From: Escherichia phage 1W
DNA: 49,662 bases
Sequence record: OM475428
Direction: 5' to 3' (one strand)
In this document: positions 1 to 49,662 of the stretch, piece by piece
How the letters are laid out: every line of letters begins with the position of its first letter
Numbering within the stretch: the first letter of the stretch is position 1
Program-made: the position numbers and the translations under genes
The notes under the pieces: generated by a model
What the model saw: only the letters and a program-made list of their open reading frames with translations
Told to the model about the DNA's origin: nothing
Database searches by the model: none

Positions 1-2
1 AC

Positions 3-512
3 GTGGACCCGCGGACGATTGAACGCTGGCAGTCTCAGGGACTCCCTTGCGCCTCCAAAGGTAGTAAGGGCATTGAATCTGTATTTGATACTGCCATGGC
101 AATTCAGTGGTATGCGCAGAGGGAAACTGATATCGAAAACGAAAAGCTCCGCAAAGAACTGGACGATTTGCGTGCGGCAGCGGAGTCAGATTTACAACCC
201 GGCACCATTGACTATGAACGCTACCGGCTCACAAAAGCGCAGGCAGATGCGCAGGAACTGAAAAATGCCCGTGAAGACGGAGTAGTGCTGGAAACTGAAC
301 TGTTTACCTTCATTCTGCAACGTGTGGCACAGGAGATTTCGGGGATACTTGTGCGTGTGCCGTTGACATTACAGCGTAAATATCCGGACATTTCACCATC
401 ACACCTTGATGTGGTGAAAACTGAAATCGCGAAAGCCTCCAATGTTGCAGCTAAGGCCGGTGAAAACGTGGGCGGGTGGATCGATGATTTCAGACGCGCA
501 GAAGGCAGCTAA
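3..512 (+). CDS. nu1: Terminase small subunit (Nu1-like), 3' portion; the 5' end is at 49132-49168 on the circle
   Basis: Protein resembles lambda/phage 21 Nu1 with an N-terminal HTH ([12 protein letters not shown]). The true start MKVNKK is at 49132 and window 1-129 duplicates 49169-49297. Confidence 0.85.
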
Positions 513-2412
513 TGCAGCCGGTGCGATAGCTACAGGGCTTTTATCTCTCATTATTCCTGTTCCACTGACGACAGTTCAGTGGGCCAATAAACATTATTAC
601 CTTCCTAAAGAGTCGTCTTATACCCCGGGGCGGTGGGAAACACTGCCGTTTCAGGTTGGCATCATGAACTGTATGGGCAACGATCTGATTCGCACGGTTA
701 ACCTGATTAAATCTGCCCGTGTTGGTTATACAAAGATGTTGCTGGGAGTGGAGGCTTATTTTATTGAGCATAAATCACGCAACAGCCTTCTTTTTCAGCC
801 CACGGACTCAGCTGCTGAAGATTTTATGAAATCTCATGTTGAGCCAACGATAAGGGATGTTCCTGCATTGCTGGAGCTGGCTCCATGGTTCGGAAGAAAA
901 CACCGCGATAATACGCTCACCCTGAAGCGTTTTTCCTCCGGTGTGGGGTTCTGGTGTCTGGGTGGTGCGGCAGCAAAAAACTACCGTGAAAAATCCGTGG
1001 ATGTGGTCTGTTATGACGAGCTTTCCTCGTTCGAACCGGATGTTGAAAAAGAGGGTTCGCCAACCCTGCTGGGGGATAAACGTATTGAGGGCTCTGTATG
1101 GCCAAAATCCATTCGCGGCTCGACGCCTAAAATCAAAGGCTCCTGCCAGATCGAAAAAGCCGCTAACGAGTCGGCACACTTCATGCGTTTTTATGTGCCC
1201 TGTCCGCACTGTGGGGAGGAGCAGTATCTGAAATTTGGCGATGATGCCTCGCCTTTCGGTCTTAAGTGGGAGAAGAATAAGCCAGAAAGTGTTTTCTACC
1301 TTTGTGAGCATCATGGCTGTGTGATCCATCAGTCTGAGCTTGACCAGAGTAACGGGCGGTGGATCTGTGAAAACACGGGCATGTGGACCCGTGACGGCCT
1401 GATGTTTTTCAGCGCCCGGGGTGATGAAATTCCGCCGCCGCGCTCCATCACTTTCCATATCTGGACGGCGTACAGTCCGTTCACCACCTGGGTACAGATT
1501 GTCTATGACTGGCTGGATGCACTGAAAGATCCCAACGGCCTGAAAACCTTTGTGAACACCACGCTGGGCGAGACCTGGGAAGAGGCTGTGGGCGAAAAAC
1601 TCGATCACCAGGTGCTGATGGATAAGGTTGTGCGTTACACGGCGGCGGTGCCTGCCCGGGTGGTTTATCTGACGGCGGGCATTGACTCGCAGCGAAACCG
1701 TTTTGAGATGTATGTCTGGGGATGGGCTCCGGGAGAGGAAGCCTTTCTGGTGGATAAAATCATCATTATGGGGCGTCCCGATGAGGAAGAGACGCTGTTA
1801 CGTGTGGATGCGGCGATCAACAAAAAATACCGCCATGCAGACGGAACCGAAATGACTATTTCCCGTGTCTGCTGGGACATCGGGGGGATCGATGGCGAAA
1901 TCGTTTATCAGAGGTCAAAAAAACACGGTGTTTTCCGGGTGCTGCCGGTAAAAGGCGCATCTGTCTATGGCAAGCCGGTGATCACCATGCCAAAAACCCG
2001 CAATCAGCGGGGCGTGTATCTGTGTGAAGTGGGGACGGACACCGCAAAAGAAATTCTCTATGCCCGTATGAAAGCCGATCCCACGCCTGTGGATGAAGCC
2101 ACGTCGTATGCCATCCGTTTTCCTGATGATCCGGATATTTTTTCGCAGACAGAGGCGCAGCAACTGGTCGCGGAAGAGCTTGTGGAGAAGTGGGAAAAAG
2201 GAAAGATGCGTCTGCTGTGGGATAACAAAAAGCGGCGTAACGAAGCGCTGGACTGCCTGGTGTATGCCTACGCGGCATTACGTGTGTCCGTGCAACGCTG
2301 GCAGCTTGATCTGGCTGTACTGGCAAAATCCCGGGAAGAAGAGACGACCCGGCCAACCCTTAAAGAACTGGCAGCGAAGCTGTCCGGAGGAGTGAATGGT
2401 TACAGTCGCTGA
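484..2412 (+). CDS. A: Terminase large subunit (gpA)
   Basis: Long ORF collinear with lambda gpA from recall (conserved blocks such as [23 protein letters not shown]). Start chosen at MISDAQ, overlapping the Nu1 end as in lambda. Confidence 0.9.
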
Positions 2413-2602
2413 ACTGCAGGCGCTGCGTCAGGCGCGCCTTGATTTATTAACCGGTAAACGGGTGGTGTCTGTCCAGAAAGATGGTCGCAGAATTGAATAT
2501 ACGGCGGCTTCTCTGGATGAGCTTAACCGGGCGATCAATGATGCGGAGTCGGTACTGGGGACAACCCGGTGTCGCCGTCGTCCGCTGGGAGTGAGGTTAT
2601 GA
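2396..2602 (+). CDS. W: Head-tail joining protein W
   Basis: 68 aa, same length and motif (LTGKRVxxVQKDGRR) as lambda gpW; overlaps the A stop. Confidence 0.85.
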   Translation: MVTVAELQALRQARLDLLTGKRVVSVQKDGRRIEYTAASLDELNRAINDAESVLGTTRCRRRPLGVRL

Positions 2603-4191
2603 AACGAACGCCTGTCCTGATTGATGTGAACGGCGTTCCGCTTCGTGAGAGTCTCAGCTACAACGGGGGCGGTGCAGGATTTGGCGGGCAAATGGCTGAG
2701 TGGTTGCCACCGGCGCAGAGTGCCGATGCGGCCCTGCTGCCCGCGTTGCGTCTGGGGAATGCCCGGGCAGATGATCTGGTGCGCAATAACGGAATAGCGG
2801 CTAATGCGGTGGCTCTGCATAAGGATCACATTGTCGGGCATATGTTTCTGATCAGCTACCGTCCGAACTGGCGCTGGCTGGGGATGCGGGAGACCGCAGC
2901 AAAAAGCTTTGTCGATGAGGTGGAGGCGGCCTGGTCGGAATACGCCGAAGGGATGTTTGGCGAGATCGACGTGGAAGGAAAACGCACGTTCACGGAATTT
3001 ATCCGTGAAGGTGTGGGCGTTCATGCGTTTAACGGCGAAATCTTTGTGCAGCCGGTCTGGGATACGGAAACCACGCAGTTATTCCGTACGCGTTTTAAAG
3101 CCGTGAGTCCGAAACGGGTGGACACGCCTGGACACGGTATGGGGAACCCTTTTCTGCGGGCCGGTGTGGAGGTCGATCGATATGGCCGTGCCGTCGCGTA
3201 CCATATCTGTGAGGATGATTTTCCGTTCTCTGGTAGTGGACGATGGGAACGGATCCCGCGTGAACTTCCCACCGGGCGTCCGGCCATGTTGCATATTTTC
3301 GAGCCGGTGGAGGACGGGCAGACCCGTGGGGCTAATCAGTTTTACAGCGTCATGGAACGGCTGAAGATGCTCGATTCCCTGCAGGCAACACAGCTTCAGT
3401 CGGCCATAGTGAAGGCGATGTATGCAGCGACGATTGAAAGTGAACTTGATACCGAAAAGGCCTTTGAATATATCGCCGGCGCGCCACAGGAGCAGAAGGA
3501 TAATCCGCTTATTAATATTCTGGAGAAGTTTTCCAGCTGGTATGACACGAATAACGTGACACTGGGCGGTGTCAAAATTCCGCACCTTTTCCCTGGTGAT
3601 GATCTGAAACTACAGACTGCGCAGGATTCAGACAATGGATTTTCTGCGCTTGAACAGGCGCTGCTGCGGTATATCGCCGCCGGTCTTGGCGTTTCCTACG
3701 AACAGTTGTCCCGTGATTACTCGAAGGTCAGTTACTCAAGTGCCCGCGCCTCCGCCAATGAGTCGTGGCGCTATTTTATGGGGCGGCGAAAATTTATTGC
3801 GGCCCGGCTGGCCACGCAGATGTTTTCCTGCTGGCTGGAAGAGGCACTTCTTCGGGGGATTATTCGTCCGCCACGGGCACGTTTTGATTTTTATCAGGCG
3901 CGATCAGCCTGGTCACGGGCAGAGTGGATTGGTGCCGGAAGAATGGCCATTGACGGGCTCAAGGAAGTCCAGGAATCAGTGATGCGCATTGAGGCCGGAC
4001 TGAGCACGTATGAGAAAGAGCTGGCGCTGATGGGCGAGGATTATCAGGACATTTTCCGCCAGCAGGTCAGGGAATCTGCTGAGCGGCAAAAAGCCGGACT
4101 CTCACGTCCGGTGTGGATAGCGCAGGCGTATCAGCAGCAGATAGCGGAGAGTCGTAGGCCGGAAGAGGAGACAACACCACGTGAGACGTAA
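2599..4191 (+). CDS. B: Portal protein (gpB)
   Basis: About 530 aa with strong similarity to lambda gpB from recall (NGGGAGFGGQ, FEPVEDGQTRGAN, MAIDGLKEVQE). Start MKRTPV chosen within the listed ORF. Confidence 0.9.
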   Translation: MKRTPVLIDVNGVPLRESLSYNGGGAGFGGQMAEWLPPAQSADAALLPALRLGNARADDLVRNNGIAANAVALHKDHIVGHMFLISYRPNWRWLGMRETAAKSFVDEVEAAWSEYAEGMFGEIDVEGKRTFTEFIREGVGVHAFNGEIFVQPVWDTETTQLFRTRFKAVSPKRVDTPGHGMGNPFLRAGVEVDRYGRAVAYHICEDDFPFSGSGRWERIPRELPTGRPAMLHIFEPVEDGQTRGANQFYSVMERLKMLDSLQATQLQSAIVKAMYAATIESELDTEKAFEYIAGAPQEQKDNPLINILEKFSSWYDTNNVTLGGVKIPHLFPGDDLKLQTAQDSDNGFSALEQALLRYIAAGLGVSYEQLSRDYSKVSYSSARASANESWRYFMGRRKFIAARLATQMFSCWLEEALLRGIIRPPRARFDFYQARSAWSRAEWIGAGRMAIDGLKEVQESVMRIEAGLSTYEKELALMGEDYQDIFRQQVRESAERQKAGLSRPVWIAQAYQQQIAESRRPEEETTPRET

Positions 4192-5686
4192 TCTTTCACA
4201 CATTATTGCCGCAGCATTCAATGAACCGCTGCTTCTGGAGCCCGCCTATGCGCGGGTTTTCTTTTGCGCGCTCGGGCGCGAGATGGGGGCAGCAAGTCTT
4301 TCGGTACCACAACAGCAGGTACAGTTTGATGCTCTCGGAATGCTGGCTGAAACGGACGAGTACATGGCCGGAGGTAAACGACCGGCCCGTGTTTACAGGG
4401 TGGTGAACGGTATTGCTGTACTGCCGGTGACCGGCACGCTGGTGCACCGGCTGGGTGGTATGCGGCCATTTTCCGGAATGACAGGCTATGACGGTATTGT
4501 CGCCTGTCTTCAGCAGGCAATGGCGGATAGCCAGGTGCGGGGCGTACTGCTGGACATTGACAGTCCGGGCGGGCAGGCCGCCGGCGCGTTTGACTGCGCT
4601 GACATGATTTACCGCCTCCGTCAGCAGAAGCCGGTCTGGGCACTGTGCAATGACACGGCCTGTTCTGCAGCCATGCTGCTGGCGTCGGCCTGCTCCCGAC
4701 GGCTGGTTACCCAGACATCCCGTATCGGTTCCATTGGCGTGATGATGAGCCATGTCAGCTATGCCGGTCATCTGGCGCAGGCCGGTGTGGATATCACGCT
4801 GATTTACTCAGGGGCGCACAAGGTGGATGGCAATCAGTTTGAAGCGTTGCCGGCAGAGGTTCGCCAGGACATGCAGCAGCGGATTGATGCGGCGCGCCGG
4901 ATGTTTGCCGAAAAAGTGGCGATGTTTACCGGTCTGTCTGTTGATGCAGTCACAGGAACAGAGGCCGCTGTTTTTGAAGGTCAGTCCGGCATTGAGGCCG
5001 GGCTGGCGGATGAATTAATCAATGCGTCGGATGCCATCAGTGTGATGGCCACGGCGCTGAACAGTAATGTCAGAGGAGGCACTATGCCGCAATTAACTGC
5101 AACGGAAGCCGCCGCGCAGGAGAACCAGCGAGTGATGGGGATCCTGACATGCCAGGAAGCGAAAGGACGTGAACAGCTTGCCACGATGCTGGCAGGACAA
5201 CAGGGCATGAGCGTTGAACAGGCCCGGGCGATTCTGGCCGCGGCGGCACCGCAGCAGCCGGTGGCATCCACGCAGAGTGAAGCCGATCGCATTATGGCGT
5301 GTGAAGAAGCGAACGGTCGTGAACAACTGGCGGCAACGCTGGCGGCGATGCCGGAGATGACGGTGGAAAAAGCCCGCCCGATCCTGGCTGCTTCACCGCA
5401 GGCGGATGCCGGACCATCACTCCGTGATCAGATCATGGCACTGGATGAGGCAAAAGGGGCTGAGGTGCAGGCTGAACAGCTGGCTGCCTGCCCGGGAATG
5501 ACTGTGGAGTGCGCCCGGGCTGTGCTGGCTGCGGGATCAGGTAAGGCAGAACCGGTCTCTGCATCCACAACCGCCATGTTTGAACATTTCATGGCGAACC
5601 ATTCACCGGCAGCGGTACAGGGTGGCGTGCCACAGACGTCAGCAGACGGTGATGCGGACGTGAAAATGCTCATGGCCATGCCATGA
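4181..5686 (+). CDS. C: Head maturation protease / scaffold (gpC with nested Nu3-like C-terminal region)
   Basis: N-terminal two thirds match lambda gpC (ClpP/S49-like; AFNEPLLLEPAYARVFF, VWALCNDTACSAA). GTG start overlaps the B stop. C-terminus carries three tandem copies of an approximately 45-aa motif. Confidence 0.85.
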   Translation: MRRNLSHIIAAAFNEPLLLEPAYARVFFCALGREMGAASLSVPQQQVQFDALGMLAETDEYMAGGKRPARVYRVVNGIAVLPVTGTLVHRLGGMRPFSGMTGYDGIVACLQQAMADSQVRGVLLDIDSPGGQAAGAFDCADMIYRLRQQKPVWALCNDTACSAAMLLASACSRRLVTQTSRIGSIGVMMSHVSYAGHLAQAGVDITLIYSGAHKVDGNQFEALPAEVRQDMQQRIDAARRMFAEKVAMFTGLSVDAVTGTEAAVFEGQSGIEAGLADELINASDAISVMATALNSNVRGGTMPQLTATEAAAQENQRVMGILTCQEAKGREQLATMLAGQQGMSVEQARAILAAAAPQQPVASTQSEADRIMACEEANGREQLAATLAAMPEMTVEKARPILAASPQADAGPSLRDQIMALDEAKGAEVQAEQLAACPGMTVECARAVLAAGSGKAEPVSASTTAMFEHFMANHSPAAVQGGVPQTSADGDADVKMLMAMP

Positions 5687-5722
5687 AGCCAGTGCTGACC
5701 ATCAATAGGAGGTTTTAACAAT

Positions 5723-6070
5723 ATGGTGACGAAAACCATCACTGAACAGCGTGCGGAAGTACGTATTTTTGCCGGTAATGATCCGGCTCATACCGCCACA
5801 GGCAGCAGCGGGATTTCTTCTGCAACACCGGCTCTGACGCCCCTGATGCTGGATGAAGCCACCGGGAAACTGGTGGTCTGGGACGGACAGAAAGCCGGTA
5901 GTGCGGTTGGCATACTGGTACTGCCGCTTGAAGGCACAGAGACGGCGCTGACGTATTACAAGTCGGGAACCTTTGCGACGGAGGCAATCCACTGGCCTGA
6001 AAGTGTGGATGAACACAAAAAGGCCAACGCCTTTGCTGGCAGTGCCCTGAGTCACGCGGCGCTGCCGTAA
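5723..6070 (+). CDS. D: Head decoration protein (gpD)
   Basis: 115 aa; similarity to lambda gpD (DPAHTAT, TPLMLD, YYKSGTF, AFAG) from recall. Confidence 0.85.
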   Translation: MVTKTITEQRAEVRIFAGNDPAHTATGSSGISSATPALTPLMLDEATGKLVVWDGQKAGSAVGILVLPLEGTETALTYYKSGTFATEAIHWPESVDEHKKANAFAGSALSHAALP

Positions 6071-6127
6071 CACGTTATCAGGCCACCGCGCTGGCCTGAC
6101 TGATTTCTGAATGAAAGGAACTGATTT

Positions 6128-7156
6128 ATGGGATTGTTTACGACCCGCCAGTTACTCGGTTATACCGAACAAAAAGTTAAATTTCGTGCGCTGTTTCTGG
6201 AACTGTTTTTCCGCCGTACGGTGAATTTCCATACCGAAGAGGTGATGCTGGACAAAATTACCGGAAAAACGCCGGTGGCGGCCTATGTCTCCCCGGTTGT
6301 TGAAGGAAAAGTGCTGCGTCATCGTGGTGGTGAAACCCGCGTGTTGCGTCCGGGCTACGTCAAGCCGAAACACGAATTTAATTACCAGCAGGCGGTTGAG
6401 CGCCTTCCTGGTGAAGATCCATCTCAACTGAATGATCCGGCTTACCGCCGTCTGCGTATCATTACCGATAACCTCAAACAGGAAGAGCACGCGATTGTCC
6501 AGGTGGAAGAAATGCAGGCGGTAAATGCTGTGTTGTATGGCAAATACACCATGGAAGGAGACCAGTTCGAGAAAATTGAGGTCGATTTTGGCAGGTCGAC
6601 GAAGAATAACATCACTCAGGGTAGTGGTAAGGAGTGGTCAAAACAGGATCGTGACACGTTCGATCCTACACATGATATTGACCTCTACTGCGACCAGGCC
6701 AGCGGTCTTGTGAATATTGCCATTATGGACGGTACCGTCTGGCGTCTTCTGAATGGTTTTAAGCTGTTCCGCGAAAAACTGGATACCCGTCGCGGTTCAA
6801 ATTCTCAACTCGAAACGGCAGTGAAAGATCTGGGCGCAGTGGTGTCCTTCAAGGGGTATTACGGCGATCTGGCCATTGTGGTGGCGAAAATGTCTTATAT
6901 AGCAGAAGACGGTATCGAAAAACGTTATCTTCCAGATGGCATGCTGGTTCTGGGGAATACTGCTGCAGATGGGATCCGTTGTTACGGTGCCATTCAGGAT
7001 GCTCAGGCGTTGTCCGAAGGTGTGGTGGCCTCTTCCCGTTATCCGAAACACTGGCTGACGGTAGGGGATCCCGCCCGTGAATTTACCATGACGCAGTCCG
7101 CGCCGCTGATGGTGTTGCCGGACCCGGATGAGTTTGTGGTGGTACAGGTGAAATAA
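6128..7156 (+). CDS. E: Major capsid protein (gpE)
   Basis: 342 aa, lambda gpE length and position; HK97-fold capsid gene after D. Confidence 0.9.
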   Translation: MGLFTTRQLLGYTEQKVKFRALFLELFFRRTVNFHTEEVMLDKITGKTPVAAYVSPVVEGKVLRHRGGETRVLRPGYVKPKHEFNYQQAVERLPGEDPSQLNDPAYRRLRIITDNLKQEEHAIVQVEEMQAVNAVLYGKYTMEGDQFEKIEVDFGRSTKNNITQGSGKEWSKQDRDTFDPTHDIDLYCDQASGLVNIAIMDGTVWRLLNGFKLFREKLDTRRGSNSQLETAVKDLGAVVSFKGYYGDLAIVVAKMSYIAEDGIEKRYLPDGMLVLGNTAADGIRCYGAIQDAQALSEGVVASSRYPKHWLTVGDPAREFTMTQSAPLMVLPDPDEFVVVQVK

Positions 7157-7161
7157 TCCGT

Positions 7162-7194
7162 GAGCGGGGGCGAAATGCCCCCGTGTCTTTTTTC
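7162..7194 (+). terminator. Intrinsic terminator/attenuator-like hairpin after the capsid gene
   Basis: GC-rich stem (gcgggggc gaaat gcccccg) followed by a T-run, just 3' of the E stop codon. Confidence 0.5.
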
Positions 7195-7207
7195 ACAGGG
7201 GGCTGAT

Positions 7208-7582
7208 ATGGCAACGAAAGAGCAAAATCTGAAACGGCTTGATGAACTGGCCCTGATTCTGGGGCGTGAGCCGGATATATCCGGGAGTGCCGCAGAGATA
7301 GCGCAGCGGGTGGCAGAATGGGAAGAGGAAATGCAGTCATCCGGCGATGATGTACAGGTTATGAATATGGATATCCGGGAGCGGGAAACCGCGGCTCATG
7401 ATGTTCGTGAGGAAACATCCGGCGCGTTAACGCGCATCAGAGTTCTGACCTGCCTCCATCTCTGTGGCGTTGATGGTGAAACGGGGGAATCCGTTGAGCT
7501 TGCGGATGTTGGTCGGGTGATTCTGATTATGTCCTCAGATGCAAAAACACACGTTGATGGTGGAATGGCTGTTTATGCGTGA
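7208..7582 (+). CDS. FI: DNA packaging protein FI
   Basis: Position and size match lambda FI; ATG at 7208 (MATKEQNLKRLDEL) preferred over the upstream alternative start in the ORF track. Confidence 0.75.
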   Translation: MATKEQNLKRLDELALILGREPDISGSAAEIAQRVAEWEEEMQSSGDDVQVMNMDIRERETAAHDVREETSGALTRIRVLTCLHLCGVDGETGESVELADVGRVILIMSSDAKTHVDGGMAVYA

Positions 7583-7928
7583 TTTTCAGAATGCCTTTGA
7601 TGCCGCCCTTGCCGGGGTGGACAGTACGATTGTTGAAGTGATGGGCATCAGTGCGCAGTTCACCTCCGGTGCACAGCGTGGCGGCGAGGTTCATGGCGTT
7701 TTTGACGATCCGGAGTCGCTGGGTTTTGCCAGTAGTGGGATCCGTATTGAAGGAAGTAACCCGTCATTATTTGTGCTTACGGATACGGTTTGTGCTGTAC
7801 GGCGTGGTGACACGCTGACCATTAACGGCGAGATGTTCTGGGTGGACCGTGTTTCTCCGGATGACGGAGGGAGTTGTTATCTCTGGCTCAACCGGGGGCA
7901 ACCACCTGCCGCCAGCCGTCGTCGCTGA
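7575..7928 (+). CDS. FII: Head-tail joining protein FII
   Basis: C-terminal region closely matches lambda FII (GDTLTIxGExFWVDRVSPDDGGSC); start at MRDFQNAFDAAL overlapping the FI stop. Confidence 0.85.
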   Translation: MRDFQNAFDAALAGVDSTIVEVMGISAQFTSGAQRGGEVHGVFDDPESLGFASSGIRIEGSNPSLFVLTDTVCAVRRGDTLTINGEMFWVDRVSPDDGGSCYLWLNRGQPPAASRRR

Positions 7929-7939
7929 AAGGGGGATGT

Positions 7940-8518
7940 ATGGCCATACAGGGTCTTGAGCAGGCCGTTGAAAACCTCAGCCGTATCAGCAAAACGGCGG
8001 TGCCCGGTGCCTCCGCAATGGCCATTAACCGCGTTGCTTCATCCGCGATATCGCAGTCTGCGTCACAGGTTGCCCGTGAGACAAAGGTACGCCGGAAACT
8101 GGTAAAGGAAAGGGCCAGGCTGAAAAGGGCCACGGTCAAAAATCCGCAGGCCAGAATCAAGGTTAACCGGGGGGATTTGCCCGTAATCAGGCTGGGTAAC
8201 GCGCGGGTTGTCCTGTCCCGACGCAGGCGTCGTAAAAAGGGGCAGCGTTCATCCCTGAAAGGTGGCGACAGCGTGCTTGTGGTGGGAAACCGTCGTATTC
8301 CCGGCGCGTTTATTCAGCAACTGAAAAATGGCCGGTGGCATGTCATGCAGCGTGTGGCCGGGAAAAAACGTTACCCCATTGATGTGGTGAAAATCCCGAT
8401 GGCAGTGCCGCTGACCACGGCGTTTAAACAGAATATTGAGCGGATACGGCGTGAACGTCTTCCGAAAGAGCTGGGCTATGCGCTGCAGCATCAACTGAGG
8501 ATGGTAATAAAGCGATGA
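7940..8518 (+). CDS. Z: Tail completion protein Z
   Basis: Near-identical to lambda gpZ from recall (MAIxGLEQAVENLSRISKTAVPGA...); start at the internal ATG at 7940. Confidence 0.9.
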   Translation: MAIQGLEQAVENLSRISKTAVPGASAMAINRVASSAISQSASQVARETKVRRKLVKERARLKRATVKNPQARIKVNRGDLPVIRLGNARVVLSRRRRRKKGQRSSLKGGDSVLVVGNRRIPGAFIQQLKNGRWHVMQRVAGKKRYPIDVVKIPMAVPLTTAFKQNIERIRRERLPKELGYALQHQLRMVIKR

Positions 8519-8910
8519 AACATACAGAACTCCGTGCAGCCGTACTGGATGCACTGGAAAAACATGACACCGGGGCGACGCTTTTTGATGGTCGCCCCGC
8601 TGTTTTTGATGAGGAGGATTTTCCGGCAGTTGCCGTTTATCTCACCGGCGCTGAATACACGGGCGAAGAGCTGGACAGCGATACCTGGCAGGCGGAGCTG
8701 CATATTGAAGTTTTCCTGCCTGCTCAGGTGCCGGATTCAGAGCTGGATTCGTGGATGGAGTCCCGGATTTATCCGGTGATGAGCGATGTCCCGGCACTGT
8801 CAGATTTGATCACCAGTATGGTGGCCAGTGGCTATGACTACCGGCGCGACGATGATGCGGGCCTGTGGAGTTCAGCCGATCTGACTTATGTCATTACCTA
8901 TGAAATGTGA
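8515..8910 (+). CDS. U: Tail terminator protein U
   Basis: 131 aa; near-identical to lambda gpU from recall ([43 protein letters not shown]). Confidence 0.9.
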
Positions 8911-8917
8911 GGACGAT

Positions 8918-9658
8918 ATGCCTGTACCAAATCCAGTAATGCCGGTGAAAGGGGCCGGGACCACACTGTGGGTTTATAAGGGGAACGGTGACCCTTATGC
9001 GAACCCGCTTTCAGACGTTGACTGGTCGCGTCTGGCTAAAGTTAAAGACCTGACGCCCGGCGAACTGACCGCTGAGTCCTATGACGACAGCTATCTCGAT
9101 GATGAAGATGCGGACTGGACTGCGACCAGGCAGGGGCAGAAATCTGCCGGAGATACCAGCTTCACGCTGGCGTGGATGCCCGGAGAGCAGGGGCAGCAGG
9201 CGCTGCTGGCGTGGTTTAATGAAGGGGATACCCGTGCCTATAAAATCCGCTTCCCGAACGGCACGGTCGATGTGTTCCGCGGCTGGGTCAGCAGTATCGG
9301 TAAGGCGGTGACGGCGAAGGAAGTGATCACCCGCACGGTGAAAGTCACCAACGTGGGACGTCCGTCGATGGCAGAAGATCGCAGCACGGTGACGGCGACA
9401 ACCGGCATGACGGTGACACCCGCCAGTGCTTCCGTAGTGAAAGGGCAGAGCACTACGCTGACCGTGGCATTCCAGCCGGAGGGCGCAACCGACAAGAGCT
9501 TCCGTGCGGTGTCTGCGGATAAAACAAAAGCCACCGTGTCGGTCAGCGGTATGACCATCACCGTGAACGGCGTTGCTGCAGGCAAGGTCAACATTCCGGT
9601 TGTATCCGGTAATGGTGAGTTTGCTGCGGTTGCAGAAATCACCGTCACCGCCAGTTAA
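8918..9658 (+). CDS. V: Major tail tube protein V with C-terminal Ig-like domain
   Basis: Matches lambda gpV ([22 protein letters not shown]); the C-terminal region resembles the Ig-like (Big_2) extension. Confidence 0.9.
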
Positions 9659-9673
9659 TCCGGAGAGTCAGCG

Positions 9674-10096
9674 ATGTTCCTGAAAACCGAATCATTTGAA
9701 TATAACGGCGTGACCGTCACGCTTTCTGAACTGTCAGCCCTGCAGCGTATTGAGCATCTCGCCCTGATGAAACGGCAGGCAGAACAGGCGGAGTCAGACA
9801 GCAACCGGAAGTTTACTGTGGAAGACGCCATCAGAACCGGCGCGTTTCTGGTGGCGATGTCCCTGTGGCATAACCATCCGAAGAAGACGCAGATGCCGTC
9901 CATGAATGAAGCCGTTAAACAGATTGAGCAGGAAGTGCTTACCACCTGGCCCACAGAGGCAATTTCTCATGCTGAAAACGTGGTGTACCGGCTGTCCGGT
10001 ATGTATGAGTTTGTGGTGAATAATGCCCCCGAACAGGCAGAGGACGCCGGGCCTGCAGAGCCTGTTTCTGCGGGAAAGTGTTCGACGGTGAGCTGA
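9674..10096 (+). CDS. G: Tail assembly chaperone G
   Basis: 140 aa; near-identical to lambda gpG from recall. Confidence 0.9.
   Translation: MFLKTESFEYNGVTVTLSELSALQRIEHLALMKRQAEQAESDSNRKFTVEDAIRTGAFLVAMSLWHNHPKKTQMPSMNEAVKQIEQEVLTTWPTEAISHAENVVYRLSGMYEFVVNNAPEQAEDAGPAEPVSAGKCSTVS
10072..10078 (+). promoter_or_regulatory. Programmed -1 ribosomal frameshift slippery heptamer G GGA AAG (G to G-T fusion)
   Basis: Exact GGGAAAG heptamer in the G zero frame (S-A-G-K); the -1 frame continues as GKVFDGELSFAL into the T ORF. Confidence 0.85.
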
Positions 10097-10512
10097 GTTT
10101 TGCCCTGAAACTGGCGCGTGAGATGGGGCGACCCGACTGGCGCGCCATGCTTGCCGGGATGTCATCCACGGAGTATGCCGACTGGCACCGCTTTTACAGT
10201 ACCCATTATTTTCATGATGTTCTGCTGGATATGCACTTTTCCGGGCTGACGTACACCGTGCTCAGCCTGTTTTTCAGCGATCCGGATATGCATCCGCTGG
10301 ATTTCAGTCTGCTGAACCGGTGTGAGGCTGACGAAGAGCCTGAAGGTGATGTGCTGATGCAGAAAGCGGCAGGGCTTGCCGGAGGTGTTCGTTTTGGTCC
10401 GGACGGGAATGAAGTTATCCCCGCCTCCCCGGATGTGGCGGACATGACGGAGGATGACGTAATGCTGATGACAGTATCAGAAGGGATCGCAGGAGGAGTC
10501 CGGTATGGCTGA
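10078..10512 (+). CDS. T: Tail assembly chaperone T segment, expressed as a G-T fusion by -1 frameshift
   Basis: ORF in the -1 frame relative to G with no convincing independent start; standard lambda G/G-T arrangement. Confidence 0.85.
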   Translation: MFDGELSFALKLAREMGRPDWRAMLAGMSSTEYADWHRFYSTHYFHDVLLDMHFSGLTYTVLSLFFSDPDMHPLDFSLLNRCEADEEPEGDVLMQKAAGLAGGVRFGPDGNEVIPASPDVADMTEDDVMLMTVSEGIAGGVRYG

Positions 10513-13066
10513 ACCGGTAGGCGATCTGGTCGTTGATTTAAGTCTGGATGCGGCCAGATTTGACGAGCAGATGGCCAGAGTCAGGCGTCATTTTTCCGGT
10601 ACGGAAAGTGATGCGAAAAAAACAGCGGCAGTCGTTGAACAGTCAATGAACCGACAGGCGCTGGCTGCACAGAAAGCGGGGATTTCCGTCGGGCAGTATA
10701 AAGCCGCCATGCGTATGCTGCCTGCACAGTTCACCGACGTGGCCACGCAGCTTGCAGGCGGGCAAAGCCCGTGGCTGATCCTGCTGCAACAGGGTGGTCA
10801 GGTTAAGGACTCCTTCGGCGGGATGATCCCCATGTTCAGGGGGCTTGCCGGTGCGATCACCCTGCCGATGGTCGGGGCCACCTCGCTGGCGGTGGCGACC
10901 GGTGCGCTGGCGTATGCCTGGTATCAGGGTAACTCAACCCTGTCCGATTTCAACAAAACGCTGGTCCTTTCCGGTCATCAGTCGGGTCTGACGGCAGATC
11001 GTATGCTGGTCCTGTCCAGAGCCGGGCAGGCGGCAGGGCTGACGTTTAACCAGACCAGCGAGTCACTCAGTGCACTGGTTAAGGCGGGGGTAAGCGGTGA
11101 GGCTCAGATTGTGTCCATCAGCCAGAGTGTGGCGCGTTTCTCCTCTGCATCCGGCGTGGAGGTGGACAAGGTCGCTGAAGCCTTCGGGAAGCTGACCACA
11201 GACCCGACGTCGGGGCTGACGGCGATGGCACGTCAGTTCCATAACGTGACGGCGGAGCAGATTGCGTATGTTGCTCAGTTGCAGCGTTCCGGCGATGAAG
11301 CCGGGGCATTGCAGGCGGCGAACGAGGCCGCAACGAAAGGGTTTGATGACCAGACCCGCCGCCTGAAAGAGAACATGGGCACGCTGGAGACCTGGGCAGA
11401 CAGGACCGCACGGGCATTCAAATCCATGTGGGATGCGGTGCTGGATATTGGTCGTCCTGATACCGCGCAGGAGATGCTGATTAAGGCAGAGGCCGCGTTT
11501 AAGAAAGCAGACGATATCTGGAATCTGCGCAAGGATGATTATTTTGTTAACGATGAAGCACGGGCGCGTTACTGGGATGATCGTGAAAAGGCCCGTCTTG
11601 CGCTTGAAGCCGCCCGAAAGAAGGCTGAACAGCAGAGTCAACAGGACAAAAATGCGCAGCAGCAGAGCGATACCGAAGCGTCACGGCTGAAATATACCGA
11701 AGAGGCGCAGAAGGCTTACGAACGCCTGCAGACACCGCTGGAGAAATATACCGCCCGCCAGGAAGAACTGAACAAGGCACTGAAAGACGGGAAAATCCTG
11801 CAGGCGGATTACAACACGCTGATGGCGGCGGCGAAAAAGGACTATGAAGCGACGCTGAAAAAGCCGAAGCAGTCCGGCGTGAAGGTGTCTGCGGGCGATC
11901 GTCAGGAAGACAGTGCTCATGCTGCCCTTCTGACGCTTCAGGCAGAACTCCGGACGCTGGAGAAGCATGCCGGAGCGAATGAGAAAATCAGCCAGCAGCG
12001 CCGGGATTTGTGGAAAGCGGAAAATCAGTTCGCAGTACTGGAGGAGGCAGCACAACGTCGCCAGCTGTCTGCACAGGAGAAATCCCTGCTGGCGCATAAA
12101 GATGAGACGCTGGAGTACAAACGCCAGCTGGCTGCACTTGGCGACAAGGTTACGTATCAGGAGCACCTGAACGCGCTGGCGCAGCAGGCGGATAAATTCG
12201 CACAGCAGCAACGGGCAAAACGGGCCGCCATTGATGCGAAAAGCCGGGGGCTGACTGACCGGCAGGCAGCGCGGGAAGCCACGGAACAGCGCCTGAAGGA
12301 GGAGTATGGCGATAATCCGCTGGCGCTGAATAACGTCATGTCAGAGCAGAAAAAGACCTGGGTGGCTGAAGACCAGCTTCGCGGGAGCTGGATGGCAGGC
12401 CTGAAGTCCGGCTGGAGTGAGTGGGAAGAGAGCGCCACGGACAGTATGTCGCAGGTAAAAAGTGCAGCCACGCAGACCTTTGATGGTATTGCACAGAATA
12501 TGGCGGCGATGCTGACCGGTAGTGAGCAGAACTGGCGCAGCTTCACCCGTTCCGTGCTGTCCATGATGACAGAAATTCTGCTTAAGCAGGCAATGGTGGG
12601 GATTGTCGGGAGTATCGGCAGCGCCATTGGCGGGGCTGTTGGTGGCGGCGCATCCGCGTCAGGCGGTACAGCCATTCAGGCCGCTGCGGCGAAATTCCAT
12701 TTTGCAACTGGAGGATTTACGGGAACCGGCGGCAAATATGAGCCAGCGGGGATTGTTCACCGTGGTGAATTTGTCTTCACGAAGGAGGCAACCAGCCGGA
12801 TTGGCGTGGGGAATCTCTACCGGCTGATGCGCGGCTATGCCACCGGCGGTTATGTCGGTACACCGGGCAGCATGGCAGACAGCCGGTCGCAGGCGTCCGG
12901 GACGTTTGAGCAGAATAACCATGTGGTGATTAACAACAACGGCACGAACGGGCAGATTGGGCCACAGGCGCTGAAGGCTGTGTATGACATGGCCCGCAAG
13001 GGTGCCCGTGATGAAATTCAGGCACAGATGCGTGATGGTGGCTTGTTATCCGGAGGTGGACGATGA
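10505..13066 (+). CDS. H: Tape measure protein (gpH)
   Basis: 853 aa, identical length to lambda gpH; coiled-coil-rich with a Gly-rich C-terminal segment; directly follows G-T. Confidence 0.9.
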   Translation: MAEPVGDLVVDLSLDAARFDEQMARVRRHFSGTESDAKKTAAVVEQSMNRQALAAQKAGISVGQYKAAMRMLPAQFTDVATQLAGGQSPWLILLQQGGQVKDSFGGMIPMFRGLAGAITLPMVGATSLAVATGALAYAWYQGNSTLSDFNKTLVLSGHQSGLTADRMLVLSRAGQAAGLTFNQTSESLSALVKAGVSGEAQIVSISQSVARFSSASGVEVDKVAEAFGKLTTDPTSGLTAMARQFHNVTAEQIAYVAQLQRSGDEAGALQAANEAATKGFDDQTRRLKENMGTLETWADRTARAFKSMWDAVLDIGRPDTAQEMLIKAEAAFKKADDIWNLRKDDYFVNDEARARYWDDREKARLALEAARKKAEQQSQQDKNAQQQSDTEASRLKYTEEAQKAYERLQTPLEKYTARQEELNKALKDGKILQADYNTLMAAAKKDYEATLKKPKQSGVKVSAGDRQEDSAHAALLTLQAELRTLEKHAGANEKISQQRRDLWKAENQFAVLEEAAQRRQLSAQEKSLLAHKDETLEYKRQLAALGDKVTYQEHLNALAQQADKFAQQQRAKRAAIDAKSRGLTDRQAAREATEQRLKEEYGDNPLALNNVMSEQKKTWVAEDQLRGSWMAGLKSGWSEWEESATDSMSQVKSAATQTFDGIAQNMAAMLTGSEQNWRSFTRSVLSMMTEILLKQAMVGIVGSIGSAIGGAVGGGASASGGTAIQAAAAKFHFATGGFTGTGGKYEPAGIVHRGEFVFTKEATSRIGVGNLYRLMRGYATGGYVGTPGSMADSRSQASGTFEQNNHVVINNNGTNGQIGPQALKAVYDMARKGARDEIQAQMRDGGLLSGGGR

Positions 13067-13392
13067 AAACCTTCCGCTGGAAAGTGAAACCCGGGATGGA
13101 TGTGACATCGGCTCCTTCCGTCAGGGAGGTGCGCTTTGGTGATGGCTATTCCCAGCGTGCGCCTGCCGGGCTGAATGCCGACCTGAAAACGTACAGCGTG
13201 ACGCTTTCTGTTCCCCGTTGGGAGGCCACGGCGCTGGAGTCGTTTCTGGCTGAGCACGGGGGCTGGAAGGCCTTTCTGTGGACGCCGCCTTATGGTTACA
13301 GGCAGATAAAGGTGACCTGCGCAAAATGGTCGTCGCAGGTCAGTATGTTGCGTGTTGAGTTCAGCGCAGAGTTTAAACAGGTGGTGAACTGA
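13063..13392 (+). CDS. M: Minor tail protein M
   Basis: 109 aa; lambda gpM length and position, overlapping the H stop. Confidence 0.85.
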   Translation: MKTFRWKVKPGMDVTSAPSVREVRFGDGYSQRAPAGLNADLKTYSVTLSVPRWEATALESFLAEHGGWKAFLWTPPYGYRQIKVTCAKWSSQVSMLRVEFSAEFKQVVN

Positions 13393-14090
13393 TGCAGGAT
13401 ATCCGACAGGAAACACTGAATGAATGCACCCGTGCGGAGCAGTCGGCCAGCGTGGTGCTCTGGGAAATCGATCTGACAGAGGTCGGTGGCGAGCGTTATT
13501 TTTTCTGTAATGAGCAGAACGAAAAAGGTGAGCCGGTCACCTGGCAGGGGCGACAGTATCAGGCGTATCCCATTCAGGGGAGCGGTTTTGAACTGAATGG
13601 CAAAGGCACCAGTACGCGCCCCACGCTGACGGTTTCTAACCTGTACGGTATGGTCACCGGGATGGTGGAAGATCTGCAGAGTCTGGTCGGCGGAACGGTG
13701 GTCAGGCGTAAGGTTTACGCCCGTTTTCTGGATGCGGTGAATTTCGTCAACGGAAACAGCGATGCCGATCCGGAGCAGGAGGTGATCAGCCGCTGGCGCA
13801 TTGAGCAGTGCAGCGAACTGAGCGCGGTGAGTGCCTCTTTTGTACTGTCCACGCCGACGGAAACGGACGGCGCTGTTTTTCCGGGACGTATCATGCTGGC
13901 CAACACCTGCACCTGGACCTATCGCGGCGATGAGTGCGGTTATCACGGTCCGGCGGTCGCGGATGAATATGACCAGCCAACGTCCGATATCACGAAGGAT
14001 AAATGCAGCAAATGCCTGAGTGGCTGTAAGTTTCGCAATAACGTCGGCAACTTTGGCGGCTTCCTTTCCATTAACAAACTTTCGCAGTAA
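13392..14090 (+). CDS. L: Minor tail protein L
   Basis: 232 aa; lambda gpL position and length; C-terminal Cys cluster (CTWTYRGDECGY ... CSKCLSGC). Confidence 0.85.
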   Translation: MQDIRQETLNECTRAEQSASVVLWEIDLTEVGGERYFFCNEQNEKGEPVTWQGRQYQAYPIQGSGFELNGKGTSTRPTLTVSNLYGMVTGMVEDLQSLVGGTVVRRKVYARFLDAVNFVNGNSDADPEQEVISRWRIEQCSELSAVSASFVLSTPTETDGAVFPGRIMLANTCTWTYRGDECGYHGPAVADEYDQPTSDITKDKCSKCLSGCKFRNNVGNFGGFLSINKLSQ

Positions 14091-14095
14091 ATCCC

Positions 14096-14839
14096 ATGAC
14101 ACAGACAGAATCAGCGATTCTGGCGCACGCCCGGCGATGTGCGCCAGCGGAGTCGTGCGGCTTCGTGGTGAGAACGCCGGAGGGGGAAAGATATTTTCCC
14201 TGCGTGAATATCTCCGGTGAGCCGGAGGATTATTTCCGGATGTCGCCGGAGGACTGGCTGCAGGCAGAAATGCAGGGTGAGATAGTCGCGCTGGTCCACA
14301 GCCACCCCGGTGGTCTGCCCTGGCTGAGTGAGGCCGACCGGCGGCTGCAGGTGCAGAGTGATTTGCCGTGGTGGCTGGTCTGCCGGGGGACGATTCATAA
14401 GTTCCGCTGTGTGCCGCATCTCACCGGGCGGCGCTTTGAGCACGGGGTGACGGACTGTTACACGCTGTTCCGGGATGCTTATCATCTGGCGGGGATTGAG
14501 ATGCCGGATTTTACGCGGGAGGATGACTGGTGGCGTCACGGTCAGAATCTCTATCTGGATAATCTGGAGGCAGCGGGGCTGTATCAGGTGCCGTTGTCAG
14601 CGGCGCAGCCGGGCGATGTGCTGCTGTGCTGCTTTGGTTCATCGGTGCCGAATCATGCCGCTATTTACTGTGGTGATGGCGAGCTGCTGCACCATATTCC
14701 TGAACAACTGAGCAAACGAGAGAGGTATACCGACAAATGGCAGCGACGCACACACTCCCTCTGGCGTCACCGGGCATGGCACGCATCTGCCTTTACGGGG
14801 ATTTACAACGATTTGGCCGCCGCATCGATCTTCGTGTGA
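14096..14839 (+). CDS. K: Tail tip assembly protein K (JAB/MPN plus NlpC/P60-like)
   Basis: Matches lambda gpK region (HSHPGG metal-binding motif); the ORF may include an N-terminal extension relative to the annotated lambda K start; overlaps I. Confidence 0.8.
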   Translation: MTQTESAILAHARRCAPAESCGFVVRTPEGERYFPCVNISGEPEDYFRMSPEDWLQAEMQGEIVALVHSHPGGLPWLSEADRRLQVQSDLPWWLVCRGTIHKFRCVPHLTGRRFEHGVTDCYTLFRDAYHLAGIEMPDFTREDDWWRHGQNLYLDNLEAAGLYQVPLSAAQPGDVLLCCFGSSVPNHAAIYCGDGELLHHIPEQLSKRERYTDKWQRRTHSLWRHRAWHASAFTGIYNDLAAASIFV

Positions 14840-15408
14840 AAACGGGGGCTGAAGCTATCCGGGCGCTGGCCACACAGCTCCCGGCGTTTCGTCAGAAACT
14901 GAATGACGGCTGGTATCAGGTACGGATTGCCGGGCGGGATGTCAGCACGTCCGGATTAACGGCGCAGTTACATGAGACTCTGCCTGATGGCGCTGTGATT
15001 CATATTGTTCCCAGAGTCGCCGGGGCCAAGTCAGGTGGTGTATTCCAGATTGTCCTGGGAGCTGCCGCCATTGCCGGATCATTCTTTACTGCCGGAGCCA
15101 CCCTTGCAGCATGGGGGGCAGCCATTGGGGCCGGTGGTATGACCGGCATCCTGTTTTCTCTCGGTGCCAGTATGGTGCTCGGTGGTGTGGCGCAGATGCT
15201 CGCACCGAAAGCCAGGACGCCCACAGCGACCAGCACGGATAACGGTAAGCAGAACACCTATTTCTCTTCACTGGATAACATGGTTGCCCAGGGCAATGTT
15301 TTGCCTGTTCTGTACGGTGAAATGCGCGTGGGGTCACGCGTGGTTTCTCAGGAGATCAGCACGGCAGACGAAGGGGACGGTGGTCAGGTTGTGGTGATTG
15401 GTCGCTGA
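14737..15408 (+). CDS. I: Tail tip assembly protein I
   Basis: 223 aa; near-identical to lambda gpI from recall, overlapping the K 3' end. Confidence 0.9.
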   Translation: MAATHTLPLASPGMARICLYGDLQRFGRRIDLRVKTGAEAIRALATQLPAFRQKLNDGWYQVRIAGRDVSTSGLTAQLHETLPDGAVIHIVPRVAGAKSGGVFQIVLGAAAIAGSFFTAGATLAAWGAAIGAGGMTGILFSLGASMVLGGVAQMLAPKARTPTATSTDNGKQNTYFSSLDNMVAQGNVLPVLYGEMRVGSRVVSQEISTADEGDGGQVVVIGR

Positions 15409-15468
15409 TGCAAAATGTTTTATGTGAAACCGCCTGCGGGCGGTTTTGTCGTTTATGGAGCGTGAGGA

Positions 15469-18400
15469 ATGGGTAAAGGCAGCAGTAAGGGGCATACCCC
15501 GCGCGAAGCGAAGGACAACCTGAAGTCCACGCAGTTGCTGAGTGTGATCGATGCCATCAGCGAAGGGCCGATAGAAGGTCCGGTGGATGGATTAAAAAGC
15601 GTGCTGCTGAACAGTACACCGGTGCTGGACAGTGAGGGAAATACCAACATCTCCGGCGTCACGGTGGTGTTCCGGGCAGGTGAGCAGGAGCAGACACCGC
15701 CGGAGGGATTTGAATCCTCCGGTTCCGAGACGGTGCTGGGTACGGAAGTGAAATATGACACGCCGATCACCCGCACCATTACGTCTGCAAACATCGACCG
15801 TCTGCGCTTTACCTTCGGTGTGCAGGCACTGGTGGAAACCACTTCAAAGGGGGACCGTAATCCGTCGGAAGTCCGCCTGCTGGTTCAGATACAGCGTAAC
15901 GGTGGCTGGGTGACGGAAAAAGACATAACCATTAAGGGCAAAACCACCTCGCAGTATCTGGCCTCGGTGGTGGTGGATAACCTGCCTCCGCGCCCGTTCA
16001 ATATCCGGATGCGCAGGATGACACCGGACAGCACCACAGACCAGCTGCAGAACAAAACGCTCTGGTCGTCATACACCGAAATCATCGATGTGAAACAGTG
16101 CTACCCGAACACGGCACTGGTCGGCGTGCAGGTGGACTCGGAACAGTTCGGCAGCCAGCAGGTGAGCCGTAATTATCATCTTCGCGGGCGCATTCTGCAG
16201 GTGCCGTCGAACTATAACCCGCAGACGCGGCAATACATCGGTATCTGGGACGGGACGTTTAAACCGGCATACAGCAACAACATGGCCTGGTGTCTGTGGG
16301 ATATGCTGACCCACCCGCGCTACGGCATGGGTAAACGTCTTGGTGCGGCAGATGTGGATAAATGGGCGCTGTATGTCATCGGCCAGAATTGCGACCAGTC
16401 GGTGCCGGACGGTTTTGGCGGCACGGAGCCGCGCATCACCTGTAACGCTTACCTGACCACACAGCGCAAGGCGTGGGATGTGCTCAGTGATTTCTGCTCG
16501 GCGATGCGCTGTATGCCGGTATGGAACGGGCAGACGCTGACGTTCGTGCAGGACCGGCCATCGGATAAGGTGTGGACCTATAACCGCAGTAATGTGGTGA
16601 TGCCGGAAGATGGCGCGCCGTTCCGCTACAGCTTCAGCGCCCTGAAGGACCGTCATAATGCCGTTGAGGTGAACTGGATTGACCCGGATAACGGCTGGGA
16701 GACGGCGACAGAGCTTGTGGAGGACACGCGGGCCATTGCCCGTTACGGTCGTAATGTCACGAAGATGGACGCCTTTGGCTGTACCAGCCGGGGGCAGGCA
16801 CACCGAGCCGGGCTGTGGCTGATTAAAACGGAGCTGCTGGAAACGCAGACCGTGGACTTTAGCGTGGGTGCTGAAGGGCTTCGCCATGTACCGGGCGATG
16901 TCATTGAAATCTGCGATGATGACTATGCCGGTATCAGCACCGGCGGGCGCGTGCTGGCGGTGAACAGCCAGACCCGGACGCTGACGCTCGACCGTGAAAT
17001 CACGCTGCCATCCTCCGGCACCACGCTGATAAGCCTGGTTGACGGGCAGGGTAATCCGGTGAGCGTGGAGGTTCAGTCCGTCACCGACGGCGTGAAGGTG
17101 AAAGTGAGCCGGGTTCCTGACGGCGTTGCCGAATACAGCGTGTGGGGGCTGAAGCTGCCGACGCTGCGCCAGCGCCTGTTCCGCTGTGTGAGTATCCGTG
17201 AGAATGACGACGGTACGTATGCCATCACCGCCGTGCAGCATGTACCGGCAAAAGAGGCCATCGTGGATAACGGGGCGCACTTTGACGGCGACCAGAGCGG
17301 AACGGTAAACGGTGTCACGCCGCCAGCAGTACAGCACCTGACCGCAGAAGTCACCGCAGACAGCGGGGAATACCAGGTGCTGGCGCGCTGGGATACGCCG
17401 AAGGTGGTGAAGGGGGTGAGCTTTATGCTTCGCCTGACCGTGGCAGCGGATGACGGCAGTGAGCGGCTGGTCAGCACGGCCCGGACGACGGAAACCACAT
17501 ACCGCTTCACGCAACTGGCGCTGGGAAACTACAGGCTGACAGTCCGGGCGGCAAATGCCTGGGGGCAGCAGGGCGATCCGGCATCGGTATCGTTCCGTAT
17601 TGCCGCACCGGCAGCGCCGTCGCGGATTGAGCTGACGCCGGGCTATTTTCAGATCACCGCCACGCCGCATCTTGCCGTTTATGATCCGACGGTACAGTTT
17701 GAGTTCTGGTTCTCGGAAAAGCGGGTTGCGGATATCAGGCAGGTTGAAACTACAGCCCGCTATCTTGGCACGGCGCTGTACTGGATAGCTGCCAGTATCA
17801 ATATCAAGCCGGGCCATGATTATTATTTTTATATCCGCAGTGTGAATACTGTTGGCAAATCGGCATTCGTGGAGGCTGTCGGTCGGGCGAGCGATGATGC
17901 GGAAGGTTACCTGGATTTTTTCAAAGGCCAGATAACCGAATCCCATCTCGGCAAGGAGCTGCTGGAAAAAGTCGAGCTGACGGAGGATAACGCCAGCAAA
18001 CTGGAGGAGTTCTCGAAAGAGTGGAAAGACGCCAACGATAAATGGAATGCCATGTGGGGTGTCAAAATTGAGCAGACCGAAGACGGCAAACATTATGTCG
18101 CGGGGCTTGGCCTCAGCATGGAGGATACAGAGGAAGGCAAACTGAGCCAGTTCCTGGTTGCCGCTAACCGTATCGCGTTTATTGACCCGGCAAACGGGAA
18201 TGAAACGCCGATGTTTGTGGCGCAGGGCAACCAGATATTCATGAACGAAGTGTTCCTGAAGTATCTGACGGCTCCCACCATTACCAGCGGCGGCAATCCG
18301 CCGGTATTTTCCCTGACACCGGACGGGCGGCTGACGGCGAAAAATGCCGATATCAGCGGTAACGTGAATGCGAACTCCGGGACGCTCAATAATGTCACGA

Positions 18401-18867
18401 TTAACCAGAACTGTCGGATTATGGGAAAACTGTCTGCCAACCAGATTGAAGGTGATATTGTCAAAACGGTGGGAAAAGCCTTTCCGAGAAATGGCAGTTA
18501 TGCCAGCGGTACAATAACGGTCACTGTGTACGATGACCAGGCTTTTGACCGTCAGATAGTAATCCCACCCGTTCTGTTTCGCGGTGGTAAGCATGAAAAC
18601 TTCAACAGCAACAACCAACAGTCATACTGGTATTCAACCTGTAAGCTGCAGGTACTGAAGAACGGACAGGAAATCTTTCAGCAACCCGCGACGGATGTCA
18701 GCAGGGTATTTTCATCAGTCATTGATATGCCTGCCGGACACGGCCATGTCACCCTGACTTTCAATGTTTCTTCATATGGTGCTAATAACTGGACGCCAAC
18801 GACCAGTATCAGCGACCTTCTTGTTGTTGTGATGAAGAAATCTACAGCCGGTATCAGTATCAGTTGA
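15469..18867 (+). CDS. J: Central tail fibre / host specificity protein J
   Basis: 1132 aa, same length as lambda gpJ, located after I. Confidence 0.9.
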
Positions 18868-18925
18868 ATTTTATAACCCAGATACGGGTGCCAGAAATGG
18901 CGCCTTTTTTATTTGTGGAGTGAAT

Positions 18926-20854
18926 ATGGCAGTACAGATTTCAGGCGTGCTGAAAGACGGTGCAGGAAAACCGATACAGAACTGCACCATTCAGCTCAAA
19001 GCAAAACGTAACAGCACCACGGTTGTGGTGAACACGGTGGCCTCAGAAAATCCGGATGAAGCCGGACGTTACAGCATGGATGTCGAGTATGGCCAGTACA
19101 GCGTTATCCTGCTGGTTGAAGGTTTTCCGCCTTCACATGCCGGGACCATCACCGTGTATGAGGATTCTAAGCCGGGGACGCTGAATGATTTTCTGGGGGC
19201 CATGACGGAAGAGGATGTCATGCCGGAGGCATTGCGTCGTTTTGAGGTAATGGTGGAGGATGTGGCACGCAACGCTGAAGCCGCCTCTCAGAGCGCAGCG
19301 GCAGCAAAGAAATCAGAAACAGCAGCGGCATCGTCCAGGAACGCGGCGAAAACATCAGAGACGAATGCAGGTAACAGCGCGAAAGCGGCAGCTTCTTCAA
19401 AAACAGCCGCACAAAACGCAGCAACAGCGGCAGAACGTTCAGAGACAAATGCCCGTGCGTCAGAAGAAGCCTCCGCAGACAGTGAAGAGGCTTCCCGCCG
19501 TAATGCAGAGTCAGCCGCTGAAAATGCCGGAGTCGCCACCACAAAAGCGCGGGAGGCTGCAGCAGACGCAACAAAGGCCGGGCAGAAAAAGGATGAGGCT
19601 CTGTCGGCAGCGACACGAGCTGAAAAGGCGGCAGACCGCGCAGAAGCCGCAGCGGAAGTGACTGCAGAGCCCTATGCGAATATAGTGCCGCCGCTGCCTG
19701 ATGTGTGGATACCGTTTAACGATTCACTGGATATGATTGCGGGTTTTTCTCCGGGCTATAAAAAAATAGCTATTGGTGACGATGTGGTTCAGGTCGCCAG
19801 TGATAAACAGGTTAATTTCAGTCGCGCATCAACGGCAACATATATCAACAAATCTGGCGAACTGAAAACGGCGGAAATTAATGAGCCGCGATTTGAGTGT
19901 GATGGCCTGCTTATTGAGGGACAAAGAACGAACTACATGCTCAATTCGGAAAGTCCAGCCAGCTGGGGGAAGTCATCAAACATGGATGTGCCCGAAACTG
20001 GGACGGATAGTTTTGGTTTTACTTATGGAAAGTTTGTCTGCAACGATTCTCTGGTTGGGCAAACTTCGGCTATTAATATGGCATCAATTGCTGCAACAAA
20101 GTCAGTTGATGTCTCAGGCGATAACAAGTACGTGACAACCTCATGCCGTTTTAAAACAGAACGACAGGTAAGGTTACGTATACGGTTTGATAAGTATGAT
20201 GGTAGTGCAACAACTTTTCTTGGCGATGCGTACATTGATACGCAAACGCTTGAAATTAATATGACAGGTGGTGCTGCCGGCAGAATTACGGCACGAGTCA
20301 GGAAGGATAAGACCACGGGCTGGATTTTTGCAGAGGCAACGATTCAGGCAATTGATGGTGAGTTAAAAATAGGCTCTCAGATACAGTATTCTCCTGAGCA
20401 GGGTGGGGCAACAGTATCTGGTGACTATATTTATCTTGCCACCCCACAAGTAGAGAATGGGCCGTGTGTATCATCATTTATTATTTCAGGAGGCAGCGCA
20501 ACGACAAGAGCCAGTGATTTGGTTAGTATCCCCACCAGAAATAATCTTTATAAGTTACCATTTACTTTTTTACTTGAGATTCATAAAAACTGGGATATTG
20601 CACCAAACGCCGCACCCCGCGTGTGGGATATAGCAGCCAATACCGGGCAATCAGCAATTGCAGCAATCAACAGAGGTAGTGGTAAGTTATATATGAGTCT
20701 GTCAAACCCTTCAGGCTCGTATGTTAATAGCGCAGCGACAGATGTATTTGCAGAGAAAACCACATTTGGATGTATTGCAAAAGCTGATGGTCACTTTCAT
20801 GTGGTGACAAATGGTAAAGCGGTTAATGAAGTTTATTGTGAATATAATGGGTAA
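18926..20854 (+). pseudogene. stf: Side tail fibre gene interrupted near its 3' end by an IS66-family insertion; encodes a product lacking the last 43 residues
   Basis: N-terminus near-identical to lambda Stf (MAVxISGVLKDGxGKPxQNCTIQLKAxRNSTTVVVNTV) with Ala/Ser-rich repeats. The stop codon TAA is supplied by the first bases of the IS left end at 20851. Confidence 0.8.
20843..20850. repeat. 8-bp target site duplication TATAATGG (left copy)
   Basis: Identical 8-mer immediately flanks both IS ends (20843-20850 and 23383-23390). Confidence 0.8.
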
Positions 20855-20935
20855 GCGTAAACTGACCGCCGTATGTAGCCATCAGACGAGAATTGGTAAC
20901 TTAGACGCCCATCTGATATAGACGGACATCTAAGT

Positions 20936-21361
20936 ATGGAATTACAGGACTGGCGAAAAGAACCTCGTAAAAACTATTCGAATGAATTCAAACTTCGTAT
21001 GGTGGAACTGGCATCACAACCTGGAGCTTGTGTTGCACAGATTGCACGTGAAAATGGCGTCAATGATAATGTTATTTTCAAATGGCTCAGGCTCTGGCAG
21101 AACGAAGGGCGTGTTTCGCGGCGTCTTCCGGTAACGACCTCTTCTGACACTGGCGTTGAATTATTACCTGTAGAAATAACGCCGGATGAGCAGAAAGAAC
21201 CTGTGGCGGCCATTGCGCCGTCTTTATCCACTTCCACTCAGACCAGAGTCAGTGCCAGTTCCTGCAAGGTGGAATTCCGTCACGGTAACATGACGCTGGA
21301 AAATCCATCGCCAGAGCTGCTCACAGTGTTGATCCGTGAACTGACCGGGAGGGGAAGATGA
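20936..21361 (+). CDS. IS66 family accessory protein (orf1/TnpA-like, HTH)
   Basis: 141 aa; IS66 orf1-like N-terminus; overlaps orf2 by 4 nt. Confidence 0.8.
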   Translation: MELQDWRKEPRKNYSNEFKLRMVELASQPGACVAQIARENGVNDNVIFKWLRLWQNEGRVSRRLPVTTSSDTGVELLPVEITPDEQKEPVAAIAPSLSTSTQTRVSASSCKVEFRHGNMTLENPSPELLTVLIRELTGRGR

Positions 21362-21708
21362 TCTCACTCCCATCAGGTACCCGTATCTGGCTCGTTGCCG
21401 GCGTTACCGATATGCGTAAATCCTTCAACGGACTGGGAGAACAGGTACAACATGTGCTGAATGATAATCCCTTCTCCGGTCACCTGTTTATCTTCCGTGG
21501 CCGACGGGGTGACACCGTCAAAATTCTTTGGGCTGATGCTGATGGTCTGTGCCTGTTCACCAAACGCCTGGAGGAAGGCCAGTTTATCTGGCCTGCGGTA
21601 CGTGACGGCAAGGTATCCATTACCCGCTCGCAACTGGCAATGCTCCTCGATAAGCTGGACTGGCGTCAGCCAAAAACATCCAGCCGTAACTCACTGACAA
21701 TGTTGTAA
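21358..21708 (+). CDS. IS66 family TnpB-like protein (orf2)
   Basis: 116 aa with the typical IS66 orf2 motif (RIWLVAGVTDMRKSFNGL). Confidence 0.85.
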   Translation: MISLPSGTRIWLVAGVTDMRKSFNGLGEQVQHVLNDNPFSGHLFIFRGRRGDTVKILWADADGLCLFTKRLEEGQFIWPAVRDGKVSITRSQLAMLLDKLDWRQPKTSSRNSLTML

Positions 21709-21738
21709 AAAACTCCTGACCGCATTATAAAAACGGTC

Positions 21739-23352
21739 ATGAGTCAGAAATACCTCATTCGCATCGCAGAGCTGGAAAGGTTGCTCTCTGAGCAGGCTGA
21801 AGCCCTCCGTCAGAAAGACCAGCAACTGAGTCTGGTTGAAGAGACGGAAGCCTTCCTGCGCTCTGCACTGACACGTGCCGAAGAAAAGATCGAAGAAGAT
21901 GAACGGGAAATAGAACATCTGCGGGCTCAGATAGAAAAACTGCGCCGGATGCTGTTCGGTACCCGTTCTGAAAAACTGCGTCGTGAAGTTGAACTGGCTG
22001 AGGCTCTGCTGAAACAACGTGAACAGGACAGCGATCGTTACAGTGGGCGGGAAGACGATCCTCAGGTTCCCCGCCAGTTGCGACAGTCGCGCCATCGTCG
22101 TCCGTTACCGGCACACCTTCCCCGTGAAATACACCGCCTGGAGCCAGAAGAAAGCTGTTGCCCGGAGTGTGGCGGTGAGCTGGATTATCTGGGGGAAGTC
22201 AGCGCTGAACAGCTGGAACTGGTGAGCAGTGCCCTGAAAGTGATCCGCACAGAACGGGTAAAAAAAGCCTGTACAAAATGTGACTGTATTGTTGAAGCAC
22301 CGGCGCCGTCCCGCCCGATAGAGCGTGGTATCGCGGGCCCCGGATTACTTGCCCGCGTGTTAACGGGAAAATACTGCGAACATCTGCCACTGTATCGTCA
22401 GAGTGAAATCTTTGCCCGCCAGGGTGTCGAACTGAGCCGGGCCTTACTCTCCAACTGGGTTGACGCGTGCTGCCAGTTAATGACACCGGTGAATGATGCC
22501 CTGTACCGTTATGTAATGAATACCCGCAAGGTTCACACTGATGACACACCGGTAAAGGTACTGGCACCGGGTCAGAAAAAGGCGAAAACAGGGCGTATCT
22601 GGACGTATGTCCGGGATGATCGCAATGTGGGTTCGTCATCTCCTCCAGCGGTCTGGTTCGCGTACTCGCCGAACCGGCAGGGGAAACACCCGGAGCAACA
22701 CCTCCGCCCCTTCCGGGGTATCCTGCAGGCGGATGCGTTCACAGGTTACGACAGGTTGTTCAGTGCAGAACGTGAAGGTGGTGCACTGACAGAAGTTGCG
22801 TGCTGGGCCCATGCCCGGCGAAAAATCCACGATGTATACATCAGCAGCAAAAGTGCGACGGCAGAAGAAGCCCTGAAGCGAATCAGTGAACTGTACGCCA
22901 TCGAGGATGAAATACGGGGATTACCGGAGTCAGAGCGTCTTGCCGTCAGGCAGCAGCGAAGCAAAGTGTTACTGACGTCGCTGCATGAATGGATGGTGGA
23001 GAAGAATGGTACGCTGTCGAAAAAATCCAGACTGGGCGAAGCGTTCAGCTATGTACTGAATCAGTGGGATGCCCTCTGTTATTACAGTGATGACGGTCTG
23101 GCGGAGGCGGATAATAATGCTGCGGAAAGAGCGCTTCGTGCAGTCTGTCTCGGAAAGAAAAACTTTATGTTCTTTGGCAGCGATCACGGCGGCGAGCGTG
23201 GAGCACTGTTGTACGGGCTGATCGGCACCTGCCGTCTGAACGGTATCGATCCGGAAGCGTATCTGCGCCATATCCTGAGCGTACTGCCGGAATGGCCTTC
23301 CAACCGAGTTGACGAACTCCTGCCATGGAACGTAGTACTCACCAATAAATAA
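21739..23352 (+). CDS. IS66 family transposase (orf3, DDE with zinc ribbon)
   Basis: 537 aa; N-terminal coiled coil, CPECGGEL zinc-ribbon motif, conserved IS66 transposase core. Confidence 0.85.
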   Translation: MSQKYLIRIAELERLLSEQAEALRQKDQQLSLVEETEAFLRSALTRAEEKIEEDEREIEHLRAQIEKLRRMLFGTRSEKLRREVELAEALLKQREQDSDRYSGREDDPQVPRQLRQSRHRRPLPAHLPREIHRLEPEESCCPECGGELDYLGEVSAEQLELVSSALKVIRTERVKKACTKCDCIVEAPAPSRPIERGIAGPGLLARVLTGKYCEHLPLYRQSEIFARQGVELSRALLSNWVDACCQLMTPVNDALYRYVMNTRKVHTDDTPVKVLAPGQKKAKTGRIWTYVRDDRNVGSSSPPAVWFAYSPNRQGKHPEQHLRPFRGILQADAFTGYDRLFSAEREGGALTEVACWAHARRKIHDVYISSKSATAEEALKRISELYAIEDEIRGLPESERLAVRQQRSKVLLTSLHEWMVEKNGTLSKKSRLGEAFSYVLNQWDALCYYSDDGLAEADNNAAERALRAVCLGKKNFMFFGSDHGGERGALLYGLIGTCRLNGIDPEAYLRHILSVLPEWPSNRVDELLPWNVVLTNK

Positions 23353-23382
23353 GCGTCAATACGGTGCTCCGTTGACGCTTAC

Positions 23383-23390
23383 TATAATGG
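23383..23390. repeat. 8-bp target site duplication TATAATGG (right copy)
   Basis: Direct repeat of 20843-20850 abutting the IS right end. Confidence 0.8.
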
Positions 23391-23523
23391 CGTGACCGCT
23401 GATAAAAATATCCGATTTGGAGGGCAGACGAATACTGGAGAACGACATCTGTTTGGCCATATTCGCAATTTCCGCATATGGCATAAAGAATTAAATGACA
23501 GGCAATTAAAAGAGGTCGTATGA
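23391..23523 (+). pseudogene. stf: Displaced 3' end of stf (last 43 codons plus stop), in frame with the upstream part once the IS and one TSD copy are removed
   Basis: Conceptual excision restores ...EYNG-VTADKNIRFGGQTNTGERHLFGHIRNFRIWHKELNDRQLKEVV*; the tail resembles the last strand of a LamG/ConA-like lectin domain. Confidence 0.7.
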
Positions 23524-23798
23524 AAGATTTAACTTTGAAGTTTCATGACAAACTGCAGTTTAAGGCCTTCCTGTCATCTCTTGGCTGGGCGGAAGATGAA
23601 GACCTCCAGAATAAACTGTTAGTTGATGAAATTGGTTTCACCTACACAGAAACAGGGGTAACAGAAGAGGGAGAACCTGTCTGTATCCGGAATGATGGTT
23701 ATTTTGTCAACATTCGCATTCTTGATGACTTGTTTGATGTTTCTGTATTCTCTGATTATGTCGTGGAGCTGGAAACACCGCTTCGGGAATGGAGCTGA
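23520..23798 (+). CDS. Hypothetical acidic protein, start overlapping the reconstructed stf stop (GTATGA)
   Basis: 92-aa ORF with ATG; the stop/start overlap suggests original translational coupling to stf; no recognisable family. Confidence 0.5.
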   Translation: MKDLTLKFHDKLQFKAFLSSLGWAEDEDLQNKLLVDEIGFTYTETGVTEEGEPVCIRNDGYFVNIRILDDLFDVSVFSDYVVELETPLREWS

Positions 23799-23810
23799 AA
23801 GGAGGAAATA

Positions 23811-24104
23811 ATGGATATAAGCCCCTTACTTCATGCACTTTGTGCTGTGGCTGCGCAGATACTGGTTGGTCTTTTTACCGGAAACTGGGCTTACGGAGCG
23901 ATAGCCGGTTGTACGTTCTTCATTGCGCGTGAACATACCCAGGCAGAATATCGCTGGATTGAAATGTTCGGGCATGGCAAGCGAATGAATATGCCGTGGT
24001 GGGGCGGTTTTGATCCGCGTGCTTGGGATGTGGCAAGCCTGATGGATTTTGCTGTGCCGGTGGTGGCGTGTCTGCTGGTCTGGCTGTTGGTTAATCGTGG
24101 GTGA
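23811..24104 (+). CDS. Hypothetical small membrane protein (two predicted TM segments)
   Basis: 97 aa with hydrophobic N- and C-terminal stretches, Trp-rich middle; RBS-like GGAGG upstream. Confidence 0.5.
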   Translation: MDISPLLHALCAVAAQILVGLFTGNWAYGAIAGCTFFIAREHTQAEYRWIEMFGHGKRMNMPWWGGFDPRAWDVASLMDFAVPVVACLLVWLLVNRG

Positions 24105-24195
24105 AAAAAGGTGAGCTGTATATGCAACGGAGGAAGAAACCCCGTTGCTGGAAGCCAGGAAAAAGTATCGGGTGTTGCTGTCCTCGGATGTTGTG

Positions 24196-25053
24196 CTAAT
24201 TGGGTGATAACAGATCCTGTGTATGGGAGTTTCCCTTTTTGCGTGCGTTGATGCTGGTAACGGCAAACGTCATGATGAACAAAACCGCGAATAAGACGAC
24301 AATCGTCGGAGCTGGTGCGCTGTCGATAAAAAAGGACAACCAGACACCAGTCATTGACACTATTACCGATATGCCAGTCGCCAGTAGGAGCGCAATATGA
24401 AAGCGTTGTGTCAGGAGTACCGCAATGGCGCCAGGCGCAATGAGCAGAGAAATGGAGAGAATGATACCTACCGCTTTCAGCGTCGCCACAATGGTCAGAG
24501 AGACCATGCACAGCAGCCCATAATGCAGCCATCTCGTATGCAAACCGCTTACCTGCGCCTGTTGATAATCAAAGCTGAACAGCAAAAAATCCCGCCATTT
24601 TACGCTAATAACAAGTGTAACCAGCCCGGCAATAATCATCGTCTGGATTATATCGCCGATGGTTATCCCGAGCATGTCGCCGAAAAGAATATGGTCAAGA
24701 TGTACGTCTGGTTTGACTGCAATATACAAGATCAGACCTGCGGCAAACATGCCAGAAAAAACAATCCCCATCACTGTATCTTGCTTGATTCGGCTGTTGT
24801 CTTTCAGGTATCCCGTCGCCACCGCGCAGAATACTCCGGCGACGAATGCCCCTGTAGCCAAAGGTAACCCCAGAATCCAGGCAAGCACGATGCCAGGAAA
24901 AACCGCATGACTCATCGCGTCACCCATCAGTGCCCAACCTTTCAGGACCAGAAAGACCGACAGCAGCGCACAGGGTATGGAAACTACCAGTGAAATCAGC
25001 AGTGCGTGACTCATAAAGGTGAACTGCAGTGGCTCCAGTAATAATGCCATCAT
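24196..25053 (-). CDS. sitD: Mn/Fe ABC transporter permease SitD
   Basis: 285 aa polytopic membrane protein, ABC-3 permease family; last gene of a four-gene operon with overlapping stop/start junctions. Confidence 0.85.
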   Translation of the reverse strand: MMALLLEPLQFTFMSHALLISLVVSIPCALLSVFLVLKGWALMGDAMSHAVFPGIVLAWILGLPLATGAFVAGVFCAVATGYLKDNSRIKQDTVMGIVFSGMFAAGLILYIAVKPDVHLDHILFGDMLGITIGDIIQTMIIAGLVTLVISVKWRDFLLFSFDYQQAQVSGLHTRWLHYGLLCMVSLTIVATLKAVGIILSISLLIAPGAIAVLLTQRFHIALLLATGISVIVSMTGVWLSFFIDSAPAPTIVVLFAVLFIMTFAVTSINARKKGNSHTQDLLSPN

Positions 25054-25907
25054 GAGCGATCCTCCAGCGCCTTATGCGCACGCCGACGATTTGCCAAAAG
25101 CCCATGGGTGGGCGCAAAGACAAATGCTAAAAGAAACAGCAGTGTCTGCGCCACCACGATGATTCCACCTGTCGCGCCGTCCAGAAAGTAACTGACCCAC
25201 GCGCCGAGGAAACTGGTTACACTGCCAATAGTTACAGCAATCATGAGCAGGCGGGGAAAACGATCGGTTAACAACCATGCTGTTGCACCGGGAGTCACCA
25301 CCAGACAGATCACCAGAAAGGCACCAACCGTTTGCAGCGCCGCAACGGTCGAAACCGACAGCAGGGTGAAGAAGAGGAGTTTTAATCTGCCCGGATGCAA
25401 TCCAATAGCACGGGCGTGATTCTCGTCGAAAAAGGTCACCATAAGATCTTTCCATTTGAAAAAAAGCACGATGATCGAGAGAATGCCAATGATAGTGAGT
25501 TGCAGGATATCCGCCGGATCGATTGCCAGAATATTGCCCAGGACGATGGTCTGAATGTTCACAGATGTCGGGTTCAATGACACCATAAACAGCCCCAGGC
25601 CAAAAAAGGACGAGAAGATCAGACCGATGATGGCATCTTCTTTTAAGCGGGTGCGTTGGTTAAGAAACAGCATGCTGCCCGCAGCCAGTCCGCCGGAAAA
25701 GAAGGCTCCCAGAGAAAACGGAAGCCCCAGCATATATGCCCCCGCAACACCCGGGACAATAGAGTGCGACAACGCATCGCCAATCAGCGACCAGCCTTTT
25801 AGCATCAGATAGCATGACAGGAAAGCGCAGAGACCGCCGACCATCGCCGAGACCCACATCGCATTGAGCATATATTCATAGCTGAAGGGTTCCAGTAGCA
25901 CGTTCAT
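25050..25907 (-). CDS. sitC: Mn/Fe ABC transporter permease SitC
   Basis: 285 aa paralogous permease; overlaps neighbours by 4 nt. Confidence 0.85.
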
Positions 25908-26731
25908 CTTTCTTCCCTCTGCACCGCTGACGGTCGATGAGCCACAAAAGGGCGTTCATCGTCAGTAATAATGCTTTCTTCCGAGCCGTTAAGTGTGACA
26001 TGGCGCAGTACGCCGCTAAAAGCCAGCTCTAGGTTCTCGGCTGTAAAAGTGGTGTCTGTCGGCCCGCTTGCCAGGACGGTGCCTTTGACCATGACCGTAT
26101 AATCGCAAAATGTCGTGACGGATCCGAGATTGTGTGTTGAGACAAGCATCGTTTTGCCTTCCGCGCGTAACTCCCTCAACAGGCTGATGATTTTGGCTTC
26201 GGTTTTCACATCAACGCCAGTAAAAGGTTCATCCAGCAGGATCACATCACCCTGCTGTGCAATCGCTCTCGCCAGAAAGACGCGTTTCTTTTGTCCACCG
26301 GAAAGCTCGCCGATTTGTCGATGGCGAAAATTCACCATATCGACACGTTCCAGCGCATCGGTGACAATTTGACGATCCCTCTTTTTGGCGATACGCAACA
26401 TACCCATATGCCCATAGCGGCCCATCATCACCACATCTTCCACCAGTACAGGAAATGACCAGTCAACCTCTTCTGACTGAGGGACGTAGGCAACCAGGTT
26501 TTTCTGTAACGCCTGTCGCGTGGGAATACCCAGAACAGATATCTTTCCGCTGGTCAGACGCACAAATCCCATAATCGCTTTAAACAACGTCGATTTTCCG
26601 GAACCGTTTACCCCAACCAGAGCGGCAATAGATCCACTTGGTACTGTGAAGGATGCATCGCGCAGTGCTGTGTGCCCGTTATGCCAGGTGACAGCAACAT
26701 CATTAACGACAATGCCTGCAGATTGCATCAT
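25904..26731 (-). CDS. sitB: Mn/Fe ABC transporter ATP-binding protein SitB
   Basis: Walker [13 protein letters not shown] signature LSGGQKKR, Walker B ILLDEP. Confidence 0.9.
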
Positions 26732-27645
26732 TATTTCTCCCTTTTCCCGGCTTTAATTCCCTGTACCAGCGTACTGGTAGTAACCTTAAGAAGGTCGATA
26801 TACGTCGGTACCGGGCCGTTTTCTGTGCTCAGGGAATCGACATAGAGCACACCGCCGTAGTGTGCGCCGGTTTCACGCGCAACCTGACGCGCTGGTTTAT
26901 CGGAAATCGTACTCTCGCTAAAGACTGCCGGGATATGATTTTTCTTAACTATATCAACAACCTTACGTACCTGCTGCGGTGTTCCTTGTTGATCGGCATT
27001 AATCGGCCACAGATAAAGCTCTTTTAGCCCCAAATCGCGTGCGAGATAAGAAAAAGCCCCTTCACTGGTGACCATCCATCGCTGATTCTCAGGGAGTTCC
27101 GTAATCTGCTTACGCAGGGGGGCAAGGGTTTGGGTAATCTTGGCTTTATAAGTATCGGCATTGCGTTGGTAGGTTTGTGCATTTGCCGGATCGTATTTTA
27201 TCAACGCATCACGAATATTATCGACGTAAATCAGAGCATTATCTGGCGACATCCATGCATGGGGGTTAGGTTTGCCCTCATAGGGTCCTTCGGTGATCCC
27301 TACAGGCGTCACACCCGAAGAGACAATTACTTCTGGAACCCCATTGAGATGCTGGTAAAAGCGTTGGAACCACAATTCCAGATTCATACCATTGGCGAGA
27401 ATCAGTTGTGCCCCCTGCGCACGTTTAATATCGCCAGGGGTAGGCTGATACTCATGAATTTCTGCACCAGGCTTGGTTATGGATGAGACTTCTGCAGCAT
27501 CTCCCGCCACGTTTTTGGCCATATCCGCGATGATGGTAAATGTTGTAATGACCTTAAATTTTTCAGTTGCACTTGCCTGAAATGCGATCGAGCAGGTGAG
27601 TGCGAGGCCCCCCAAGAGCATGGTTACTTTTTTTATTGAGCGCAT
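26731..27645 (-). CDS. sitA: Periplasmic Mn/Fe-binding protein SitA (cluster A-I substrate-binding protein) with signal peptide
   Basis: 304 aa; N-terminal signal peptide; TroA/ZnuA-like fold features; first gene of the operon. Confidence 0.9.
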
Positions 27646-27677
27646 AATTTAGTACCTATAGTGAGCAAAATTAGAAC

Positions 27678-27699
27678 AAACATAGCAACGGCTATGTTT
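27678..27699 (-). promoter_or_regulatory. MntR-box-like palindrome upstream of sitA
   Basis: AAACATAGCAACGGCTATGTTT, a near-perfect inverted repeat about 35 bp upstream of the sitA start, matching the remembered MntR operator consensus. Confidence 0.6.
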
Positions 27700-27723
27700 T
27701 ATAGCATAACCTATACAGAATGA

Positions 27724-27740
27724 AAATGATTATCATTAAC
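27724..27740 (-). promoter_or_regulatory. Fur-box-like sequence upstream of sitA
   Basis: AAATGATTATCATTAAC contains the GATAAT/ATTATC-type palindrome characteristic of Fur boxes. Confidence 0.55.
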
Positions 27741-27748
27741 ATCTTTGA

Positions 27749-28078
27749 GGCCCAAAACAGGGATTAGTTTGTTTCCTGCTGGATGAAAGGACTCTTGGGA
27801 TAGCACATGCCGCACGAAGAGCAGCATTACATGATGTTTTGTCGAATGAGCTACGAATCCTGATAGAAATACGAAACAAGCTAGCACATGGACAATGGAT
27901 CTATCCCTTCAATAATGAAGGAAATACTGTGGACCCTGATAAATATAAATTAATCAATAAAGAAAACTTGCAGTCACTCCAATTCAAATATTCATTAGCA
28001 CAGCATTTAGTTGACGCTGTACATGATTTGGTTGTAAGTCCTACGACATTCGAACGAGATTTCGAAAGCCATTTTTAA
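27749..28078 (+). pseudogene. 5'-truncated remnant of a HEPN-like (R-x4-H motif) gene
   Basis: Open frame without any in-frame ATG (the track start is TTG); contains EIRNKLAHG (Rx4H); begins right at the sit promoter region, suggesting truncation by the sit insertion. Confidence 0.4.
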
Positions 28079-28431
28079 AAATTATATCAAGTACGAACAA
28101 ACTTAGTGACAAAAGACTACGAAAAATATAAAACAATTTTAGTATTAAGTAGAGAGAAATTTCGTTCTGCTAGGACGCAGCAATAGGTTCATGAGATTCT
28201 CTGATACTTGTTACCTTAGTAAGCCTTAAATTTTTAAAAATTCTTTTACGTCCACTCCTCGCTCATAACAGGCATTAACTACATTTATCTTCATTGGCTA
28301 TGCAAGTCGTAATAAAAGGTGGGACAAAACTGAGACACATAAGCTCTCACAAAGGTCTGCAAGGCCTCACATGTATTGAGATGTTAATAAAATGTAGACT
28401 TGTAATTTTGATATAAATGGTAGATAAAACC

Positions 28432-28443
28432 TTTCCCCAAAAT
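28432..28443 (+). repeat. Arm-type-like repeat TTTCCCCAAAAT on the left side of attP
   Basis: Fourth copy of the TTCCCCAAAA(C/T) motif that is triplicated at 28791-28828. Confidence 0.45.
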
Positions 28444-28560
28444 AAAAACGAACGTCAATGAAATCAAATGGTTGAATAAAGTTGATTTTGGCTAATAAAA
28501 AAACAATAAAATAATTTTTATTATTAAATATCAATGACTTAAACTTAATGTTTTTATATA

Positions 28561-28725
28561 CTGCTGCGCCATATGGGTTGGACTGAAGCGGCTGACCTGA
28601 TTGTTAAAGGTATGGAAGGCGCAATCAACGCCAAGACCGTAACCTATGACTTCGAACGTCTGATGGAAGGCGCTAAACTGCTGAAATGTTCAGAGTTTGG
28701 TGATGCGATCATCAAGAATATGTAA
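28561..28725 (+). other. icd: Phage-borne 3' fragment of icd (isocitrate dehydrogenase C-terminus); the attP crossover region lies at its 5' edge
   Basis: In-frame translation [54 protein letters not shown] matches the E. coli Icd C-terminus from recall, with upstream sequence unrelated to icd. Phage 21 and e14 are known to integrate into icd and carry such a replacement fragment. Confidence 0.8.
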
Positions 28726-28748
28726 TCACTACATGTGTTAAATATTGA

Positions 28749-28777
28749 AACGGGCGTATAACACGCCCGTTGTTTTA
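28749..28777 (+). terminator. Intrinsic terminator after the icd fragment
   Basis: Stem aacgggcgt / acgcccgtt with a 5-nt loop, followed by gtttta. Confidence 0.65.
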
Positions 28778-28790
28778 TGATGATGTAAAA

Positions 28791-28828
28791 TCTTCCCCAA
28801 AACTTTCCCCAAAACCCTTCCCCAAAAC
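28791..28828 (+). repeat. Three tandem direct repeats (tc/t/cc)TTCCCCAAAAC; candidate integrase arm-type binding sites
   Basis: Three consecutive 12-13-bp units between the icd fragment and the int 3' end; one more copy at 28432-28443. Confidence 0.55.
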
Positions 28829-28838
28829 TGGCTGTTTT

Positions 28839-29981
28839 CTATGCTGTTTTGATATCTACGATAATCCAGTCTTTACCACGATCATCATTGTATCGGTCGG
28901 TCATTTTTCTGGATTTATGGCCTAACAACTTTTGCGTATCCAGACCCTGTTCCCGATATAACCGTTCTGACAGAGATCGCTGCTCATGAAATGTGGGCGC
29001 AGTTCCTTGCTCCCATTTTATGCCACATTTTTCCCTGGCCTTTTTAAAAGCCGTTGTCAGAGTATTCGCAGAAACCTGGTCTCCTCTGTTTGCTTGAGAG
29101 GTTGTGTGACGGTAATGGACCAGATATTTACTAACAACAGCATCCCTGCACTGAGATATAACTTCACGAAGGGTAATATTCAGAGCATCGCATTTCAGGT
29201 TAAGCGGAATAGCAAGTTTTGAACCGGTTTTTTCCTGAGTAATGTGCAACATGTCGTCCCAGATATCAGAGAATTTCAAATTGCAGATATCGCCTAAACG
29301 TTGTCCAGTGACAAGAGCAAGTAGCATCCCGCATTTTAAATAGGGCTGCCGTCTGCTTACGCTGTCAAATATTGCCTGCCATTCGGGCAGTGATAATCTT
29401 TGGCGGTTTACTCGATTTCGCGGTTGTTTTGTTGCCTGCGCTGGGTTAAATCCTGGCGGAACATGTCCTGCGTGTTGTGCTTCTTTGAAGACGTCGATTA
29501 ACACCATTCTCACGACTTGCGCCATCCTGTTATGACCTTCAGCCTTTACAGCATCAATTATTTCGGCAATATCAAGTGCGGTAATATCCTTGAGGTGTTG
29601 CATTCCACAATGCTCACGGAAAAGACGAATGGGTTTGCCTTTTTGCCGATAGGAGTTGGGTCTTAGTTCATTATGTTGCAGCCTGTCCTCCTGGATAGAA
29701 ATATATTTATCAAGCCATTCTGTCACCGTAATGTCTGAGCGCCTGCCTTTCATTCTTTCCAGACGCTCATTGACGCTTAATATTTGTCGGGTACGTTGTT
29801 CAGCAATAATGGTATTTGCTTCAGTAGCAACTTGTTTTGCTTCATTCTCATCAGTTCCTAAGCTATGAAAACGACCGGATAGTGGATGTTTGTATTGCCA
29901 ATATACCTTTCCGGTTCGCTTATCTAATTTGCAATATAAATTGGGTATAGAGATTTTGTGAGATCGGGGTCTAGCAGCCAT
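28839..29981 (-). CDS. int: Tyrosine integrase (lambda Int family)
   Basis: 380 aa; C-terminal catalytic region LLGHKSRKMTDRYNDDRGKDW resembles lambda Int (LLGHKSDTMASQYRDDRG); adjacent to xis and att. Confidence 0.9.
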   Translation of the reverse strand: MAARPRSHKISIPNLYCKLDKRTGKVYWQYKHPLSGRFHSLGTDENEAKQVATEANTIIAEQRTRQILSVNERLERMKGRRSDITVTEWLDKYISIQEDRLQHNELRPNSYRQKGKPIRLFREHCGMQHLKDITALDIAEIIDAVKAEGHNRMAQVVRMVLIDVFKEAQHAGHVPPGFNPAQATKQPRNRVNRQRLSLPEWQAIFDSVSRRQPYLKCGMLLALVTGQRLGDICNLKFSDIWDDMLHITQEKTGSKLAIPLNLKCDALNITLREVISQCRDAVVSKYLVHYRHTTSQANRGDQVSANTLTTAFKKAREKCGIKWEQGTAPTFHEQRSLSERLYREQGLDTQKLLGHKSRKMTDRYNDDRGKDWIIVDIKTA

Positions 29982-30207
29982 CAGCGATTATCCGTTGGAG
30001 TTTTGGGTTTGCGTTTATTGGGAGTTGCGGTTCTGCAAGCGTTCCTACAAAACGGGAATTTCGGTCAATCATCCAGTAGCGACCAACTTTTATAGCGGGT
30101 GGGGCCATCATTTTCCCTTGCGCGTATTTTTTCAGAACTCGCTCACTTGGTGCTAAGTCCCCAAATTCTTCTTTAGCCCAGTCCTGTAAAGTGATTAGTC
30201 GAGACAT
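29971..30207 (-). CDS. xis: Excisionase
   Basis: 78 aa overlapping the int start; winged-helix Xis-like sequence (KVGRYWMIDRN). Confidence 0.75.
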   Translation of the reverse strand: MSRLITLQDWAKEEFGDLAPSERVLKKYAQGKMMAPPAIKVGRYWMIDRNSRFVGTLAEPQLPINANPKLQRIIADGC

Positions 30208-30346
30208 TTGTCCTCCTCTTAGCTGCTGAGGGAGTTTGTGACCGATATATCTGACATGATATTAAGCTCATGGCAGGTACATCTCTTGACTGGTCATAGA
30301 GATAAATTTAATGCTGAGAAATGCAGTATTGAATTTATCAAATTTT

Positions 30347-30586
30347 CTATTTCCTGCGTATGGCACGTAACTTCTTAATGTGTTCTGCCGTTTCGATCTC
30401 TTCTGCTATCCGATCTGCATCAGCTTTATTCACAGGTTCAAAGTCATGATTAAAGCGGAACATGCTGGCGATACATGTTCTGCCTTTTCGGATGTAGTGA
30501 ACTTTGTTGTGGGTAGAACGCAGGATTTTGCAGGGAGTGCCGTGGTGGTCGACGTACCAGGTGTTAGGAAAAATGATTCTGAACAT
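30347..30586 (-). CDS. Hypothetical early-left protein
   Basis: 79-aa ORF with ATG start in the xis-exo accessory region; no recognisable family. Confidence 0.45.
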   Translation of the reverse strand: MFRIIFPNTWYVDHHGTPCKILRSTHNKVHYIRKGRTCIASMFRFNHDFEPVNKADADRIAEEIETAEHIKKLRAIRRK

Positions 30587-30633
30587 TTTTACACCTCAGT
30601 TGGACGATGTTGAAATTTGCTGCTTTGAGGCCA

Positions 30634-30852
30634 TCACAGTCCCCATTGTTTGTTCTTAAGTTCGATCTCCTCCTGGCAACTTGCACAAGTCCGACAACCC
30701 TGAACGGCCAGGCGTCTTCGTTCATCTATCGGATCGCCACACTCACAACAATGAGTGGCAGATATAGCCTGGTGGTTCAGGCGGCGCATTTTTATTGCTG
30801 TGTTGCGCTGTAATTCTTCAATTTCTGATGCTGAATCAATGATGTCTGCCAT
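30634..30852 (-). CDS. DksA/TraR-family C4 zinc-finger protein
   Basis: 72 aa with CxxC-x17-CxxC (CCECGDPIDERRRLAVQGCRTCASC), typical of phage TraR-like proteins that bind RNA polymerase. Confidence 0.75.
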   Translation of the reverse strand: MADIIDSASEIEELQRNTAIKMRRLNHQAISATHCCECGDPIDERRRLAVQGCRTCASCQEEIELKNKQWGL

Positions 30853-30950
30853 CTTTCATTAATCCCTGAATTGTTGGTTAATACGCTTGAGGGTGAATGC
30901 GAATAATAAAAAAGGAGCCTGTAGCTCCATGATGATTTTATTTTTCATGT

Positions 30951-31232
30951 TCACCGTTCCTTAAAGACGCCGTTTAACATGCCGATCGCCAGGCTTAAAT
31001 GAGTCGGTGTGAATCCCATCAGCGTTACCGTTTCGCGGTGCTTCTTCAGTACGCTACGGCAAATGTCATCGACGTTTTTATCCGGAAACTGCTGTCTGGC
31101 TTTTTTGATTTCATAATTAGCCTGACGGGCAATACTGCGAAGGGCGTTTTCTTGCTGAGGTGTCATTGAACAAGTCCCATGTCGGCAAGCATAAGCACAC
31201 AGAATATGAAGCCCGCTGCCAGAAAAATGCAT
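30951..31232 (-). CDS. Hypothetical protein (likely shorter; an internal start at MTPQQE is plausible)
   Basis: ORF in the early-left accessory region; no motif recognised. Confidence 0.4.
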   Translation of the reverse strand: MHFSGSGLHILCAYACRHGTCSMTPQQENALRSIARQANYEIKKARQQFPDKNVDDICRSVLKKHRETVTLMGFTPTHLSLAIGMLNGVFKER

Positions 31233-31242
31233 TCAGTGGTTG

Positions 31243-31434
31243 TCATACCTGGTCTCTCTCATCTGCTTCTGCTTTCGCCACCATCATTTCCAGCTTTTGT
31301 GAAAGGGATGTGGCTAACGTATGAAATTCTTCGTCTGTTTCTACTGGTATTGGCACAAACCTGACTCCAATTTGAGCGAGGCTATGTGCCATCTCGATAC
31401 TCGTTCTTAACTCAACGGGAGATGCTTTGTGCAT
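31243..31434 (-). CDS. Hypothetical small protein
   Basis: 63-aa ORF immediately upstream of the previous one, co-directional with the early-left operon. Confidence 0.4.
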   Translation of the reverse strand: MHKASPVELRTSIEMAHSLAQIGVRFVPIPVETDEEFHTLATSLSQKLEMMVAKAEADERDQV

Positions 31435-31585
31435 ACAGCCCCCCGTTTATTATTTATCTCCTCAGCCAGCCGCTGGGCTTTCAGTGGATTTTGGATAACA
31501 GAAAGGCCGGGAAATACCCAGCCTCGCTTTGTAACGGAGTAGACGAAAGTGATCGCGCCTACCCGGATATTATCGTGAGGATGCG

Positions 31586-32266
31586 TCATCGCCATTGCTC
31601 CCCAAATACAAAACCAATTTCAGCCAGTGCCTCGTCCATTTTTTCGATGAACTCCGGCACCATCTCGTCAAAACTCGCCATGTACTTTTCATCCCGCTCA
31701 ACCACGACATAATGCAGTCCTTCACGCTTCATACGCGGGTCATAGTTGGCAAAGTACCAGGCATCTTTTCGCGTCACCCACATGCTGTACTGCACCTGGG
31801 CCATGTAAGCCGACTTTATGGCCTCGAAACCACCGAGCCGGAACTTCATGAAATCCCGGGAGGTAAACGGGCATTTCAGCTCAAGGCCATTGCCGTCACT
31901 GCATAAACCATCGGGAGAGCAGGCGGTGCGCATACTTTCGTCGCGATAGATGATCGGGGATTCAGTAACATTCACGCCGGAAGTGAATTTAAACAGGGTT
32001 CTGGCGTCGTTCTCGTACTGTTTTCCCCAGGCCAGCGCCTTAGCATTAACTTCCGGAGCCACACCGGTGCAAACCTCAGCCAGCAAGGTGTGGAAGTAGG
32101 ACATTTTCATGTCAGGCCACTTCTTTCCTGAGCGGGGCTTTGCTATCACGTTGTGAACTTCTGAAGCGGTGATGACGCCGAGCCGTAATTTGTGCCATGC
32201 ATCATCCCCCTGTTCGACAGCTCTCACGTCGATCCCGGTACGCTGCAGGATAATGTCCGGTGTCAT
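31586..32266 (-). CDS. exo: Lambda exonuclease (Red alpha)
   Basis: 226 aa; essentially identical to lambda Exo from recall ([54 protein letters not shown]). Confidence 0.95.
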
Positions 32267-33048
32267 GCTGCCACCTTCTGCTCAGTGGCTTTCTGTTTCA
32301 GGAATCCAAGAGCTTTCACTGCTTCGGCTTGTGTCAGTTCTGACGATGCGCGAATGTCGCGGCGAAATATCTGGGAACAGAGCGGCAATAAGTCGTCATC
32401 CCATGTTTTATCCAGGGCGATCAGCAGAGTGTTAATCTCCTGCATGGTTTCATCGTTAACCGGAGTGATGTCGCGTTCCGGCTGACGTTCCGCAGTGTAT
32501 GCAGTATTTTCGACAATGCGCTCGGCTTCATCCTTGTCATAGATACCAGCAAATCCGAAGGCCAGACGGGCACACTGAATCATGGCTTTATGCCGTAACA
32601 TCCGTTTGGGATGCGACTGCCACGGCCCCGTGATTTCTCTGCCTTCGCGAGTTTTGAATGGTTCGCGGCGGCATTCATCCATCCATTCGGTAACGCAGAT
32701 CGGATGATTGCGGTCTTTGCGGTAAATCCGGCACGTACATGATTCATTGTCCTGCTCAAAGTCCATGCCATCAAACTGCTGGTTTTCATTGATGATGCGG
32801 GACCAGCCATCAACGCCCACCACCGGAACGATGCCGTTCTGCTTATCAGGGAAGGCGTAAATTTCTTTCGTCCACGGATTAAGGCCGTACTGGTTGGCGA
32901 CGATCAGCAATGCGATGAACTGCGCATCGCTGGCATCACCTTTAAATGCCGTCTGACGAAGAGTGGTGATCAGTTCCTGTGGGTCGACAGAATCCATGCC
33001 GACACGTTCAGCCAGCTTCCCGGCTAGCGTTGCGAGTGCTGTACTCAT
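32263..33048 (-). CDS. bet: Recombination protein Bet (Red beta)
   Basis: 261 aa; essentially identical to lambda Bet from recall ([44 protein letters not shown]). Confidence 0.95.
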
Positions 33049-33053
33049 CCGTT

Positions 33054-33350
33054 TTATACCTCTGAATCAATATCAACATGGTGGTGAGCAATGGTTTCAA
33101 CCATGTACCGGATGTGTTCTGCCATGCGCTCCTGAAACTCAACATCGTCATCAAACGCACGGGTAATGGCTTTTTTGTTGGCCCCGCAGCGTTGCAAATG
33201 ATCGATGCAGAGTGATTCAAACAGGTGCTGTGGAAGACCTTTTTCCATGTCGTCTGCCAGTTCTGCCTCTTTCTCTTCACGGGCGATCTGCTGGTAGTGA
33301 CGCGCCCAGCTTTGAGCCTCAAGACGATCCTGAATGTAATAAGCGTTCAT
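33054..33350 (-). CDS. gam: Gam (RecBCD inhibitor, GamS form)
   Basis: 98 aa; near-identical to lambda GamS from recall ([21 protein letters not shown]). Confidence 0.9.
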
Positions 33351-33425
33351 GGCTGAACTCCTGAAAATGGCTGTGAAAATATCGCCTGCGAAATGCCGGG
33401 CTGATTAGGTAAACAGGAAAGGGGA

Positions 33426-33836
33426 TTAGTGATTCAGGCCGTTGCCGCGTCCGTCGAGAAAAACTTCCACGAGCAAATCACGGGTATAAGTGCGCTCGAT
33501 GCCGCGATGCAGATAAAGCCGTCCGCGTAAATTAGCTGATGCAGTCCAGGTACCATCTTTGTGTTTGACCAGCATTCCTGGCATGACCGCACCGCGATTA
33601 ACGGTCTGCGTTCCGTAATGTTGATGAACCATAAAAACTCCTGCCCGTAAGCTGGGCTGCTGAACATATAGAGACTTCTGCGCGTATTCAGGCGGTGGAT
33701 GGCCGCCGGTTGTCATAACTAAGCCGCCTCGTTGAAGCGACTGAGGTATGAGGTGTTGAGTTGATTTCAGCTGGTCACACCGACGTTCACGCGTCCGCTT
33801 CACCCCTCGCACTCCCCGGAGCCTGCTGAAATTCAA
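33426..33836 (-). CDS. Hypothetical protein at the first position of the leftward early operon; true start uncertain (the track start is TTG; in-frame ATGs give 96- or 68-aa products)
   Basis: Located directly downstream of the inferred OL/PL region; the conceptual N-terminus is Arg-rich ([15 protein letters not shown]) but precedes the first ATG. Confidence 0.35.
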
Positions 33837-33899
33837 GCTGCGGATCTAAGCGGTCATCGCAACGGTGAATCAGGTGATTGCCGTATCGTTGTGTTGTTG

Positions 33900-34030
33900 C
33901 GACATGGTGATAATAGCTATTGTTATTGGCTGTATCAATACTTATTGCTATTGATTGATGTGTTTTGATATTAACTGTTTGATAGCAAAAAGAATTAATT
34001 TTGTGACTTGTATCGCATAGCGATAACTGA
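33900..34030 (-). promoter_or_regulatory. Candidate OL/PL operator-promoter region
   Basis: Contains GCTATTGTTAT (33916-33926) and TTGCTATTG (33945-33953), which recur in the cI-cro intergenic region (36344-36354, 36342-36350), plus the near-palindrome TATCGCATAGCGATA (34011-34025). Confidence 0.5.
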
Positions 34031-34071
34031 AGGGAGGATGTGGTGGTTTTTCGAACGGTTTGTGTGATGAG

Positions 34072-34105
34072 GGGACAAAAGAAAACCCGGCACGGTGGCC
34101 GGGAT
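34072..34105 (-). terminator. Intrinsic terminator ending the cI-linked operon (timm-like)
   Basis: On the minus strand the stem cccggccaccgtgccggg is followed by ttttcttttgt, immediately after the stop of the 125-aa gene. Confidence 0.7.
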
Positions 34106-34107
34106 TC

Positions 34108-34485
34108 TTACGCAGGTAGGTAAAGATATGATTGTGGTGGCTTAATATTACTACCTAGAGCAGAGATAGGAATTGGTTCTTTATATCTTTCCACTTCACC
34201 AATTTTTATTGCGTAGGCCTTTTCTCTACCTGAATAATATGAGTCATAAAATTGCTTAGAAATACCTGCGTGTTTTTCCGTCTTTTTCCAAAGAGATTCC
34301 GGTTCGTCACTTAGTATTGATTCAATACGGAATTGACCAACAACTTTACCTAATGGCATCGTGGCATAAATAACAACGGTGCTAATTTGCGGATTTTTGA
34401 ATATACCTTTACGAAACTCGAACCGCTTTGTTCCGTTCAATATTTTTTCTGCAAACTCAGGCTTAATGGATAATAAAACTTTCAT
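34108..34485 (-). CDS. ASCH-domain (PUA-like fold) protein; second gene of the candidate cI-linked accessory operon
   Basis: 125 aa; N-terminal pattern MKVLLSIKPEFAEKILNGTKRFEFRK is typical of ASCH domains; AT-rich; start overlaps the upstream gene by 23 nt. Confidence 0.6.
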   Translation of the reverse strand: MKVLLSIKPEFAEKILNGTKRFEFRKGIFKNPQISTVVIYATMPLGKVVGQFRIESILSDEPESLWKKTEKHAGISKQFYDSYYSGREKAYAIKIGEVERYKEPIPISALGSNIKPPQSYLYLPA

Positions 34486-35536
34486 TTATCTTGCCTAACT
34501 CGATGATCTTTAAGAACTGCTCATTTGTGAGTTTAAAGTGACTCCATCGGAATGCACGCGAACCATTTAGCCCCACATGATCTATTAAAATAGCACGATT
34601 GGGTCTCTTTGGCAAAGACAGATTGTATGTGAATCTTATAATGAAAGGGTATCGACGTTCTTTATAGATTTTTCTGAGTTCATCTTCAGAAAATACGCTA
34701 AAACGAATACAATAGTCTACAAAACTATCTTCGCTTAAAAATTCAGAAATATTTTTTACGCTCTCAACTACACATAATGTACTGGCTACAGAACGATAGC
34801 GAGCTGGCCCTTTTTTGTCTCCGGTTCTATAGATGACAATGATATCTCCTCTTTTCATTCCCATCACAGAACGCATTCCACATATGTAAATTTTATGAAT
34901 GCTGTTAGCATGGGATATATCTTTGACAATATCTGGTGATTCATTTACAAGTTTTGAATCAGGGAATAGTCTAGTGTGATATTCGGGATAAATCGCCAGT
35001 AAATATTTGTTGGCCCTTGATGTCATTATTCGAGGGTAATCTAATAAAATATCACCATAAGGCTCATGCAAAGACCTCGCATATACAAACTCTTTCCCGT
35101 TATGTGTTTCTTTTTCACCATGAATGTAAAATCCGTACGTTTGGAAAAGTTTTATTAGATGGACGTGTTTGTCGAAAACAGTAACATAAATATCATCAGA
35201 TTTTGATGAAAATGCATGGTCAAACGCTTTTTTTAGAAATCGTTGTCCGCGAAGGGTGCCTTTAGATTCAAATTTGAATGTTCCTATCTTTAGATGACGT
35301 CCTGGTGGGAGCGCTGGATTAATGTCATTTGCATCATCATTTTCTTTTAGATACATAAAACCTTCGATTTTATGCTTGTCATCATAGAGCACATAAGCTG
35401 ATTCTCCTTCTCTGGCTTTTTTTTCTAACCAAAGAGGAAACTCTTTATAATCTTTTTTTAAAGAGTCAAAAAATGGGTCATTGTGATCAAAATCAGAGAA
35501 TTTCTCATATTTTAAAGTATCCATTAAGTTCTCCAT
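34463..35536 (-). CDS. 357-aa protein with N-terminal GNAT-like acyltransferase-type motifs and an uncharacterised, possibly PUA-like, C-terminal region; first gene of the candidate cI-linked accessory operon
   Basis: ATG 68 bp downstream of the cI stop, same strand; motifs LRGQRFLKKAF and HLIKLFQTYGFYIHGEK resemble GNAT motifs A and B; AT-rich relative to the phage backbone. Confidence 0.5.
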   Translation of the reverse strand: MENLMDTLKYEKFSDFDHNDPFFDSLKKDYKEFPLWLEKKAREGESAYVLYDDKHKIEGFMYLKENDDANDINPALPPGRHLKIGTFKFESKGTLRGQRFLKKAFDHAFSSKSDDIYVTVFDKHVHLIKLFQTYGFYIHGEKETHNGKEFVYARSLHEPYGDILLDYPRIMTSRANKYLLAIYPEYHTRLFPDSKLVNESPDIVKDISHANSIHKIYICGMRSVMGMKRGDIIVIYRTGDKKGPARYRSVASTLCVVESVKNISEFLSEDSFVDYCIRFSVFSEDELRKIYKERRYPFIIRFTYNLSLPKRPNRAILIDHVGLNGSRAFRWSHFKLTNEQFLKIIELGKINESFIIH

Positions 35537-35604
35537 TCTAAAATGAATAATTAAGTTGTTTTACTGAATGAGCACAATGCCCGGTTGATAATTTTTAATT
35601 GGTA

Positions 35605-36297
35605 CTATCCATGCTTCCTATACGTCTGCGGCATGCTCCCAATAACTTTCCCGAAGATAAATACCCGGTTCATCTCATCTTTCTCGATCGGGTCCCACGG
35701 TGAGTAGCTTTTGTTATCAGAGATAACCAGCAGCTTATCCTTCATCATTTGCAGGCGCTTTACATGGGCTGTGTCGTCGTACAGAAACGCATAGATACCA
35801 TCACCGTCGAAAGATTTAACCGTGATATCAACGAATAGAAGATCACCAGGTTCAATCGTTCCTGACATGCTGTCACCGCGTACGTTAATGATGCGGATAT
35901 TTTCTGCCTTCCTACCATCGAACATGTGACGAGCATCGTCAAACGAGTACTCAACCGAGCGTAGAACTTCTACAAACTCACGGTTGATGACTCCCGGCCC
36001 GGCACTCACTTCTATATCAAGAACGTCAATCTTGAAGTATTTGGGATGGTTGGCAGTAGGCTTCCCTAATTGTTGACCGTCATTTCTCATCGGGCCTATG
36101 CCTGATGAGAGCCACTCTGTTCGAACACCCAATGCATTAGCTATTTCAACAATTTTTGTTGAGCCGCGCGCGTTGCCGCTTGTCAGTCTCCAGATTGTGG
36201 GTTGAGCTACGCCAGACGCCTTTGCAAGAGCGCCTTGAGACATTCCAGATTGTTCCATCGCTAGGTTTAAGCGATCAGCAAGAGTTTCTTTTTTCAT
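35605..36297 (-). CDS. cI: CI-type repressor (HTH plus LexA/S24-like autocleavage domain)
   Basis: HTH QGALAKASGVAQPTIWRL; C-terminal S24 features (VRGDSMSG with the catalytic Ser, Lys in HVKRL); ATG at 36297 preferred over the TTG at 36333; divergent from cro. Confidence 0.85.
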   Translation of the reverse strand: MKKETLADRLNLAMEQSGMSQGALAKASGVAQPTIWRLTSGNARGSTKIVEIANALGVRTEWLSSGIGPMRNDGQQLGKPTANHPKYFKIDVLDIEVSAGPGVINREFVEVLRSVEYSFDDARHMFDGRKAENIRIINVRGDSMSGTIEPGDLLFVDITVKSFDGDGIYAFLYDDTAHVKRLQMMKDKLLVISDNKSYSPWDPIEKDEMNRVFIFGKVIGSMPQTYRKHG

Positions 36298-36407
36298 AAG
36301 TTTTAATTTATACGCTTGCGTATTGATGGTCAAAACACGTTTTGCTATTGTTATGATTAATACGCATTGCTATTATTTATTCATTGTAATACCAATAGGA
36401 ATTAATA
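36298..36407. promoter_or_regulatory. OR / PRM-PR operator-promoter region
   Basis: Divergent cI/cro intergenic region with palindromes ATACGCTTGCGTAT (36310-36323) and CAAAACacGTTTTG (36331-36344), and repeats shared with the OL region. Confidence 0.6.
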
Positions 36408-36635
36408 ATGACAAATCAAACCATTCAACTCGCAATCAGTATTACAGGTAGTCAAAAACGACTGGCAGATCTATGCGGTGTAGCCCAGCCCACTGTTTGG
36501 CGTTGGCTACACGGTGGCGGAATTGATGCCCGCTATGTAATGAAAATTGTCTCAGCCACTGGTGGAAAGATTAAACCAGCAGATATTCGTCCCGACCTCG
36601 CACCATTGTTTAACGCGAGTAATTCTGCCGCCTAA
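36408..36635 (+). CDS. cro: Cro-like repressor
   Basis: 75 aa; HTH (QKRLADLCGVAQPTVWRWLHGG); divergently transcribed from cI. Confidence 0.8.
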   Translation: MTNQTIQLAISITGSQKRLADLCGVAQPTVWRWLHGGGIDARYVMKIVSATGGKIKPADIRPDLAPLFNASNSAA

Positions 36636-36659
36636 TCTGCGGCGTTAACTGATAAGGCA

Positions 36660-37205
36660 ATGACTATGCAACCACTTACATACCAACAGACTAGCGGATT
36701 TAGCCCGACTGCGGTGATAAATCGTTCTCAAACAAAACAGGCGCCAGGCCACGAAAAAATCCGTGATGCCGTTCGCGCCTGGTCGGCTGCAGATAATCAG
36801 GATGTTGTTGCCGCACTCATTGTGAATGAGTATCGGGAGCAGGGCGGCGGCACCATCGATTTTCCTGATGATGTCAGCCGTGCACGCCAGAAGCTGTTCC
36901 GCTTCCTCGATAACAAATTCGATTCTGAAAAATACCGAAATAACGTGCGTGAACTGACCCCGGCAATTCTGGCGGTACTACCGCTGGAATATCGCGGCCA
37001 CCTGGTTGAGCAGGATAGCTTCATGGCTCGGCTGGCTGAAATGGAAAAGGAACTCAGTGAGGCAAAACAGGCTGTCATTCTCAACGCACCACGCCACCAG
37101 AAACTGAAGGAGATGAGTGAAGGCATTGTGTCGATGTTTCGTGTGGACCCGGATCTGGCTGGTCCACTGATGGCGATGGTCACCACCATGCTGGGGGCAA
37201 TATGA
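36660..37205 (+). CDS. Regulatory protein at the cII position (not lambda CII-like in sequence)
   Basis: 181 aa immediately after cro and before O; coiled-coil segment near the C-terminus; family uncertain. Confidence 0.45.
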   Translation: MTMQPLTYQQTSGFSPTAVINRSQTKQAPGHEKIRDAVRAWSAADNQDVVAALIVNEYREQGGGTIDFPDDVSRARQKLFRFLDNKFDSEKYRNNVRELTPAILAVLPLEYRGHLVEQDSFMARLAEMEKELSEAKQAVILNAPRHQKLKEMSEGIVSMFRVDPDLAGPLMAMVTTMLGAI

Positions 37206-37291
37206 CAGGTTCGGAAATGGCGAAAGCCGGTCTGCGCGAACAGAACCGACTTTCAGGTGCAAATCGTAACACACTCATTGCGGGAGGAATT

Positions 37292-38221
37292 ATGGCAAAC
37301 ACTGCTGAGATATTCAATTTTCCAGTGCCGGATGTGGCACAAAAGGAGCCGCGCGTGGCAGATCTCGATGATGGTTATACGCGCATTGCAAATGAGTTGC
37401 TGGAAGCTGTGATGCTGGCCGGATTAACACAGCACCAGCTTCTGGTCTTCCTGGCTGTCATGCGCAAAACATATGGCTTTAATAAAAAACTGGATTGGGT
37501 GAGCAACGAGCAACTTTCCGAGTTGACCGGGATATTGCCGCACAAGTGTTCTGCTGCAAAAAGTGTTCTGGTAAAGCGTGGGATTTTTATTCAGAGCGGG
37601 CGGAATATCGGCATTAATAATGTGGTCAGTGAATGGTCAACATTACCCGAATCAGGTAAGAAAAATAAAGTTTACCTGAAAGAGGTAAATTTACCTGAAT
37701 CAGGTAAGAAAAGTTTACCCAAATCAGGTAAAGGCGTTTACCCGAATCAGGTAAACACAAAAGACAAACTAACAAAAGACAATATAAAACCTTTTTCGTC
37801 CGAGAATTCTGACGAATCCTCTGACCAGCCAGAAAACGATCTTCCTGTGGTGAAACCGGATGCTGCAATTCAGAGCGGCAGCAAGTGGGGGACAGCAGAA
37901 GACCTGACCGCCGCAGAGTGGATGTTTGACATGGTGAAGACCATCGCGCCATCAGCCAGAAAACCAAATTTTGCAGGGTGGGCTAACGATATCCGCCTGA
38001 TGCGTGAACGTGACGGACGTAACCACCGCGACATGTGCGTGCTGTTCCGCTGGGCATGCCAGGACAACTTCTGGTCCGGTAACGTGCTGAGTCCGGCCAA
38101 ACTCCGCGACAAGTGGACTCAACTCGAAATCAACCGTAACAAGCAACAGGCTGGCGTGACAGCCGGAAAATCAAAACTCGACCTGACAAACACTGACTGG
38201 ATTTACGGGGTGGATTTATGA
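37292..38221 (+). CDS. O: Replication initiator O
   Basis: N-terminal region resembles lambda O (VADLDDGYTRIANELLEA, RKTYGFNK); the gene contains the iteron array; start MANTAEIF chosen by analogy to lambda O. Confidence 0.85.
   Translation: MANTAEIFNFPVPDVAQKEPRVADLDDGYTRIANELLEAVMLAGLTQHQLLVFLAVMRKTYGFNKKLDWVSNEQLSELTGILPHKCSAAKSVLVKRGIFIQSGRNIGINNVVSEWSTLPESGKKNKVYLKEVNLPESGKKSLPKSGKGVYPNQVNTKDKLTKDNIKPFSSENSDESSDQPENDLPVVKPDAAIQSGSKWGTAEDLTAAEWMFDMVKTIAPSARKPNFAGWANDIRLMRERDGRNHRDMCVLFRWACQDNFWSGNVLSPAKLRDKWTQLEINRNKQQAGVTAGKSKLDLTNTDWIYGVDL
37643..37755 (+). repeat. Replication origin iterons inside O (four to five copies of TTTACC(C/T)(G/A)AATCAGGTAA(G/A)) followed by an A/T-rich segment
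   Basis: Direct repeats at about 37643, 37690, 37714 and 37737, with a degenerate copy near 37671; A/T-rich 37756-37800; classic lambdoid ori architecture. Confidence 0.8.
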
Positions 38222-38919
38222 AAAACATCGCCGCACAGATGGTTAACTTTGACCGTGAGCAGATGCGCCGGATCGCCAACAACATGCCGGAACAGTACGA
38301 CGAAAAGCCGCAGGTACAGCAGGTAGCGCAGATCATCAACGGTGTGTTCAGCCAGTTACTGGCAACTTTCCCGGCGAGTCTGGCTAACCGTGACCAGAAC
38401 GAACTGAACGAAATCCGCCGCCAGTGGGTTCTGGCTTTCCGGGAAAACGGGATCACCACAATGGAACAGGTTAACGCAGGAATGCGCGTAGCCCGTCGGC
38501 AGAATCGACCATTTCTGCCATCACCCGGGCAGTTTGTTGCATGGTGCCGGGAAGAAGCATCCGTTATCGCCGGACTGCCAAACGTCAGCGAGCTGGTTGA
38601 TATGGTTTACGAGTATTGCCGGAAGCGAGGCCTGTATCCGGATGCGGAGTCTTATCCGTGGAAATCAAACGCGCACTACTGGCTGGTTACCAACCTGTAT
38701 CAGAACATGCGGGCCAATGCGCTTACTGATGCGGAATTACGCCGTAAGGCCGCAGATGAGCTTGTCCATATGACTGCGAGAATTAACCGTGGTGAGGCGA
38801 TCCCTGAACCAGTAAAACAACTTCCTGTCATGGGCGGTAGACCTCTAAATCGTGCACAGGCTCTGGCGAAGATCGCAGAAATCAAAGCTAAGTTCGGACT
38901 GAAAGGAGCAAGTGTATGA
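38218..38919 (+). CDS. P: Replication protein P (DnaB helicase loader)
   Basis: 233 aa; essentially identical to lambda P from recall (MKNIAAQMVNFDREQMRRIANNMPEQYDEKPQVQQVAQIINGVFSQLL). Confidence 0.95.
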   Translation: MKNIAAQMVNFDREQMRRIANNMPEQYDEKPQVQQVAQIINGVFSQLLATFPASLANRDQNELNEIRRQWVLAFRENGITTMEQVNAGMRVARRQNRPFLPSPGQFVAWCREEASVIAGLPNVSELVDMVYEYCRKRGLYPDAESYPWKSNAHYWLVTNLYQNMRANALTDAELRRKAADELVHMTARINRGEAIPEPVKQLPVMGGRPLNRAQALAKIAEIKAKFGLKGASV

Positions 38920-39218
38920 CGGGCAAAGAGGCAATTATTCATTACCTGGGGACGCATAAGAGCTTCTGTGCACAGGACGTTGCCGCGGTAACAGGCGCAA
39001 CCGTAACCAGCATAAATCAGGCTGTGGCTAAAATGGCGCGGGCAGGAATCCTGGTCGTTGATGGTAAGGTCTGGCGAACGGTGTATTATCGGTTCGCTAC
39101 CAGAGAAGAACGGGAAGGAAAGGTGAGCGCGAATTTGATTTTTAAGGAGTGTCGCCAGAGTGCCGCGATGAAACGGGTATTGAGGGTATATAAAAGAACA
39201 TCAATGGGTACACAATGA
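38916..39218 (+). CDS. ren: Ren (Rex exclusion relief protein)
   Basis: 100 aa; near-identical to lambda Ren from recall (MTGKEAIIHYLGTH). Confidence 0.85.
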   Translation: MTGKEAIIHYLGTHKSFCAQDVAAVTGATVTSINQAVAKMARAGILVVDGKVWRTVYYRFATREEREGKVSANLIFKECRQSAAMKRVLRVYKRTSMGTQ

Positions 39219-39285
39219 TGAAACAGGTGAGTTGAGTTCAAACTGTAGTACAATTCTCTCCAGTTTGAACAGGAAAGAATATGCT

Positions 39286-39618
39286 ATGAACCCTTATATT
39301 TATCTTGGTGGTGCAATACTTGCAGAGGTCATTGGTACAACCTTAATGAAGTTTTCAGAAGGTTTTACACGGTTATGGCCATCTGTTGGTACAATTATTT
39401 GTTATTGTGCATCATTCTGGTTATTAGCTCAGACGCTGGCTTATATACCTACAGGGATTGCTTATGCTATCTGGTCAGGAGTCGGTATTGTCCTGATTAG
39501 CTTACTATCATGGGGATTTTTCGGCCAACGGTTGGACCTGCCAGCCATTATAGGCATGATGTTGATTTGTGCCGGTGTGTTGGTTATTAATTTATTGTCA
39601 CGAAGCACACCACATTAA
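39286..39618 (+). CDS. emrE: SMR-family multidrug efflux protein EmrE
   Basis: 110 aa from MNPYIYLGGAILAEVIGTTLMKFSEGF; matches E. coli EmrE (encoded in the DLP12 prophage) from recall; four TM helices. Confidence 0.9.
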   Translation: MNPYIYLGGAILAEVIGTTLMKFSEGFTRLWPSVGTIICYCASFWLLAQTLAYIPTGIAYAIWSGVGIVLISLLSWGFFGQRLDLPAIIGMMLICAGVLVINLLSRSTPH

Positions 39619-39873
39619 AAATAATTTATTTTTAAACGACTAAAATATGGAGGTTCGTATATTTGTATGGGCCTCGTTTTATGCTTTTTGTTAATGTCTT
39701 TAGTTTTTATTCATTCTTTTGATCTTTCAAGACCATGGTGTAAGAAAATTGCAATACGATTATTGTTGTATATTCAAGATAATGTGACCTTAATTGTCTT
39801 TTTAAATAAAAATTAAACAAAAATCATATCTCACCACTAAGGTTTATAAAAGCATACTTTAGCAGGTGTCACC

Positions 39874-41400
39874 ATGAAAAAAGCCATAGCATATATGCGA
39901 TTTTCATCACCAGGTCAGATGTCTGGTGATTCATTAAACCGCCAGAGAAGGCTTATTACTGAATGGCTAAAGGTAAATAGTGATTATTACCTTGATACCG
40001 TAACGTATGAAGATTTGGGGTTAAGCGCATTCAATGGAAAGCATGCACAATCAGGAGCTTTTTCGGAATTTTTAGATGCTATAGAACATGGTTACATATT
40101 GCCAGGGACTACATTGTTAGTTGAAAGTCTGGACAGACTTTCAAGAGAAAAAGTCGGTGAAGCGATTGAGCGTCTGAAATTGATTTTGAATCACGGTATT
40201 GATGTTATAACTCTTTGCGATAATACAGTCTATAATATAGACTCATTGAATGAGCCATATTCATTAATAAAAGCCATACTTATAGCACAAAGGGCAAATG
40301 AAGAAAGCGAGATAAAGTCAAGTCGGGTTAAATTATCATGGAAGAAAAAACGGCAGGATGCACTGGAATCAGGCACGATTATGACGGCGTCTTGTCCGAG
40401 ATGGCTCTCATTGGATGACAAAAGAACAGCTTTTATTCCAGACCCCGACAGGGTGAAAACGATTGAGCTAATTTTTAAACTCAGGATGGAAAGGCGATCA
40501 TTGAATGCAATAGCTAAGTATTTAAATGATCATGCTGTAAAAAATTTTTCAGGAAAAGAAAGTGCATGGGGGCCTTCTGTAATTGAAAAATTATTAGCGA
40601 ATAAAGCTCTGATAGGTATATGCGTACCTTCATATCGTGCAAGAGGGAAAGGGATAAGTGAAATCGCTGGCTATTATCCCAGAGTCATATCAGATGATTT
40701 GTTTTACGCTGTACAGGAAATTCGGTTGGCACCTTTTGGTATTAGCAATAGTAGCAAGAATCCTATGCTAATAAATCTACTTCGAACAGTTATGAAGTGT
40801 GAGGCTTGTGGTAATACCATGATTGTTCATGCGGTATCTGGACGTTTGCATGGCTATTATGTTTGTCCGATGAGAAGATTACATCGATGTGACAGGCCAT
40901 CAATAAAAAGAGATTTGGTTGATTATAATATCATTAATGAATTGCTTTTTAATTGTAGCAAAATTCAACCAGTTGAAAACAAGAAAGATGCTAATGAAAC
41001 TTTAGAGTTAAAAATTATTGAGCTTCAGATGAAAATTAATAATTTAATCGTTGCATTGTCTGTCGCGCCTGAAGTTACCGCTATAGCAGAGAAAATAAGA
41101 CTATTAGATAAGGAATTACGAAGGGCTTCGGTATCATTAAAAACTTTGAAGAGTAAAGGGGTGAGTTCACTTGGTGATTTTCATGCTATTGATTTAACCA
41201 GTAAAAATGGGCGAGAGCTATGTCGTACACTTGCCTATAAAATATTCGAAAAAATTATAATTAATACAGATAATAAAACCTGTGATATCTATTTTATGAA
41301 TGGCATTGTTTTTAAACACTATCCTTTAATGAAAGTAATATCCGCCCAGCAGGCGATAAGTACTCTTAAATATATGGTTGATGGTGAGGTTTATTTTTGA
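39874..41400 (+). CDS. ybcK: Large serine recombinase (resolvase/invertase catalytic domain, recombinase domain, zinc ribbon); DLP12 YbcK-like
   Basis: 508 aa; N-terminal catalytic region with a Ser in MRFSSPGQ; Cys cluster CEACGN...CPMRRLHRC; AT-rich gene. Confidence 0.8.
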   Translation: MKKAIAYMRFSSPGQMSGDSLNRQRRLITEWLKVNSDYYLDTVTYEDLGLSAFNGKHAQSGAFSEFLDAIEHGYILPGTTLLVESLDRLSREKVGEAIERLKLILNHGIDVITLCDNTVYNIDSLNEPYSLIKAILIAQRANEESEIKSSRVKLSWKKKRQDALESGTIMTASCPRWLSLDDKRTAFIPDPDRVKTIELIFKLRMERRSLNAIAKYLNDHAVKNFSGKESAWGPSVIEKLLANKALIGICVPSYRARGKGISEIAGYYPRVISDDLFYAVQEIRLAPFGISNSSKNPMLINLLRTVMKCEACGNTMIVHAVSGRLHGYYVCPMRRLHRCDRPSIKRDLVDYNIINELLFNCSKIQPVENKKDANETLELKIIELQMKINNLIVALSVAPEVTAIAEKIRLLDKELRRASVSLKTLKSKGVSSLGDFHAIDLTSKNGRELCRTLAYKIFEKIIINTDNKTCDIYFMNGIVFKHYPLMKVISAQQAISTLKYMVDGEVYF

Positions 41401-41724
41401 GTAATAATCACTTTTTCAACCGTGCTATGGTATGAAAGTAAAGTAACTAATATGATATTAACTATCTTGAACGAAGCGCCCTGAGCTATAGTTTTACTAT
41501 AGGCACTGTCACTGGATGTTGGCATTCTTGCTCTAGTAGCTCAACAATACCCAATCACAAAACAATTCACTGATAACAAACTTTGTGCACGTGCTTGGTT
41601 ATGGCGAACAGGTGATGTTAACCTCTTGCCAGAATGCCACTCCACTTCATTAAGTATCTGAGCACCGAGAGGCTGGTCACGCCCCCATTAAAAATAATTT
41701 CTTTTGAATCGAGTGAAATAGGTT

Positions 41725-41751
41725 AGCCCGCATAAGTGCGGGCTGCTTTTT
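41725..41751. terminator. Bidirectional hairpin terminator between ybcK and the convergent hydrolase gene
   Basis: Stem agcccgca / tgcgggct followed by gcttttt on the plus strand; abuts the hydrolase stop on the minus strand. Confidence 0.6.
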
Positions 41752-42793
41752 ACAGGTCAGCGTTTGTTTTTTGTTGTTGGGTAGCGGTTTTTATGGGGGT
41801 TCCCAGGTTTTTAGTAAACCACTCAACAACTCTGTTTATAATAATTGGCTGATACCATGTATTATCGCCATGCTCGGCCCCTTCTACCAGCACGTACTCA
41901 GCGTTATCACCGTTCTTCTTCAACATCCTGAATAGTTTGGCGCTTTGCTCAGGTGAAACCAGAGTGTCTTTGCTACCATGCATAATAAGAAATGGGGGTT
42001 TTACTCCTTTCATATGTCCGATTGGACTGGCGTTTAGCGCTTTTTCTTTTGACGCTGTGATGGGGGCTCCCGCAAAATTTCTGAATGCAGGGCCATTGAT
42101 CATTAAGGCTTCGGTTACGGCAGGAGAGCGATGAACCTCCTGCACTGATTCAGGGAACCCCTCGCCAATATTCAACAAGTCAGAAATCCCATAAAGTGTG
42201 GCAACTGCCTGAACATCTGAGGATTGCTGAAGAAAGTCACCTTTATCAAAGGTTTTGTCACCATTTGTAGTTCCCATCATCTGGGCAAGCCATCCACCGG
42301 CAGAGTCACCCAGAACTCCGATTCTTTGAGGATCAATCCCATAATTGCTGGCATGCTCTCTCAGGTAACGTATTGCAGCTTTTCCATCCTCAACTGGTGC
42401 TGGAAATGTATCAGGAATTGTTCTGTATTCTACAGCGGCCACAACAAAACCAGCTTCTGCCAGAGCCATTCTCATTTCAATAAATTTGTCATGTTCAGAA
42501 GACATGAATCCGCCGCCGGGATAATAAATAATGGCTGGTTTTAAATCATTTGTTCGCGGGACAAGAACTGACATGTGAAGCTGTCTGACAGAACGAGTTC
42601 CTTTTATCTGGGAATAAACAACATCACCAATGAGATCGACCTGGTTTCTGGTCGGTGAAACACTAATGATATCTGCACCCGGGGTGTAACCAGGAAGATT
42701 AGTCTGGACAGGTGTTGCACAACTCCCGACCGACATGGCCATTGACATACCATACAATAGTGTTGCAGATGATAATATCTTGTTAATTTTCAT
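41750..42793 (-). CDS. Secreted/lipoprotein alpha/beta-hydrolase (esterase/lipase family)
   Basis: 347 aa; signal peptide with a Cys (MSVGSC); oxyanion-hole motif YYPGGGF; nucleophile elbow GDSAGG. Confidence 0.75.
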   Translation of the reverse strand: MKINKILSSATLLYGMSMAMSVGSCATPVQTNLPGYTPGADIISVSPTRNQVDLIGDVVYSQIKGTRSVRQLHMSVLVPRTNDLKPAIIYYPGGGFMSSEHDKFIEMRMALAEAGFVVAAVEYRTIPDTFPAPVEDGKAAIRYLREHASNYGIDPQRIGVLGDSAGGWLAQMMGTTNGDKTFDKGDFLQQSSDVQAVATLYGISDLLNIGEGFPESVQEVHRSPAVTEALMINGPAFRNFAGAPITASKEKALNASPIGHMKGVKPPFLIMHGSKDTLVSPEQSAKLFRMLKKNGDNAEYVLVEGAEHGDNTWYQPIIINRVVEWFTKNLGTPIKTATQQQKTNADL

Positions 42794-43240
42794 GTTTTAC
42801 ATGCCTTGACTTATCGGATGAAATTCTCTTACTGAATTTAACGGCAGTTTAATAGCCGTACAACTCGTGGTAGCCAGGGAAATATCCCAGTCGTGGTTAA
42901 GGTTGTACTTGACGGCTATTATTTCAACAATGCTTAAAGTGAGAGCTTAAGGTTATGCGTATGTTTTACAGTCCGAGTAGATTCTGACCAATAGCTTCTT
43001 TGTATAATTCTGTCAGAAATAAATCTTGGCTTGCATGAAGTTTGAGACCTTATCTTGTTTGATTATGAATAATCAATTCGCCATAATTGTATCACCGGAG
43101 CCTGAACAACTCCGGTGACTTCTGCGCTAAACGGGGACGTTTATGCGCACACACAATCCAAACTCTCTTCTCCCTTCACAGATGCAGAAATGCACCTGCG
43201 TTTTTTTGCATCCAGCGTCTGACCTCTGTGGAGGTGAAGC

Positions 43241-43696
43241 GTGAACCTACCACAAGATGGCATCAAACTGCATCGCGGTAACTTCATCGCTATCGGCCAG
43301 CAGATCCAGCCTTATCTGGAGGACGGAAAATGCTTTCGCATGGTGCTTAAACCGTGGCGTGAGAAACGCAGTCTTTCCCAGAATGCACTCAGCCATATGT
43401 GGTACAGCGAAATCAGTGAATACCTCATCAGCAGGGGGAAATCGTTCGCTACCGCAGCATGGGTAAAAGATGCTCTCAAACACACATACCTCGGTTATGA
43501 AACCAAGGACCTGGTTGATGTCGTAACCGGCGAAATCACTACTATCCAGTCGTTACGCCATACCTCCGATCTTGATACCGGAGAGATGTATGTCTTCCTG
43601 TGTAAGGTTGAAGCCTGGGCGATGAATATTGGCTGCCACCTGACTATTCCGCAGAGCTGCGAGTTCCAGCTGCTGCGCGACAAGCAGGAGGCGTAA
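43241..43696 (+). CDS. ybcN: YbcN-like protein (DLP12 nin-region protein)
   Basis: 151 aa; matches my recollection of E. coli YbcN; located in the nin region before ninE. Confidence 0.7.
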
Positions 43697-43866
43697 TGGC
43701 TACACCGCTTATTCGTGTCATGAACGGACACATCTACAAAGTACCAAATCGTCGTAAGCGTAAACCTGAGCTGAAGCCATCCGAAATACCAACACTGCTC
43801 GGGTATACCGCCAGCCTGGTTGATAAAAAATGGTTGCGACTGGCAGCAAGGAGGAATCATGGCTGA
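43696..43866 (+). CDS. ninE: NinE-like small protein
   Basis: 56-aa ORF (below the ORF-track cutoff) with ATG at 43696 and basic composition (NRRKRKPELKPSE ... WLRLAARR); overlaps the ybcO start. Confidence 0.55.
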   Translation: MATPLIRVMNGHIYKVPNRRKRKPELKPSEIPTLLGYTASLVDKKWLRLAARRNHG

Positions 43867-44149
43867 TTTGAGAAAAGCAGCGCGTGGTCGGGAATGCCAG
43901 GTAAGAATCCCTGGCGTATGTAATGGCAATCCTGAAACGTCAGTACTGGCACATATCCGGCTGGCTGGATTGTGCTGTACCGGTATCAAACCGCCAGACC
44001 TGATTGCCACCATTGCATGTTCTGCCTGCCACGACGAAATCGACCGTCGCACGCATTTTGTTGACGCTGGATATGCAAAAGAATGCGCGCTGGAAGGTAT
44101 GGCGAGAACACAGGTTATCTGGTTGAAAGAGGGGGTTATTGAGGCGTGA
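43859..44149 (+). CDS. ybcO: YbcO-like protein (DUF1364, Cys-rich putative nuclease)
   Basis: 96 aa from [32 protein letters not shown]; Cys/His cluster; precedes rusA as in DLP12. Confidence 0.7.
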
Positions 44150-44508
44150 ATACCTACAGCATCACATTACCCTGGCCGCCGAGCAATAATCGCTATTACC
44201 GCCATAATCGCGGACGCACGCATATCAGCGCAGAGGGGCAGGCATACCGCGATAATGTCGCCCGAATCATTAAAAACGCAATGCTGGATATCGGCCTGGC
44301 TATTCCTGTGAAAATCAGCATTGAGTGCCACATGCCGGATCGCCGTCGCCGTGACCTTGATAATCTGCAAAAGGCCGCTTTTGACGCACTCACCAAAGCA
44401 GGTTTCTGGCTGGATGATGCTCAGGTCGTTGATTACCGCGTTGTGAAGATGCCCGTTACCAAAGGTGGGAAGCTGGAGCTGACTATCACTGAACTGGGAG
44501 ATGAATGA
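44146..44508 (+). CDS. rusA: Holliday junction resolvase RusA
   Basis: 120 aa; near-identical to E. coli RusA from recall ([26 protein letters not shown]). Confidence 0.9.
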
Positions 44509-44645
44509 TGTTTGAGTCTTATATGGCAGAGCGTCTTCGCCGCCGCTGGGTGCGCCTGCGCTTATATCGTTTTCCTGGTTCTGTTTTGACCGATTACCGA
44601 ATACTGAAGAATTACGCCAAAACCCTGACAGGAGCAGGAGTATGA
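44505..44645 (+). CDS. ylcG: YlcG-like small protein
   Basis: 46-aa ORF ([26 protein letters not shown]) overlapping the rusA stop, at the position of DLP12 ylcG. Confidence 0.55.
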
Positions 44646-44730
44646 AGTCAGAGATAACAATCAACTAATACTGTTTTGTTGATTTTTGCTTGTAATTGGC
44701 GTTCTGGTCTGATTTTTGTGGAGTAAGTTG

Positions 44731-45114
44731 ATGCGTGATATTCAGATGGTTCTTGAGCGTTGGGGAGCGTGGGCGGCTAATAATCATGAAGATGTGACCT
44801 GGTCGTCCGTTGCCGCCGGTTTTAAGGGATTAATTCCTTCAAAAGTAAAATCTCGCCCGCAATGTTGTGACGATGACGCGATGATCATTTGCGGGTGCAT
44901 GGCCCGTCTGAAAAAGAACAACAGCGATTTACACGATTTATTAGTAGATTATTATGTATGTGGTATGACATTCATGTCACTGGCAAGTAAGCATTGCTGC
45001 TCGGATGGTTATATCGGGAAAAGGTTACAGAAGGCTGAGGGCATAATTGAAGGGATGTTAATGGCATTAGATATCCGGTTAGATATGGATATCGTTGCTA
45101 ATAATTCTAATTGA
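44731..45114 (+). CDS. quuD: Late gene antiterminator Q (Q82/QuuD-like)
   Basis: About 127 aa from [16 protein letters not shown]; Cys-rich zinc-binding region; last gene before the late promoter region. Confidence 0.8.
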
Positions 45115-45251
45115 TATGCAATTGTTTACTAAAAGTTATTAAAAATGGGGCGTGGAAACGCCCCCAAAATAAAGGGTAATATATAACAGAAGGTTTATAT
45201 AGTAAGAAGCAAGGTAGTGCTTCTAAAGGAAGTGGCTTGAGGGCTCCACTT
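45115..45251 (+). promoter_or_regulatory. Late promoter PR' / qut region (inferred)
   Basis: AT-rich segment between Q and the tR'-like hairpin; position inferred by analogy with lambda; promoter elements not pinpointed. Confidence 0.4.
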
Positions 45252-45291
45252 ATATGTTGCGGAGGCAAAGCCTCCCGCAACATATCTTTTT
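45252..45291 (+). terminator. tR'-like intrinsic terminator downstream of Q
   Basis: Perfect 14-bp stem atatgttgcggagg / cctcccgcaacatat followed by cttttt. Confidence 0.7.
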
Positions 45292-45302
45292 CGTAAGTCA
45301 GA

Positions 45303-46385
45303 TTAGAACTGATAAACCAGACCTACAGCGACGATGTCGTCGGTATCAATACCAGCTGTTTTGGTAAACTTACTATCGTCAATTAAGTTGATTTTGTAAT
45401 CAACAAAAGTGGACATGTTTTTATTAAAGTAGTAAGTAGCACCGACATCGACATACTTGACTAAGTCTCGGTCACCATGAACACCAAGGTCTTTACCTTT
45501 TGACTGAAGGTAAGCAACAGATGGTCGCAGACCGAAGTCAAACTGATATTGTGCTACTGCTTCAAAGTTTTGTGCTTTGTTTGCAATATGGTTATTACCA
45601 AAAACGGTCATATTCTGAGTTTCAGAATATGTGGTAGCCAGATAGATATTGTTCGCATCATATTTCAGGCCTGCAGCCCATACTTCCGCATTTTTGCCGG
45701 AGGCATTGAATTTGCTCTTACCATAGGCGACCTGACCGTCAGTGCGATCTGATTTAGCATAGGTTGCACCCACGCCGAATCCTTCATACTCATAAGTAGT
45801 GGAGAAACCGAAACCATCACCATTGACTTCAGTTACGTCAGTGCGGTCATTTTTACCCTGATACTGAGCAGCAAAGTTCAGGCCATCGACCAGACCAAAG
45901 AAGTCGTTGTTACGATAAGTTGCAACACCAGTAGTGCGACCAGTCATGAACACATCTGTTTGGGTCCAGGTATCACCACCGAATTCTGGCAGGACGTCAG
46001 TCCACGCACCGATGTCGTATGCTACACCGTAGTTACGGCCGTAATCGATTGAGCCGTAATCACCAAATTTCAGGCCTGCAAATGCAAGACGGGTTTTGTC
46101 TTTGGAAGAACCTTGAGATTCAGCACGGTTGCCTTTGAATTCATATTCCCACTGACCGAAACCAGTCAGTTGATCGTTGATTTGGGTTTCACCTTTGAAG
46201 CCAAGACGGGCATAAGTAGTATCACCATCATCTGCATCATTAGAGGAGAAGTAGTGCTTGGCATTAACTTTCCCGTATAGATCCAGCTTGTTACTGTCTT
46301 TATTATAAATTTCAGCTGCCTGAGCAGACATCGCCATCAGTACTGATGCAGCTACAGCAGAAATTGCCACTGTTAATTTTTTCAT
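45303..46385 (-). CDS. nmpC: Outer membrane porin (OmpC/OmpF/NmpC-Lc family) with signal peptide
   Basis: 360 aa; signal peptide ending AQA-AEIYNK; C-terminal aromatic residue (VYQF); the position between Q and lysis genes matches DLP12 nmpC and PA-2 lc. Confidence 0.85.
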
Positions 46386-46812
46386 TGTACGCCCTTTTTT
46401 TTGAACTATTATTAAAAAATGATGTCACTGCGCGATAAATATTCATCTAATCAATGCGATTATTTCAAGATGTAAGTTTTAGTTTCTCATTTAATTTGTG
46501 AAGTAGATCTCTATTTTTATCTGAACCTTTTCTATCTAATCCTATTCATGGCTCTTGTTTGAACGAAAATAAATCTATTAGCTAATTTATATTAATGGCA
46601 CTTATTTATAAGCGCTCTATAATTCTTTAGCTTAATTTAAACAAACTAAAAATAACATCGGAAATTATTCATTGGTTATTTGTTGAAGTTTTCTTATGTA
46701 TTTGTGGTGGTGTTTTGAACACTCGGTGGCATTCTCACAAATATCATTTAGTAGTTTACGTACGTAAAAAATTGGTTATGCTGTTAAGAGTGGTTACTTC
46801 GTCACACAGCTT

Positions 46813-46846
46813 AAACCCGCCGTCGAGCGGGTTTTTCCATTTTTTG
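46813..46846 (+). terminator. Intrinsic terminator-like hairpin upstream of the lysis cassette
   Basis: aaacccgc cgtcga gcgggttt followed by a T-rich stretch. Confidence 0.5.
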
Positions 46847-46974
46847 AGTCTCGATATTAGCTGATAACCCAATACCTGAGTTATTCACTGACTCCGAATC
46901 TGTTACGTTTCTGCCTTTATTGCGATACGTAGTATCCCCTTAATTTACACCCGCTTTGTCTGCGAGGTGGGGTT

Positions 46975-47190
46975 ATGAAATCCATGGATAAGTTAACAAC
47001 GGGTGTCGCCTATGGCACCTCAGCAGGTAGTGCCGGGTACTGGTTTTTACAGTTGCTCGATAAAGTCACGCCCTCACAGTGGGCGGCAATAGGTGTGCTG
47101 GGTAGTCTGGTATTTGGCTTGCTGACGTATCTGACAAACCTTTATTTCAAGATTAAAGAAGATAAGCGTAAGGCTGCGAGAGGTGAATAA
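46975..47190 (+). CDS. S: Pinholin S (phage 21 S21-like)
   Basis: 71 aa; very similar to S21 from recall ([26 protein letters not shown] ... KRKAARGE); two TM domains. Confidence 0.9.
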
Positions 47191-47687
47191 TGTCGCCATC
47201 ATTACGCAAGGCTATTGCTGCTGCTATTGGTGGTGGGGCTGTTGCCATAGCGTCTGTGCTCATCACTGGTCCGAGTGGTGACGATGGCCTGGAAGGTGTC
47301 AGCTACATACCATACAAAGATATCGTTGGCGTATGGACTGTATGTCACGGACACACCGGAAAAGACATCATGCTCGGTAAAACGTATACCGAAGCAGAAT
47401 GCAAAGCCCTCCTGAATAAAGACCTTGCCACTGTCGCCAGACAAATTAACCCGTACATCAAAGTCGATATACCGGAAACAACGCGCGGCGCTCTTTACTC
47501 GTTCGTTTACAACGTGGGCGCTGGCAATTTCAGAACATCGACGCTTCTTCGCAAAATAAACCAGGGCGATATCAAAGGCGCATGTGATCAGCTACGGCGC
47601 TGGACATACGCTGGCGGTAAGCAATGGAAAGGGCTGATGACTCGCCGTGAGATTGAGCGTGAAGTCTGTTTGTGGGGGCAACAATGA
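47190..47687 (+). CDS. R: SAR endolysin (lysozyme R21-like)
   Basis: 165 aa; N-terminal signal-anchor-release segment ([18 protein letters not shown]); T4-lysozyme-like core; overlaps the S stop. Confidence 0.9.
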
Positions 47688-48127
47688 GCAGAGTAACCGC
47701 GATTATCTCCGCTCTGGTTATCTGCATCATCGTCTGCCTGTCATGGGCTGTTAATCATTACCGTGATAACGCCATCGCCTACAAAGAGCAGCGCGACAAA
47801 GCCGCATCTACTATCGCTGACATGCAGAAGCGTCAACGTGATGTAGCAGAACTCGACGCCAGATACACAAAGGAGCTTGCTGATGCTAACGCGACTATCG
47901 AAAGTCTACGTGCTGATGTTTTTGCTGGTCGTAAGTGGCTGCGCGTCAAAGCAGTCTGTCCGGACATGCATAAAACCACCGCCGCCTCCGGCGTGGATGA
48001 TGGTGCCAGCCCCAGACTTACTGACACCGCTCAACGGGATTATTTCGTTCTCAGAGAGCGCATCGAAACCGTAACTAACCAATTGAATGGTCTGCAAGAG
48101 TATGTGAGATCACAGTGTTCATATTAG
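47684..48127 (+). CDS. Rz: Spanin inner-membrane subunit Rz
   Basis: N-terminal TM helix then coiled coil; start MSRVTAII chosen; overlaps the R stop. Confidence 0.85.
47883..48074 (+). CDS. Rz1: Spanin outer-membrane lipoprotein Rz1, embedded in the +1 frame of Rz
   Basis: Signal peptide with lipobox LVVSGC followed by a Pro-rich segment (PPPPPAW) typical of Rz1; entirely within Rz. Confidence 0.8.
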
Positions 48128-48165
48128 AAAAGTCTTATCATAAGATTTTTGTATATGGATGCATT

Positions 48166-48540
48166 ATGTCTCAATACGCTCAAGCCGCTTTAAATGCTTA
48201 TCAATTGGTTGCTCATAACTCAATGTCTCCTCGTGATGCATGGGAGGCTGCTGTCGCTGAGGTTACAGAAAGCGAATCGGCAAGAAAGAAGGGATGCCCA
48301 AGGGCAACGTTTCTCGCTCTGGCGGATAGCGGTTATCTGAAGAATGTAAAACAACATCATGGGGAGAAAAAGATCGGTAAGTTGTACCAAAGGGCAATTG
48401 AAGTTGCGAATCTGATTCTTGATTTACCCGGAATTAGCAAAGCTGAGCTAGTTGATAAAACTTGCTATAAAGACAGGCAAGGGTCTTATGACATTGCTCT
48501 AACTCTCGCTCAGCACGGATTACTCCAGCGTCCTCAATAA
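48166..48540 (+). CDS. Hypothetical protein between lysis genes and cos
   Basis: ORF with ATG at 48166 (MSQYAQAAL); the track's upstream extension starts at GTG; no family recognised. Confidence 0.45.
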   Translation: MSQYAQAALNAYQLVAHNSMSPRDAWEAAVAEVTESESARKKGCPRATFLALADSGYLKNVKQHHGEKKIGKLYQRAIEVANLILDLPGISKAELVDKTCYKDRQGSYDIALTLAQHGLLQRPQ

Positions 48541-48638
48541 GATATTAAGTGATTTATGGCCTCGCTTTTAGCGGGGCTTTTTCATATCTGAATCTCACCA
48601 TGCATATCATCACCTGACTGGAACGTCAGGAGAATTCG

Positions 48639-48890
48639 TTACCGGGATTCGATAAAGGTATTCAAGCCTGACACATTATGCGCTGTATCGTCGCCGTATT
48701 CCTGCATTAACCATGACCGTAGCCCGACGGGGAATTCCTTCTGCGCGAGTGTGCGGGAATAATCAAAAACGATGCACACCGGGTTTTTACCGCGTTTATT
48801 ATTCGCGGGTTTGTCCCTCATGCTCGCCAGTCCTGTGCGGGGGTGGAAGAAACAGGACGTGTATTCAGGTCTGTCAGATATTGAATTCAT
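48639..48890 (-). CDS. Hypothetical protein near cos
   Basis: 83-aa ORF opposite to late transcription, in the bor-equivalent position; no family recognised. Confidence 0.35.
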   Translation of the reverse strand: MNSISDRPEYTSCFFHPRTGLASMRDKPANNKRGKNPVCIVFDYSRTLAQKEFPVGLRSWLMQEYGDDTAHNVSGLNTFIESR

Positions 48891-48943
48891 TGCGAATAAA
48901 CCAGAACGCCTGCGGGTCCTTTCCGGCGATCCGACAGGTTACG

Positions 48944-48955
48944 GGGCGGCGACCT
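48944..48955 (+). other. cosN cohesive-end sequence GGGCGGCGACCT
   Basis: Exact match to the lambda 12-nt cohesive end in its junction context (…CCGACAGGTTACG|GGGCGGCGACCT|CGCGG). Confidence 0.9.
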
Positions 48956-49131
48956 CGCGGTTTTTCACTATTTATGAAAATTTTTCAGGGAAAATCGTGT
49001 CGGTACTTCTCGAATATAACTTTTTGTTTTTTTTAATATTGCATTCGTAAAGGTCCGACATGAAAGTGTCCGAAAATGCCTTTTTCTGGCGTTTTCATGT
49101 CGGGCCTTGTATTTGATAATGGGTTGTTTTC
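48956..49131 (+). promoter_or_regulatory. cosB region (terminase small subunit binding sites)
   Basis: Lies between cosN and the Nu1 start; contains the inverted repeat GGTCCGACATGAAA ... TTTCATGTCGGGCC (about 49050-49105). Confidence 0.6.
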
Positions 49132-49297
49132 ATGAAGGTTAATAAAAAGAGGCTTGCCGAAATTTTCAACGTGGACCCGCGGACGATTGAACGCTGGCAG
49201 TCTCAGGGACTCCCTTGCGCCTCCAAAGGTAGTAAGGGCATTGAATCTGTATTTGATACTGCCATGGCAATTCAGTGGTATGCGCAGAGGGAAACTG
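49132..49297 (+). CDS. nu1: Terminase small subunit, 5' portion (continues at window position 1; the gene wraps around the circular contig)
   Basis: [28 protein letters not shown]...; 49169-49297 is identical to window 1-129. Confidence 0.85.

Positions 49298-49662
<365 letters not shown>

Follow-up and report, generated by a model that had tools for sequence, protein, structure and literature searches.

An early-left operon with no detectable N, nut site or put RNA in Escherichia phage 1W, and a conserved two-hairpin RNA module predicted in the leader of its kil gene

Introduction

Textbook early expression in lambdoid phages depends on N and nut sites, or on put RNA in HK022. The left operon of Escherichia phage 1W raises the question of which arrangement, if either, operates behind its PL promoter. 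An earlier note on this DNA, made from the letters alone, had left a choice between an N protein that initiates at a non-ATG codon and a different early antitermination arrangement. The sequence analysed here was record OM475428 in full (49,662 nt, referred to as the window), with positions 33,426-34,030 as the focus.

Results

Gene order and the OL/PL region

Positions 33300-34110 were 100% identical to Escherichia phages 4A7 (RefSeq NC_049946, genus Bievrevirus), Lambda_4C10 and 3W. The leftward order is cI, the PDC-M11A/B pair, a terminator, an A+T-rich control region, the focal ORF, gam, bet and exo. In the right arm CII is followed by O, P, ren, DLP12-like accessory genes and then a Q-like antiterminator (44716-45114). 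The features that frame the control region are as follows.

36408-36635, right arm: YdaS-like Cro; a YdaT-like CII begins 24 nt downstream
35605-36297, minus strand: cI
34463-35536 and 34108-34485, minus strand: two genes that match PDC-M11A/B, a candidate defence pair of PADLOC
34086-34103, minus strand: intrinsic terminator, CCCGGCCACCGTGCCGGG followed by a T run, with 6 G-C pairs plus TTTTCTTTTG (terminator scan)
33905-33995: predicted OL operator region, with repeated CTATTG-type motifs common to OR (36320-36405)
33910-33938, minus strand: predicted PL, with -35 TTGATA (33938-33933), a 17-nt spacer and -10 TATTAT (33915-33910)

The terminator at 34103-34086 is strong and, just upstream of OL, stops transcription that comes leftward from cI / PDC-M11. 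Two motifs that the earlier note had placed both at the left site and between cI and cro were found exactly there: GCTATTGTTAT at 33916-33926 and 36344-36354, and TTGCTATTG at 33945-33953 and 36342-36350, each with one occurrence on either side. A guessed operator consensus, AATANNNNATTGNTATT, did not recover the sites and was rejected, and an 8-mer sharing test was used instead. Positions 33900-34005 and 36300-36410 had 15 8-mers in common, against a mean of 0.64 for random phage windows and no more than 9 for composition-matched shuffles.

The promoter scan gave PL as the best leftward sigma-70-like promoter in the region, with 10/12 matches. Its spacer is filled by one operator motif and the other motif lies just upstream of the -35 element, so that the promoter is overlapped by repeats that recur at OR. 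The start site would lie at about 33905-33903. Motif sharing with OR above chance, together with a good leftward promoter among the motifs, gives good support to 33905-33995 as a lambdoid OL/PL, as had been proposed; binding of CI to these motifs is a prediction.

The first gene of the left operon is a kil gene

33638-33642, minus strand: Shine-Dalgarno AGGAG, 5 nt ahead of the kil ATG (read from sequence)
33426-33632, minus strand: kil, 68 aa, KilR/Kil-family cell-division (FtsZ) inhibitor by family, ATG at 33632
33054-33350, minus strand: gam (Pfam Gam, E 1.8e-62)
32263-33048, minus strand: bet (RefSeq annotation of the identical phage 4A7)
31586-32266, minus strand: exo (same annotation)

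The first ORF behind PL had been described as unrecognised. When read from ATG 33632, it was matched over its full length by KilR/Kil-family profiles. The 68-aa product matched phrog_294 ("Kil protein for bacterial septation inhibition") at E 1.3e-37. Residues 1-68 aligned with positions 1-70 of 73 of NCBIfam NF008465 (Rac KilR-type FtsZ inhibitor) at E 1.8e-17, with a score of 63 bits that falls under NCBI's curated 92-bit cut-off for the Rac-type subfamily. The product shares 85% of its residues with HK225 Kil and 42% with phi80 Kil; the three proteins align from the first Met. RefSeq and PGAP annotate exactly this 207-nt kil in 4A7 and in E. coli O157:H7 chromosomes. The observation that the ORF is not N-like from an ATG was correct, the ATG product being a Kil protein. 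On the family evidence the PL operon opens with an ordinary kil of the KilR type, for which FtsZ inhibition is predicted; Rac KilR blocks cell division through FtsZ (PMC5793797, PMC12482147).

The Arg-rich TTG frame

33780-33836, minus strand: TTG and Arg-rich conceptual codons; not a gene

The ORF at 33426-33836 reads as 136 aa from a TTG and, as had been noted, only this TTG-initiated conceptual frame carries an Arg-rich stretch. One reading is that an N-like Arg-rich-motif protein is translated from TTG 33836, alone or as a fusion to Kil. The conceptual KRTRERR recalls TRRRERR of lambda N, and in the window no stop interrupts the frame before that of kil. The similarity between KRTRERR and the Arg-rich motif of lambda N was returned by tblastn at E = 60, and family matches to the 136-aa ORF were confined to its last 68-77 residues, with none upstream of residue 60. 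No Shine-Dalgarno was seen upstream of the TTG by sequence inspection. Certain GenBank records annotate a "Kil" of 128-136 aa that includes leader sequence.

The frame was then judged from its variants. Identical Kil is encoded by 80 viral contigs, 79 of which have the same leader, in 46 distinct leader haplotypes. Variable sites within the TTG frame across the 46 haplotypes fell 11/8/8 at codon positions 1/2/3, which is no third-position excess, and the majority of changes in the Arg-rich part were non-synonymous. This part of the leader also varies in length, by one deletion and one insertion of 1 nt each and by a 5-nt duplication. Among 67 distinct related haplotypes the 136-codon frame was intact in 43 and broken in 24 (18 stop after 31 codons, 4 are frameshifted by the duplication and 2 are broken early). 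Purifying selection on an Arg-rich ORF, as expected for an N-type gene, was thus not seen. There is also no nut site to which such a protein could bind (see below). An N that initiates at this non-ATG codon is refuted by the haplotypes as a conserved gene, and we regard translation of an N-like protein from the TTG as almost certainly wrong. To judge from the variants, the Arg-rich frame exists by chance, in a leader that is G-rich and non-coding.

Search for N, nut and put

No early ORF had an N-family match in Pfam, PHROG or NCBIfam scans. PHROG placed the small early ORFs in lambda orf60a/61/63-like families, a DksA-like protein, Ren and others, with no N among them. When lambda N, phi80 N and HK022 Nun were used as tblastn queries against the window, no match reached significance, and the RefSeq annotation of the identical genome has the Q-like protein as its only antiterminator and no N. 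The earlier statement that there is no obvious N therefore holds.

The check for boxA and boxB that had been proposed for the PL-proximal transcript was run on the PL leader and on the first 2.9 kb of the PR operon, where the gap between cro and cII is the 24 nt given above. With up to 1 mismatch allowed, boxA was absent from both except for one site inside kil. A lambda-type boxB (5-bp stem, GA..A loop) was absent from both, so that no nut site was found.

For put RNA, a covariance model (R2) was built from 16 sequences: HK022 putL and putR, HK639 putL and 13 viral-contig variants. The model recovered HK022 putL, HK639 putL and HK022 putR at 97, 92 and 49 bits respectively. Its best match in the window had E = 2.7 and lay in an unrelated place, and nhmmer found no put in the leader. 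The phage therefore has no detectable N, Nun, nut site or put RNA. As to a different antitermination arrangement, the suggestion stands on its negative side, since nut and put were both missing; on its positive side, no antitermination device for the left or right operon was found in the window.

The leader and its clade-specific segment

33633-33905, minus strand: 5' leader of ~270 nt, probably untranslated, with no conserved ORF
33753-33869, minus strand: clade-specific segment of 117 nt, G-rich, conserved
33742-33767, minus strand: G-free C/A-rich tract of 26 nt, AAAUCAACUCAACACCUCAUACCUCA, which enters the module; candidate Rho-binding sequence
33684-33752, minus strand: two-hairpin RNA module of 69 nt
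33672-33683, minus strand: conserved box, GCGCAGAAGUCU, downstream of the module and followed by the kil ribosome site (18 instances)

The leader has indels and no codon-position bias among the 46 haplotypes, and neither PGAP nor RefSeq calls a gene in it; it is probably not translated. The first ~35 nt after the start differ between immunity types. The 117-nt segment that follows is kept behind at least 3 different OL/PL (immunity) types. Leader plus kil was present in 2199/5426 complete E. coli genomes (about 40%) at a coverage of at least 80%. A CTCAA duplication polymorphism occurs at the G-free tract (33742-33767).

The segment lies at the put position, just downstream of PL and ahead of the first gene, which is a likeness to put RNAs in position only. 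Two contigs of put phages, L136 and L138, have the same layout of PL, putL, module and gene, and the segment sits exactly where their putL does. One reading is that the segment (33869-33753), by itself or in combination with the module, serves as a new processive antiterminator RNA acting in cis, which takes the role of putL and lets PL transcripts pass terminators before xis/int. Its retention behind several immunity types and in so many E. coli genomes speaks for this reading, as do terminator-like hairpins downstream in the left operon. Against it, the segment has no similarity to put by covariance model or HMM, it tolerates 1-nt indels and the 5-nt duplication, and RNAalifold on 18 haplotypes found no compensatory pairs in the clade-specific leader. 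A hand-built 13-bp stem (33836-33822 with 33774-33761) fitted the variants, with support that did not go beyond G-U transitions, and was rejected. No second, rightward copy of a leader element stood out above chance in an inverted-repeat search, which leaves the right operon without one.

No homologue of the 117-nt segment was found outside one closely related E. coli clade, either in phage records or in 35 Kil loci from other Enterobacteriaceae, and its conservation may therefore reflect recent common descent only. The MFE z-scores (-0.77 for the whole leader, -0.03 for its unique part) are uninformative, because genuine put RNAs score no better (-0.7, -1.1 and +0.3). An antiterminator role for the segment is in our estimate unlikely, and correspondingly there is only a small chance that it represents a new antiterminator-RNA class that replaces N/nut in a very common lambdoid lineage.

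Two other identities were considered for the leader. The EHEC anti-sRNA AgvB was considered for a 12-nt complement to the R1 region of GcvB and rejected; a match of that length is also reached by about 1% of 270-nt window segments, and AgvB is encoded downstream of PR' (PMC4104026), i.e. not at this leader. Similarity to the Rac kilR 5' UTR/KilS was at shuffle level only.

A conserved two-hairpin RNA module

Distant-mode BLAST of the leader matched phi80, HK225 and HK639 over the module stretch only. In all, 18 instances of the module aligned readily; they come from phages and from prophages in Citrobacter, Enterobacter, Lelliottia, Leclercia and other genera. Hairpin 1 (33751-33713) is a long irregular stem with a UCAUA/UAUGA base, a variable covarying middle and an invariant UU..GAG top, and hairpin 2 (33707-33691) is GGCGG-CCAUCCA-CCGCC. 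CAUAC, UU...GAG at the top of hairpin 1, UUAUGA and hairpin 2 with its CYAUCCA loop are invariant. A covariance model (R1) found a single copy in the window with filters off, at 86.2 bits and E 1e-20, with both hairpins and the invariant CAUAC, UUAUGA and CYAUCCA present. The MFE fold of the window module is exactly this structure (-25.2 kcal/mol, z = -4.0).

Hairpin 1 is represented by at least 7 unrelated stem sequences, all of which pair, with compensatory changes at 7 of 11 pairs. Its cells were paired in 96.9% of cases against 82% in shuffles, a value reached by 0 of 500 shuffles, and the signal collapsed when the partners were slid. An alignment of 37 matches fitted to R1, which includes a few weak antisense matches, has double (compensatory) changes at 14 of 16 pairs. 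The fold contains invariant U-G pairs, which assign it to the leftward transcript. A scan of 30000-40000 against Rfam at E <= 1 gave two chance matches only and none to the module, and a literature search for the hairpin-2 sequence found nothing.

The module contains ATG 33716, and its conservation could in principle be that of a short regulatory leader peptide (MTTGGHPPP...), in which a polyproline stall controls kil translation or access of Rho. UUAUGACAACCGGCGGCCAUCCACCGCC is nearly invariant in at least 18 phages, and this ATG has a GAGG 10 nt upstream. Three observations argue that the embedded ORF is not what is conserved. The AUG is paired with CAU in the UCAUA-UAUGA pairing that extends hairpin 1, and one instance (L178) has C-G replaced by G-C, so that the AUG becomes AUC and a compensating G stands on the other arm. 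Deletions of 2 nt shift the conserved bases to another frame in three others (L113, L120 and L124), and the conserved downstream box is in different frames in different phages. The box at 33672-33683 is accordingly conserved as nucleotides. In the window, moreover, the peptide frame continues into kil without a stop. We consider a leader peptide very improbable.

The module in other phages

The whole phi80 genome has a single copy of the module (80 bits). This copy belongs to the left operon and follows directly on the intrinsic terminator tL1A behind N, ~130 nt before the annotated Rho-dependent tL1B. In the HK225 genome segment the module stands between a terminator and kil, next to both, and in the HK639 genome segment it comes after a terminator downstream of putL. 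It was found in the left operon of many put phages (partial genome segments). The L136 and L138 contigs have PL, putL, about 25 nt, the module, a ribosome site and the gene, with no intervening terminator. A G+C hairpin plus T run stood immediately 5' of CAUACC in 16 of the first 18 module copies, the window copy being without one. No R1 module was found in the Rac segment or in the HK022 segment examined.

Lambda has CAUACC, hairpin 1 and GUUAUG between ea10 and cIII, followed by a U run (UUUUUCGUU), and the terminator scan flagged this site as terminator-like. We take this hairpin to lie within the tL2 termination cluster, which was reportedly described by Luk and Szybalski.

The module could thus be a plain intrinsic terminator/attenuator of the lambda tL2 type that stops most PL transcripts before kil. 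Besides the U run after the lambda homologue, the HK639 annotators called hairpin 2 plus a T run a terminator, and the ancestral role of the module may for both reasons simply be termination. In the window neither hairpin has a U tract immediately after it (CUUAGUUAUGA, UGAAUACGCG) and neither was flagged by the scan. Most other copies also have no U tract and lie directly behind a separate strong terminator, and the invariant loop and bulge sequences exceed what a terminator needs. A terminator of this type in the window is, in our judgement, quite unlikely.

Terminators downstream of PL

From PL to the end of exo the scan gave only one weak terminator-like site, at 33483-33467 inside kil. 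The two sites beyond exo are as follows.

31503-31525, minus strand: first sizeable leftward terminator-like hairpin, just after exo; 9 pairs, poor T tract (scan)
30914-30928, minus strand: a better terminator-like match, GGAGCTACAGGCTCC with TTTTTT after it; it precedes the DksA-like gene, xis and int (scan)

In the right operon Q lies beyond two terminator-like sites (39650-39675 and 41724-41745; scan). Because there is no convincing intrinsic terminator between PL and the end of exo, termination over this stretch is probably absent, and kil and the Red genes could be expressed without antitermination. Since xis/int and Q lie beyond terminator-like sites, a phage without any antitermination would need another route for their expression, and none was found.

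Discussion

As read from its sequence, this is a variant form of the lambdoid early-left operon that has neither N nor put and carries a conserved, uncatalogued RNA module in its leader. We consider it probable that this anatomy is right in each of its parts: the promoter, a non-coding leader, kil as the first gene, the lack of N, nut and put, and a real module. The likeliest reading is an N-independent kil-red operon that is gated by the conserved leader element, the function of the element being predicted.

PL would fire leftward at about 33904 and give a ~270-nt untranslated leader, the 3' half of which would fold as the long hairpin followed by the short hairpin with the CYAUCCA loop. First translation would begin at ATG 33632 behind AGGAG and yield the KilR-type FtsZ inhibitor, followed by gam, bet and exo. 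At the RNA level the module would gate the toxic kil, most probably, among the gating mechanisms, as a Rho entry/attenuation site flanked by C-rich, G-poor tracts. In comparison with lambda or phi80, the block from PL to the tL2/cIII-proximal hairpin (nutL, N, tL1 and accessory genes) is missing, with the 117-nt segment in its place. PL is connected, through a short leader of unrelated sequence, to what is normally the opening element of the delayed-early block.

The idea of a Rho gate comes from the C-rich, G-poor surroundings of the module, from the tL1B annotated as Rho-dependent downstream of it in phi80 and from the silencing of Rac kilR by Rho/NusG (PMC5793797). In 33763-33686 the C/G ratio is 1.87, compared with 0.57 in 33863-33786. 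The first of these stretches is 36% C and 19% G, with the 26-nt G-free tract, much of the stretch being paired in the model. Resting as it does on the phi80 annotation, the analogy with Rac kilR and base composition, a Rho gate is put forward tentatively, as something that may well prove otherwise. The alternatives for the module are an RNA-processing or translation-control site and a decayed terminator of the tL2 type.

The nearest known systems each have part of this arrangement. Phi80 resembles the window in cI, a YdaS-like Cro, a YdaT-like CII of 180 aa, a very short cro-cII gap, the two-hairpin module in the left operon and a homologous Kil (42%). It differs in having nutL, N and tL1A upstream of the module and kil several genes further on, whereas in the window PL is joined to the module through the unrelated 117-nt segment, without nutL, N or tL1A. 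The put phages HK022 and HK639 are, like the window, lambdoid and without N, and HK639 also has the module; the put relatives L136 and L138 have the same layout of PL, putL position, module and first gene. Unlike HK022 and HK639, the window has no put sequence or structure, and the segment at the put position is unrelated and without structural support.

Lambda has OL/PL operators in common with OR, the gam-bet-exo block and hairpin 1 just upstream of cIII. The window is without N, nutL, tL1, ral, sieB, ea10 and cIII of lambda, and lambda in turn is without hairpin 2 and has a U tract after its hairpin 1. Lambda Kil is unrelated in sequence to the KilR-type protein (PMC5793797). The Rac kilR locus of E. 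coli K-12 resembles the window in a KilR-family first toxic gene, a leftward operon, immunity of the YdaS/YdaT type and the lack of N. Its kilR has a long regulated 5' UTR (sRNA KilS; PMC8175672). The Rac locus differs in having RecET instead of Red and in lacking the module.

The lineage to which this operon belongs is among the commonest E. coli prophages, those of O157:H7 included, yet it has neither N/nut nor put at PL. It must therefore either dispense with early antitermination or use something undescribed. A tempting mis-annotation, the 128-136-aa "Kil" that includes the leader in some GenBank records, is removed. A covariation-supported RNA element that is absent from Rfam has been defined; it stands at the head of the delayed-early left genes in lambdoid phages of the N, put and N-less types, and it reaches back to the lambda hairpin upstream of cIII. 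In practical terms these are modest but concrete gains, the third being that the predicted gating of toxic kil genes can now be tested on a defined element of 69 nt.

Gene content outside the leftward leader

Cargo in the window was located at ~20900-27650 and 39232-46385 and is big by the standards of lambdoid phages. In the identical phage 4A7, the annotated cargo includes IS transposases, a sitABCD iron/manganese transporter operon and an emrE/qacE-like gene, together with a 508-aa serine recombinase and an esterase; the same annotation places an OmpC/NmpC-like porin gene 3' of Q. The right arm of the window is similar to the K-12 defective prophage DLP12. Outside the PL leader the following features were recorded (window coordinates).

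34108-35536, - strand: two-gene match to PADLOC PDC-M11, between cI and OL
37644-37757: TTTACCTGA.../TCAGGTAAA repeats, clustered within the O-like replication gene
39650-39675 and 41724-41745, + strand: pair of good terminator-like hairpins in the rightward operon, 3' of the replication genes and 5' of Q
43059-43087: promoter-like site, 5' of the nin-like block

PDC-M11 is a PADLOC candidate defence system, of which M11A was matched by a 357-aa protein (E 2e-133) and M11B by a 125-aa ASCH-domain protein (E 7e-52). The pair is named GevT toxin and GevA antitoxin in one GenBank relative, PV340567. In related O157:H7 prophages the equivalent site holds a SIR2-family gene, and in lambda the same position is occupied by rexAB. 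The repeats in the O-like gene are presumably origin iterons. Several palindromes are due to this cluster, and an Rfam rliD match, which also arises from the repeats, was rejected as spurious. The two terminator-like hairpins 5' of Q occur in a phage lacking N, nut and put.

Start of the PL transcript

At the start of the PL transcript, CAACAACACAAC (33888-33899, - strand) complements the R1 seed of the GcvB sRNA (nt 72-83) at 12/12 nt, and flanking pairs lengthen the complementarity further. Since a GcvB match of at least 12 nt was found in ~1% of 270-nt segments taken from the window, the complementarity may be a chance match. The L043-type immunity variant is without the GcvB-complementary stretch.

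A CTCAA tandem-duplication polymorphism was observed in some haplotypes at ~33761-33765, within the G-free C/A tract just 5' of the conserved two-hairpin module of the leader; with the duplication, the tract is 31 nt long instead of 26.

A different stretch of ~60 nt, AUCCAUCGAAACGAAACAUCGA.AGCUGAG.GAAGUUAGCCAGCGGCG, is conserved directly after PL in HK639, HK225 and put-type contigs.

L005 (HK639) 1271-1343
L007 (HK225) 1239-1290
L136 (put-type contig) 6093-6155

It stands 5' of putL, the left copy of the put antiterminator RNA, in HK639 and L136, and is present in HK225 without any put sequence.

Counterpart of module hairpin 1 in lambda

A homologue of the first hairpin of the module was located in lambda.

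L247 (lambda) 2477-2524, corresponding to lambda 33476-33523, - strand: homologue of module hairpin 1

It reads CAUACC - AACGCUUCACUCGAGGCGUU - UUUCGUUAUG, is preceded on its 5' side by a short G+C hairpin and lies directly 5' of the cIII ribosome site. Through the lambda homologue, an RNA element widespread in prophages is connected with the classical tL2/cIII-upstream region.

Follow-up and report, generated by a model that had tools for sequence, protein, structure and literature searches.

The two genes that follow the cI repressor gene of Escherichia phage 1W (sequence record OM475428; the window is the whole analysed stretch of 49,662 nucleotides) are identified by their sequences as gevT and gevA, that is, as the PADLOC candidate system PDC-M11 and as a member of the GNAT-EVE plus ASCH class, a pair already known as a kind; together they form a conserved mobile module. 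We lean, with moderate confidence, towards regarding gevTA as a mobile toxin-antitoxin (TA)-like conflict module carried as lysogen-expressed cargo, in which GevT would write an acetyl mark, GevA would erase it, and infection by another phage would abort.

Both proteins match the PDC-M11 profiles over their full length, GevT to PDC-M11A at 2.1e-133 (residues 6-356 on profile positions 10-356 of 357) and GevA to PDC-M11B at 6.8e-52 (residues 1-123 on positions 1-122 of 132), PDC-M11 being a candidate, not a validated, system in a model set that covers known and candidate defence systems. The PADLOC scan of the pair returned only these models, and Pfam returned only ASCH. Both proteins also show 100% protein identity to those annotated as GevT toxin and GevA antitoxin in phage PhiR47_2 (PV340567.1), where the names are the depositor's annotation; no accessible paper backing the names was found. 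The PV3405xx phage records may be those of Brenes & Laub 2025; neither ASCH nor GNAT is named in several papers that cite Brenes & Laub, on defence-system discovery and on temperate coliphages of urinary origin. In Bell et al. (2020, BMC Biol, PMC7641849; there cited to Iyer et al. 2013), GNAT-EVE plus ASCH appears as a predicted TA class, the (PIN)-GNAT-EVE operons are said to contain ASCH nearly always, and the GNAT-EVE form is described as common in beta- and gamma-proteobacterial prophages; in phage 1W, the ASCH gene likewise lies in the same operon as the GNAT-EVE gene. The sequence-only reading of this DNA had found no named system for the pair, which these three matches correct, and the novelty then attributed to it was overstated, since the pair corresponds to named entities. 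Within the literature reached, no experimental study of GevT/GevA, PDC-M11 or GNAT-EVE plus ASCH was found, and the single mention of PDC-M11 encountered was a PADLOC call in a preprint on O157:H7.

The pairing itself is strict: ASCH is present in all 80 related loci compared, which come from many phyla, and lies overlapping and directly downstream of the GNAT-EVE gene in 77 of them, a count that takes in ASCH starts 13-19 nt before, or at most 20 nt after, the matched GNAT-EVE coding end. The pair occurs in 275 of 5426 complete E. coli genomes (~5%), including O157:H7 and ST131 strains, and its GC content is below that of its flanks in 72 of 73 loci. Its position is downstream of the repressor gene in prophages of the lambda-like, Rac-like and P2/186-like kinds, and it also turns up in prophages of the inovirus type, in phages of Lactobacillus and in psiM100, an archaeal phage. 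The comparison of gene neighbourhoods across prophages, proposed earlier as a check, shows the pairing kept throughout and the pair recurring in repressor operons. The 355-aa gene that precedes the pair in P2-like prophages of Klebsiella was considered as a possible GevT paralogue and is not one. The module matters for its breadth: it is common in E. coli, spread across bacterial phyla, and present in very different temperate phages, an archaeal one among them.

Organization and expression of the locus

Both genes (34108-35536, minus strand) are placed between the cI stop and a terminator adjoining OL/PL. The cI gene (35605..36294, minus strand, with an ORF extendable to 36333) encodes an HTH plus S24 peptidase protein (Pfam Peptidase_S24 1.5e-18, HTH_3 1.5e-6), lies directly upstream of gevT on the same strand, and has counterparts annotated as cI, 690 nt (PV340567.1), and as S24 family peptidase (EC4115). 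The gevA gene (34108..34485, minus strand) encodes a 125-aa protein, and its 5' end overlaps the 3' end of gevT out of frame by 23 nt (34463..34485, minus strand), which is likely to reflect translational coupling. Both ORFs are real genes; searches with them returned 1631 and 2443 homologous proteins (E<=0.001). The longest ORF of gevT (34463..35536, minus strand) encodes 357 aa; nevertheless, translation probably starts at M5, giving a 353-aa product (34463..35524, minus strand), since nearly all homologues are ~353 aa long and a Shine-Dalgarno GGAG (35534-35531) stands 6 nt upstream of the ATG at 35524. The two-gene pair downstream of cI with its 23-nt overlap, as first read from the sequence (ORFs 34463..35536 and 34108..34485), is therefore confirmed, while the 357-aa length and the 68-nt gap after cI stand only for the longest ORF, the probable M5 start giving 353 aa and a gap of 80 nt.

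That gap, the cI-gevT spacer (35525..35604, minus strand), yielded no terminator-like site and, in a consensus scan, no promoter-like site, and it folds into weak structure only (-8.8 kcal/mol); promoter-like sites inside the genes are weak and as frequent as chance predicts (8 observed versus 8.2 expected in the consensus scan). The cI-gevT-gevA unit is closed by an intrinsic-terminator-like hairpin (CCCGGC...GCCGGG) with a T-run (34076..34103, minus strand), the hairpin proper (34103..34086) comprising 6 G-C pairs 4 nt past the gevA stop, with a predicted energy of -15.6 kcal/mol. An OL/PL region is inferred at 33905..33995 (minus strand), with the half-sites TTGCTATTG and ATAGCAA common to the OR region; its placement just beyond the terminator is supported by the half-site TTGCTATTG, present in 33916-33953 and once more in 36342-36374, and by a sigma-70-like promoter site scoring 10/12 at 33938..33910 (minus strand). 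The terminator right before the inferred OL/PL that had been proposed is supported by these features. Neither the Rfam gathering scan nor the tRNA scan returned anything in the whole window.

The GC content of the gevTA pair is 35.2%, versus 46.4% for cI, 51.8% for exo-bet-gam and 50.0% for the whole window, as expected from the earlier description of the pair as more AT-rich than the Red and immunity genes. Moreover, sister phages carry PDC-M63, PDC-M66 (HipA-like kinase) or an MqsA-like cassette in the same slot, and different cargo again occupies it in prophages whose cI is nearly identical, so that the notion of AT-rich cargo in a rexAB-equivalent slot holds on both composition and slot swaps. 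The interval from cI to OL in lambda-like prophages emerges as a hot spot that swaps TA-like and candidate defence cassettes, and is therefore worth searching for new systems.

Domain composition of GevT and GevA

GevT combines an N-terminal GNAT-like acetyltransferase domain (~1-151) with a C-terminal PUA-like domain of EVE/ASCH type (~173-353). The GNAT-like half of a larger protein had been recognized from the sequence, and this holds; the C-terminal half, then left unassigned, is instead a second PUA-like domain, whose best solved match is the ASCH protein ZmASCH and not a canonical EVE structure. GevT itself has no match in Pfam, whose EVE model misses it, and NCBIfam returns only PaiA and PseH, both below threshold; PHROG places the pair in families labelled 'acetyltransferase' or lacking a known function. 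By sequence, GevT comes closest to GNATs that acetylate polyamines or proteins, and not to those acting on tRNA or nucleic acids; the nearest of all is the spermidine/spermine acetyltransferase PaiA. In the PaiA alignment, with positions counted by hand, PaiA Tyr141 falls on GevT Phe127; this tyrosine position is, we presume, that of the usual general acid of GNATs, and the catalytic competence of GevT is an assumption for this reason.

The relatives of GevT give the domain assignment its context. Among 108 diverse members, 18 match Pfam GNAT, 7 match EVE and 13 carry a fused ASCH, while a PIN domain occurs in at least 8 (PIN_3 in 8, PIN_4 in 3) and TIR in 1, in agreement with the operon description of Bell et al. 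2020. Single-chain fusions of the types PIN-GNAT-EVE-ASCH and ASCH-PIN-GNAT-EVE exist and keep the GxKxxExR motif; the 1W member differs from some relatives in having neither a PIN domain nor an AAA_17 partner.

The 125-aa product had been called an ASCH protein, and so it proves: GevA matches Pfam ASCH at 2.5e-8, has the ASCH beta-barrel fold, and carries an intact octapeptide of the type GxKxx[E/T/S]xR, with the catalytic Lys and Glu/Thr. Its residues G18, K20, E23 and R25 are invariant across 50 family members, and Y40 and S119 likewise. Its closest solved relative, at 34% identity, is again ZmASCH. Aligned directly with hhalign, GevA and the C-terminal domain of GevT share 29 columns (E 2.7e-4, probability 42%), a weak match; sequence thus indicates their homology weakly, and the link rests on structure, through the common best template. 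The possibility that ZmASCH itself sits in a GNAT-EVE operon was rejected, as its upstream 375-aa neighbour is dissimilar to GevT (BLASTP E ~5) and has no Pfam or PADLOC match.

Proposed mechanism and competing explanations

A 2026 preprint (10.64898/2026.02.27.708502) reports that 19 ASCH proteins, ZmASCH among them, deacetylate ac4C-tRNA, that the Lys/Glu pair is essential for this, and that ZmASCH strips ac4C from tRNA in vitro but leaves the free ac4C nucleoside unhydrolysed. According to another study (PMC5615036), ZmASCH is a ribonuclease of ssRNA, and for this reason GevA may not be a deacetylase. The writer/eraser pairing suggested from the sequence is still speculative, yet the Lys/Glu pair retained by GevA and the preprint's findings lend it indirect support. 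In the mechanism we favour, which is unproven, GevT would acetylate a nucleic-acid target and GevA would take the acetyl group off. In the lysogen, the cI transcript would read through gevT-gevA and stop at the terminator (34086-34103); the PUA-like domain of GevT would bind a base in RNA, most likely tRNA, or in DNA, and the GNAT domain would then move an acetyl group from acetyl-CoA onto the target, giving N4-acetylcytosine or an acetylated aminoacyl-tRNA. High levels of this product would block translation or replication, and GevA, through its ASCH amidohydrolase Lys/Glu pair, would strip the acetyl group and keep the lysogen healthy. Infection by a second phage would tip the balance between GevT and GevA, and acetylation of the infected cell or of the invading nucleic acid would abort the infection. 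A narrower version, to which we give only tentative credence, holds that the mark is written on a nucleic-acid base (e.g. N4-acetylcytosine, in tRNA, rRNA, mRNA or DNA), with the PUA-like domain as the reader that picks the target and GevA as the matching ASCH eraser. Three lines converge on the question of base acetylation by GevT and its reversal by GevA, namely the fusion of acetyltransferase and reader, the intact ASCH catalytic pair, and the preprint on ac4C removal by ASCH proteins.

It is less probable that gevTA is a classical type II TA system, in which GevA would bind GevT, perhaps by docking on or mimicking its ASCH-like domain, without any enzymatic reversal, and GevT would be freed once GevA is degraded or titrated by infection or loss of the prophage. 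Such an arrangement agrees with the toxin and antitoxin labels given by the depositor, with the prediction of a TA system by Bell et al. (PMC7641849), with the single ZmASCH template of GevA and the GevT C-terminal domain, and with the tight overlap and likely translational coupling, which resemble those of many TA operons and protein complexes. However, every catalytic or ligand-binding residue of ASCH is invariant in GevA, and the ASCH gene comes after that of the toxin, in a form without a DNA-binding domain. GevA is, moreover, more conserved than GevT in 63 of the 80 loci; an antitoxin more conserved than its toxin is atypical of sequestering antitoxins. Finally, in those relatives where ASCH is fused to GNAT-EVE, it keeps GxKxxExR, which is easier to reconcile with a functional enzyme or reader than with a plug that can be removed.

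The distribution of the pair bears on a further explanation, which we regard as unlikely, namely that it is a tool serving the phage: GevT would act on nucleic acids of the host or of competitors, marking or poisoning them, for instance in counter-restriction, or the pair would act in prophage-stabilising addiction only, with no protection against superinfection. Bell et al. (2020, PMC7641849) suggested that phage GNAT-EVE may shield phages from host restriction-modification and that PIN-containing host versions counter it, and many types of phage carry the pair, including outside immunity operons, where it lies before the terminase gene (Lj965) or in filamentous prophages. Against this, at least three prophage lineages have the pair in the repressor operon, switched on in lysogens and not in lytic growth; the cargo slots it occupies are also used by defence systems, known or candidate; and its models belong to PADLOC's set of such systems. 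The proposal of a candidate defence module, made from the sequence, agrees with the PDC-M11 assignment by PADLOC, with ShosTA as the neighbour of the pair in the cargo locus of SopEΦ, and with the PIN and TIR fusions in relatives. It is very improbable that the pair is a non-conflict accessory that, as a form of lysogenic conversion, tunes polyamine acetylation or the acetylation of host tRNA/RNA (ac4C turnover) and does not behave as a TA system, as might be read from PaiA being the nearest GNAT and from the ac4C erasers among ASCH proteins (10.64898/2026.02.27.708502), given that strict pairing, mobile low-GC cargo, PIN/TIR fusions and defence neighbours are typical of conflict systems and that a writer with its own eraser serves no obvious metabolic purpose.

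Relation to known systems

The closest entity is the class of Bell et al. 2020, with the same architecture (an operon in which the gene for a GNAT with a PUA-like C-terminal domain is joined by an ASCH gene) and the same habitat of gamma-proteobacterial prophages; nothing structural differs. For the chemistry, the nearest systems are the ASCH amidohydrolases and ac4C erasers (E. coli YqfB, T. thermophilus ASCH, ZmASCH, EOLA1, TRIP4), listed beside the GNAT ac4C writer TmcA; GevA has the same fold, and also the GKER-type octapeptide and the Lys/Glu pair needed for deacetylation.

Lambda RexA/RexB occupy the same genomic position as gevTA, downstream of cI, on the same strand and before OL/PL, and have no sequence relationship to it, no Rex family being found in scans of the pair against Pfam, PHROG, NCBIfam and PADLOC. 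RexAB is expressed in lysogens and acts in exclusion, and RexB is a membrane protein; unlike RexB, GevT and GevA have no membrane-protein annotation or match.

The GNAT-fold toxins of the type II TA systems TacT/TacA, AtaT/AtaR, KacT/KacA and ItaT/ItaR acetylate aminoacyl-tRNA and, like GevT as predicted here, provide a GNAT acetyltransferase as the toxic part of a two-gene mobile module. They are, however, single-domain GNATs with an upstream ribbon-helix-helix (DUF1778) antitoxin, whereas GevT has two domains and a downstream ASCH partner; Pfam gave no DUF1778 or RHH match in the pair, and the comparison with the TacT/AtaT clade revealed no specific sequence or structure similarity of GevT.

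In DarT/DarG, the toxin ADP-ribosylates DNA and a macrodomain antitoxin removes the mark, with anti-phage abortive infection as the outcome. The logic proposed for gevTA is the same, a toxin that writes on nucleic acid and an antitoxin that erases, with no homology between the two systems, with acetylation in place of ADP-ribosylation, and with a writer/eraser relation that for gevTA we infer. If the base-acetylation reading were true, gevTA would be the first TA or anti-phage system to work by reversibly acetylating a nucleic-acid base, the acetylation counterpart of DarTG, and would provide a role for the widespread bacterial ASCH deacetylases.

A cargo cassette in the immunity region

The longest gevT ORF (34463..35536, minus strand, 357 aa) and the gevA ORF (34108..34485, minus strand, 125 aa) overlap by 23 nt. 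They lie downstream, on the same strand, of a cI-type repressor gene, an ORF that ends at 35605 and encodes HTH and Peptidase_S24 domains. Translation of gevT probably begins at the ATG at 35524, because GevT homologues are nearly all of about 353 aa and this codon is preceded, 6 nt upstream, by a GGAG; the protein would then have 353 aa and the cI-gevT spacer 80 nt, so the 68-nt gap proposed in the sequence-only reading holds for the longest ORF but not for the probable start. A terminator-like, G+C-rich hairpin followed by a T-run (34103..34086; predicted -15.6 kcal/mol) is found 4 nt past the gevA stop; no terminator-like site was found between cI and the pair, into which transcription from the cI promoters may read through. 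The half-site TTGCTATTG occurs at 33916-33953, beyond the terminator, and again at 36342-36374, between cI and cro; together with a promoter-like site (10/12; 33938..33910), also beyond the gevA terminator, it places the cassette within the immunity region, with cI on one side and OL/PL on the other, a position occupied in lambda by rexAB instead. At 35.2% GC, the pair falls below cI (46.4%), exo-bet-gam (51.8%) and the window (50.0%), and the overlapping, terminated and AT-rich two-gene cassette originally proposed 3' of cI is therefore confirmed.

The immunity region is a mosaic, since the cro and cII positions (36408-37205, plus strand) are of YdaS type (9.6e-15) and YdaT type (7.6e-30), as in Rac-like prophages, whereas the recombination (exo, bet, gam) and replication (O, P, ren) genes of phage 1W are lambda-like. 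Between the inferred PL and kil (33426-33905, minus strand) no N-like antiterminator gene was found. A 136-aa ORF (33426..33836, minus strand), about 270 nt from the gevA terminator, has an arginine-rich N-terminus and no Pfam match; it corresponds to the 129-aa Kil of PV340567.1, and the RefSeq annotation is confined to its 68 C-terminal aa, called a cell-division inhibitor.

The cI-to-OL slot is a cargo hot spot. It holds a HipA-like kinase and a DUF3037 protein (PDC-M66; annotated HipA/HipD) in PhiR5_1, PDC-M63 (in the sister lambdoid phages, a DUF6932 protein plus partner) in PhiR30_1, and a three-gene cassette including an MqsA-like protein in PhiR70_1, while E. coli prophages with a 95-97% identical cI carry a DUF7946 protein, a BamE-like lipoprotein or two small ORFs (sister-phage and prophage loci L088 3642-5215, L089 3617-4971, L087 1860-3382 and L103-L105). 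The slot in lambdoid phages and prophages is a promising place to seek uncharacterised systems.

Pairing and distribution

In a sample of 80 genome loci from Proteobacteria, Bacteroidota, Firmicutes, Acidobacteria, Verrucomicrobia and Campylobacterota, the ASCH gene accompanies the GNAT-EVE gene in all 80, directly downstream in 77 and, with few exceptions, overlapping it to the same short extent. In three Vibrio and Photobacterium loci (L013, L017, L022) the ASCH gene lies 0.4-2.6 kb away and points in the opposite direction. The domains are also joined in single chains, as PIN-GNAT-EVE-ASCH (the GevA profile recognises its ASCH part at 1e-32) and as ASCH-PIN-GNAT-EVE, and each fused ASCH keeps GxKxxExR. 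The GC content of the pair is below that of its flanks in 72/73 loci, by a mean of 10 points. Together with the range of carriers given below, these features are evidence for a conflict module that is functional and mobile.

At an identity of at least 99%, the pair is present in 275 of 5426 complete E. coli genomes, including O157:H7 EC4115 and an ST131 strain, always chromosomal, single-copy and linked to the cI/cro seen here. The DNA is identical in Escherichia phages Lambda_4C10, 4A7, D2 and 3W; in IdasGreatGrand and PhiR47_2 the identity is 99%. The pair directly follows the repressor in Salmonella and Klebsiella Rac-like prophages and lies between repressor and integrase in Klebsiella and E. 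coli P2/186-like prophages. In Vibrio filamentous prophages it is found together with an AAA_17 protein; in those of the Vibrio harveyi group (L094-L096), which are inovirus-like, it lies just downstream of Rep_trans/Zot genes and precedes a 169-aa AAA_17/AAA_18 protein with a weak VakA-like PADLOC match (1.2e-8). In the P2-like Salmonella SopEΦ (L084 3944-7233), ShosT/ShosA directly follow the pair, the latter being orf12/orf13 and the ShosT/ShosA homologues orf14/orf15 (ShosA, 4.6e-71), all flanked by the region of replication gene A and by the portal gene. Further carriers are Lacticaseibacillus phage P7.1, archaeal phage psiM100 and Lactobacillus prophage Lj965, where a cluster of four tRNA genes of the phage (Ser, Glu, Tyr, Phe) immediately precedes the pair and terminase genes follow it (L085 3307-5402), a proximity that may be due to chance but is suggestive should tRNA be the target.

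Architecture of GevT and GevA

The ASCH assignment of the 125-aa product was upheld by Pfam (2.5e-8), by the match of the GevA family profile to crystal structures of the Zymomonas mobilis ASCH protein, ZmASCH (5.6e-18; 34% identical to GevA), and by an AlphaFold model of pLDDT 96. In 50 GevA family members the ASCH octapeptide GxKxxExR (G18, K20, E23, R25) is invariant, as are Y40 and S119, the counterparts of ZmASCH Tyr47 and Ser128, which are required for nucleic-acid binding and cleavage (PMC5615036). The C-terminal 'unknown domain' of NCBIfam NF008917 (50S ribosomal protein L22/unknown domain fusion protein) matches GevA (2.8e-15, profile 191-310 of 311), which hints that this ASCH subfamily is tied to the ribosome or RNA. 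In Zymomonas mobilis (L082 4825-6447), the gene for the crystallised ZmASCH is preceded, at a distance of 48 nt, by a 375-aa gene with no Pfam or PADLOC match and no similarity to GevT; this upstream gene may encode a different partner of a GevA-like ASCH protein.

A Pfam scan of GevT (353 aa) gave no match of its own. GevT is a GNAT domain fused to a PUA-like domain, because its family profile has a match in PaiA, a GNAT enzyme (1.6e-5), and its structure model confidently shows two domains (pLDDT 87, pTM 0.85); the PUA-like domain has the same best template as GevA, a link barely visible by sequence (hhalign, 29 columns aligned, probability 42%). The initial GNAT call for the N-terminal half consequently stands, whereas the C-terminal half, described as unassigned, is the PUA-like domain of the model. 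Family-wide invariant residues in the GNAT half (W32, K79, K84, Y113, E145) and after it (P164, H183, K211) suggest working sites in both halves. In E. coli E138 (H13/H58; NZ_AP022351.1 2035184-2038959) an IS1 element lies inside gevT and gevA is intact, a single case that fits a costly toxin gene.

Candidate mechanism and known relatives

The favoured mechanism is a writer/eraser pair, in which the PUA-like domain of GevT would pick a base in RNA or DNA, the GNAT domain would acetylate the chosen target, and GevA would hydrolyse the acetyl amide. According to a 2026 preprint, a Lys/Glu pair is essential for ASCH tRNA deacetylation, and all 19 ASCH proteins tested, including ZmASCH, deacetylated ac4C in E. 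coli tRNA in vitro (10.64898/2026.02.27.708502); this activity supports the writer/eraser mechanism, as, at the level of sequence, does the retention of the Lys/Glu pair in GevA and of the octapeptide in the covalent fusions. A toxin-antitoxin system of the sequestration type carries lower weight: in 63/80 loci conservation is higher for GevA than for GevT (mean identity 55.2% vs 51.0%), a pattern that fits an enzyme more readily than an antitoxin acting by sequestration and so points to a writer/eraser pair. Against that mechanism, or left open by it, are GevT Phe127, aligned opposite PaiA Tyr141 (positions by our own count), the polyamine or protein acetyltransferases that are the nearest GNATs of GevT, and the report of ZmASCH as an ssRNA ribonuclease (PMC5615036). 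Two further rivals, a role in serving the phage or in addiction alone and a modification role outside conflict, are likewise given lower weight; the pair may be toxic and may act in defence. Reversible nucleic-acid acetylation by GevTA is a question worth a biochemical test.

The domain and context calls made from the sequence were largely right and the feature is real, but the pair, which the sequence-only reading could not match to a named system, does have names: it gives full-length PADLOC matches to PDC-M11A (2.1e-133) and PDC-M11B (6.8e-52), and the PhiR47_2 record PV340567.1 annotates it as "GevT toxin" and "GevA antitoxin", "Gev" presumably being short for GNAT-EVE. PHROGs 6345 and 3136, both without function, also match, and a literature search for an experimental study of the pair found none. 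Among 108 diverse relatives, Pfam detects GNAT in 18 and EVE in 7; a fused ASCH is present in 13, PIN in at least 8 and TIR in 1. Bell et al. (2020), giving credit to Iyer et al., described (PIN)-GNAT-EVE fusion proteins with an ASCH protein encoded in almost all operons, the PIN-less form being common in prophages of beta- and gamma-proteobacteria, and predicted a toxin-antitoxin system, no module having been characterised experimentally at that time (PMC7641849). The gevT/gevA pair belongs to this class and is thus an already known, catalogued GNAT-EVE/ASCH module, identical with PDC-M11 and GevTA.

What the first reader, a model, noticed from the sequence alone, without database searches (positions are those of the whole stretch)
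39286..42793. Cargo block in the replication-nin junction: emrE efflux pump, large serine recombinase and a secreted alpha/beta-hydrolase
Between ren and the nin genes sits a block of non-phage functions: an SMR multidrug transporter, a 508-aa large serine recombinase and a convergently oriented lipoprotein-type esterase/lipase with a GDSAGG nucleophile elbow. The recombinase and hydrolase genes are AT-rich and separated by a bidirectional terminator. The phage already has a tyrosine integrase, so the serine recombinase may be a relic of another element or may control a DNA inversion; the hydrolase could modify host surface or lipid substrates. emrE and ybcK are known from the cryptic DLP12 prophage; here they are in an apparently intact phage genome.
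Basis: partly seen in the sequence, partly recalled or inferred. Interest (0 to 1): 0.45.

Follow-up and report, generated by a model that had tools for sequence, protein, structure and literature searches.

The report
Known cargo genes in lambdoid phage
Between the replication and nin genes, this lambda-like E. coli phage carries three separately acquired passenger units: the EmrE drug pump, an intact large serine recombinase (YbcK) of unknown target, and a lipoprotein esterase. The block is already present, base for base, in published phage genomes, so it is largely ordinary.

Summary
emrE (39286-39618), a missed small gene ylcJ (39667-39816), ybcK (39874-41400, a 508-aa large serine recombinase) and a convergent esterase (41750-42793, minus strand) lie between ren and ninB.

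Bases 39200-43300 are 100% identical in six isolated phages (4C10, 4A7, 3W, Perceval, PhiR47_2; D2 over 96% of the stretch). So the block is already known and annotated.

It is not one unit. The esterase also occurs without ybcK, and emrE occurs without ybcK. The slot after ybcK holds ybcL-ybcM, other small ORFs or nothing in related prophages.

YbcK has every catalytic and zinc-binding residue and folds like SPbeta, Bxb1 and PhiC31 integrases. It is under strong purifying selection (dN/dS about 0.07), so it is not a decaying relic. I found no inverted repeats or flipped orientations that would suggest an invertible segment.

The esterase has a complete Ser164-Asp276-His308 triad and a lipobox.

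One open lead remains. ylcJ-ybcK plus 282 bp sits between two direct copies of CATTAAAAATAATTT, and two E. coli genomes have the exact empty site. Unequal recombination between phages explains this best. Self-insertion by the recombinase is not excluded.

The parts
38916..39218 (+). ren (left anchor of the cargo slot; last gene of the replication module)
   Evidence: PHROG Ren-like exclusion protein 3.8e-41; annotated RenD homolog in phage Perceval.
39286..39618 (+). emrE, a 110-aa SMR multidrug/quaternary-cation exporter
   Evidence: Pfam PF00893 2e-35. NCBIfam EmrE 240.6 bits, above the 226 cut-off. Glu14 present. Also found without ybcK next to ybcL-ybcM in Nissle 1917.
39610..39647 (+). 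Direct repeat copy 1. It covers the last codons and stop of emrE, the 15-nt core CATTAAAAATAATTT (39613-39627) and a perfect 10-1-10 palindrome TTAAAAATAA-T-TTATTTTTAA (39615-39635).
   Evidence: the repeat finder D1 and I1. The core occurs exactly twice in the window, with 0.19 expected by chance.
39650..39675 (+). Terminator-like hairpin after emrE, overlapping the ylcJ start
   Evidence: In K-12 the leader upstream of ybcK also holds a Rho-dependent terminator (PMC4150792).
39667..39816 (+). ylcJ, a 49-aa hydrophobic small protein that always travels with ybcK in E. coli
   Evidence: Pfam PF23688 YlcJ-like 1e-28. Frameshifted in strain TW10573, so probably dispensable.
39874..41400 (+). ybcK, a 508-aa large serine recombinase: catalytic domain 1-125, helix E 128-166, recombinase domain about 178-285, zinc ribbon 307-345 with coiled coil 346-427, and a C-terminal beta-rich extension 444-508
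   Evidence: Pfam. Invariant R9, S11, D87, R88, R91, Q139, R140 and C309/C312/C331/C339. The family profile hits SPbeta SprA at 1e-5. The AF2 model has pLDDT 78. Foldseek top hits are the SprA, Bxb1, PhiC31 and LI integrases. dN/dS is 0.06-0.08.
41401..41682 (+). Decayed remnant of a P22AR-C-terminal-domain ORF: start ATG changed to CTG, a 5-nt deletion, an in-frame stop, and truncation at 41682
   Evidence: Alignment with phage Turner. The ORF is intact at 108 aa in Turner and broken here. Annotation in TW10573.
41683..41720 (+). Direct repeat copy 2: an emrE 3'-end remnant (CCCCATTAA) plus the core CATTAAAAATAATTT (41686-41700). It forms the left end of the hydrolase module.
   Evidence: E. 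coli F467 and Rb-50 carry a single hybrid copy with emrE joined directly to the hydrolase.
41724..41745 (.). GC-rich hairpin (9 bp stem, 6 GC pairs) followed by TTTTT on the + strand. It is the shared terminator of emrE and the hydrolase in the arrangement that lacks ybcK.
41750..42793 (-). Lipoprotein-type alpha/beta-hydrolase esterase (BD-FAE / hormone-sensitive-lipase-like): Ser164, Asp276, His308, oxyanion loop PGGGF 92-96, lipobox VGSC with Cys25 and Ala at +2
   Evidence: Pfam BD-FAE 5.5e-45. PDB 6nkf at 1e-37, with the motifs aligned. Motif positions. PHROG esterase 1e-129. Chromosomal homologs at 63-80% identity in Dickeya, Pectobacterium, Pantoea, Klebsiella and Rhizobium.
42794..43057 (-). 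Upstream region that travels with the hydrolase gene. It presumably holds the gene's own leftward promoter, though only weak consensus matches are present.
   Evidence: Present with the hydrolase in ST131 and F467 prophages. Homology to DLP12-type and Turner-type phages resumes only at about 43058.
43058..43240 (+). Conserved right anchor of the slot: promoter-like TTGATT-17-CATAAT (43059-43087) and a 33-aa ORF (43143-43244) upstream of ninB/ybcN (43241-43696)
   Evidence: The phage 82 record X92588 annotates -35 and -10 signals and orf33 here.

Best explanation
The region is a composite cluster of passenger genes ('morons') at the ren/P-ninB junction of DLP12-like (Bievrevirus-type) lambdoid phages. 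It was built stepwise by unequal and short-homology recombination between related phages and prophages, not acquired as one element.

**Unit 1, emrE.** A proton-coupled SMR exporter. It would give lysogens tolerance to quaternary cations. This is inferred from family membership.

**Unit 2, ylcJ-ybcK.** ybcK encodes a complete, selectively maintained large serine recombinase.
- It lies in the rightward early (pR) transcription direction.
- In K-12 it is kept silent by a Rho-dependent terminator in its leader. I therefore infer that it is made mainly during lytic or induced growth, when N antitermination operates.
- I infer that it acts as a site-specific recombinase on a still unidentified pair of sites, and serves the phage rather than the host.
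- It is not the phage's main integrase; a lambda-type tyrosine integrase holds that position.
- It does not invert the neighbouring cargo.

**Unit 3, the esterase.** A self-contained, leftward-transcribed lysogenic-conversion gene. It encodes an exported, lipid-anchored Ser-Asp-His esterase related to feruloyl, acetyl-xylan and acetyl esterases. It ends at a hairpin terminator that it originally shared with emrE.

**The duplicated 38-nt emrE 3' end (39610-39647 and 41683-41720).** This is the scar of an unequal crossover between two phages. One was Turner-like (emrE-ylcJ-ybcK-P22AR-C ORF). The other was F467-like (emrE followed directly by the convergent hydrolase).

Shown: gene content, intactness, identity to known phages, independent assortment, purifying selection, the repeats and the empty sites.

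Inferred: expression timing, substrates, the target of YbcK, and the order of recombination events.
For: **Identity to isolated phages.** The block is 100% identical in six phages. 4C10 and 4A7 are inducible and plaque-forming.

**Independent assortment.**
- ST131 prophages have P - inverse autotransporter - the same hydrolase (99%) - ybcN.
- F467 has ren-emrE-hydrolase-ybcN.
- Nissle 1917 has fliE | emrE-ybcL-ybcM-porin | yedK with no ybcK.
- DLP12-type phages have ybcL-ybcM after ybcK.
- Turner and TW10573 have a P22AR-C ORF plus small ORFs after ybcK.
- O157:H7 has nothing between ybcK and ybcN.

**Prevalence.** 1399 of 5426 complete E. coli genomes carry ren-emrE-ylcJ-ybcK. 174 carry the window's ybcK-hydrolase junction.

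**YbcK is intact.** dN/dS is 0.06-0.08.

**Mosaic joints elsewhere.** A homolog at 60% identity in another lambdoid nin region is bracketed by a 181-nt, 86%-identical partial duplication of the downstream DUF1367 gene. That repeat is far too long to be an attachment site and is typical of unequal inter-phage crossover.

**The spacer.** The 41401-41682 spacer is a broken copy of the Turner ORF and ends exactly where Turner homology ends.

**Only the gene moves.** Visibly very similar recombinases (not quantified) in L026 (nin region) and L013 (prophage end) share only the gene plus about 65 bp upstream.

**Esterase.** Family, triad and lipobox are.

**Silencing.** Rho-dependent silencing of ybcK in K-12 is reported in PMC4150792.
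Against: - No target sites for YbcK were identified, so its role is an inference.
- Two independent joints both fall within about 15 nt of the emrE stop codon. One is the window type. The other is the DLP12 type, where homology to the emrE-ybcL islet begins at the 'ATTA' of the emrE stop. This is somewhat unlikely for random illegitimate recombination and hints at a preferred or site-specific crossover point.
- Copy 1 of the repeat is a perfect palindrome, as recombinase sites often are.
- Expression timing was not measured for this phage.
- The esterase substrate is unknown. None of the NCBIfam equivalog models reaches its cut-off.
Confidence: 0.7

Rival explanations
1. ylcJ-ybcK plus its 282-bp tail is a self-inserting mini-element of 2073 bp. 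YbcK recombines the pseudo-palindromic site at the 3' end of emrE (attB-like) with a similar site on the excised circle. The two direct repeat copies would then be attL and attR. This would resemble SCC elements, where Ccr serine recombinases insert at the 3' end of rlmH.
For: - Two exact direct copies of CATTAAAAATAATTT bracket the recombinase gene. They are the only two in 49.7 kb, with 0.19 expected.
- Copy 1 is a perfect 10-1-10 palindrome.
- Natural empty sites exist in the same prophage context in E. coli F467 and Rb-50. Their crossover maps inside the 15-nt core.
- A second occupied/empty pair exists (DLP12 type versus the Nissle islet), with its left edge at the same point.
- The recombinase is intact and under purifying selection.
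Against: - Turner, TW10573 and O157 prophages carry ylcJ-ybcK with no second core copy.
- The DLP12-type right junction matches the core at only about 10 of 15 positions (my own count by eye; no tool measured it). Its tail is unrelated to the window's beyond about 70 nt.
- The right end of the supposed element cuts through a decayed ORF that continues in Turner.
- No flanking repeats were found around seven homologs in other species.
- Two visibly very similar homologs (identity not quantified) share no DNA beyond the stop codon.
- The palindrome has an odd centre, whereas serine recombinases cut at a central dinucleotide.
- No circle or tandem junction was found in 5426 E. coli genomes or in IMG/VR. 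Assemblies would rarely show one.
Confidence: 0.12
2. YbcK is a second working integrase that lets the phage integrate or excise at an alternative chromosomal site.
For: - PHROG 95 'integrase', 5.6e-120.
- The structure matches serine integrases.
- Homologs at 50-59% identity in Atlantibacter, Yersinia, Erwinia and Ewingella lie after the tail-fibre assembly genes at or near a prophage end. In three of the four, host genes (ssrA/smpB, lepA, an aldehyde dehydrogenase gene) follow directly. In Yersinia an autotransporter gene lies between, and a P2-like prophage follows.
Against: - In every E. coli context examined, ybcK is internal to the prophage, between ren/emrE and ybcN. It is never at a prophage-chromosome junction.
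- The phage has a lambda-type tyrosine integrase in the usual position.
- No attP-like site conserved across homologs was found next to the gene.
- A very similar recombinase occurs both at a prophage end and in a nin region. This suggests that even the 'terminal' copies may be cargo.
Confidence: 0.15
3. YbcK is a DNA invertase that flips the adjacent cargo segment.
For: The hydrolase is oriented opposite to the surrounding operon. Serine recombinases include invertases; there is a weak PHROG 125 'DNA invertase' match at 2e-21, covering the catalytic domain only.
Against: - No inverted repeats flank 41683-43057 or any other segment. The longest inverted pairs are 14-24 nt at 71-93% and are not positioned as flanks.
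- The hydrolase keeps the same orientation relative to ybcN in all listed genomes, including those without ybcK.
- The protein has the long integrase-type C-terminal domains, not the roughly 190-aa invertase architecture.
Confidence: 0.02
4. YbcK is a decaying relic with no current function.
For: - It is silent in K-12 under Rho control.
- It is deleted in the cargo-only islet of Nissle 1917. An emrE-only match is the best hit in about 2,800 further genomes whose context was not checked.
- It is truncated in O104:H4.
Against: - dN/dS is 0.06-0.08 over dS of 0.13-0.16.
- The gene is full length with all catalytic residues across homologs at 40-98% identity.
- The sampled full-length matches among the 1399 genomes are mostly annotated as a recombinase-family CDS. 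Intactness was not checked genome by genome.
Confidence: 0.03
5. YbcK-type recombinases are cargo with a non-integrase role, such as defence or counter-defence, or rearrangement of the host or a competitor genome. This would explain why they recur in the classical moron and defence slots of prophages.
For: - The family recurs in nin regions in three diverged lineages: E. coli, L026/L027 at about 60% identity, and Pantoea dispersa at 42%.
- It also recurs after the tail-fibre genes.
- In L026 it lies about 2.3 kb downstream of a SIR2-domain gene, with small ORFs in between.
- Only the gene plus about 65 bp upstream moves between contexts.
Against: There is no match to any PADLOC defence model, no partner gene conserved across contexts, and no experimental hint. 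The only reported phenotype is raised sabinene tolerance on over-expression.
Confidence: 0.08

Closest known systems
DLP12 cryptic prophage of E. coli K-12 (ren-emrE-ylcJ-ybcK-ybcL-ybcM-ybcN...)
   Same: Same backbone position and the same ren-emrE-ylcJ-ybcK unit. ybcK is 96-98% identical. The downstream genes ybcN, ninE, ybcO, rusA, ylcG and quuD and the porin are also the same.
   Different: The slot after ybcK holds the convergent esterase instead of ybcL-ybcM. The phage here is complete and matches plaque-forming isolates.
Escherichia phages Lambda_4C10, 4A7, 3W, Perceval (Bievrevirus), PhiR47_2 and D2
   Same: The block is 100% identical across window 39200-43300 and its genes are already annotated (EmrE; YbcK or 'large serine recombinase'; alpha/beta hydrolase or esterase).
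   Different: Nothing within the block. D2 differs to the left of window position 39373.
Large serine recombinases / serine integrases (SPbeta SprA, Bxb1, PhiC31, Listeria A118/LI)
   Same: The same four-part architecture and catalytic residues. Foldseek E-values run from 4e-18 to 2e-10.
   Different: Only 14-20% identity to these proteins. A single-sequence search of the PDB finds nothing. The gene is not in the phage's integration module. No att sites or directionality factor are known.
SCC elements with Ccr serine recombinases; Tn4451/Tn5397 (TnpX/TndX)
   Same: A recombinase gene bracketed by short direct repeats, with one repeat overlapping the 3' end of a conserved gene. Empty sites exist in nature. 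The comparison itself rests on my own knowledge of these systems.
   Different: The repeats are found in only one of four arrangements. No circular form was seen. The element would carry nothing but the recombinase and ylcJ.
BD-FAE / hormone-sensitive-lipase-like esterases (such as PDB 6nkf Lip_vut4 and the acetyl xylan esterases 6xyc and 6tkx)
   Same: The same fold family, GDSxG nucleophile elbow, HGG-type oxyanion loop and Asp/His positions.
   Different: It carries a lipoprotein signal peptide and is phage-borne. The substrate is untested, and it is below the cut-off of every NCBIfam equivalog.

Membership tests
Large serine recombinase (serine integrase) | N-terminal resolvase-type catalytic domain with the nucleophile Ser and conserved Arg residues | tested here: met
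   Pfam Resolvase 8e-19. R9, S11, D87, R88 and R91 are invariant in 20 homologs.
Large serine recombinase (serine integrase) | Recombinase domain plus a zinc-ribbon domain with four Cys and an embedded coiled coil | tested here: met
   Pfam Recombinase 2e-14 and Zn_ribbon_recom 5e-8. C309, C312, C331 and C339 are invariant. The model has helices at 346-364, 367-397 and 402-427. The model aligns over its full length to the SprA, Bxb1 and PhiC31 integrases.
Large serine recombinase (serine integrase) | A cognate attP/attB pair and unidirectional recombination | not testable with these tools
   Candidate sites are only the 15-nt core repeats. This needs a recombination assay.
Phage integration module | Gene adjacent to attP at the junction that becomes the prophage ends | tested here: not met
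   ybcK is internal, between ren/emrE and ninB, in every E. coli context seen. The int position is held by a tyrosine integrase.
EmrE (SMR family) | A protein of about 110 aa scoring above the curated EmrE model cut-off, with the essential Glu14 | tested here: met
   NCBIfam NF042984 at 240.6 bits, above 226. Glu14 is in MNPYIYLGGAILAE.
Alpha/beta-hydrolase esterase (BD-FAE / HSL-like) | Ser-Asp-His triad with a GxSxG elbow and an oxyanion loop | tested here: met
   S164 in GDSAG, D276, H308 and PGGGF at 92-96. The motifs align with 6nkf.
Bacterial lipoprotein | Signal peptide ending in a lipobox [LVI][ASTVI][GAS]C | tested here: inconclusive
   VGSC with Cys25 follows a hydrophobic stretch. 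Gly at position -2 is an uncommon but tolerated residue. No signal-peptide predictor was available.
Invertible-segment system (Gin/Hin/Cin type) | Inverted repeats flanking the segment, and both orientations found in nature | tested here: not met
   No flanking inverted repeats. A single orientation in all listed genomes.
Serine-recombinase mobile cassette (SCC/Ccr-like) | Direct repeats at both ends, empty sites, and the same ends wherever the element occurs | tested here: inconclusive
   Repeats and empty sites are present for the window type. The second repeat is absent in the Turner, TW10573 and O157 types and degenerate in the DLP12 type.
Lambdoid 'moron' cargo | Composition unlike the backbone, own terminator, and presence or absence independent of neighbouring phage genes | tested here: met
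   GC of 26-45% against 50% for the backbone. Hairpin terminators. Independent assortment.
Known anti-phage defence systems (PADLOC) | A match to a defence-protein model | tested here: not met
   No hits for emrE, ylcJ, ybcK or the hydrolase.

The most novel reading that the evidence does not exclude
YbcK is an active recombinase that moves its own 2.07-kb ylcJ-ybcK cassette into and out of the palindromic site at the 3' end of emrE. More broadly, YbcK-type recombinases may be minimal selfish or cargo genes that hop between the moron slots of enterobacterial prophages and are not prophage integrases. The widespread orphan recombinase of E. coli K-12 would then be the smallest known serine-integrase mobile element.
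Probability: 0.12. Interest if true: 0.6.

Novelty: already known. Interest (0 to 1): 0.27.

Why it matters
The block itself adds little. It is already in GenBank phage genomes with the same annotations, and emrE and ybcK are classic DLP12 genes.

Its value is as a clear example of how the ren-ninB junction of lambdoid phages collects, swaps and sheds host-benefit genes, here a drug pump, an esterase and, further downstream, a porin. Inducible phages carry these genes in about a quarter of sequenced E. coli genomes.

The one open question is YbcK. It is an intact, strongly conserved large serine recombinase present in 1399 of 5426 complete E. coli genomes, including K-12, and no target or function is known for it. 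The repeat-bracketed indel and the natural empty sites found here make a simple PCR or plasmid assay for its activity possible.

Tried and rejected
- **Inverted-repeat search for an invertible segment**: nothing flanks the hydrolase or any other unit.
- **Defence models, PADLOC**: no hits.
- **Rfam scan of 38800-43400 at E up to 0.1**: no RNA family.
- **Single-sequence PDB search with YbcK**: no hit. A family profile and a fold search were needed.
- **Flanking direct repeats around seven YbcK homologs in other genera**: none comparable.
- **Conserved non-coding motif upstream of ten homologs**: none beyond the ribosome-binding region.
- **Predicted circle or tandem junction** in 5426 E. coli genomes and IMG/VR: absent.
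- **Tails after ybcK, window type versus DLP12 type**: only the first 70 nt or so are weakly similar (score 25 against 19 +/- 2.4 for shuffles). The equal cassette length of about 2.07 kb in the two types is therefore probably a coincidence.
- **The search for related loci with a single protein in genome contigs**: only four loci, so contexts were gathered one protein at a time.
- **Context look-up for P0028**: failed.
- **Literature on ybcK**: only a Rho-terminator study and a sabinene-tolerance study. Nothing on recombination.

Full report
**1. What is there**

The window is a complete lambda-like genome. It runs from terminase to tail gene J, then a side tail fibre. An IS66 transposase and a sitABCD-like transporter follow in the b region. 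Next come a lambda-type tyrosine integrase (28839-29981, minus strand), cI, O, P and ren.

Between ren (38916-39218) and ninB/ybcN (43241-43696) lie four genes:
- emrE (39286-39618, +)
- ybcK (39874-41400, +), 508 aa
- an alpha/beta-hydrolase (41750-42793, -), 347 aa

GC content is 41% for emrE, 26% for ylcJ, 36% for ybcK and 45% for the hydrolase. The backbone is at 50%. No Rfam family and no PADLOC defence model matches the block.

**2. The block is already known**

Window 39200-43300 is 100% identical over its full length in Escherichia phages Lambda_4C10, 4A7, 3W, Perceval and PhiR47_2. It is 100% identical over 96% of the stretch in D2. Those records already annotate EmrE, 'YbcK / large serine recombinase' and 'alpha/beta hydrolase / esterase'. 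Phages 4C10 and 4A7 are described as inducible, plaque-forming Bievrevirus prophages in a 2026 bioRxiv paper (10.64898/2026.05.26.727859).

**3. The block is a composite of separate units**

Comparison with related phages and 5426 complete E. coli genomes shows that the units assort independently.

- *ren-emrE-ylcJ-ybcK.* This unit is in 1399 genomes.
- *The slot after ybcK.* It holds ybcL-ybcM in DLP12-type phages. It holds a P22AR-C-terminal-domain ORF plus small ORFs in Turner and TW10573. It holds nothing in O157:H7. It holds the esterase here, in LF82 and in 174 genomes in all.
- *The esterase without ybcK.* The same esterase gene (99% identical) with its 264-bp upstream region occurs after a 4.2-kb inverse-autotransporter gene in ST131 prophages. 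It also occurs directly after emrE in E. coli F467 and Rb-50.
- *emrE without ybcK.* In Nissle 1917, emrE sits next to ybcL-ybcM and a porin gene in a cargo-only islet between fliE and yedK. An emrE-only match at about 92% identity is the best hit in roughly 2,800 further genomes. I inspected only the Nissle context.
- *Right edge of the slot.* It is fixed at about 43058, where a promoter-like element and a 33-aa ORF upstream of ninB are conserved in all types.

**4. The recombinase**

*Architecture.* YbcK has the resolvase, recombinase and zinc-ribbon domains.

*Conserved residues.* I aligned 20 homologs at 40-98% identity from Escherichia, Atlantibacter, Yersinia, Pantoea, Erwinia, Kluyvera, Ewingella and Citrobacter. 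The nucleophile motif R9-F-S11, the E84-SLDRLSRE-92 motif, Q139/R140 of helix E and the four zinc-binding cysteines are invariant.

*Distance from characterised enzymes.* A single-sequence search of the PDB finds nothing. The family profile reaches SPbeta SprA at E = 1e-5.

*Predicted structure.* The AlphaFold model has mean pLDDT 78. It shows a catalytic domain, a long helix E, a recombinase domain, a zinc ribbon with a two-helix coiled coil, and an extra C-terminal beta-rich domain. Its best structural matches are full-length SprA, Bxb1, PhiC31 and Listeria integrases, with E-values from 4e-18 to 2e-10.

*Selection.* Three E. coli allele lineages differ at 39-47 synonymous but only 11-13 non-synonymous sites. 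dN/dS is 0.06-0.08 at dS of 0.13-0.16.

**5. What the recombinase does not do**

- *Not an invertase of the cargo.* No inverted repeats flank the hydrolase or any other unit. The hydrolase keeps one orientation relative to ybcN in all listed genomes, with or without ybcK. The protein is also of the long integrase type, not the roughly 190-aa invertase type.
- *Not in an integrase position.* In E. coli it always lies inside the prophage, and the phage has its own tyrosine integrase.

**6. Where relatives sit**

- *At or near prophage ends.* Homologs at 50-59% identity in Atlantibacter, Yersinia, Erwinia and Ewingella lie after the tail-fibre assembly genes. In three of them host genes follow directly: an intact ssrA and smpB, lepA, and an aldehyde dehydrogenase gene. 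In Yersinia an autotransporter gene lies in between and a P2-like prophage follows.
- *In nin regions.* Homologs at about 60% identity (L026, L027) and at 42% (Pantoea dispersa) sit between the replication genes and the Q antiterminator.
- *On plasmid- or ICE-like DNA.* Two more homologs are in this setting.
- *What moves.* The L026 (nin) and L013 (prophage-end) proteins are visibly very similar, though I did not quantify this. Their loci share only the gene plus about 65 bp upstream.

So the gene moves between the two classical cargo slots of prophages as a bare gene. Whether any family member is a working prophage integrase could not be tested here.

**7. The repeat-bracketed indel**

*The repeats.* ylcJ-ybcK plus a 282-bp tail (2073 bp start to start) lies between two direct repeats, 39610-39647 and 41683-41720. 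They are 84% identical over 38 nt. They share an exact 15-mer, CATTAAAAATAATTT, which occurs nowhere else in the window; 0.19 occurrences are expected by chance. Copy 1 covers the emrE stop codon and is a perfect palindrome, TTAAAAATAA-T-TTATTTTTAA. Copy 2 begins with an emrE-like '...CCCCATTAA' remnant.

*The empty site.* I built the predicted deletion junction and found it, colinear and about 98.8% identical, in two E. coli chromosomes. They have the same prophage context with emrE followed directly by the convergent hydrolase. Their single copy is the left part of copy 1 joined to the right part of copy 2, so the crossover lies inside the core.

*A second pair.* DLP12-type phages and the Nissle islet form a similar pair. 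Homology to the islet resumes exactly at the 'ATTA' of the emrE stop.

*Two readings are possible.*

- Site-specific self-insertion by YbcK, as with SCC/Ccr elements at the 3' end of rlmH.
- Unequal crossover between a Turner-like phage and an F467-like phage. Short-homology recombination could then regenerate the empty form. Red-type recombinases of these phages are known to recombine diverged sequences (PMC2327257 and PMC3945230, listed; I saw only the abstracts).

*Why I favour the second reading.*

- Turner, TW10573 and O157 prophages have ylcJ-ybcK but no second core.
- The right end cuts through a decayed copy of an ORF that is intact and continues in Turner.
- The DLP12-type tail is unrelated beyond about 70 nt.
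- The L026 homolog is bracketed by a 181-nt, 86%-identical partial gene duplication, which is too long to be an att site.
- No such repeats flank seven other homologs.
- No circle junction was found in the databases.

*What remains against it.* Two independent joints fall within about 15 nt of the emrE stop, and the site is palindromic. I therefore keep self-insertion at about 12%.

**8. The esterase**

*Catalytic machinery.* The protein belongs to Pfam BD-FAE (5.5e-45). Its best solved relative is the esterase/lipase 6nkf (1e-37), followed by acetyl-xylan and carbohydrate esterases. Ser164 (GDSAGG), Asp276 (HGSKD) and His308 (EHG) align with the catalytic residues of 6nkf. The oxyanion loop is PGGGF at 92-96. 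The triad is complete.

*Export.* The N-terminus has a hydrophobic stretch and a lipobox, VGSC, with Cys25 and Ala at +2. This suggests an exported lipoprotein. By the Lol sorting rule (my own knowledge), it would probably go to the outer membrane. No dedicated predictor was available.

*Origin.* Homologs at 63-80% identity are chromosomal genes of Dickeya, Pectobacterium, Pantoea, Kluyvera, Klebsiella, Enterobacter and Rhizobium. One is named ferulate esterase by its source. A carbohydrate, acetyl or feruloyl esterase captured from a plant-associated enterobacterium is therefore more likely than a lipid- or surface-modifying enzyme. The substrate is untested, and no NCBIfam equivalog cut-off is reached.

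**9. emrE, and expression of the block**

emrE passes the curated EmrE model and has Glu14.

In K-12, ybcK transcription is blocked by a Rho-dependent terminator in its leader (PMC4150792). Over-expression of ybcK raised sabinene tolerance in BL21 (PMC7181518).

All + strand genes of the block lie in the pR direction. I infer that ybcK is expressed mainly under N antitermination during lytic growth. I also infer that emrE and the esterase act as lysogenic-conversion genes. None of this was measured for this phage.

**10. Verdict**

The feature is a known, already annotated composite of cargo genes. The only real unknown is the target and role of the widespread, selectively maintained recombinase YbcK. 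The repeat and empty-site pair found here gives a cheap experimental handle on that question.

Noticed in passing
window 21739-23352 and 24196-27645: The b region between the tail-fibre genes and int carries an IS66-family transposase (+ strand). It also carries a four-gene sitABCD-like metal ABC transporter on the minus strand: a ZnuA-like binding protein, an ATPase and two ABC-3 permeases. This is a second cargo cluster in the same phage.
   Followed up: partly
window 45303-46385 (-): A 360-aa OmpC/NmpC-like porin gene lies between the Q antiterminator and the lysis genes. It is annotated as a porin in Perceval and in E. coli prophages. The same porin survives with emrE-ybcL-ybcM in the Nissle cargo-only islet.
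   Followed up: partly
L023 (E. coli Nissle 1917, NZ_CP171242.1 2110940-2114383): A cargo-only remnant, emrE-ybcL-ybcM-porin, lies between fliE and yedK with all phage genes and ybcK gone. An emrE-only match at about 92% identity is the best hit in roughly 2,800 of 5426 genomes. This suggests that hosts keep the cargo and shed the recombinase.
   Followed up: partly
L004 (E. coli ST131, NZ_CP103592.1), locus 1703-5968: In ST131 prophages the same junction holds a 1421-aa protein with an inverse-autotransporter (intimin/invasin-like) beta domain. Its gene is convergent with the same esterase gene.
   Followed up: no
L019 (Citrobacter koseri contig), 7652-7826: A tandem heptamer array, (CTTGTTT)n with roughly 19 copies, lies between a divergent 555-aa gene and a 49%-identical YbcK homolog. 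The 555-aa gene has a faint Shufflon_N match, and the setting is plasmid- or ICE-like. It looks like a slipped-strand phase-variation tract.
   Followed up: no
L026 3755-5695 and 7671-7851 / 10651-10831: A lambdoid prophage with a 60%-identical YbcK homolog carries a 646-aa SIR2-domain protein just upstream in the same nin-region slot. It also has a 181-nt, 86%-identical direct duplication of the 5' part of a DUF1367 gene bracketing the recombinase, a KGG-repeat gene and dinI.
   Followed up: partly
L013 (Atlantibacter), 8001-10432: A 59%-identical YbcK homolog is the last prophage gene. It lies 540 bp from the 3' end of an intact tmRNA gene (ssrA, 10070-10432, minus strand), a classic integration hotspot. 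Whether this recombinase is that prophage's integrase is unknown.
   Followed up: partly
window 34463-35536 (-): A 357-aa ORF next to cI has no Pfam match. It occupies the position where lambdoid phages often carry exclusion or defence genes.
   Followed up: no
window 39236-39270: A 13-bp inverted repeat, GTTCAAACTGTAG ... CTCCAGTTTGAAC, lies just upstream of the emrE start codon. It could be an operator or a leader hairpin (pair I21).
   Followed up: no
L031 (E. coli O104:H4), 3871-4843: In the O104:H4 outbreak lineage, a deletion fuses the 5' part of emrE to the 3' part of ybcK and leaves both as pseudogenes. The adjacent P22AR-C ORF has an internal stop.
   Followed up: no

What the first reader, a model, noticed from the sequence alone, without database searches (positions are those of the whole stretch)
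45115..46385. Porin gene encoded antisense to late transcription between Q and the lysis cassette
A full-length OmpC/OmpF-family porin with signal peptide is encoded on the minus strand directly after a strong tR'-like terminator downstream of Q. Q-modified late transcription must therefore read antisense through the porin gene to reach S-R-Rz, implying mutually exclusive expression: porin in lysogens, lysis genes after induction. Phage porins such as Lc of PA-2 alter the outer membrane and can exclude other phages.
Basis: partly seen in the sequence, partly recalled or inferred. Interest (0 to 1): 0.4.

Follow-up and report, generated by a model that had tools for sequence, protein, structure and literature searches.

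The report
Known phage porin, outside late transcription

Summary
The porin is real: 45303..46385 (-), 360 aa, full-length Porin_1 (E=3e-151), 23-aa signal peptide. It is 91.9% identical to Lc of phage PA-2 and to NmpC of the K-12 DLP12 prophage. The Q-porin-S stretch (44600-47300) is 100% identical to deposited phages 4A7, Lambda_4C10 and 3W, where the porin is already annotated. At least 80% of the Q-porin-S segment occurs in 2358 of 5426 complete E. coli genomes.

The Q protein here is of the 82/933W/H-19B type. Its cognate late promoter module aligns to 46752-46836, between the porin start and holin S. That module comprises a -35 at 46755-60, a -10 at 46777-82, an inferred +1 near 46787 and tR' at 46813-46845. 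Relative to 933W, 1.7 kb carrying the porin lies between the body of Q and pR'.

In 120 viral contigs carrying this pR' motif, the porin always lies upstream of it. Cargo between Q and pR' is 96% reverse-oriented, and cargo after tR' is 95% forward-oriented.

The 188-bp Q-porin spacer holds two facing terminators: one on the minus strand for the porin, one terminator-like on the plus strand. It matches the DLP12 spacer from which the IpeX sRNA is reported to be made.

Verdict: an already known, ordinary lysogenic-conversion moron.

The parts
44731..45114 (+). Late antiterminator Q (QuuD/82/933W type, 127 aa)
   Evidence: Pfam Phage_antitermQ E=1.1e-53. It is 77-80% identical to the Q proteins of 933W and H-19B, and the similarity is lost after about residue 120. 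The same start is annotated in phages 3W and 4A7.
45141..45302 (-). Porin 3' UTR, the region homologous to the DLP12/PA-2 nmpC(lc)-quuD spacer from which the 167-nt IpeX sRNA is reported to be processed
   Evidence: The alignment spanning this spacer (window 45100-45310) has 96% mean column identity to K-12 DLP12 and PA-2. Five hairpins fold at -56.6 kcal/mol, z=-5.55. From the stop codon to the end of the U-run is 162 nt. PMC12197685 reports ipeX as 167 nt, from DLP12, made as part of the porin transcript and then processed. The exact IpeX ends were not verified here.
45141..45164 (-). Intrinsic terminator of the porin/IpeX transcript (GGGGCGUUUCCACGCCCC + AUUUUU)
   Evidence: Found by the terminator scan on the minus strand. 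Fold energy is -13.8 kcal/mol. The U-run is on the minus strand only, and the + strand reads CAAAAUAA after the stem.
45252..45291 (+). Plus-strand terminator-like hairpin facing Q (15-bp bulged stem + C-UUUUU). On the minus strand the same stem is the first hairpin of the porin 3' UTR.
   Evidence: dG -21.9 kcal/mol, z=-6.13. It is conserved in all 20 distinct 3' UTR variants. No pR'-like promoter lies upstream of it.
45303..46385 (-). Porin gene (Lc/NmpC allele, 360 aa; signal peptide encoded at 46317-46385)
   Evidence: It is 91.9% identical to PA-2 Lc and to K-12 NmpC rebuilt without IS5. The differences are concentrated in a few short segments of the C-terminal two-thirds, with two indels.
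46386..46750 (-). AT-rich (27-40% GC) porin upstream region holding the porin promoter. The CRP site annotated in PA-2 corresponds to about 46494-46514 (TGTGA-N6-TCTCT).
   Evidence: Composition. The PA-2 annotation is, mapped by the offset of the match. In K-12, deleting -199..-1 of nmpC, or blocking transcription with a terminator, removes read-through into IS5 (PMC11677980). The -35/-10 elements were not resolved by consensus scans.
46402..46435 (+). SigmaE-like promoter (TGAACTA-N16-TCACT) and the lysis-operon start site used in the DLP12 literature (A46435)
   Evidence: The primers of PMC7918800, for an amplicon stated as -121..+650, map to L005 3254 and about 4022. That puts +1 at L005:3375, which is window 46435 (with alignment A4). 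The sigmaE reading of the hexamers is my inference from the sequence and from the title of Rueggeberg 2015 as cited.
46755..46805 (+). Late promoter pR' with the Q-loading/pause region: -35 TTTACG 46755-60, -10 TATGCT 46777-82, inferred +1 A46787, conserved TAAGAGTGGTTAC at 46785-97
   Evidence: It aligns to the annotated pR'/qut of 933W and to H-19B. The motif is unique in the window. It is 100% identical in K-12 DLP12 and is the most conserved segment of the cassette at 0.992. The +1 is inferred from the Sakai TSS, 258 nt upstream of tR' (PMC7547250), and from GCC = +15-17 in 82 pR' (PMC5001585).
46813..46845 (+). tR' intrinsic terminator (AAACCCGC-CGUCGA-GCGGGUUU + UUCCAUUUUUU)
   Evidence: Found by the terminator scan on the + strand. 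Fold energy is -12 kcal/mol. It aligns to the first annotated terminator after pR' in 933W.
46975..48127 (+). Lysis cassette: S21-type holin 46975-47190, endolysin 47190-47687, Rz 47684-48127
   Evidence: Pfam Phage_holin_2_1, Phage_lysozyme and Phage_lysis. Annotation of 4A7 and 3W agrees.

Best explanation
The gene is an allele of the Lc/NmpC porin, a self-contained lysogenic-conversion 'moron' of lambdoid coliphages. It has its own promoter in the AT-rich region upstream (46386-46750). Its own minus-strand terminator sits just before the stop codon of Q. It also has a structured 3' UTR matching the DLP12 spacer that yields the IpeX sRNA, which lowers host OmpC/OmpF. The cassette (about 45064-46751) is inserted between the body of gene Q and the promoter on which Q acts. 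Q works in trans on pR' at 46755-46805. Late transcription starts near 46787, passes tR' (46813-46845) when Q-modified, and runs away from the porin into S-R-Rz. Porin and lysis genes are therefore divergent units that share an intergenic region. They are not a sense/antisense pair. Shown here: the identity and completeness of the porin, the homology-based position of pR'/tR', the orientation of the three terminators, and the population-wide placement of the cassette. Inferred: the exact +1, activity of the porin promoter in this phage, production of IpeX, and the outer-membrane or exclusion phenotype.
For: Porin identity. The Q-porin-S stretch (44600-47300) is 100% identical to phages 4A7, Lambda_4C10 and 3W, which have an annotated porin. 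The same gene order is found in PA-2 (J02580) and K-12 DLP12 (quuD - nmpC::IS5 - essD - rrrD - rzpD), and in 2358 of 5426 complete E. coli genomes. pR' position: window 44729-45063 matches the Q gene of 933W and window 46752-46836 matches 933W pR'-qut-terminator. These are 86 bp apart in 933W and 1688 bp apart here (annotation; alignment). The motif TAAGAGTGGTTAC occurs once in the window. It is invariant in DLP12, PA-2, mEp332 and an unrelated prophage with different cargo. In 120 viral contigs with the motif, Q (45-96% identical) is always upstream on the same strand. The porin, present in 34 clustered loci, always lies at about -1495..-400, and S lies at +173..+190. Cargo between Q and the motif is 96% minus-strand, and cargo between the motif and S is 95% plus-strand. 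Literature: the primary TSS of pR' in the Sakai Stx phages is 258 nt upstream of tR' (PMC7547250). On the Sakai sequence that falls on the AAG of the conserved motif. A DLP12 lysis-operon reporter fragment lies wholly between the nmpC 5' end and essD. The nmpC promoter is active in K-12 (PMC11677980). ipeX is made from the porin transcript and controls OmpC (PMC12197685; PMC3333887).
Against: No transcript data exist for this phage, so the +1 of pR' and the porin promoter are inferred. pR' is a weak consensus match (8/12), no better than four chance-level candidates between Q and the porin. Its -10-like pause element differs from that of 82/933W (TACTTC versus TACATT). In Stx phages the hairpin homologous to 46813-46834 evidently does not stop all transcripts, because the mapped tR' is a second terminator at +258. 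The efficiency of tR' here is therefore unknown. The receptor of this phage could not be inferred, so the exclusion function remains by analogy. From memory, some intact nmpC alleles (E. coli B) have been described as quiescent.
Confidence: 0.85

Rival explanations
1. One reading: pR' lies immediately after Q, the hairpin at 45252-45291 is tR', and Q-modified RNA polymerase transcribes antisense through the whole porin gene to reach S-R-Rz. Porin (lysogen) and lysis genes (induction) would then be mutually exclusive, a 'noncontiguous operon' of the kind proposed for taiEcA of phage phi80.
For: A stable hairpin followed by C-UUUUU exists on the + strand between Q and the porin. Weak sigma70-like hexamer pairs (8/12) occur at 45068-45203. 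In lambda, 82 and 933W, pR' does directly follow Q. The concept has been proposed for another lambdoid phage (PMC11364771).
Against: Nothing between Q and the porin resembles the pR'/Q-loading module of this Q family, and the single copy is at 46755-46805. In 76 contigs with cargo between Q and that module, homology to the window resumes only at 46750-46782 and is lost inside the 3' end of Q (about residues 110-121). No conserved Q-adjacent promoter therefore exists. Conservation of 45141-45302 is explained by the porin 3' UTR/IpeX. The strand bias of cargo (96% reverse upstream of pR', 95% forward downstream) is the opposite of what a read-through design predicts.
Confidence: 0.04
2. An add-on rather than an alternative: during lytic growth the early rightward operon that expresses Q reads past Q and past the 45252-45291 hairpin. 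This would produce RNA antisense to IpeX and the porin and collide with porin transcription, so the porin and IpeX would be turned down on induction even though late transcription does not cross them.
For: Q and the porin are convergent. Their terminators are interleaved, so the two transcripts would overlap by about 150 nt (45141-45291). Antiterminated early transcription ignoring intrinsic terminators is established lambda biology (from memory).
Against: No N-like gene was recognised at the expected place, so early antitermination is unverified in this phage. The + strand hairpin would stop unmodified polymerase before the porin ORF. There are no expression data.
Confidence: 0.3
3. The porin is silent cargo, intact but not expressed under normal conditions, and has no role in lysogens.
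For: K-12 carries the gene inactivated by IS5, and IS insertions recur in other genomes. PMC11677980 remarks that inactivation has no growth cost. From memory, nmpC of E. coli B was described as quiescent.
Against: The ORF, signal peptide, C-terminal ...VYQF, promoter region and 3' UTR are intact. The 3' UTR is better conserved than the coding sequence (0.974 versus 0.943), and the first 200 bp upstream are at 0.968. The K-12 promoter is transcriptionally active. From memory, PA-2 lysogens make Lc as a major outer-membrane protein.
Confidence: 0.1

Closest known systems
lc of coliphage PA-2 (GenBank J02580; Blasband, Marcotte and Schnaitman 1986)
   Same: The protein is 91.9% identical with the same 23-aa signal peptide. 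It has the same reverse orientation upstream of the lysis genes, the same 3' spacer, and an upstream region 91.7% identical that includes the annotated CRP site.
   Different: There are 29 substitutions and two small deletions (3 and 2 aa), concentrated in a few short segments of the C-terminal two-thirds. The phage backbone differs (genus Bievrevirus).
nmpC / ipeX of the K-12 cryptic prophage DLP12 (quuD-nmpC-essD-rrrD-rzpD)
   Same: Gene order and orientation are the same. The pR'-tR' segment is 100% identical. The alignment spanning the quuD-nmpC spacer, which the literature assigns to IpeX, has 96% mean column identity.
   Different: K-12 nmpC is interrupted by IS5 58 bp before its 3' end and lacks 17 bp of the leader before essD. 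Here the gene is intact and sits in a phage whose Q-porin-S stretch is identical to deposited phage genome records.
Q-pR'-tR'-stx-S arrangement of Stx phages 933W, H-19B and Sakai Sp5
   Same: The Q family is the same (77-80% identity), with a homologous pR'/Q-loading/terminator module. Accessory genes are lodged between Q and S.
   Different: In Stx phages Q overlaps pR', and the cargo (tRNAs, stx) lies downstream of tR' in the sense orientation, so it is Q-dependent. Here the cargo lies upstream of pR' in reverse orientation, so it is Q-independent.
'Noncontiguous operon' model for taiEcA of phage phi80 (PMC11364771)
   Same: A reverse-oriented lysogeny gene lies near Q in a lambdoid phage.
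   Different: That model puts the reverse gene inside the Q-controlled transcript. Here the Q-controlled promoter maps beyond the reverse gene.
Chromosomal general porins OmpC, OmpF, PhoE and Salmonella OmpD
   Same: Same family and length, with a full-length Porin_1 match.
   Different: This porin is phage-borne. It scores below the equivalog cut-offs for PhoE and OmpF and is named only at subfamily level.

Membership tests
General diffusion porins (Pfam Porin_1, OmpC/OmpF/PhoE) | Full-length Porin_1 domain | tested here: met
   Residues 29-360 match profile positions 1-337/337, E=3.2e-151. PDB porins align over residues 24-360.
General diffusion porins (Pfam Porin_1, OmpC/OmpF/PhoE) | Cleavable N-terminal Sec signal peptide and C-terminal aromatic residue | tested here: met
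   The sequence [23 protein letters not shown]|AE is identical to the annotated sig_peptide of PA-2 Lc. Mature PDB chains start at residue 24. The protein ends ...GLVYQF.
General diffusion porins (Pfam Porin_1, OmpC/OmpF/PhoE) | 16-stranded trimeric beta-barrel forming a channel | not tested
   Assumed from about 1e-137 sequence matches to solved porins. No structure was predicted and no conductance was measured.
Lc/NmpC phage porin moron | Close sequence relationship to Lc/NmpC | tested here: met
   91.9% identity to both proteins. Matches phrog_410 over its full length.
Lc/NmpC phage porin moron | Reverse-oriented between Q (QuuD type) and the S21-type lysis cassette | tested here: met
   The same arrangement holds in every viral contig that carries both Q and the porin.
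Lc/NmpC phage porin moron | 3' UTR giving the IpeX sRNA | tested here: inconclusive
   The alignment spanning the spacer has 96% mean column identity to DLP12 and PA-2, and the length fits (162 versus 167 nt). No Rfam model matched. The published IpeX ends could not be read because the paper is not held. Variation is too low for a covariation test.
Lc/NmpC phage porin moron | Expression from its own promoter in lysogens, with reduction of OmpC | not testable with these tools
   Only the literature on K-12 and PA-2 is available.
82/933W-type pR'-qut-tR' late control module | Homology to a mapped or annotated pR' of the same Q family | tested here: met
   Window 46752-46836 aligns to 933W and H-19B at 78-79%. 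The Sakai TSS falls on the conserved motif.
82/933W-type pR'-qut-tR' late control module | -10-like sigma70 pause element at about +9..+14 with a G/C-rich discriminator | tested here: inconclusive
   The window has TACTTC-GTC where 933W and H-19B have TACATT-GCC. This variant is shared by DLP12, PA-2 and mEp332. Pausing was not tested.
82/933W-type pR'-qut-tR' late control module | Intrinsic terminator shortly downstream, followed by late genes | tested here: met
   Hairpin 46813-46834 plus U-run. The S start codon is at +189.
   The only pR' homologue lies on the S-proximal side.

The most novel reading that the evidence does not exclude
The gap between gene Q and its target promoter pR' may be a dedicated slot for reverse-oriented, lysogen-expressed cargo in 82/933W-type lambdoid phages. 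The cargo seen there includes a porin, Kiwa-like pairs, a KAP NTPase, NA37-type proteins, an esterase and lipoproteins. The slot after tR' takes only forward, Q-dependent cargo. Placement would then be selected precisely to keep lysogeny genes out of the late transcript. The interleaved convergent terminators next to Q would let early-operon read-through, not late transcription, silence the cargo and IpeX on induction.
Probability: 0.4. Interest if true: 0.35.

Novelty: already known. Interest (0 to 1): 0.12.

Why it matters
The value of this check is mostly corrective. The porin is a textbook lysogenic-conversion gene, known as Lc/NmpC since the 1970s-80s, and its Q-porin-S stretch here is identical to deposited, annotated phage genomes.

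The useful point is architectural. In this Q family the antiterminator gene and the promoter it acts on can be separated by up to about 2.5 kb of reverse-oriented cargo. It is therefore unsafe to assume that pR' directly follows Q when interpreting morons, including toxin and defence genes, in lambdoid prophages.

If the strand rule seen across 120 contigs holds generally, the orientation and position of cargo relative to pR'/tR' would predict whether it is expressed in lysogens or only after induction.

Tried and rejected
- **Rfam:** a search of 44400-47300 at E<=1 gave only two chance-level hits (sau-19 on the 45252-45285 hairpin, Trp_leader on tR') and no IpeX or StxS family.
- **Porin promoter:** consensus promoter scans did not resolve it. 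No minus-strand site reached 9/12, and my relaxed scan gave only 8/12 candidates.
- **Structure of the 3' UTR:** across 32 distinct cassettes there were 25 variable columns, mostly in loops, bulges or G-U changes, and no compensatory pair. The test has no power.
- **Receptor:** I tried to link the porin/IpeX to self-exclusion by identifying the phage receptor from the last 250 aa of J. The nearest phage of known receptor is lambda at 63%, so no inference is possible.
- **N-like early antiterminator:** I found none in the unannotated gap left of cI.
- **Primary papers:** the IpeX paper (Castillo-Keller 2006), Highton 1985 and Prilipov 1998 are not held. Statements about them rest on secondary citations or on memory and are marked as such.
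- **Second pR' copy next to Q:** considered and rejected, because the motif is unique in the window.

Full report
**What is there**

The finding covers 45115-46385. The minus-strand ORF at 45303..46385 encodes a 360-aa protein. It matches Pfam Porin_1 over the whole profile (E=3.2e-151), NCBIfam 'porin OmpC' above its cut-off and the phage family phrog_410 over 360/360 positions.

Solved OmpC, OmpF, PhoE and OmpK36 chains align from residue 24 to the last residue. This places the signal-peptide cleavage after [23 protein letters not shown], exactly as annotated for Lc of phage PA-2.

Upstream on the + strand lie rusA, ylcG and a 127-aa Q antiterminator (44731..45114, Phage_antitermQ). Downstream lie an S21-type holin (46975..47190), an endolysin and Rz.

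**It is a known gene in a known phage**

The 2.7-kb stretch 44600-47300 is 100% identical to Escherichia phages Lambda_4C10, 4A7 and 3W (genus Bievrevirus). In those records the gene is annotated as porin OmpC/OmpD.

The protein is 91.9% identical to PA-2 Lc and to K-12 NmpC rebuilt by removing IS5. The differences are concentrated in a few short segments of the C-terminal two-thirds.

K-12 DLP12 has the same order: quuD, nmpC::IS5 (reverse), essD, rrrD, rzpD. At least 80% of the Q-porin-S segment is present in 2358 of 5426 complete E. coli genomes.

**Where late transcription starts**

The Q here is 77-80% identical to the Q proteins of Stx phages 933W and H-19B, so the cognate promoter can be located by homology.

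A sensitive search with 46440-47000 showed that 46752-46836 matches the segment immediately after Q in about 300 Stx-phage records. In 933W this segment is annotated as pR', qut and a terminator.

Pairwise BLAST gives two collinear blocks. Window 44729-45063 matches the 933W Q gene, and window 46752-46836 matches 933W pR'-terminator. The blocks are 86 bp apart in 933W and 1688 bp apart here.

The alignment shows these elements:
- -35 TTTACG at 46755-46760.
- -10 TATGCT at 46777-46782.
- An invariant TAAGAGTGGTTAC at 46785-46797, which occurs only once in the window.
- The hairpin AAACCCGC...GCGGGUUU plus U-run at 46813-46845, which is the only + strand terminator the scan finds near the lysis genes.

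The segment is 100% identical in K-12 DLP12. It is the best conserved part of the whole cassette across 32 distinct versions, at 0.992 against 0.943 for the porin coding sequence.

Two papers fix the start point:
- dRNA-seq in strain Sakai placed the primary pR' start 258 nt upstream of the Term-seq 3' end at tR' (PMC7547250). On the Sakai sequence this falls on the AAG of the conserved motif.
- In phage 82 pR' the GCC discriminator is at +15 to +17 (PMC5001585), which gives the same base.

By homology, +1 here is about A46787 and the S start codon is at +189. This is an inference, not a measurement.

**Independent support from the DLP12 literature**

A reporter for the DLP12 lysis operon was built from an amplicon described as -121 to +650 relative to the start site of Rueggeberg et al. 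2015 (PMC7918800). I mapped its primers. The amplicon runs from inside the porin signal-peptide codons to essD.

That places their +1 at L005:3375, which is window A46435 on the + strand, 49 bp upstream of the porin start codon. It is preceded by TGAACTA-N16-TCACT, which I read as sigmaE-like.

So the literature also places lysis-operon initiation between the porin and S. Neither start site transcribes the porin ORF.

**Population test**

The results were:
- In every locus with a Q homologue (45-96% identical), Q is upstream on the same strand.
- The gap from the end of Q to the motif is either 42-93 bp or 630-2480 bp.
- The porin falls in one cluster of 34 loci. It always lies at about -1495..-400 on the reverse strand, with S at +173..+190.
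- In the 76 loci with more than 300 bp between Q and the motif, 29050 of 30317 cargo residues (96%) are encoded on the reverse strand, in about 20 different cassettes.
- Between the motif and S (17 loci), 95% of cargo is on the forward strand.
- Homology to the window stops at about residue 110-121 of Q and resumes at 46750-46782. The cassette junctions are therefore the 3' end of Q and the -35/-10 of pR'.

An E. coli prophage with different reverse cargo plus a forward methyltransferase shows the same layout.

This pattern is the opposite of what a design based on antisense read-through would predict. The contigs are not independent, so the number of cassette types is the fairer measure than the number of loci.

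**The Q-porin spacer (45115-45302)**

The spacer is strongly structured on either strand (z about -5) and holds two facing terminators:
- 45147-45164 has its U-run on the minus strand and ends the porin transcript.
- 45252-45285 (-21.9 kcal/mol) is followed by C-UUUUU on the + strand. It would stop unmodified polymerase coming out of Q just before the porin ORF. It has no pR' in front of it.

The alignment spanning the spacer has 96% mean column identity to DLP12 and PA-2. Reviews state that the 167-nt IpeX sRNA of DLP12/PA-2 is made as part of the porin transcript, is processed, and lowers OmpC. The distance from the stop codon to the end of the U-run is 162 nt. I could not read the primary paper, and Rfam has no matching model, so the IpeX assignment is by homology of the region only.

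**How it most likely works**

Step 1 (from the literature on K-12 and PA-2; the region is conserved here): the porin is transcribed from its own promoter in the AT-rich upstream region. Deleting -199..-1 of K-12 nmpC abolishes read-through into IS5 (PMC11677980). The CRP site annotated in PA-2 corresponds to about 46494-46514.

Step 2 (shown by sequence): the transcript ends at the minus-strand terminator beside Q.

Step 3 (inferred by homology): the 3' UTR yields IpeX, which lowers host OmpC/OmpF.

Step 4 (placement shown by homology, mechanism from established Q biology): on induction, Q acts in trans at pR' (46755-46805). Polymerase reads through tR' into S-R-Rz, moving away from the porin.

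Any antisense RNA over the porin would have to come from early-operon read-through past Q. That is possible but unverified, because no N-like gene was found.

**Comparison and novelty**

The element is a member of the Lc/NmpC porin moron family, so it is already known. The defining feature of that arrangement is a Q-dependent promoter on the far side of the reverse gene. That feature was tested here and is not met.

The one observation that may go beyond the literature I could search is the strand rule for cargo on either side of pR'/tR'. I record it as a side observation, not as part of the finding.

**Verdict**

Novelty is 'already known' and interest is low.

Noticed in passing
window 45064-46751; loci L010-L129: The gap between the 3' end of Q and the -35 of pR' is a variable slot. 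Across 120 viral contigs it holds about 20 different cassettes, 96% reverse-oriented by residue count. They include the porin (34 loci), a KwaB-like protein with a small membrane partner, a KAP-family NTPase, NA37 nucleoid-associated-like proteins with partners, an esterase and lipoproteins. Cargo between tR' and S is 95% forward-oriented. The contigs are redundant, so the effective sample is the number of cassette types.
   Followed up: partly
window 46787-46845: pR' to tR' would give a leader RNA of about 55-59 nt in lysogens, the positional counterpart of the pR'-tR' transcript that is processed into the StxS sRNA in Stx phages (PMC7547250). There the effective tR' is a second terminator at +258 that is absent here. 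Whether the short RNA is stable or functional is unknown.
   Followed up: no
window 46402-46435 (+): A sigmaE-like promoter (TGAACTA-N16-TCACT) has its start at A46435. It was recovered by mapping published DLP12 reporter primers. It fires away from the porin but across the porin's own promoter region, so envelope stress could both drive the lysis-cassette leader and interfere with porin transcription.
   Followed up: partly
window 41750-42793 (-): A second reverse-oriented cargo gene lies in the nin region. It is a 347-aa secreted-looking esterase (BD-FAE/Abhydrolase_3, E=5e-45) flanked by lower-GC DNA. A related esterase family also appears as Q-pR' cargo in one viral contig (L049).
   Followed up: no
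window 39287-41400 (+): The early rightward operon carries a QacE-like small multidrug-resistance gene (annotated in phage 4A7) and a 508-aa serine-recombinase-family protein (39874-41400). This is unusual cargo for a lambdoid phage that also has an integrase/excisionase region.
   Followed up: no
window 49298-49662: The end of the window is not phage sequence. After ambiguous bases it reads GTGTAGATCTCGGTGGTCGCCGTATCATT, which I recognise as the reverse complement of the Illumina P5 adapter, followed by about 300 G/N. This is a sequencing or assembly artefact that truncates the Nu1-like ORF starting at 49132.
   Followed up: yes
L001 (OM475430.1) 3204-4347, corresponding to window 45303-46446: The phage 3W record splits the porin into two overlapping 'outer membrane porin' CDS, although its DNA is identical to the window, where the ORF is uninterrupted. 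This is an annotation artefact, not a frameshift.
   Followed up: yes
window 46932-46948 versus L005: K-12 DLP12 lacks 17 bp of the leader between tR' and the holin start that are present here and in PA-2. Viral contigs fall into the same two classes, with S at +173 or at +189/190.
   Followed up: partly
window 45303-46385: Differences from Lc/NmpC cluster in a few short segments of the C-terminal two-thirds, including 3-aa and 2-aa deletions. The N-terminal third and the barrel ends are nearly invariant. This would fit diversifying pressure on surface-exposed loops, but the segments were not mapped onto a structure.
   Followed up: no
window 48115-48540 (+): A DUF6979 protein (E=6e-31) is encoded directly after Rz, in the position where lambda-like phages often carry bor-type lysogenic-conversion genes. 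Its function is unknown.
   Followed up: no
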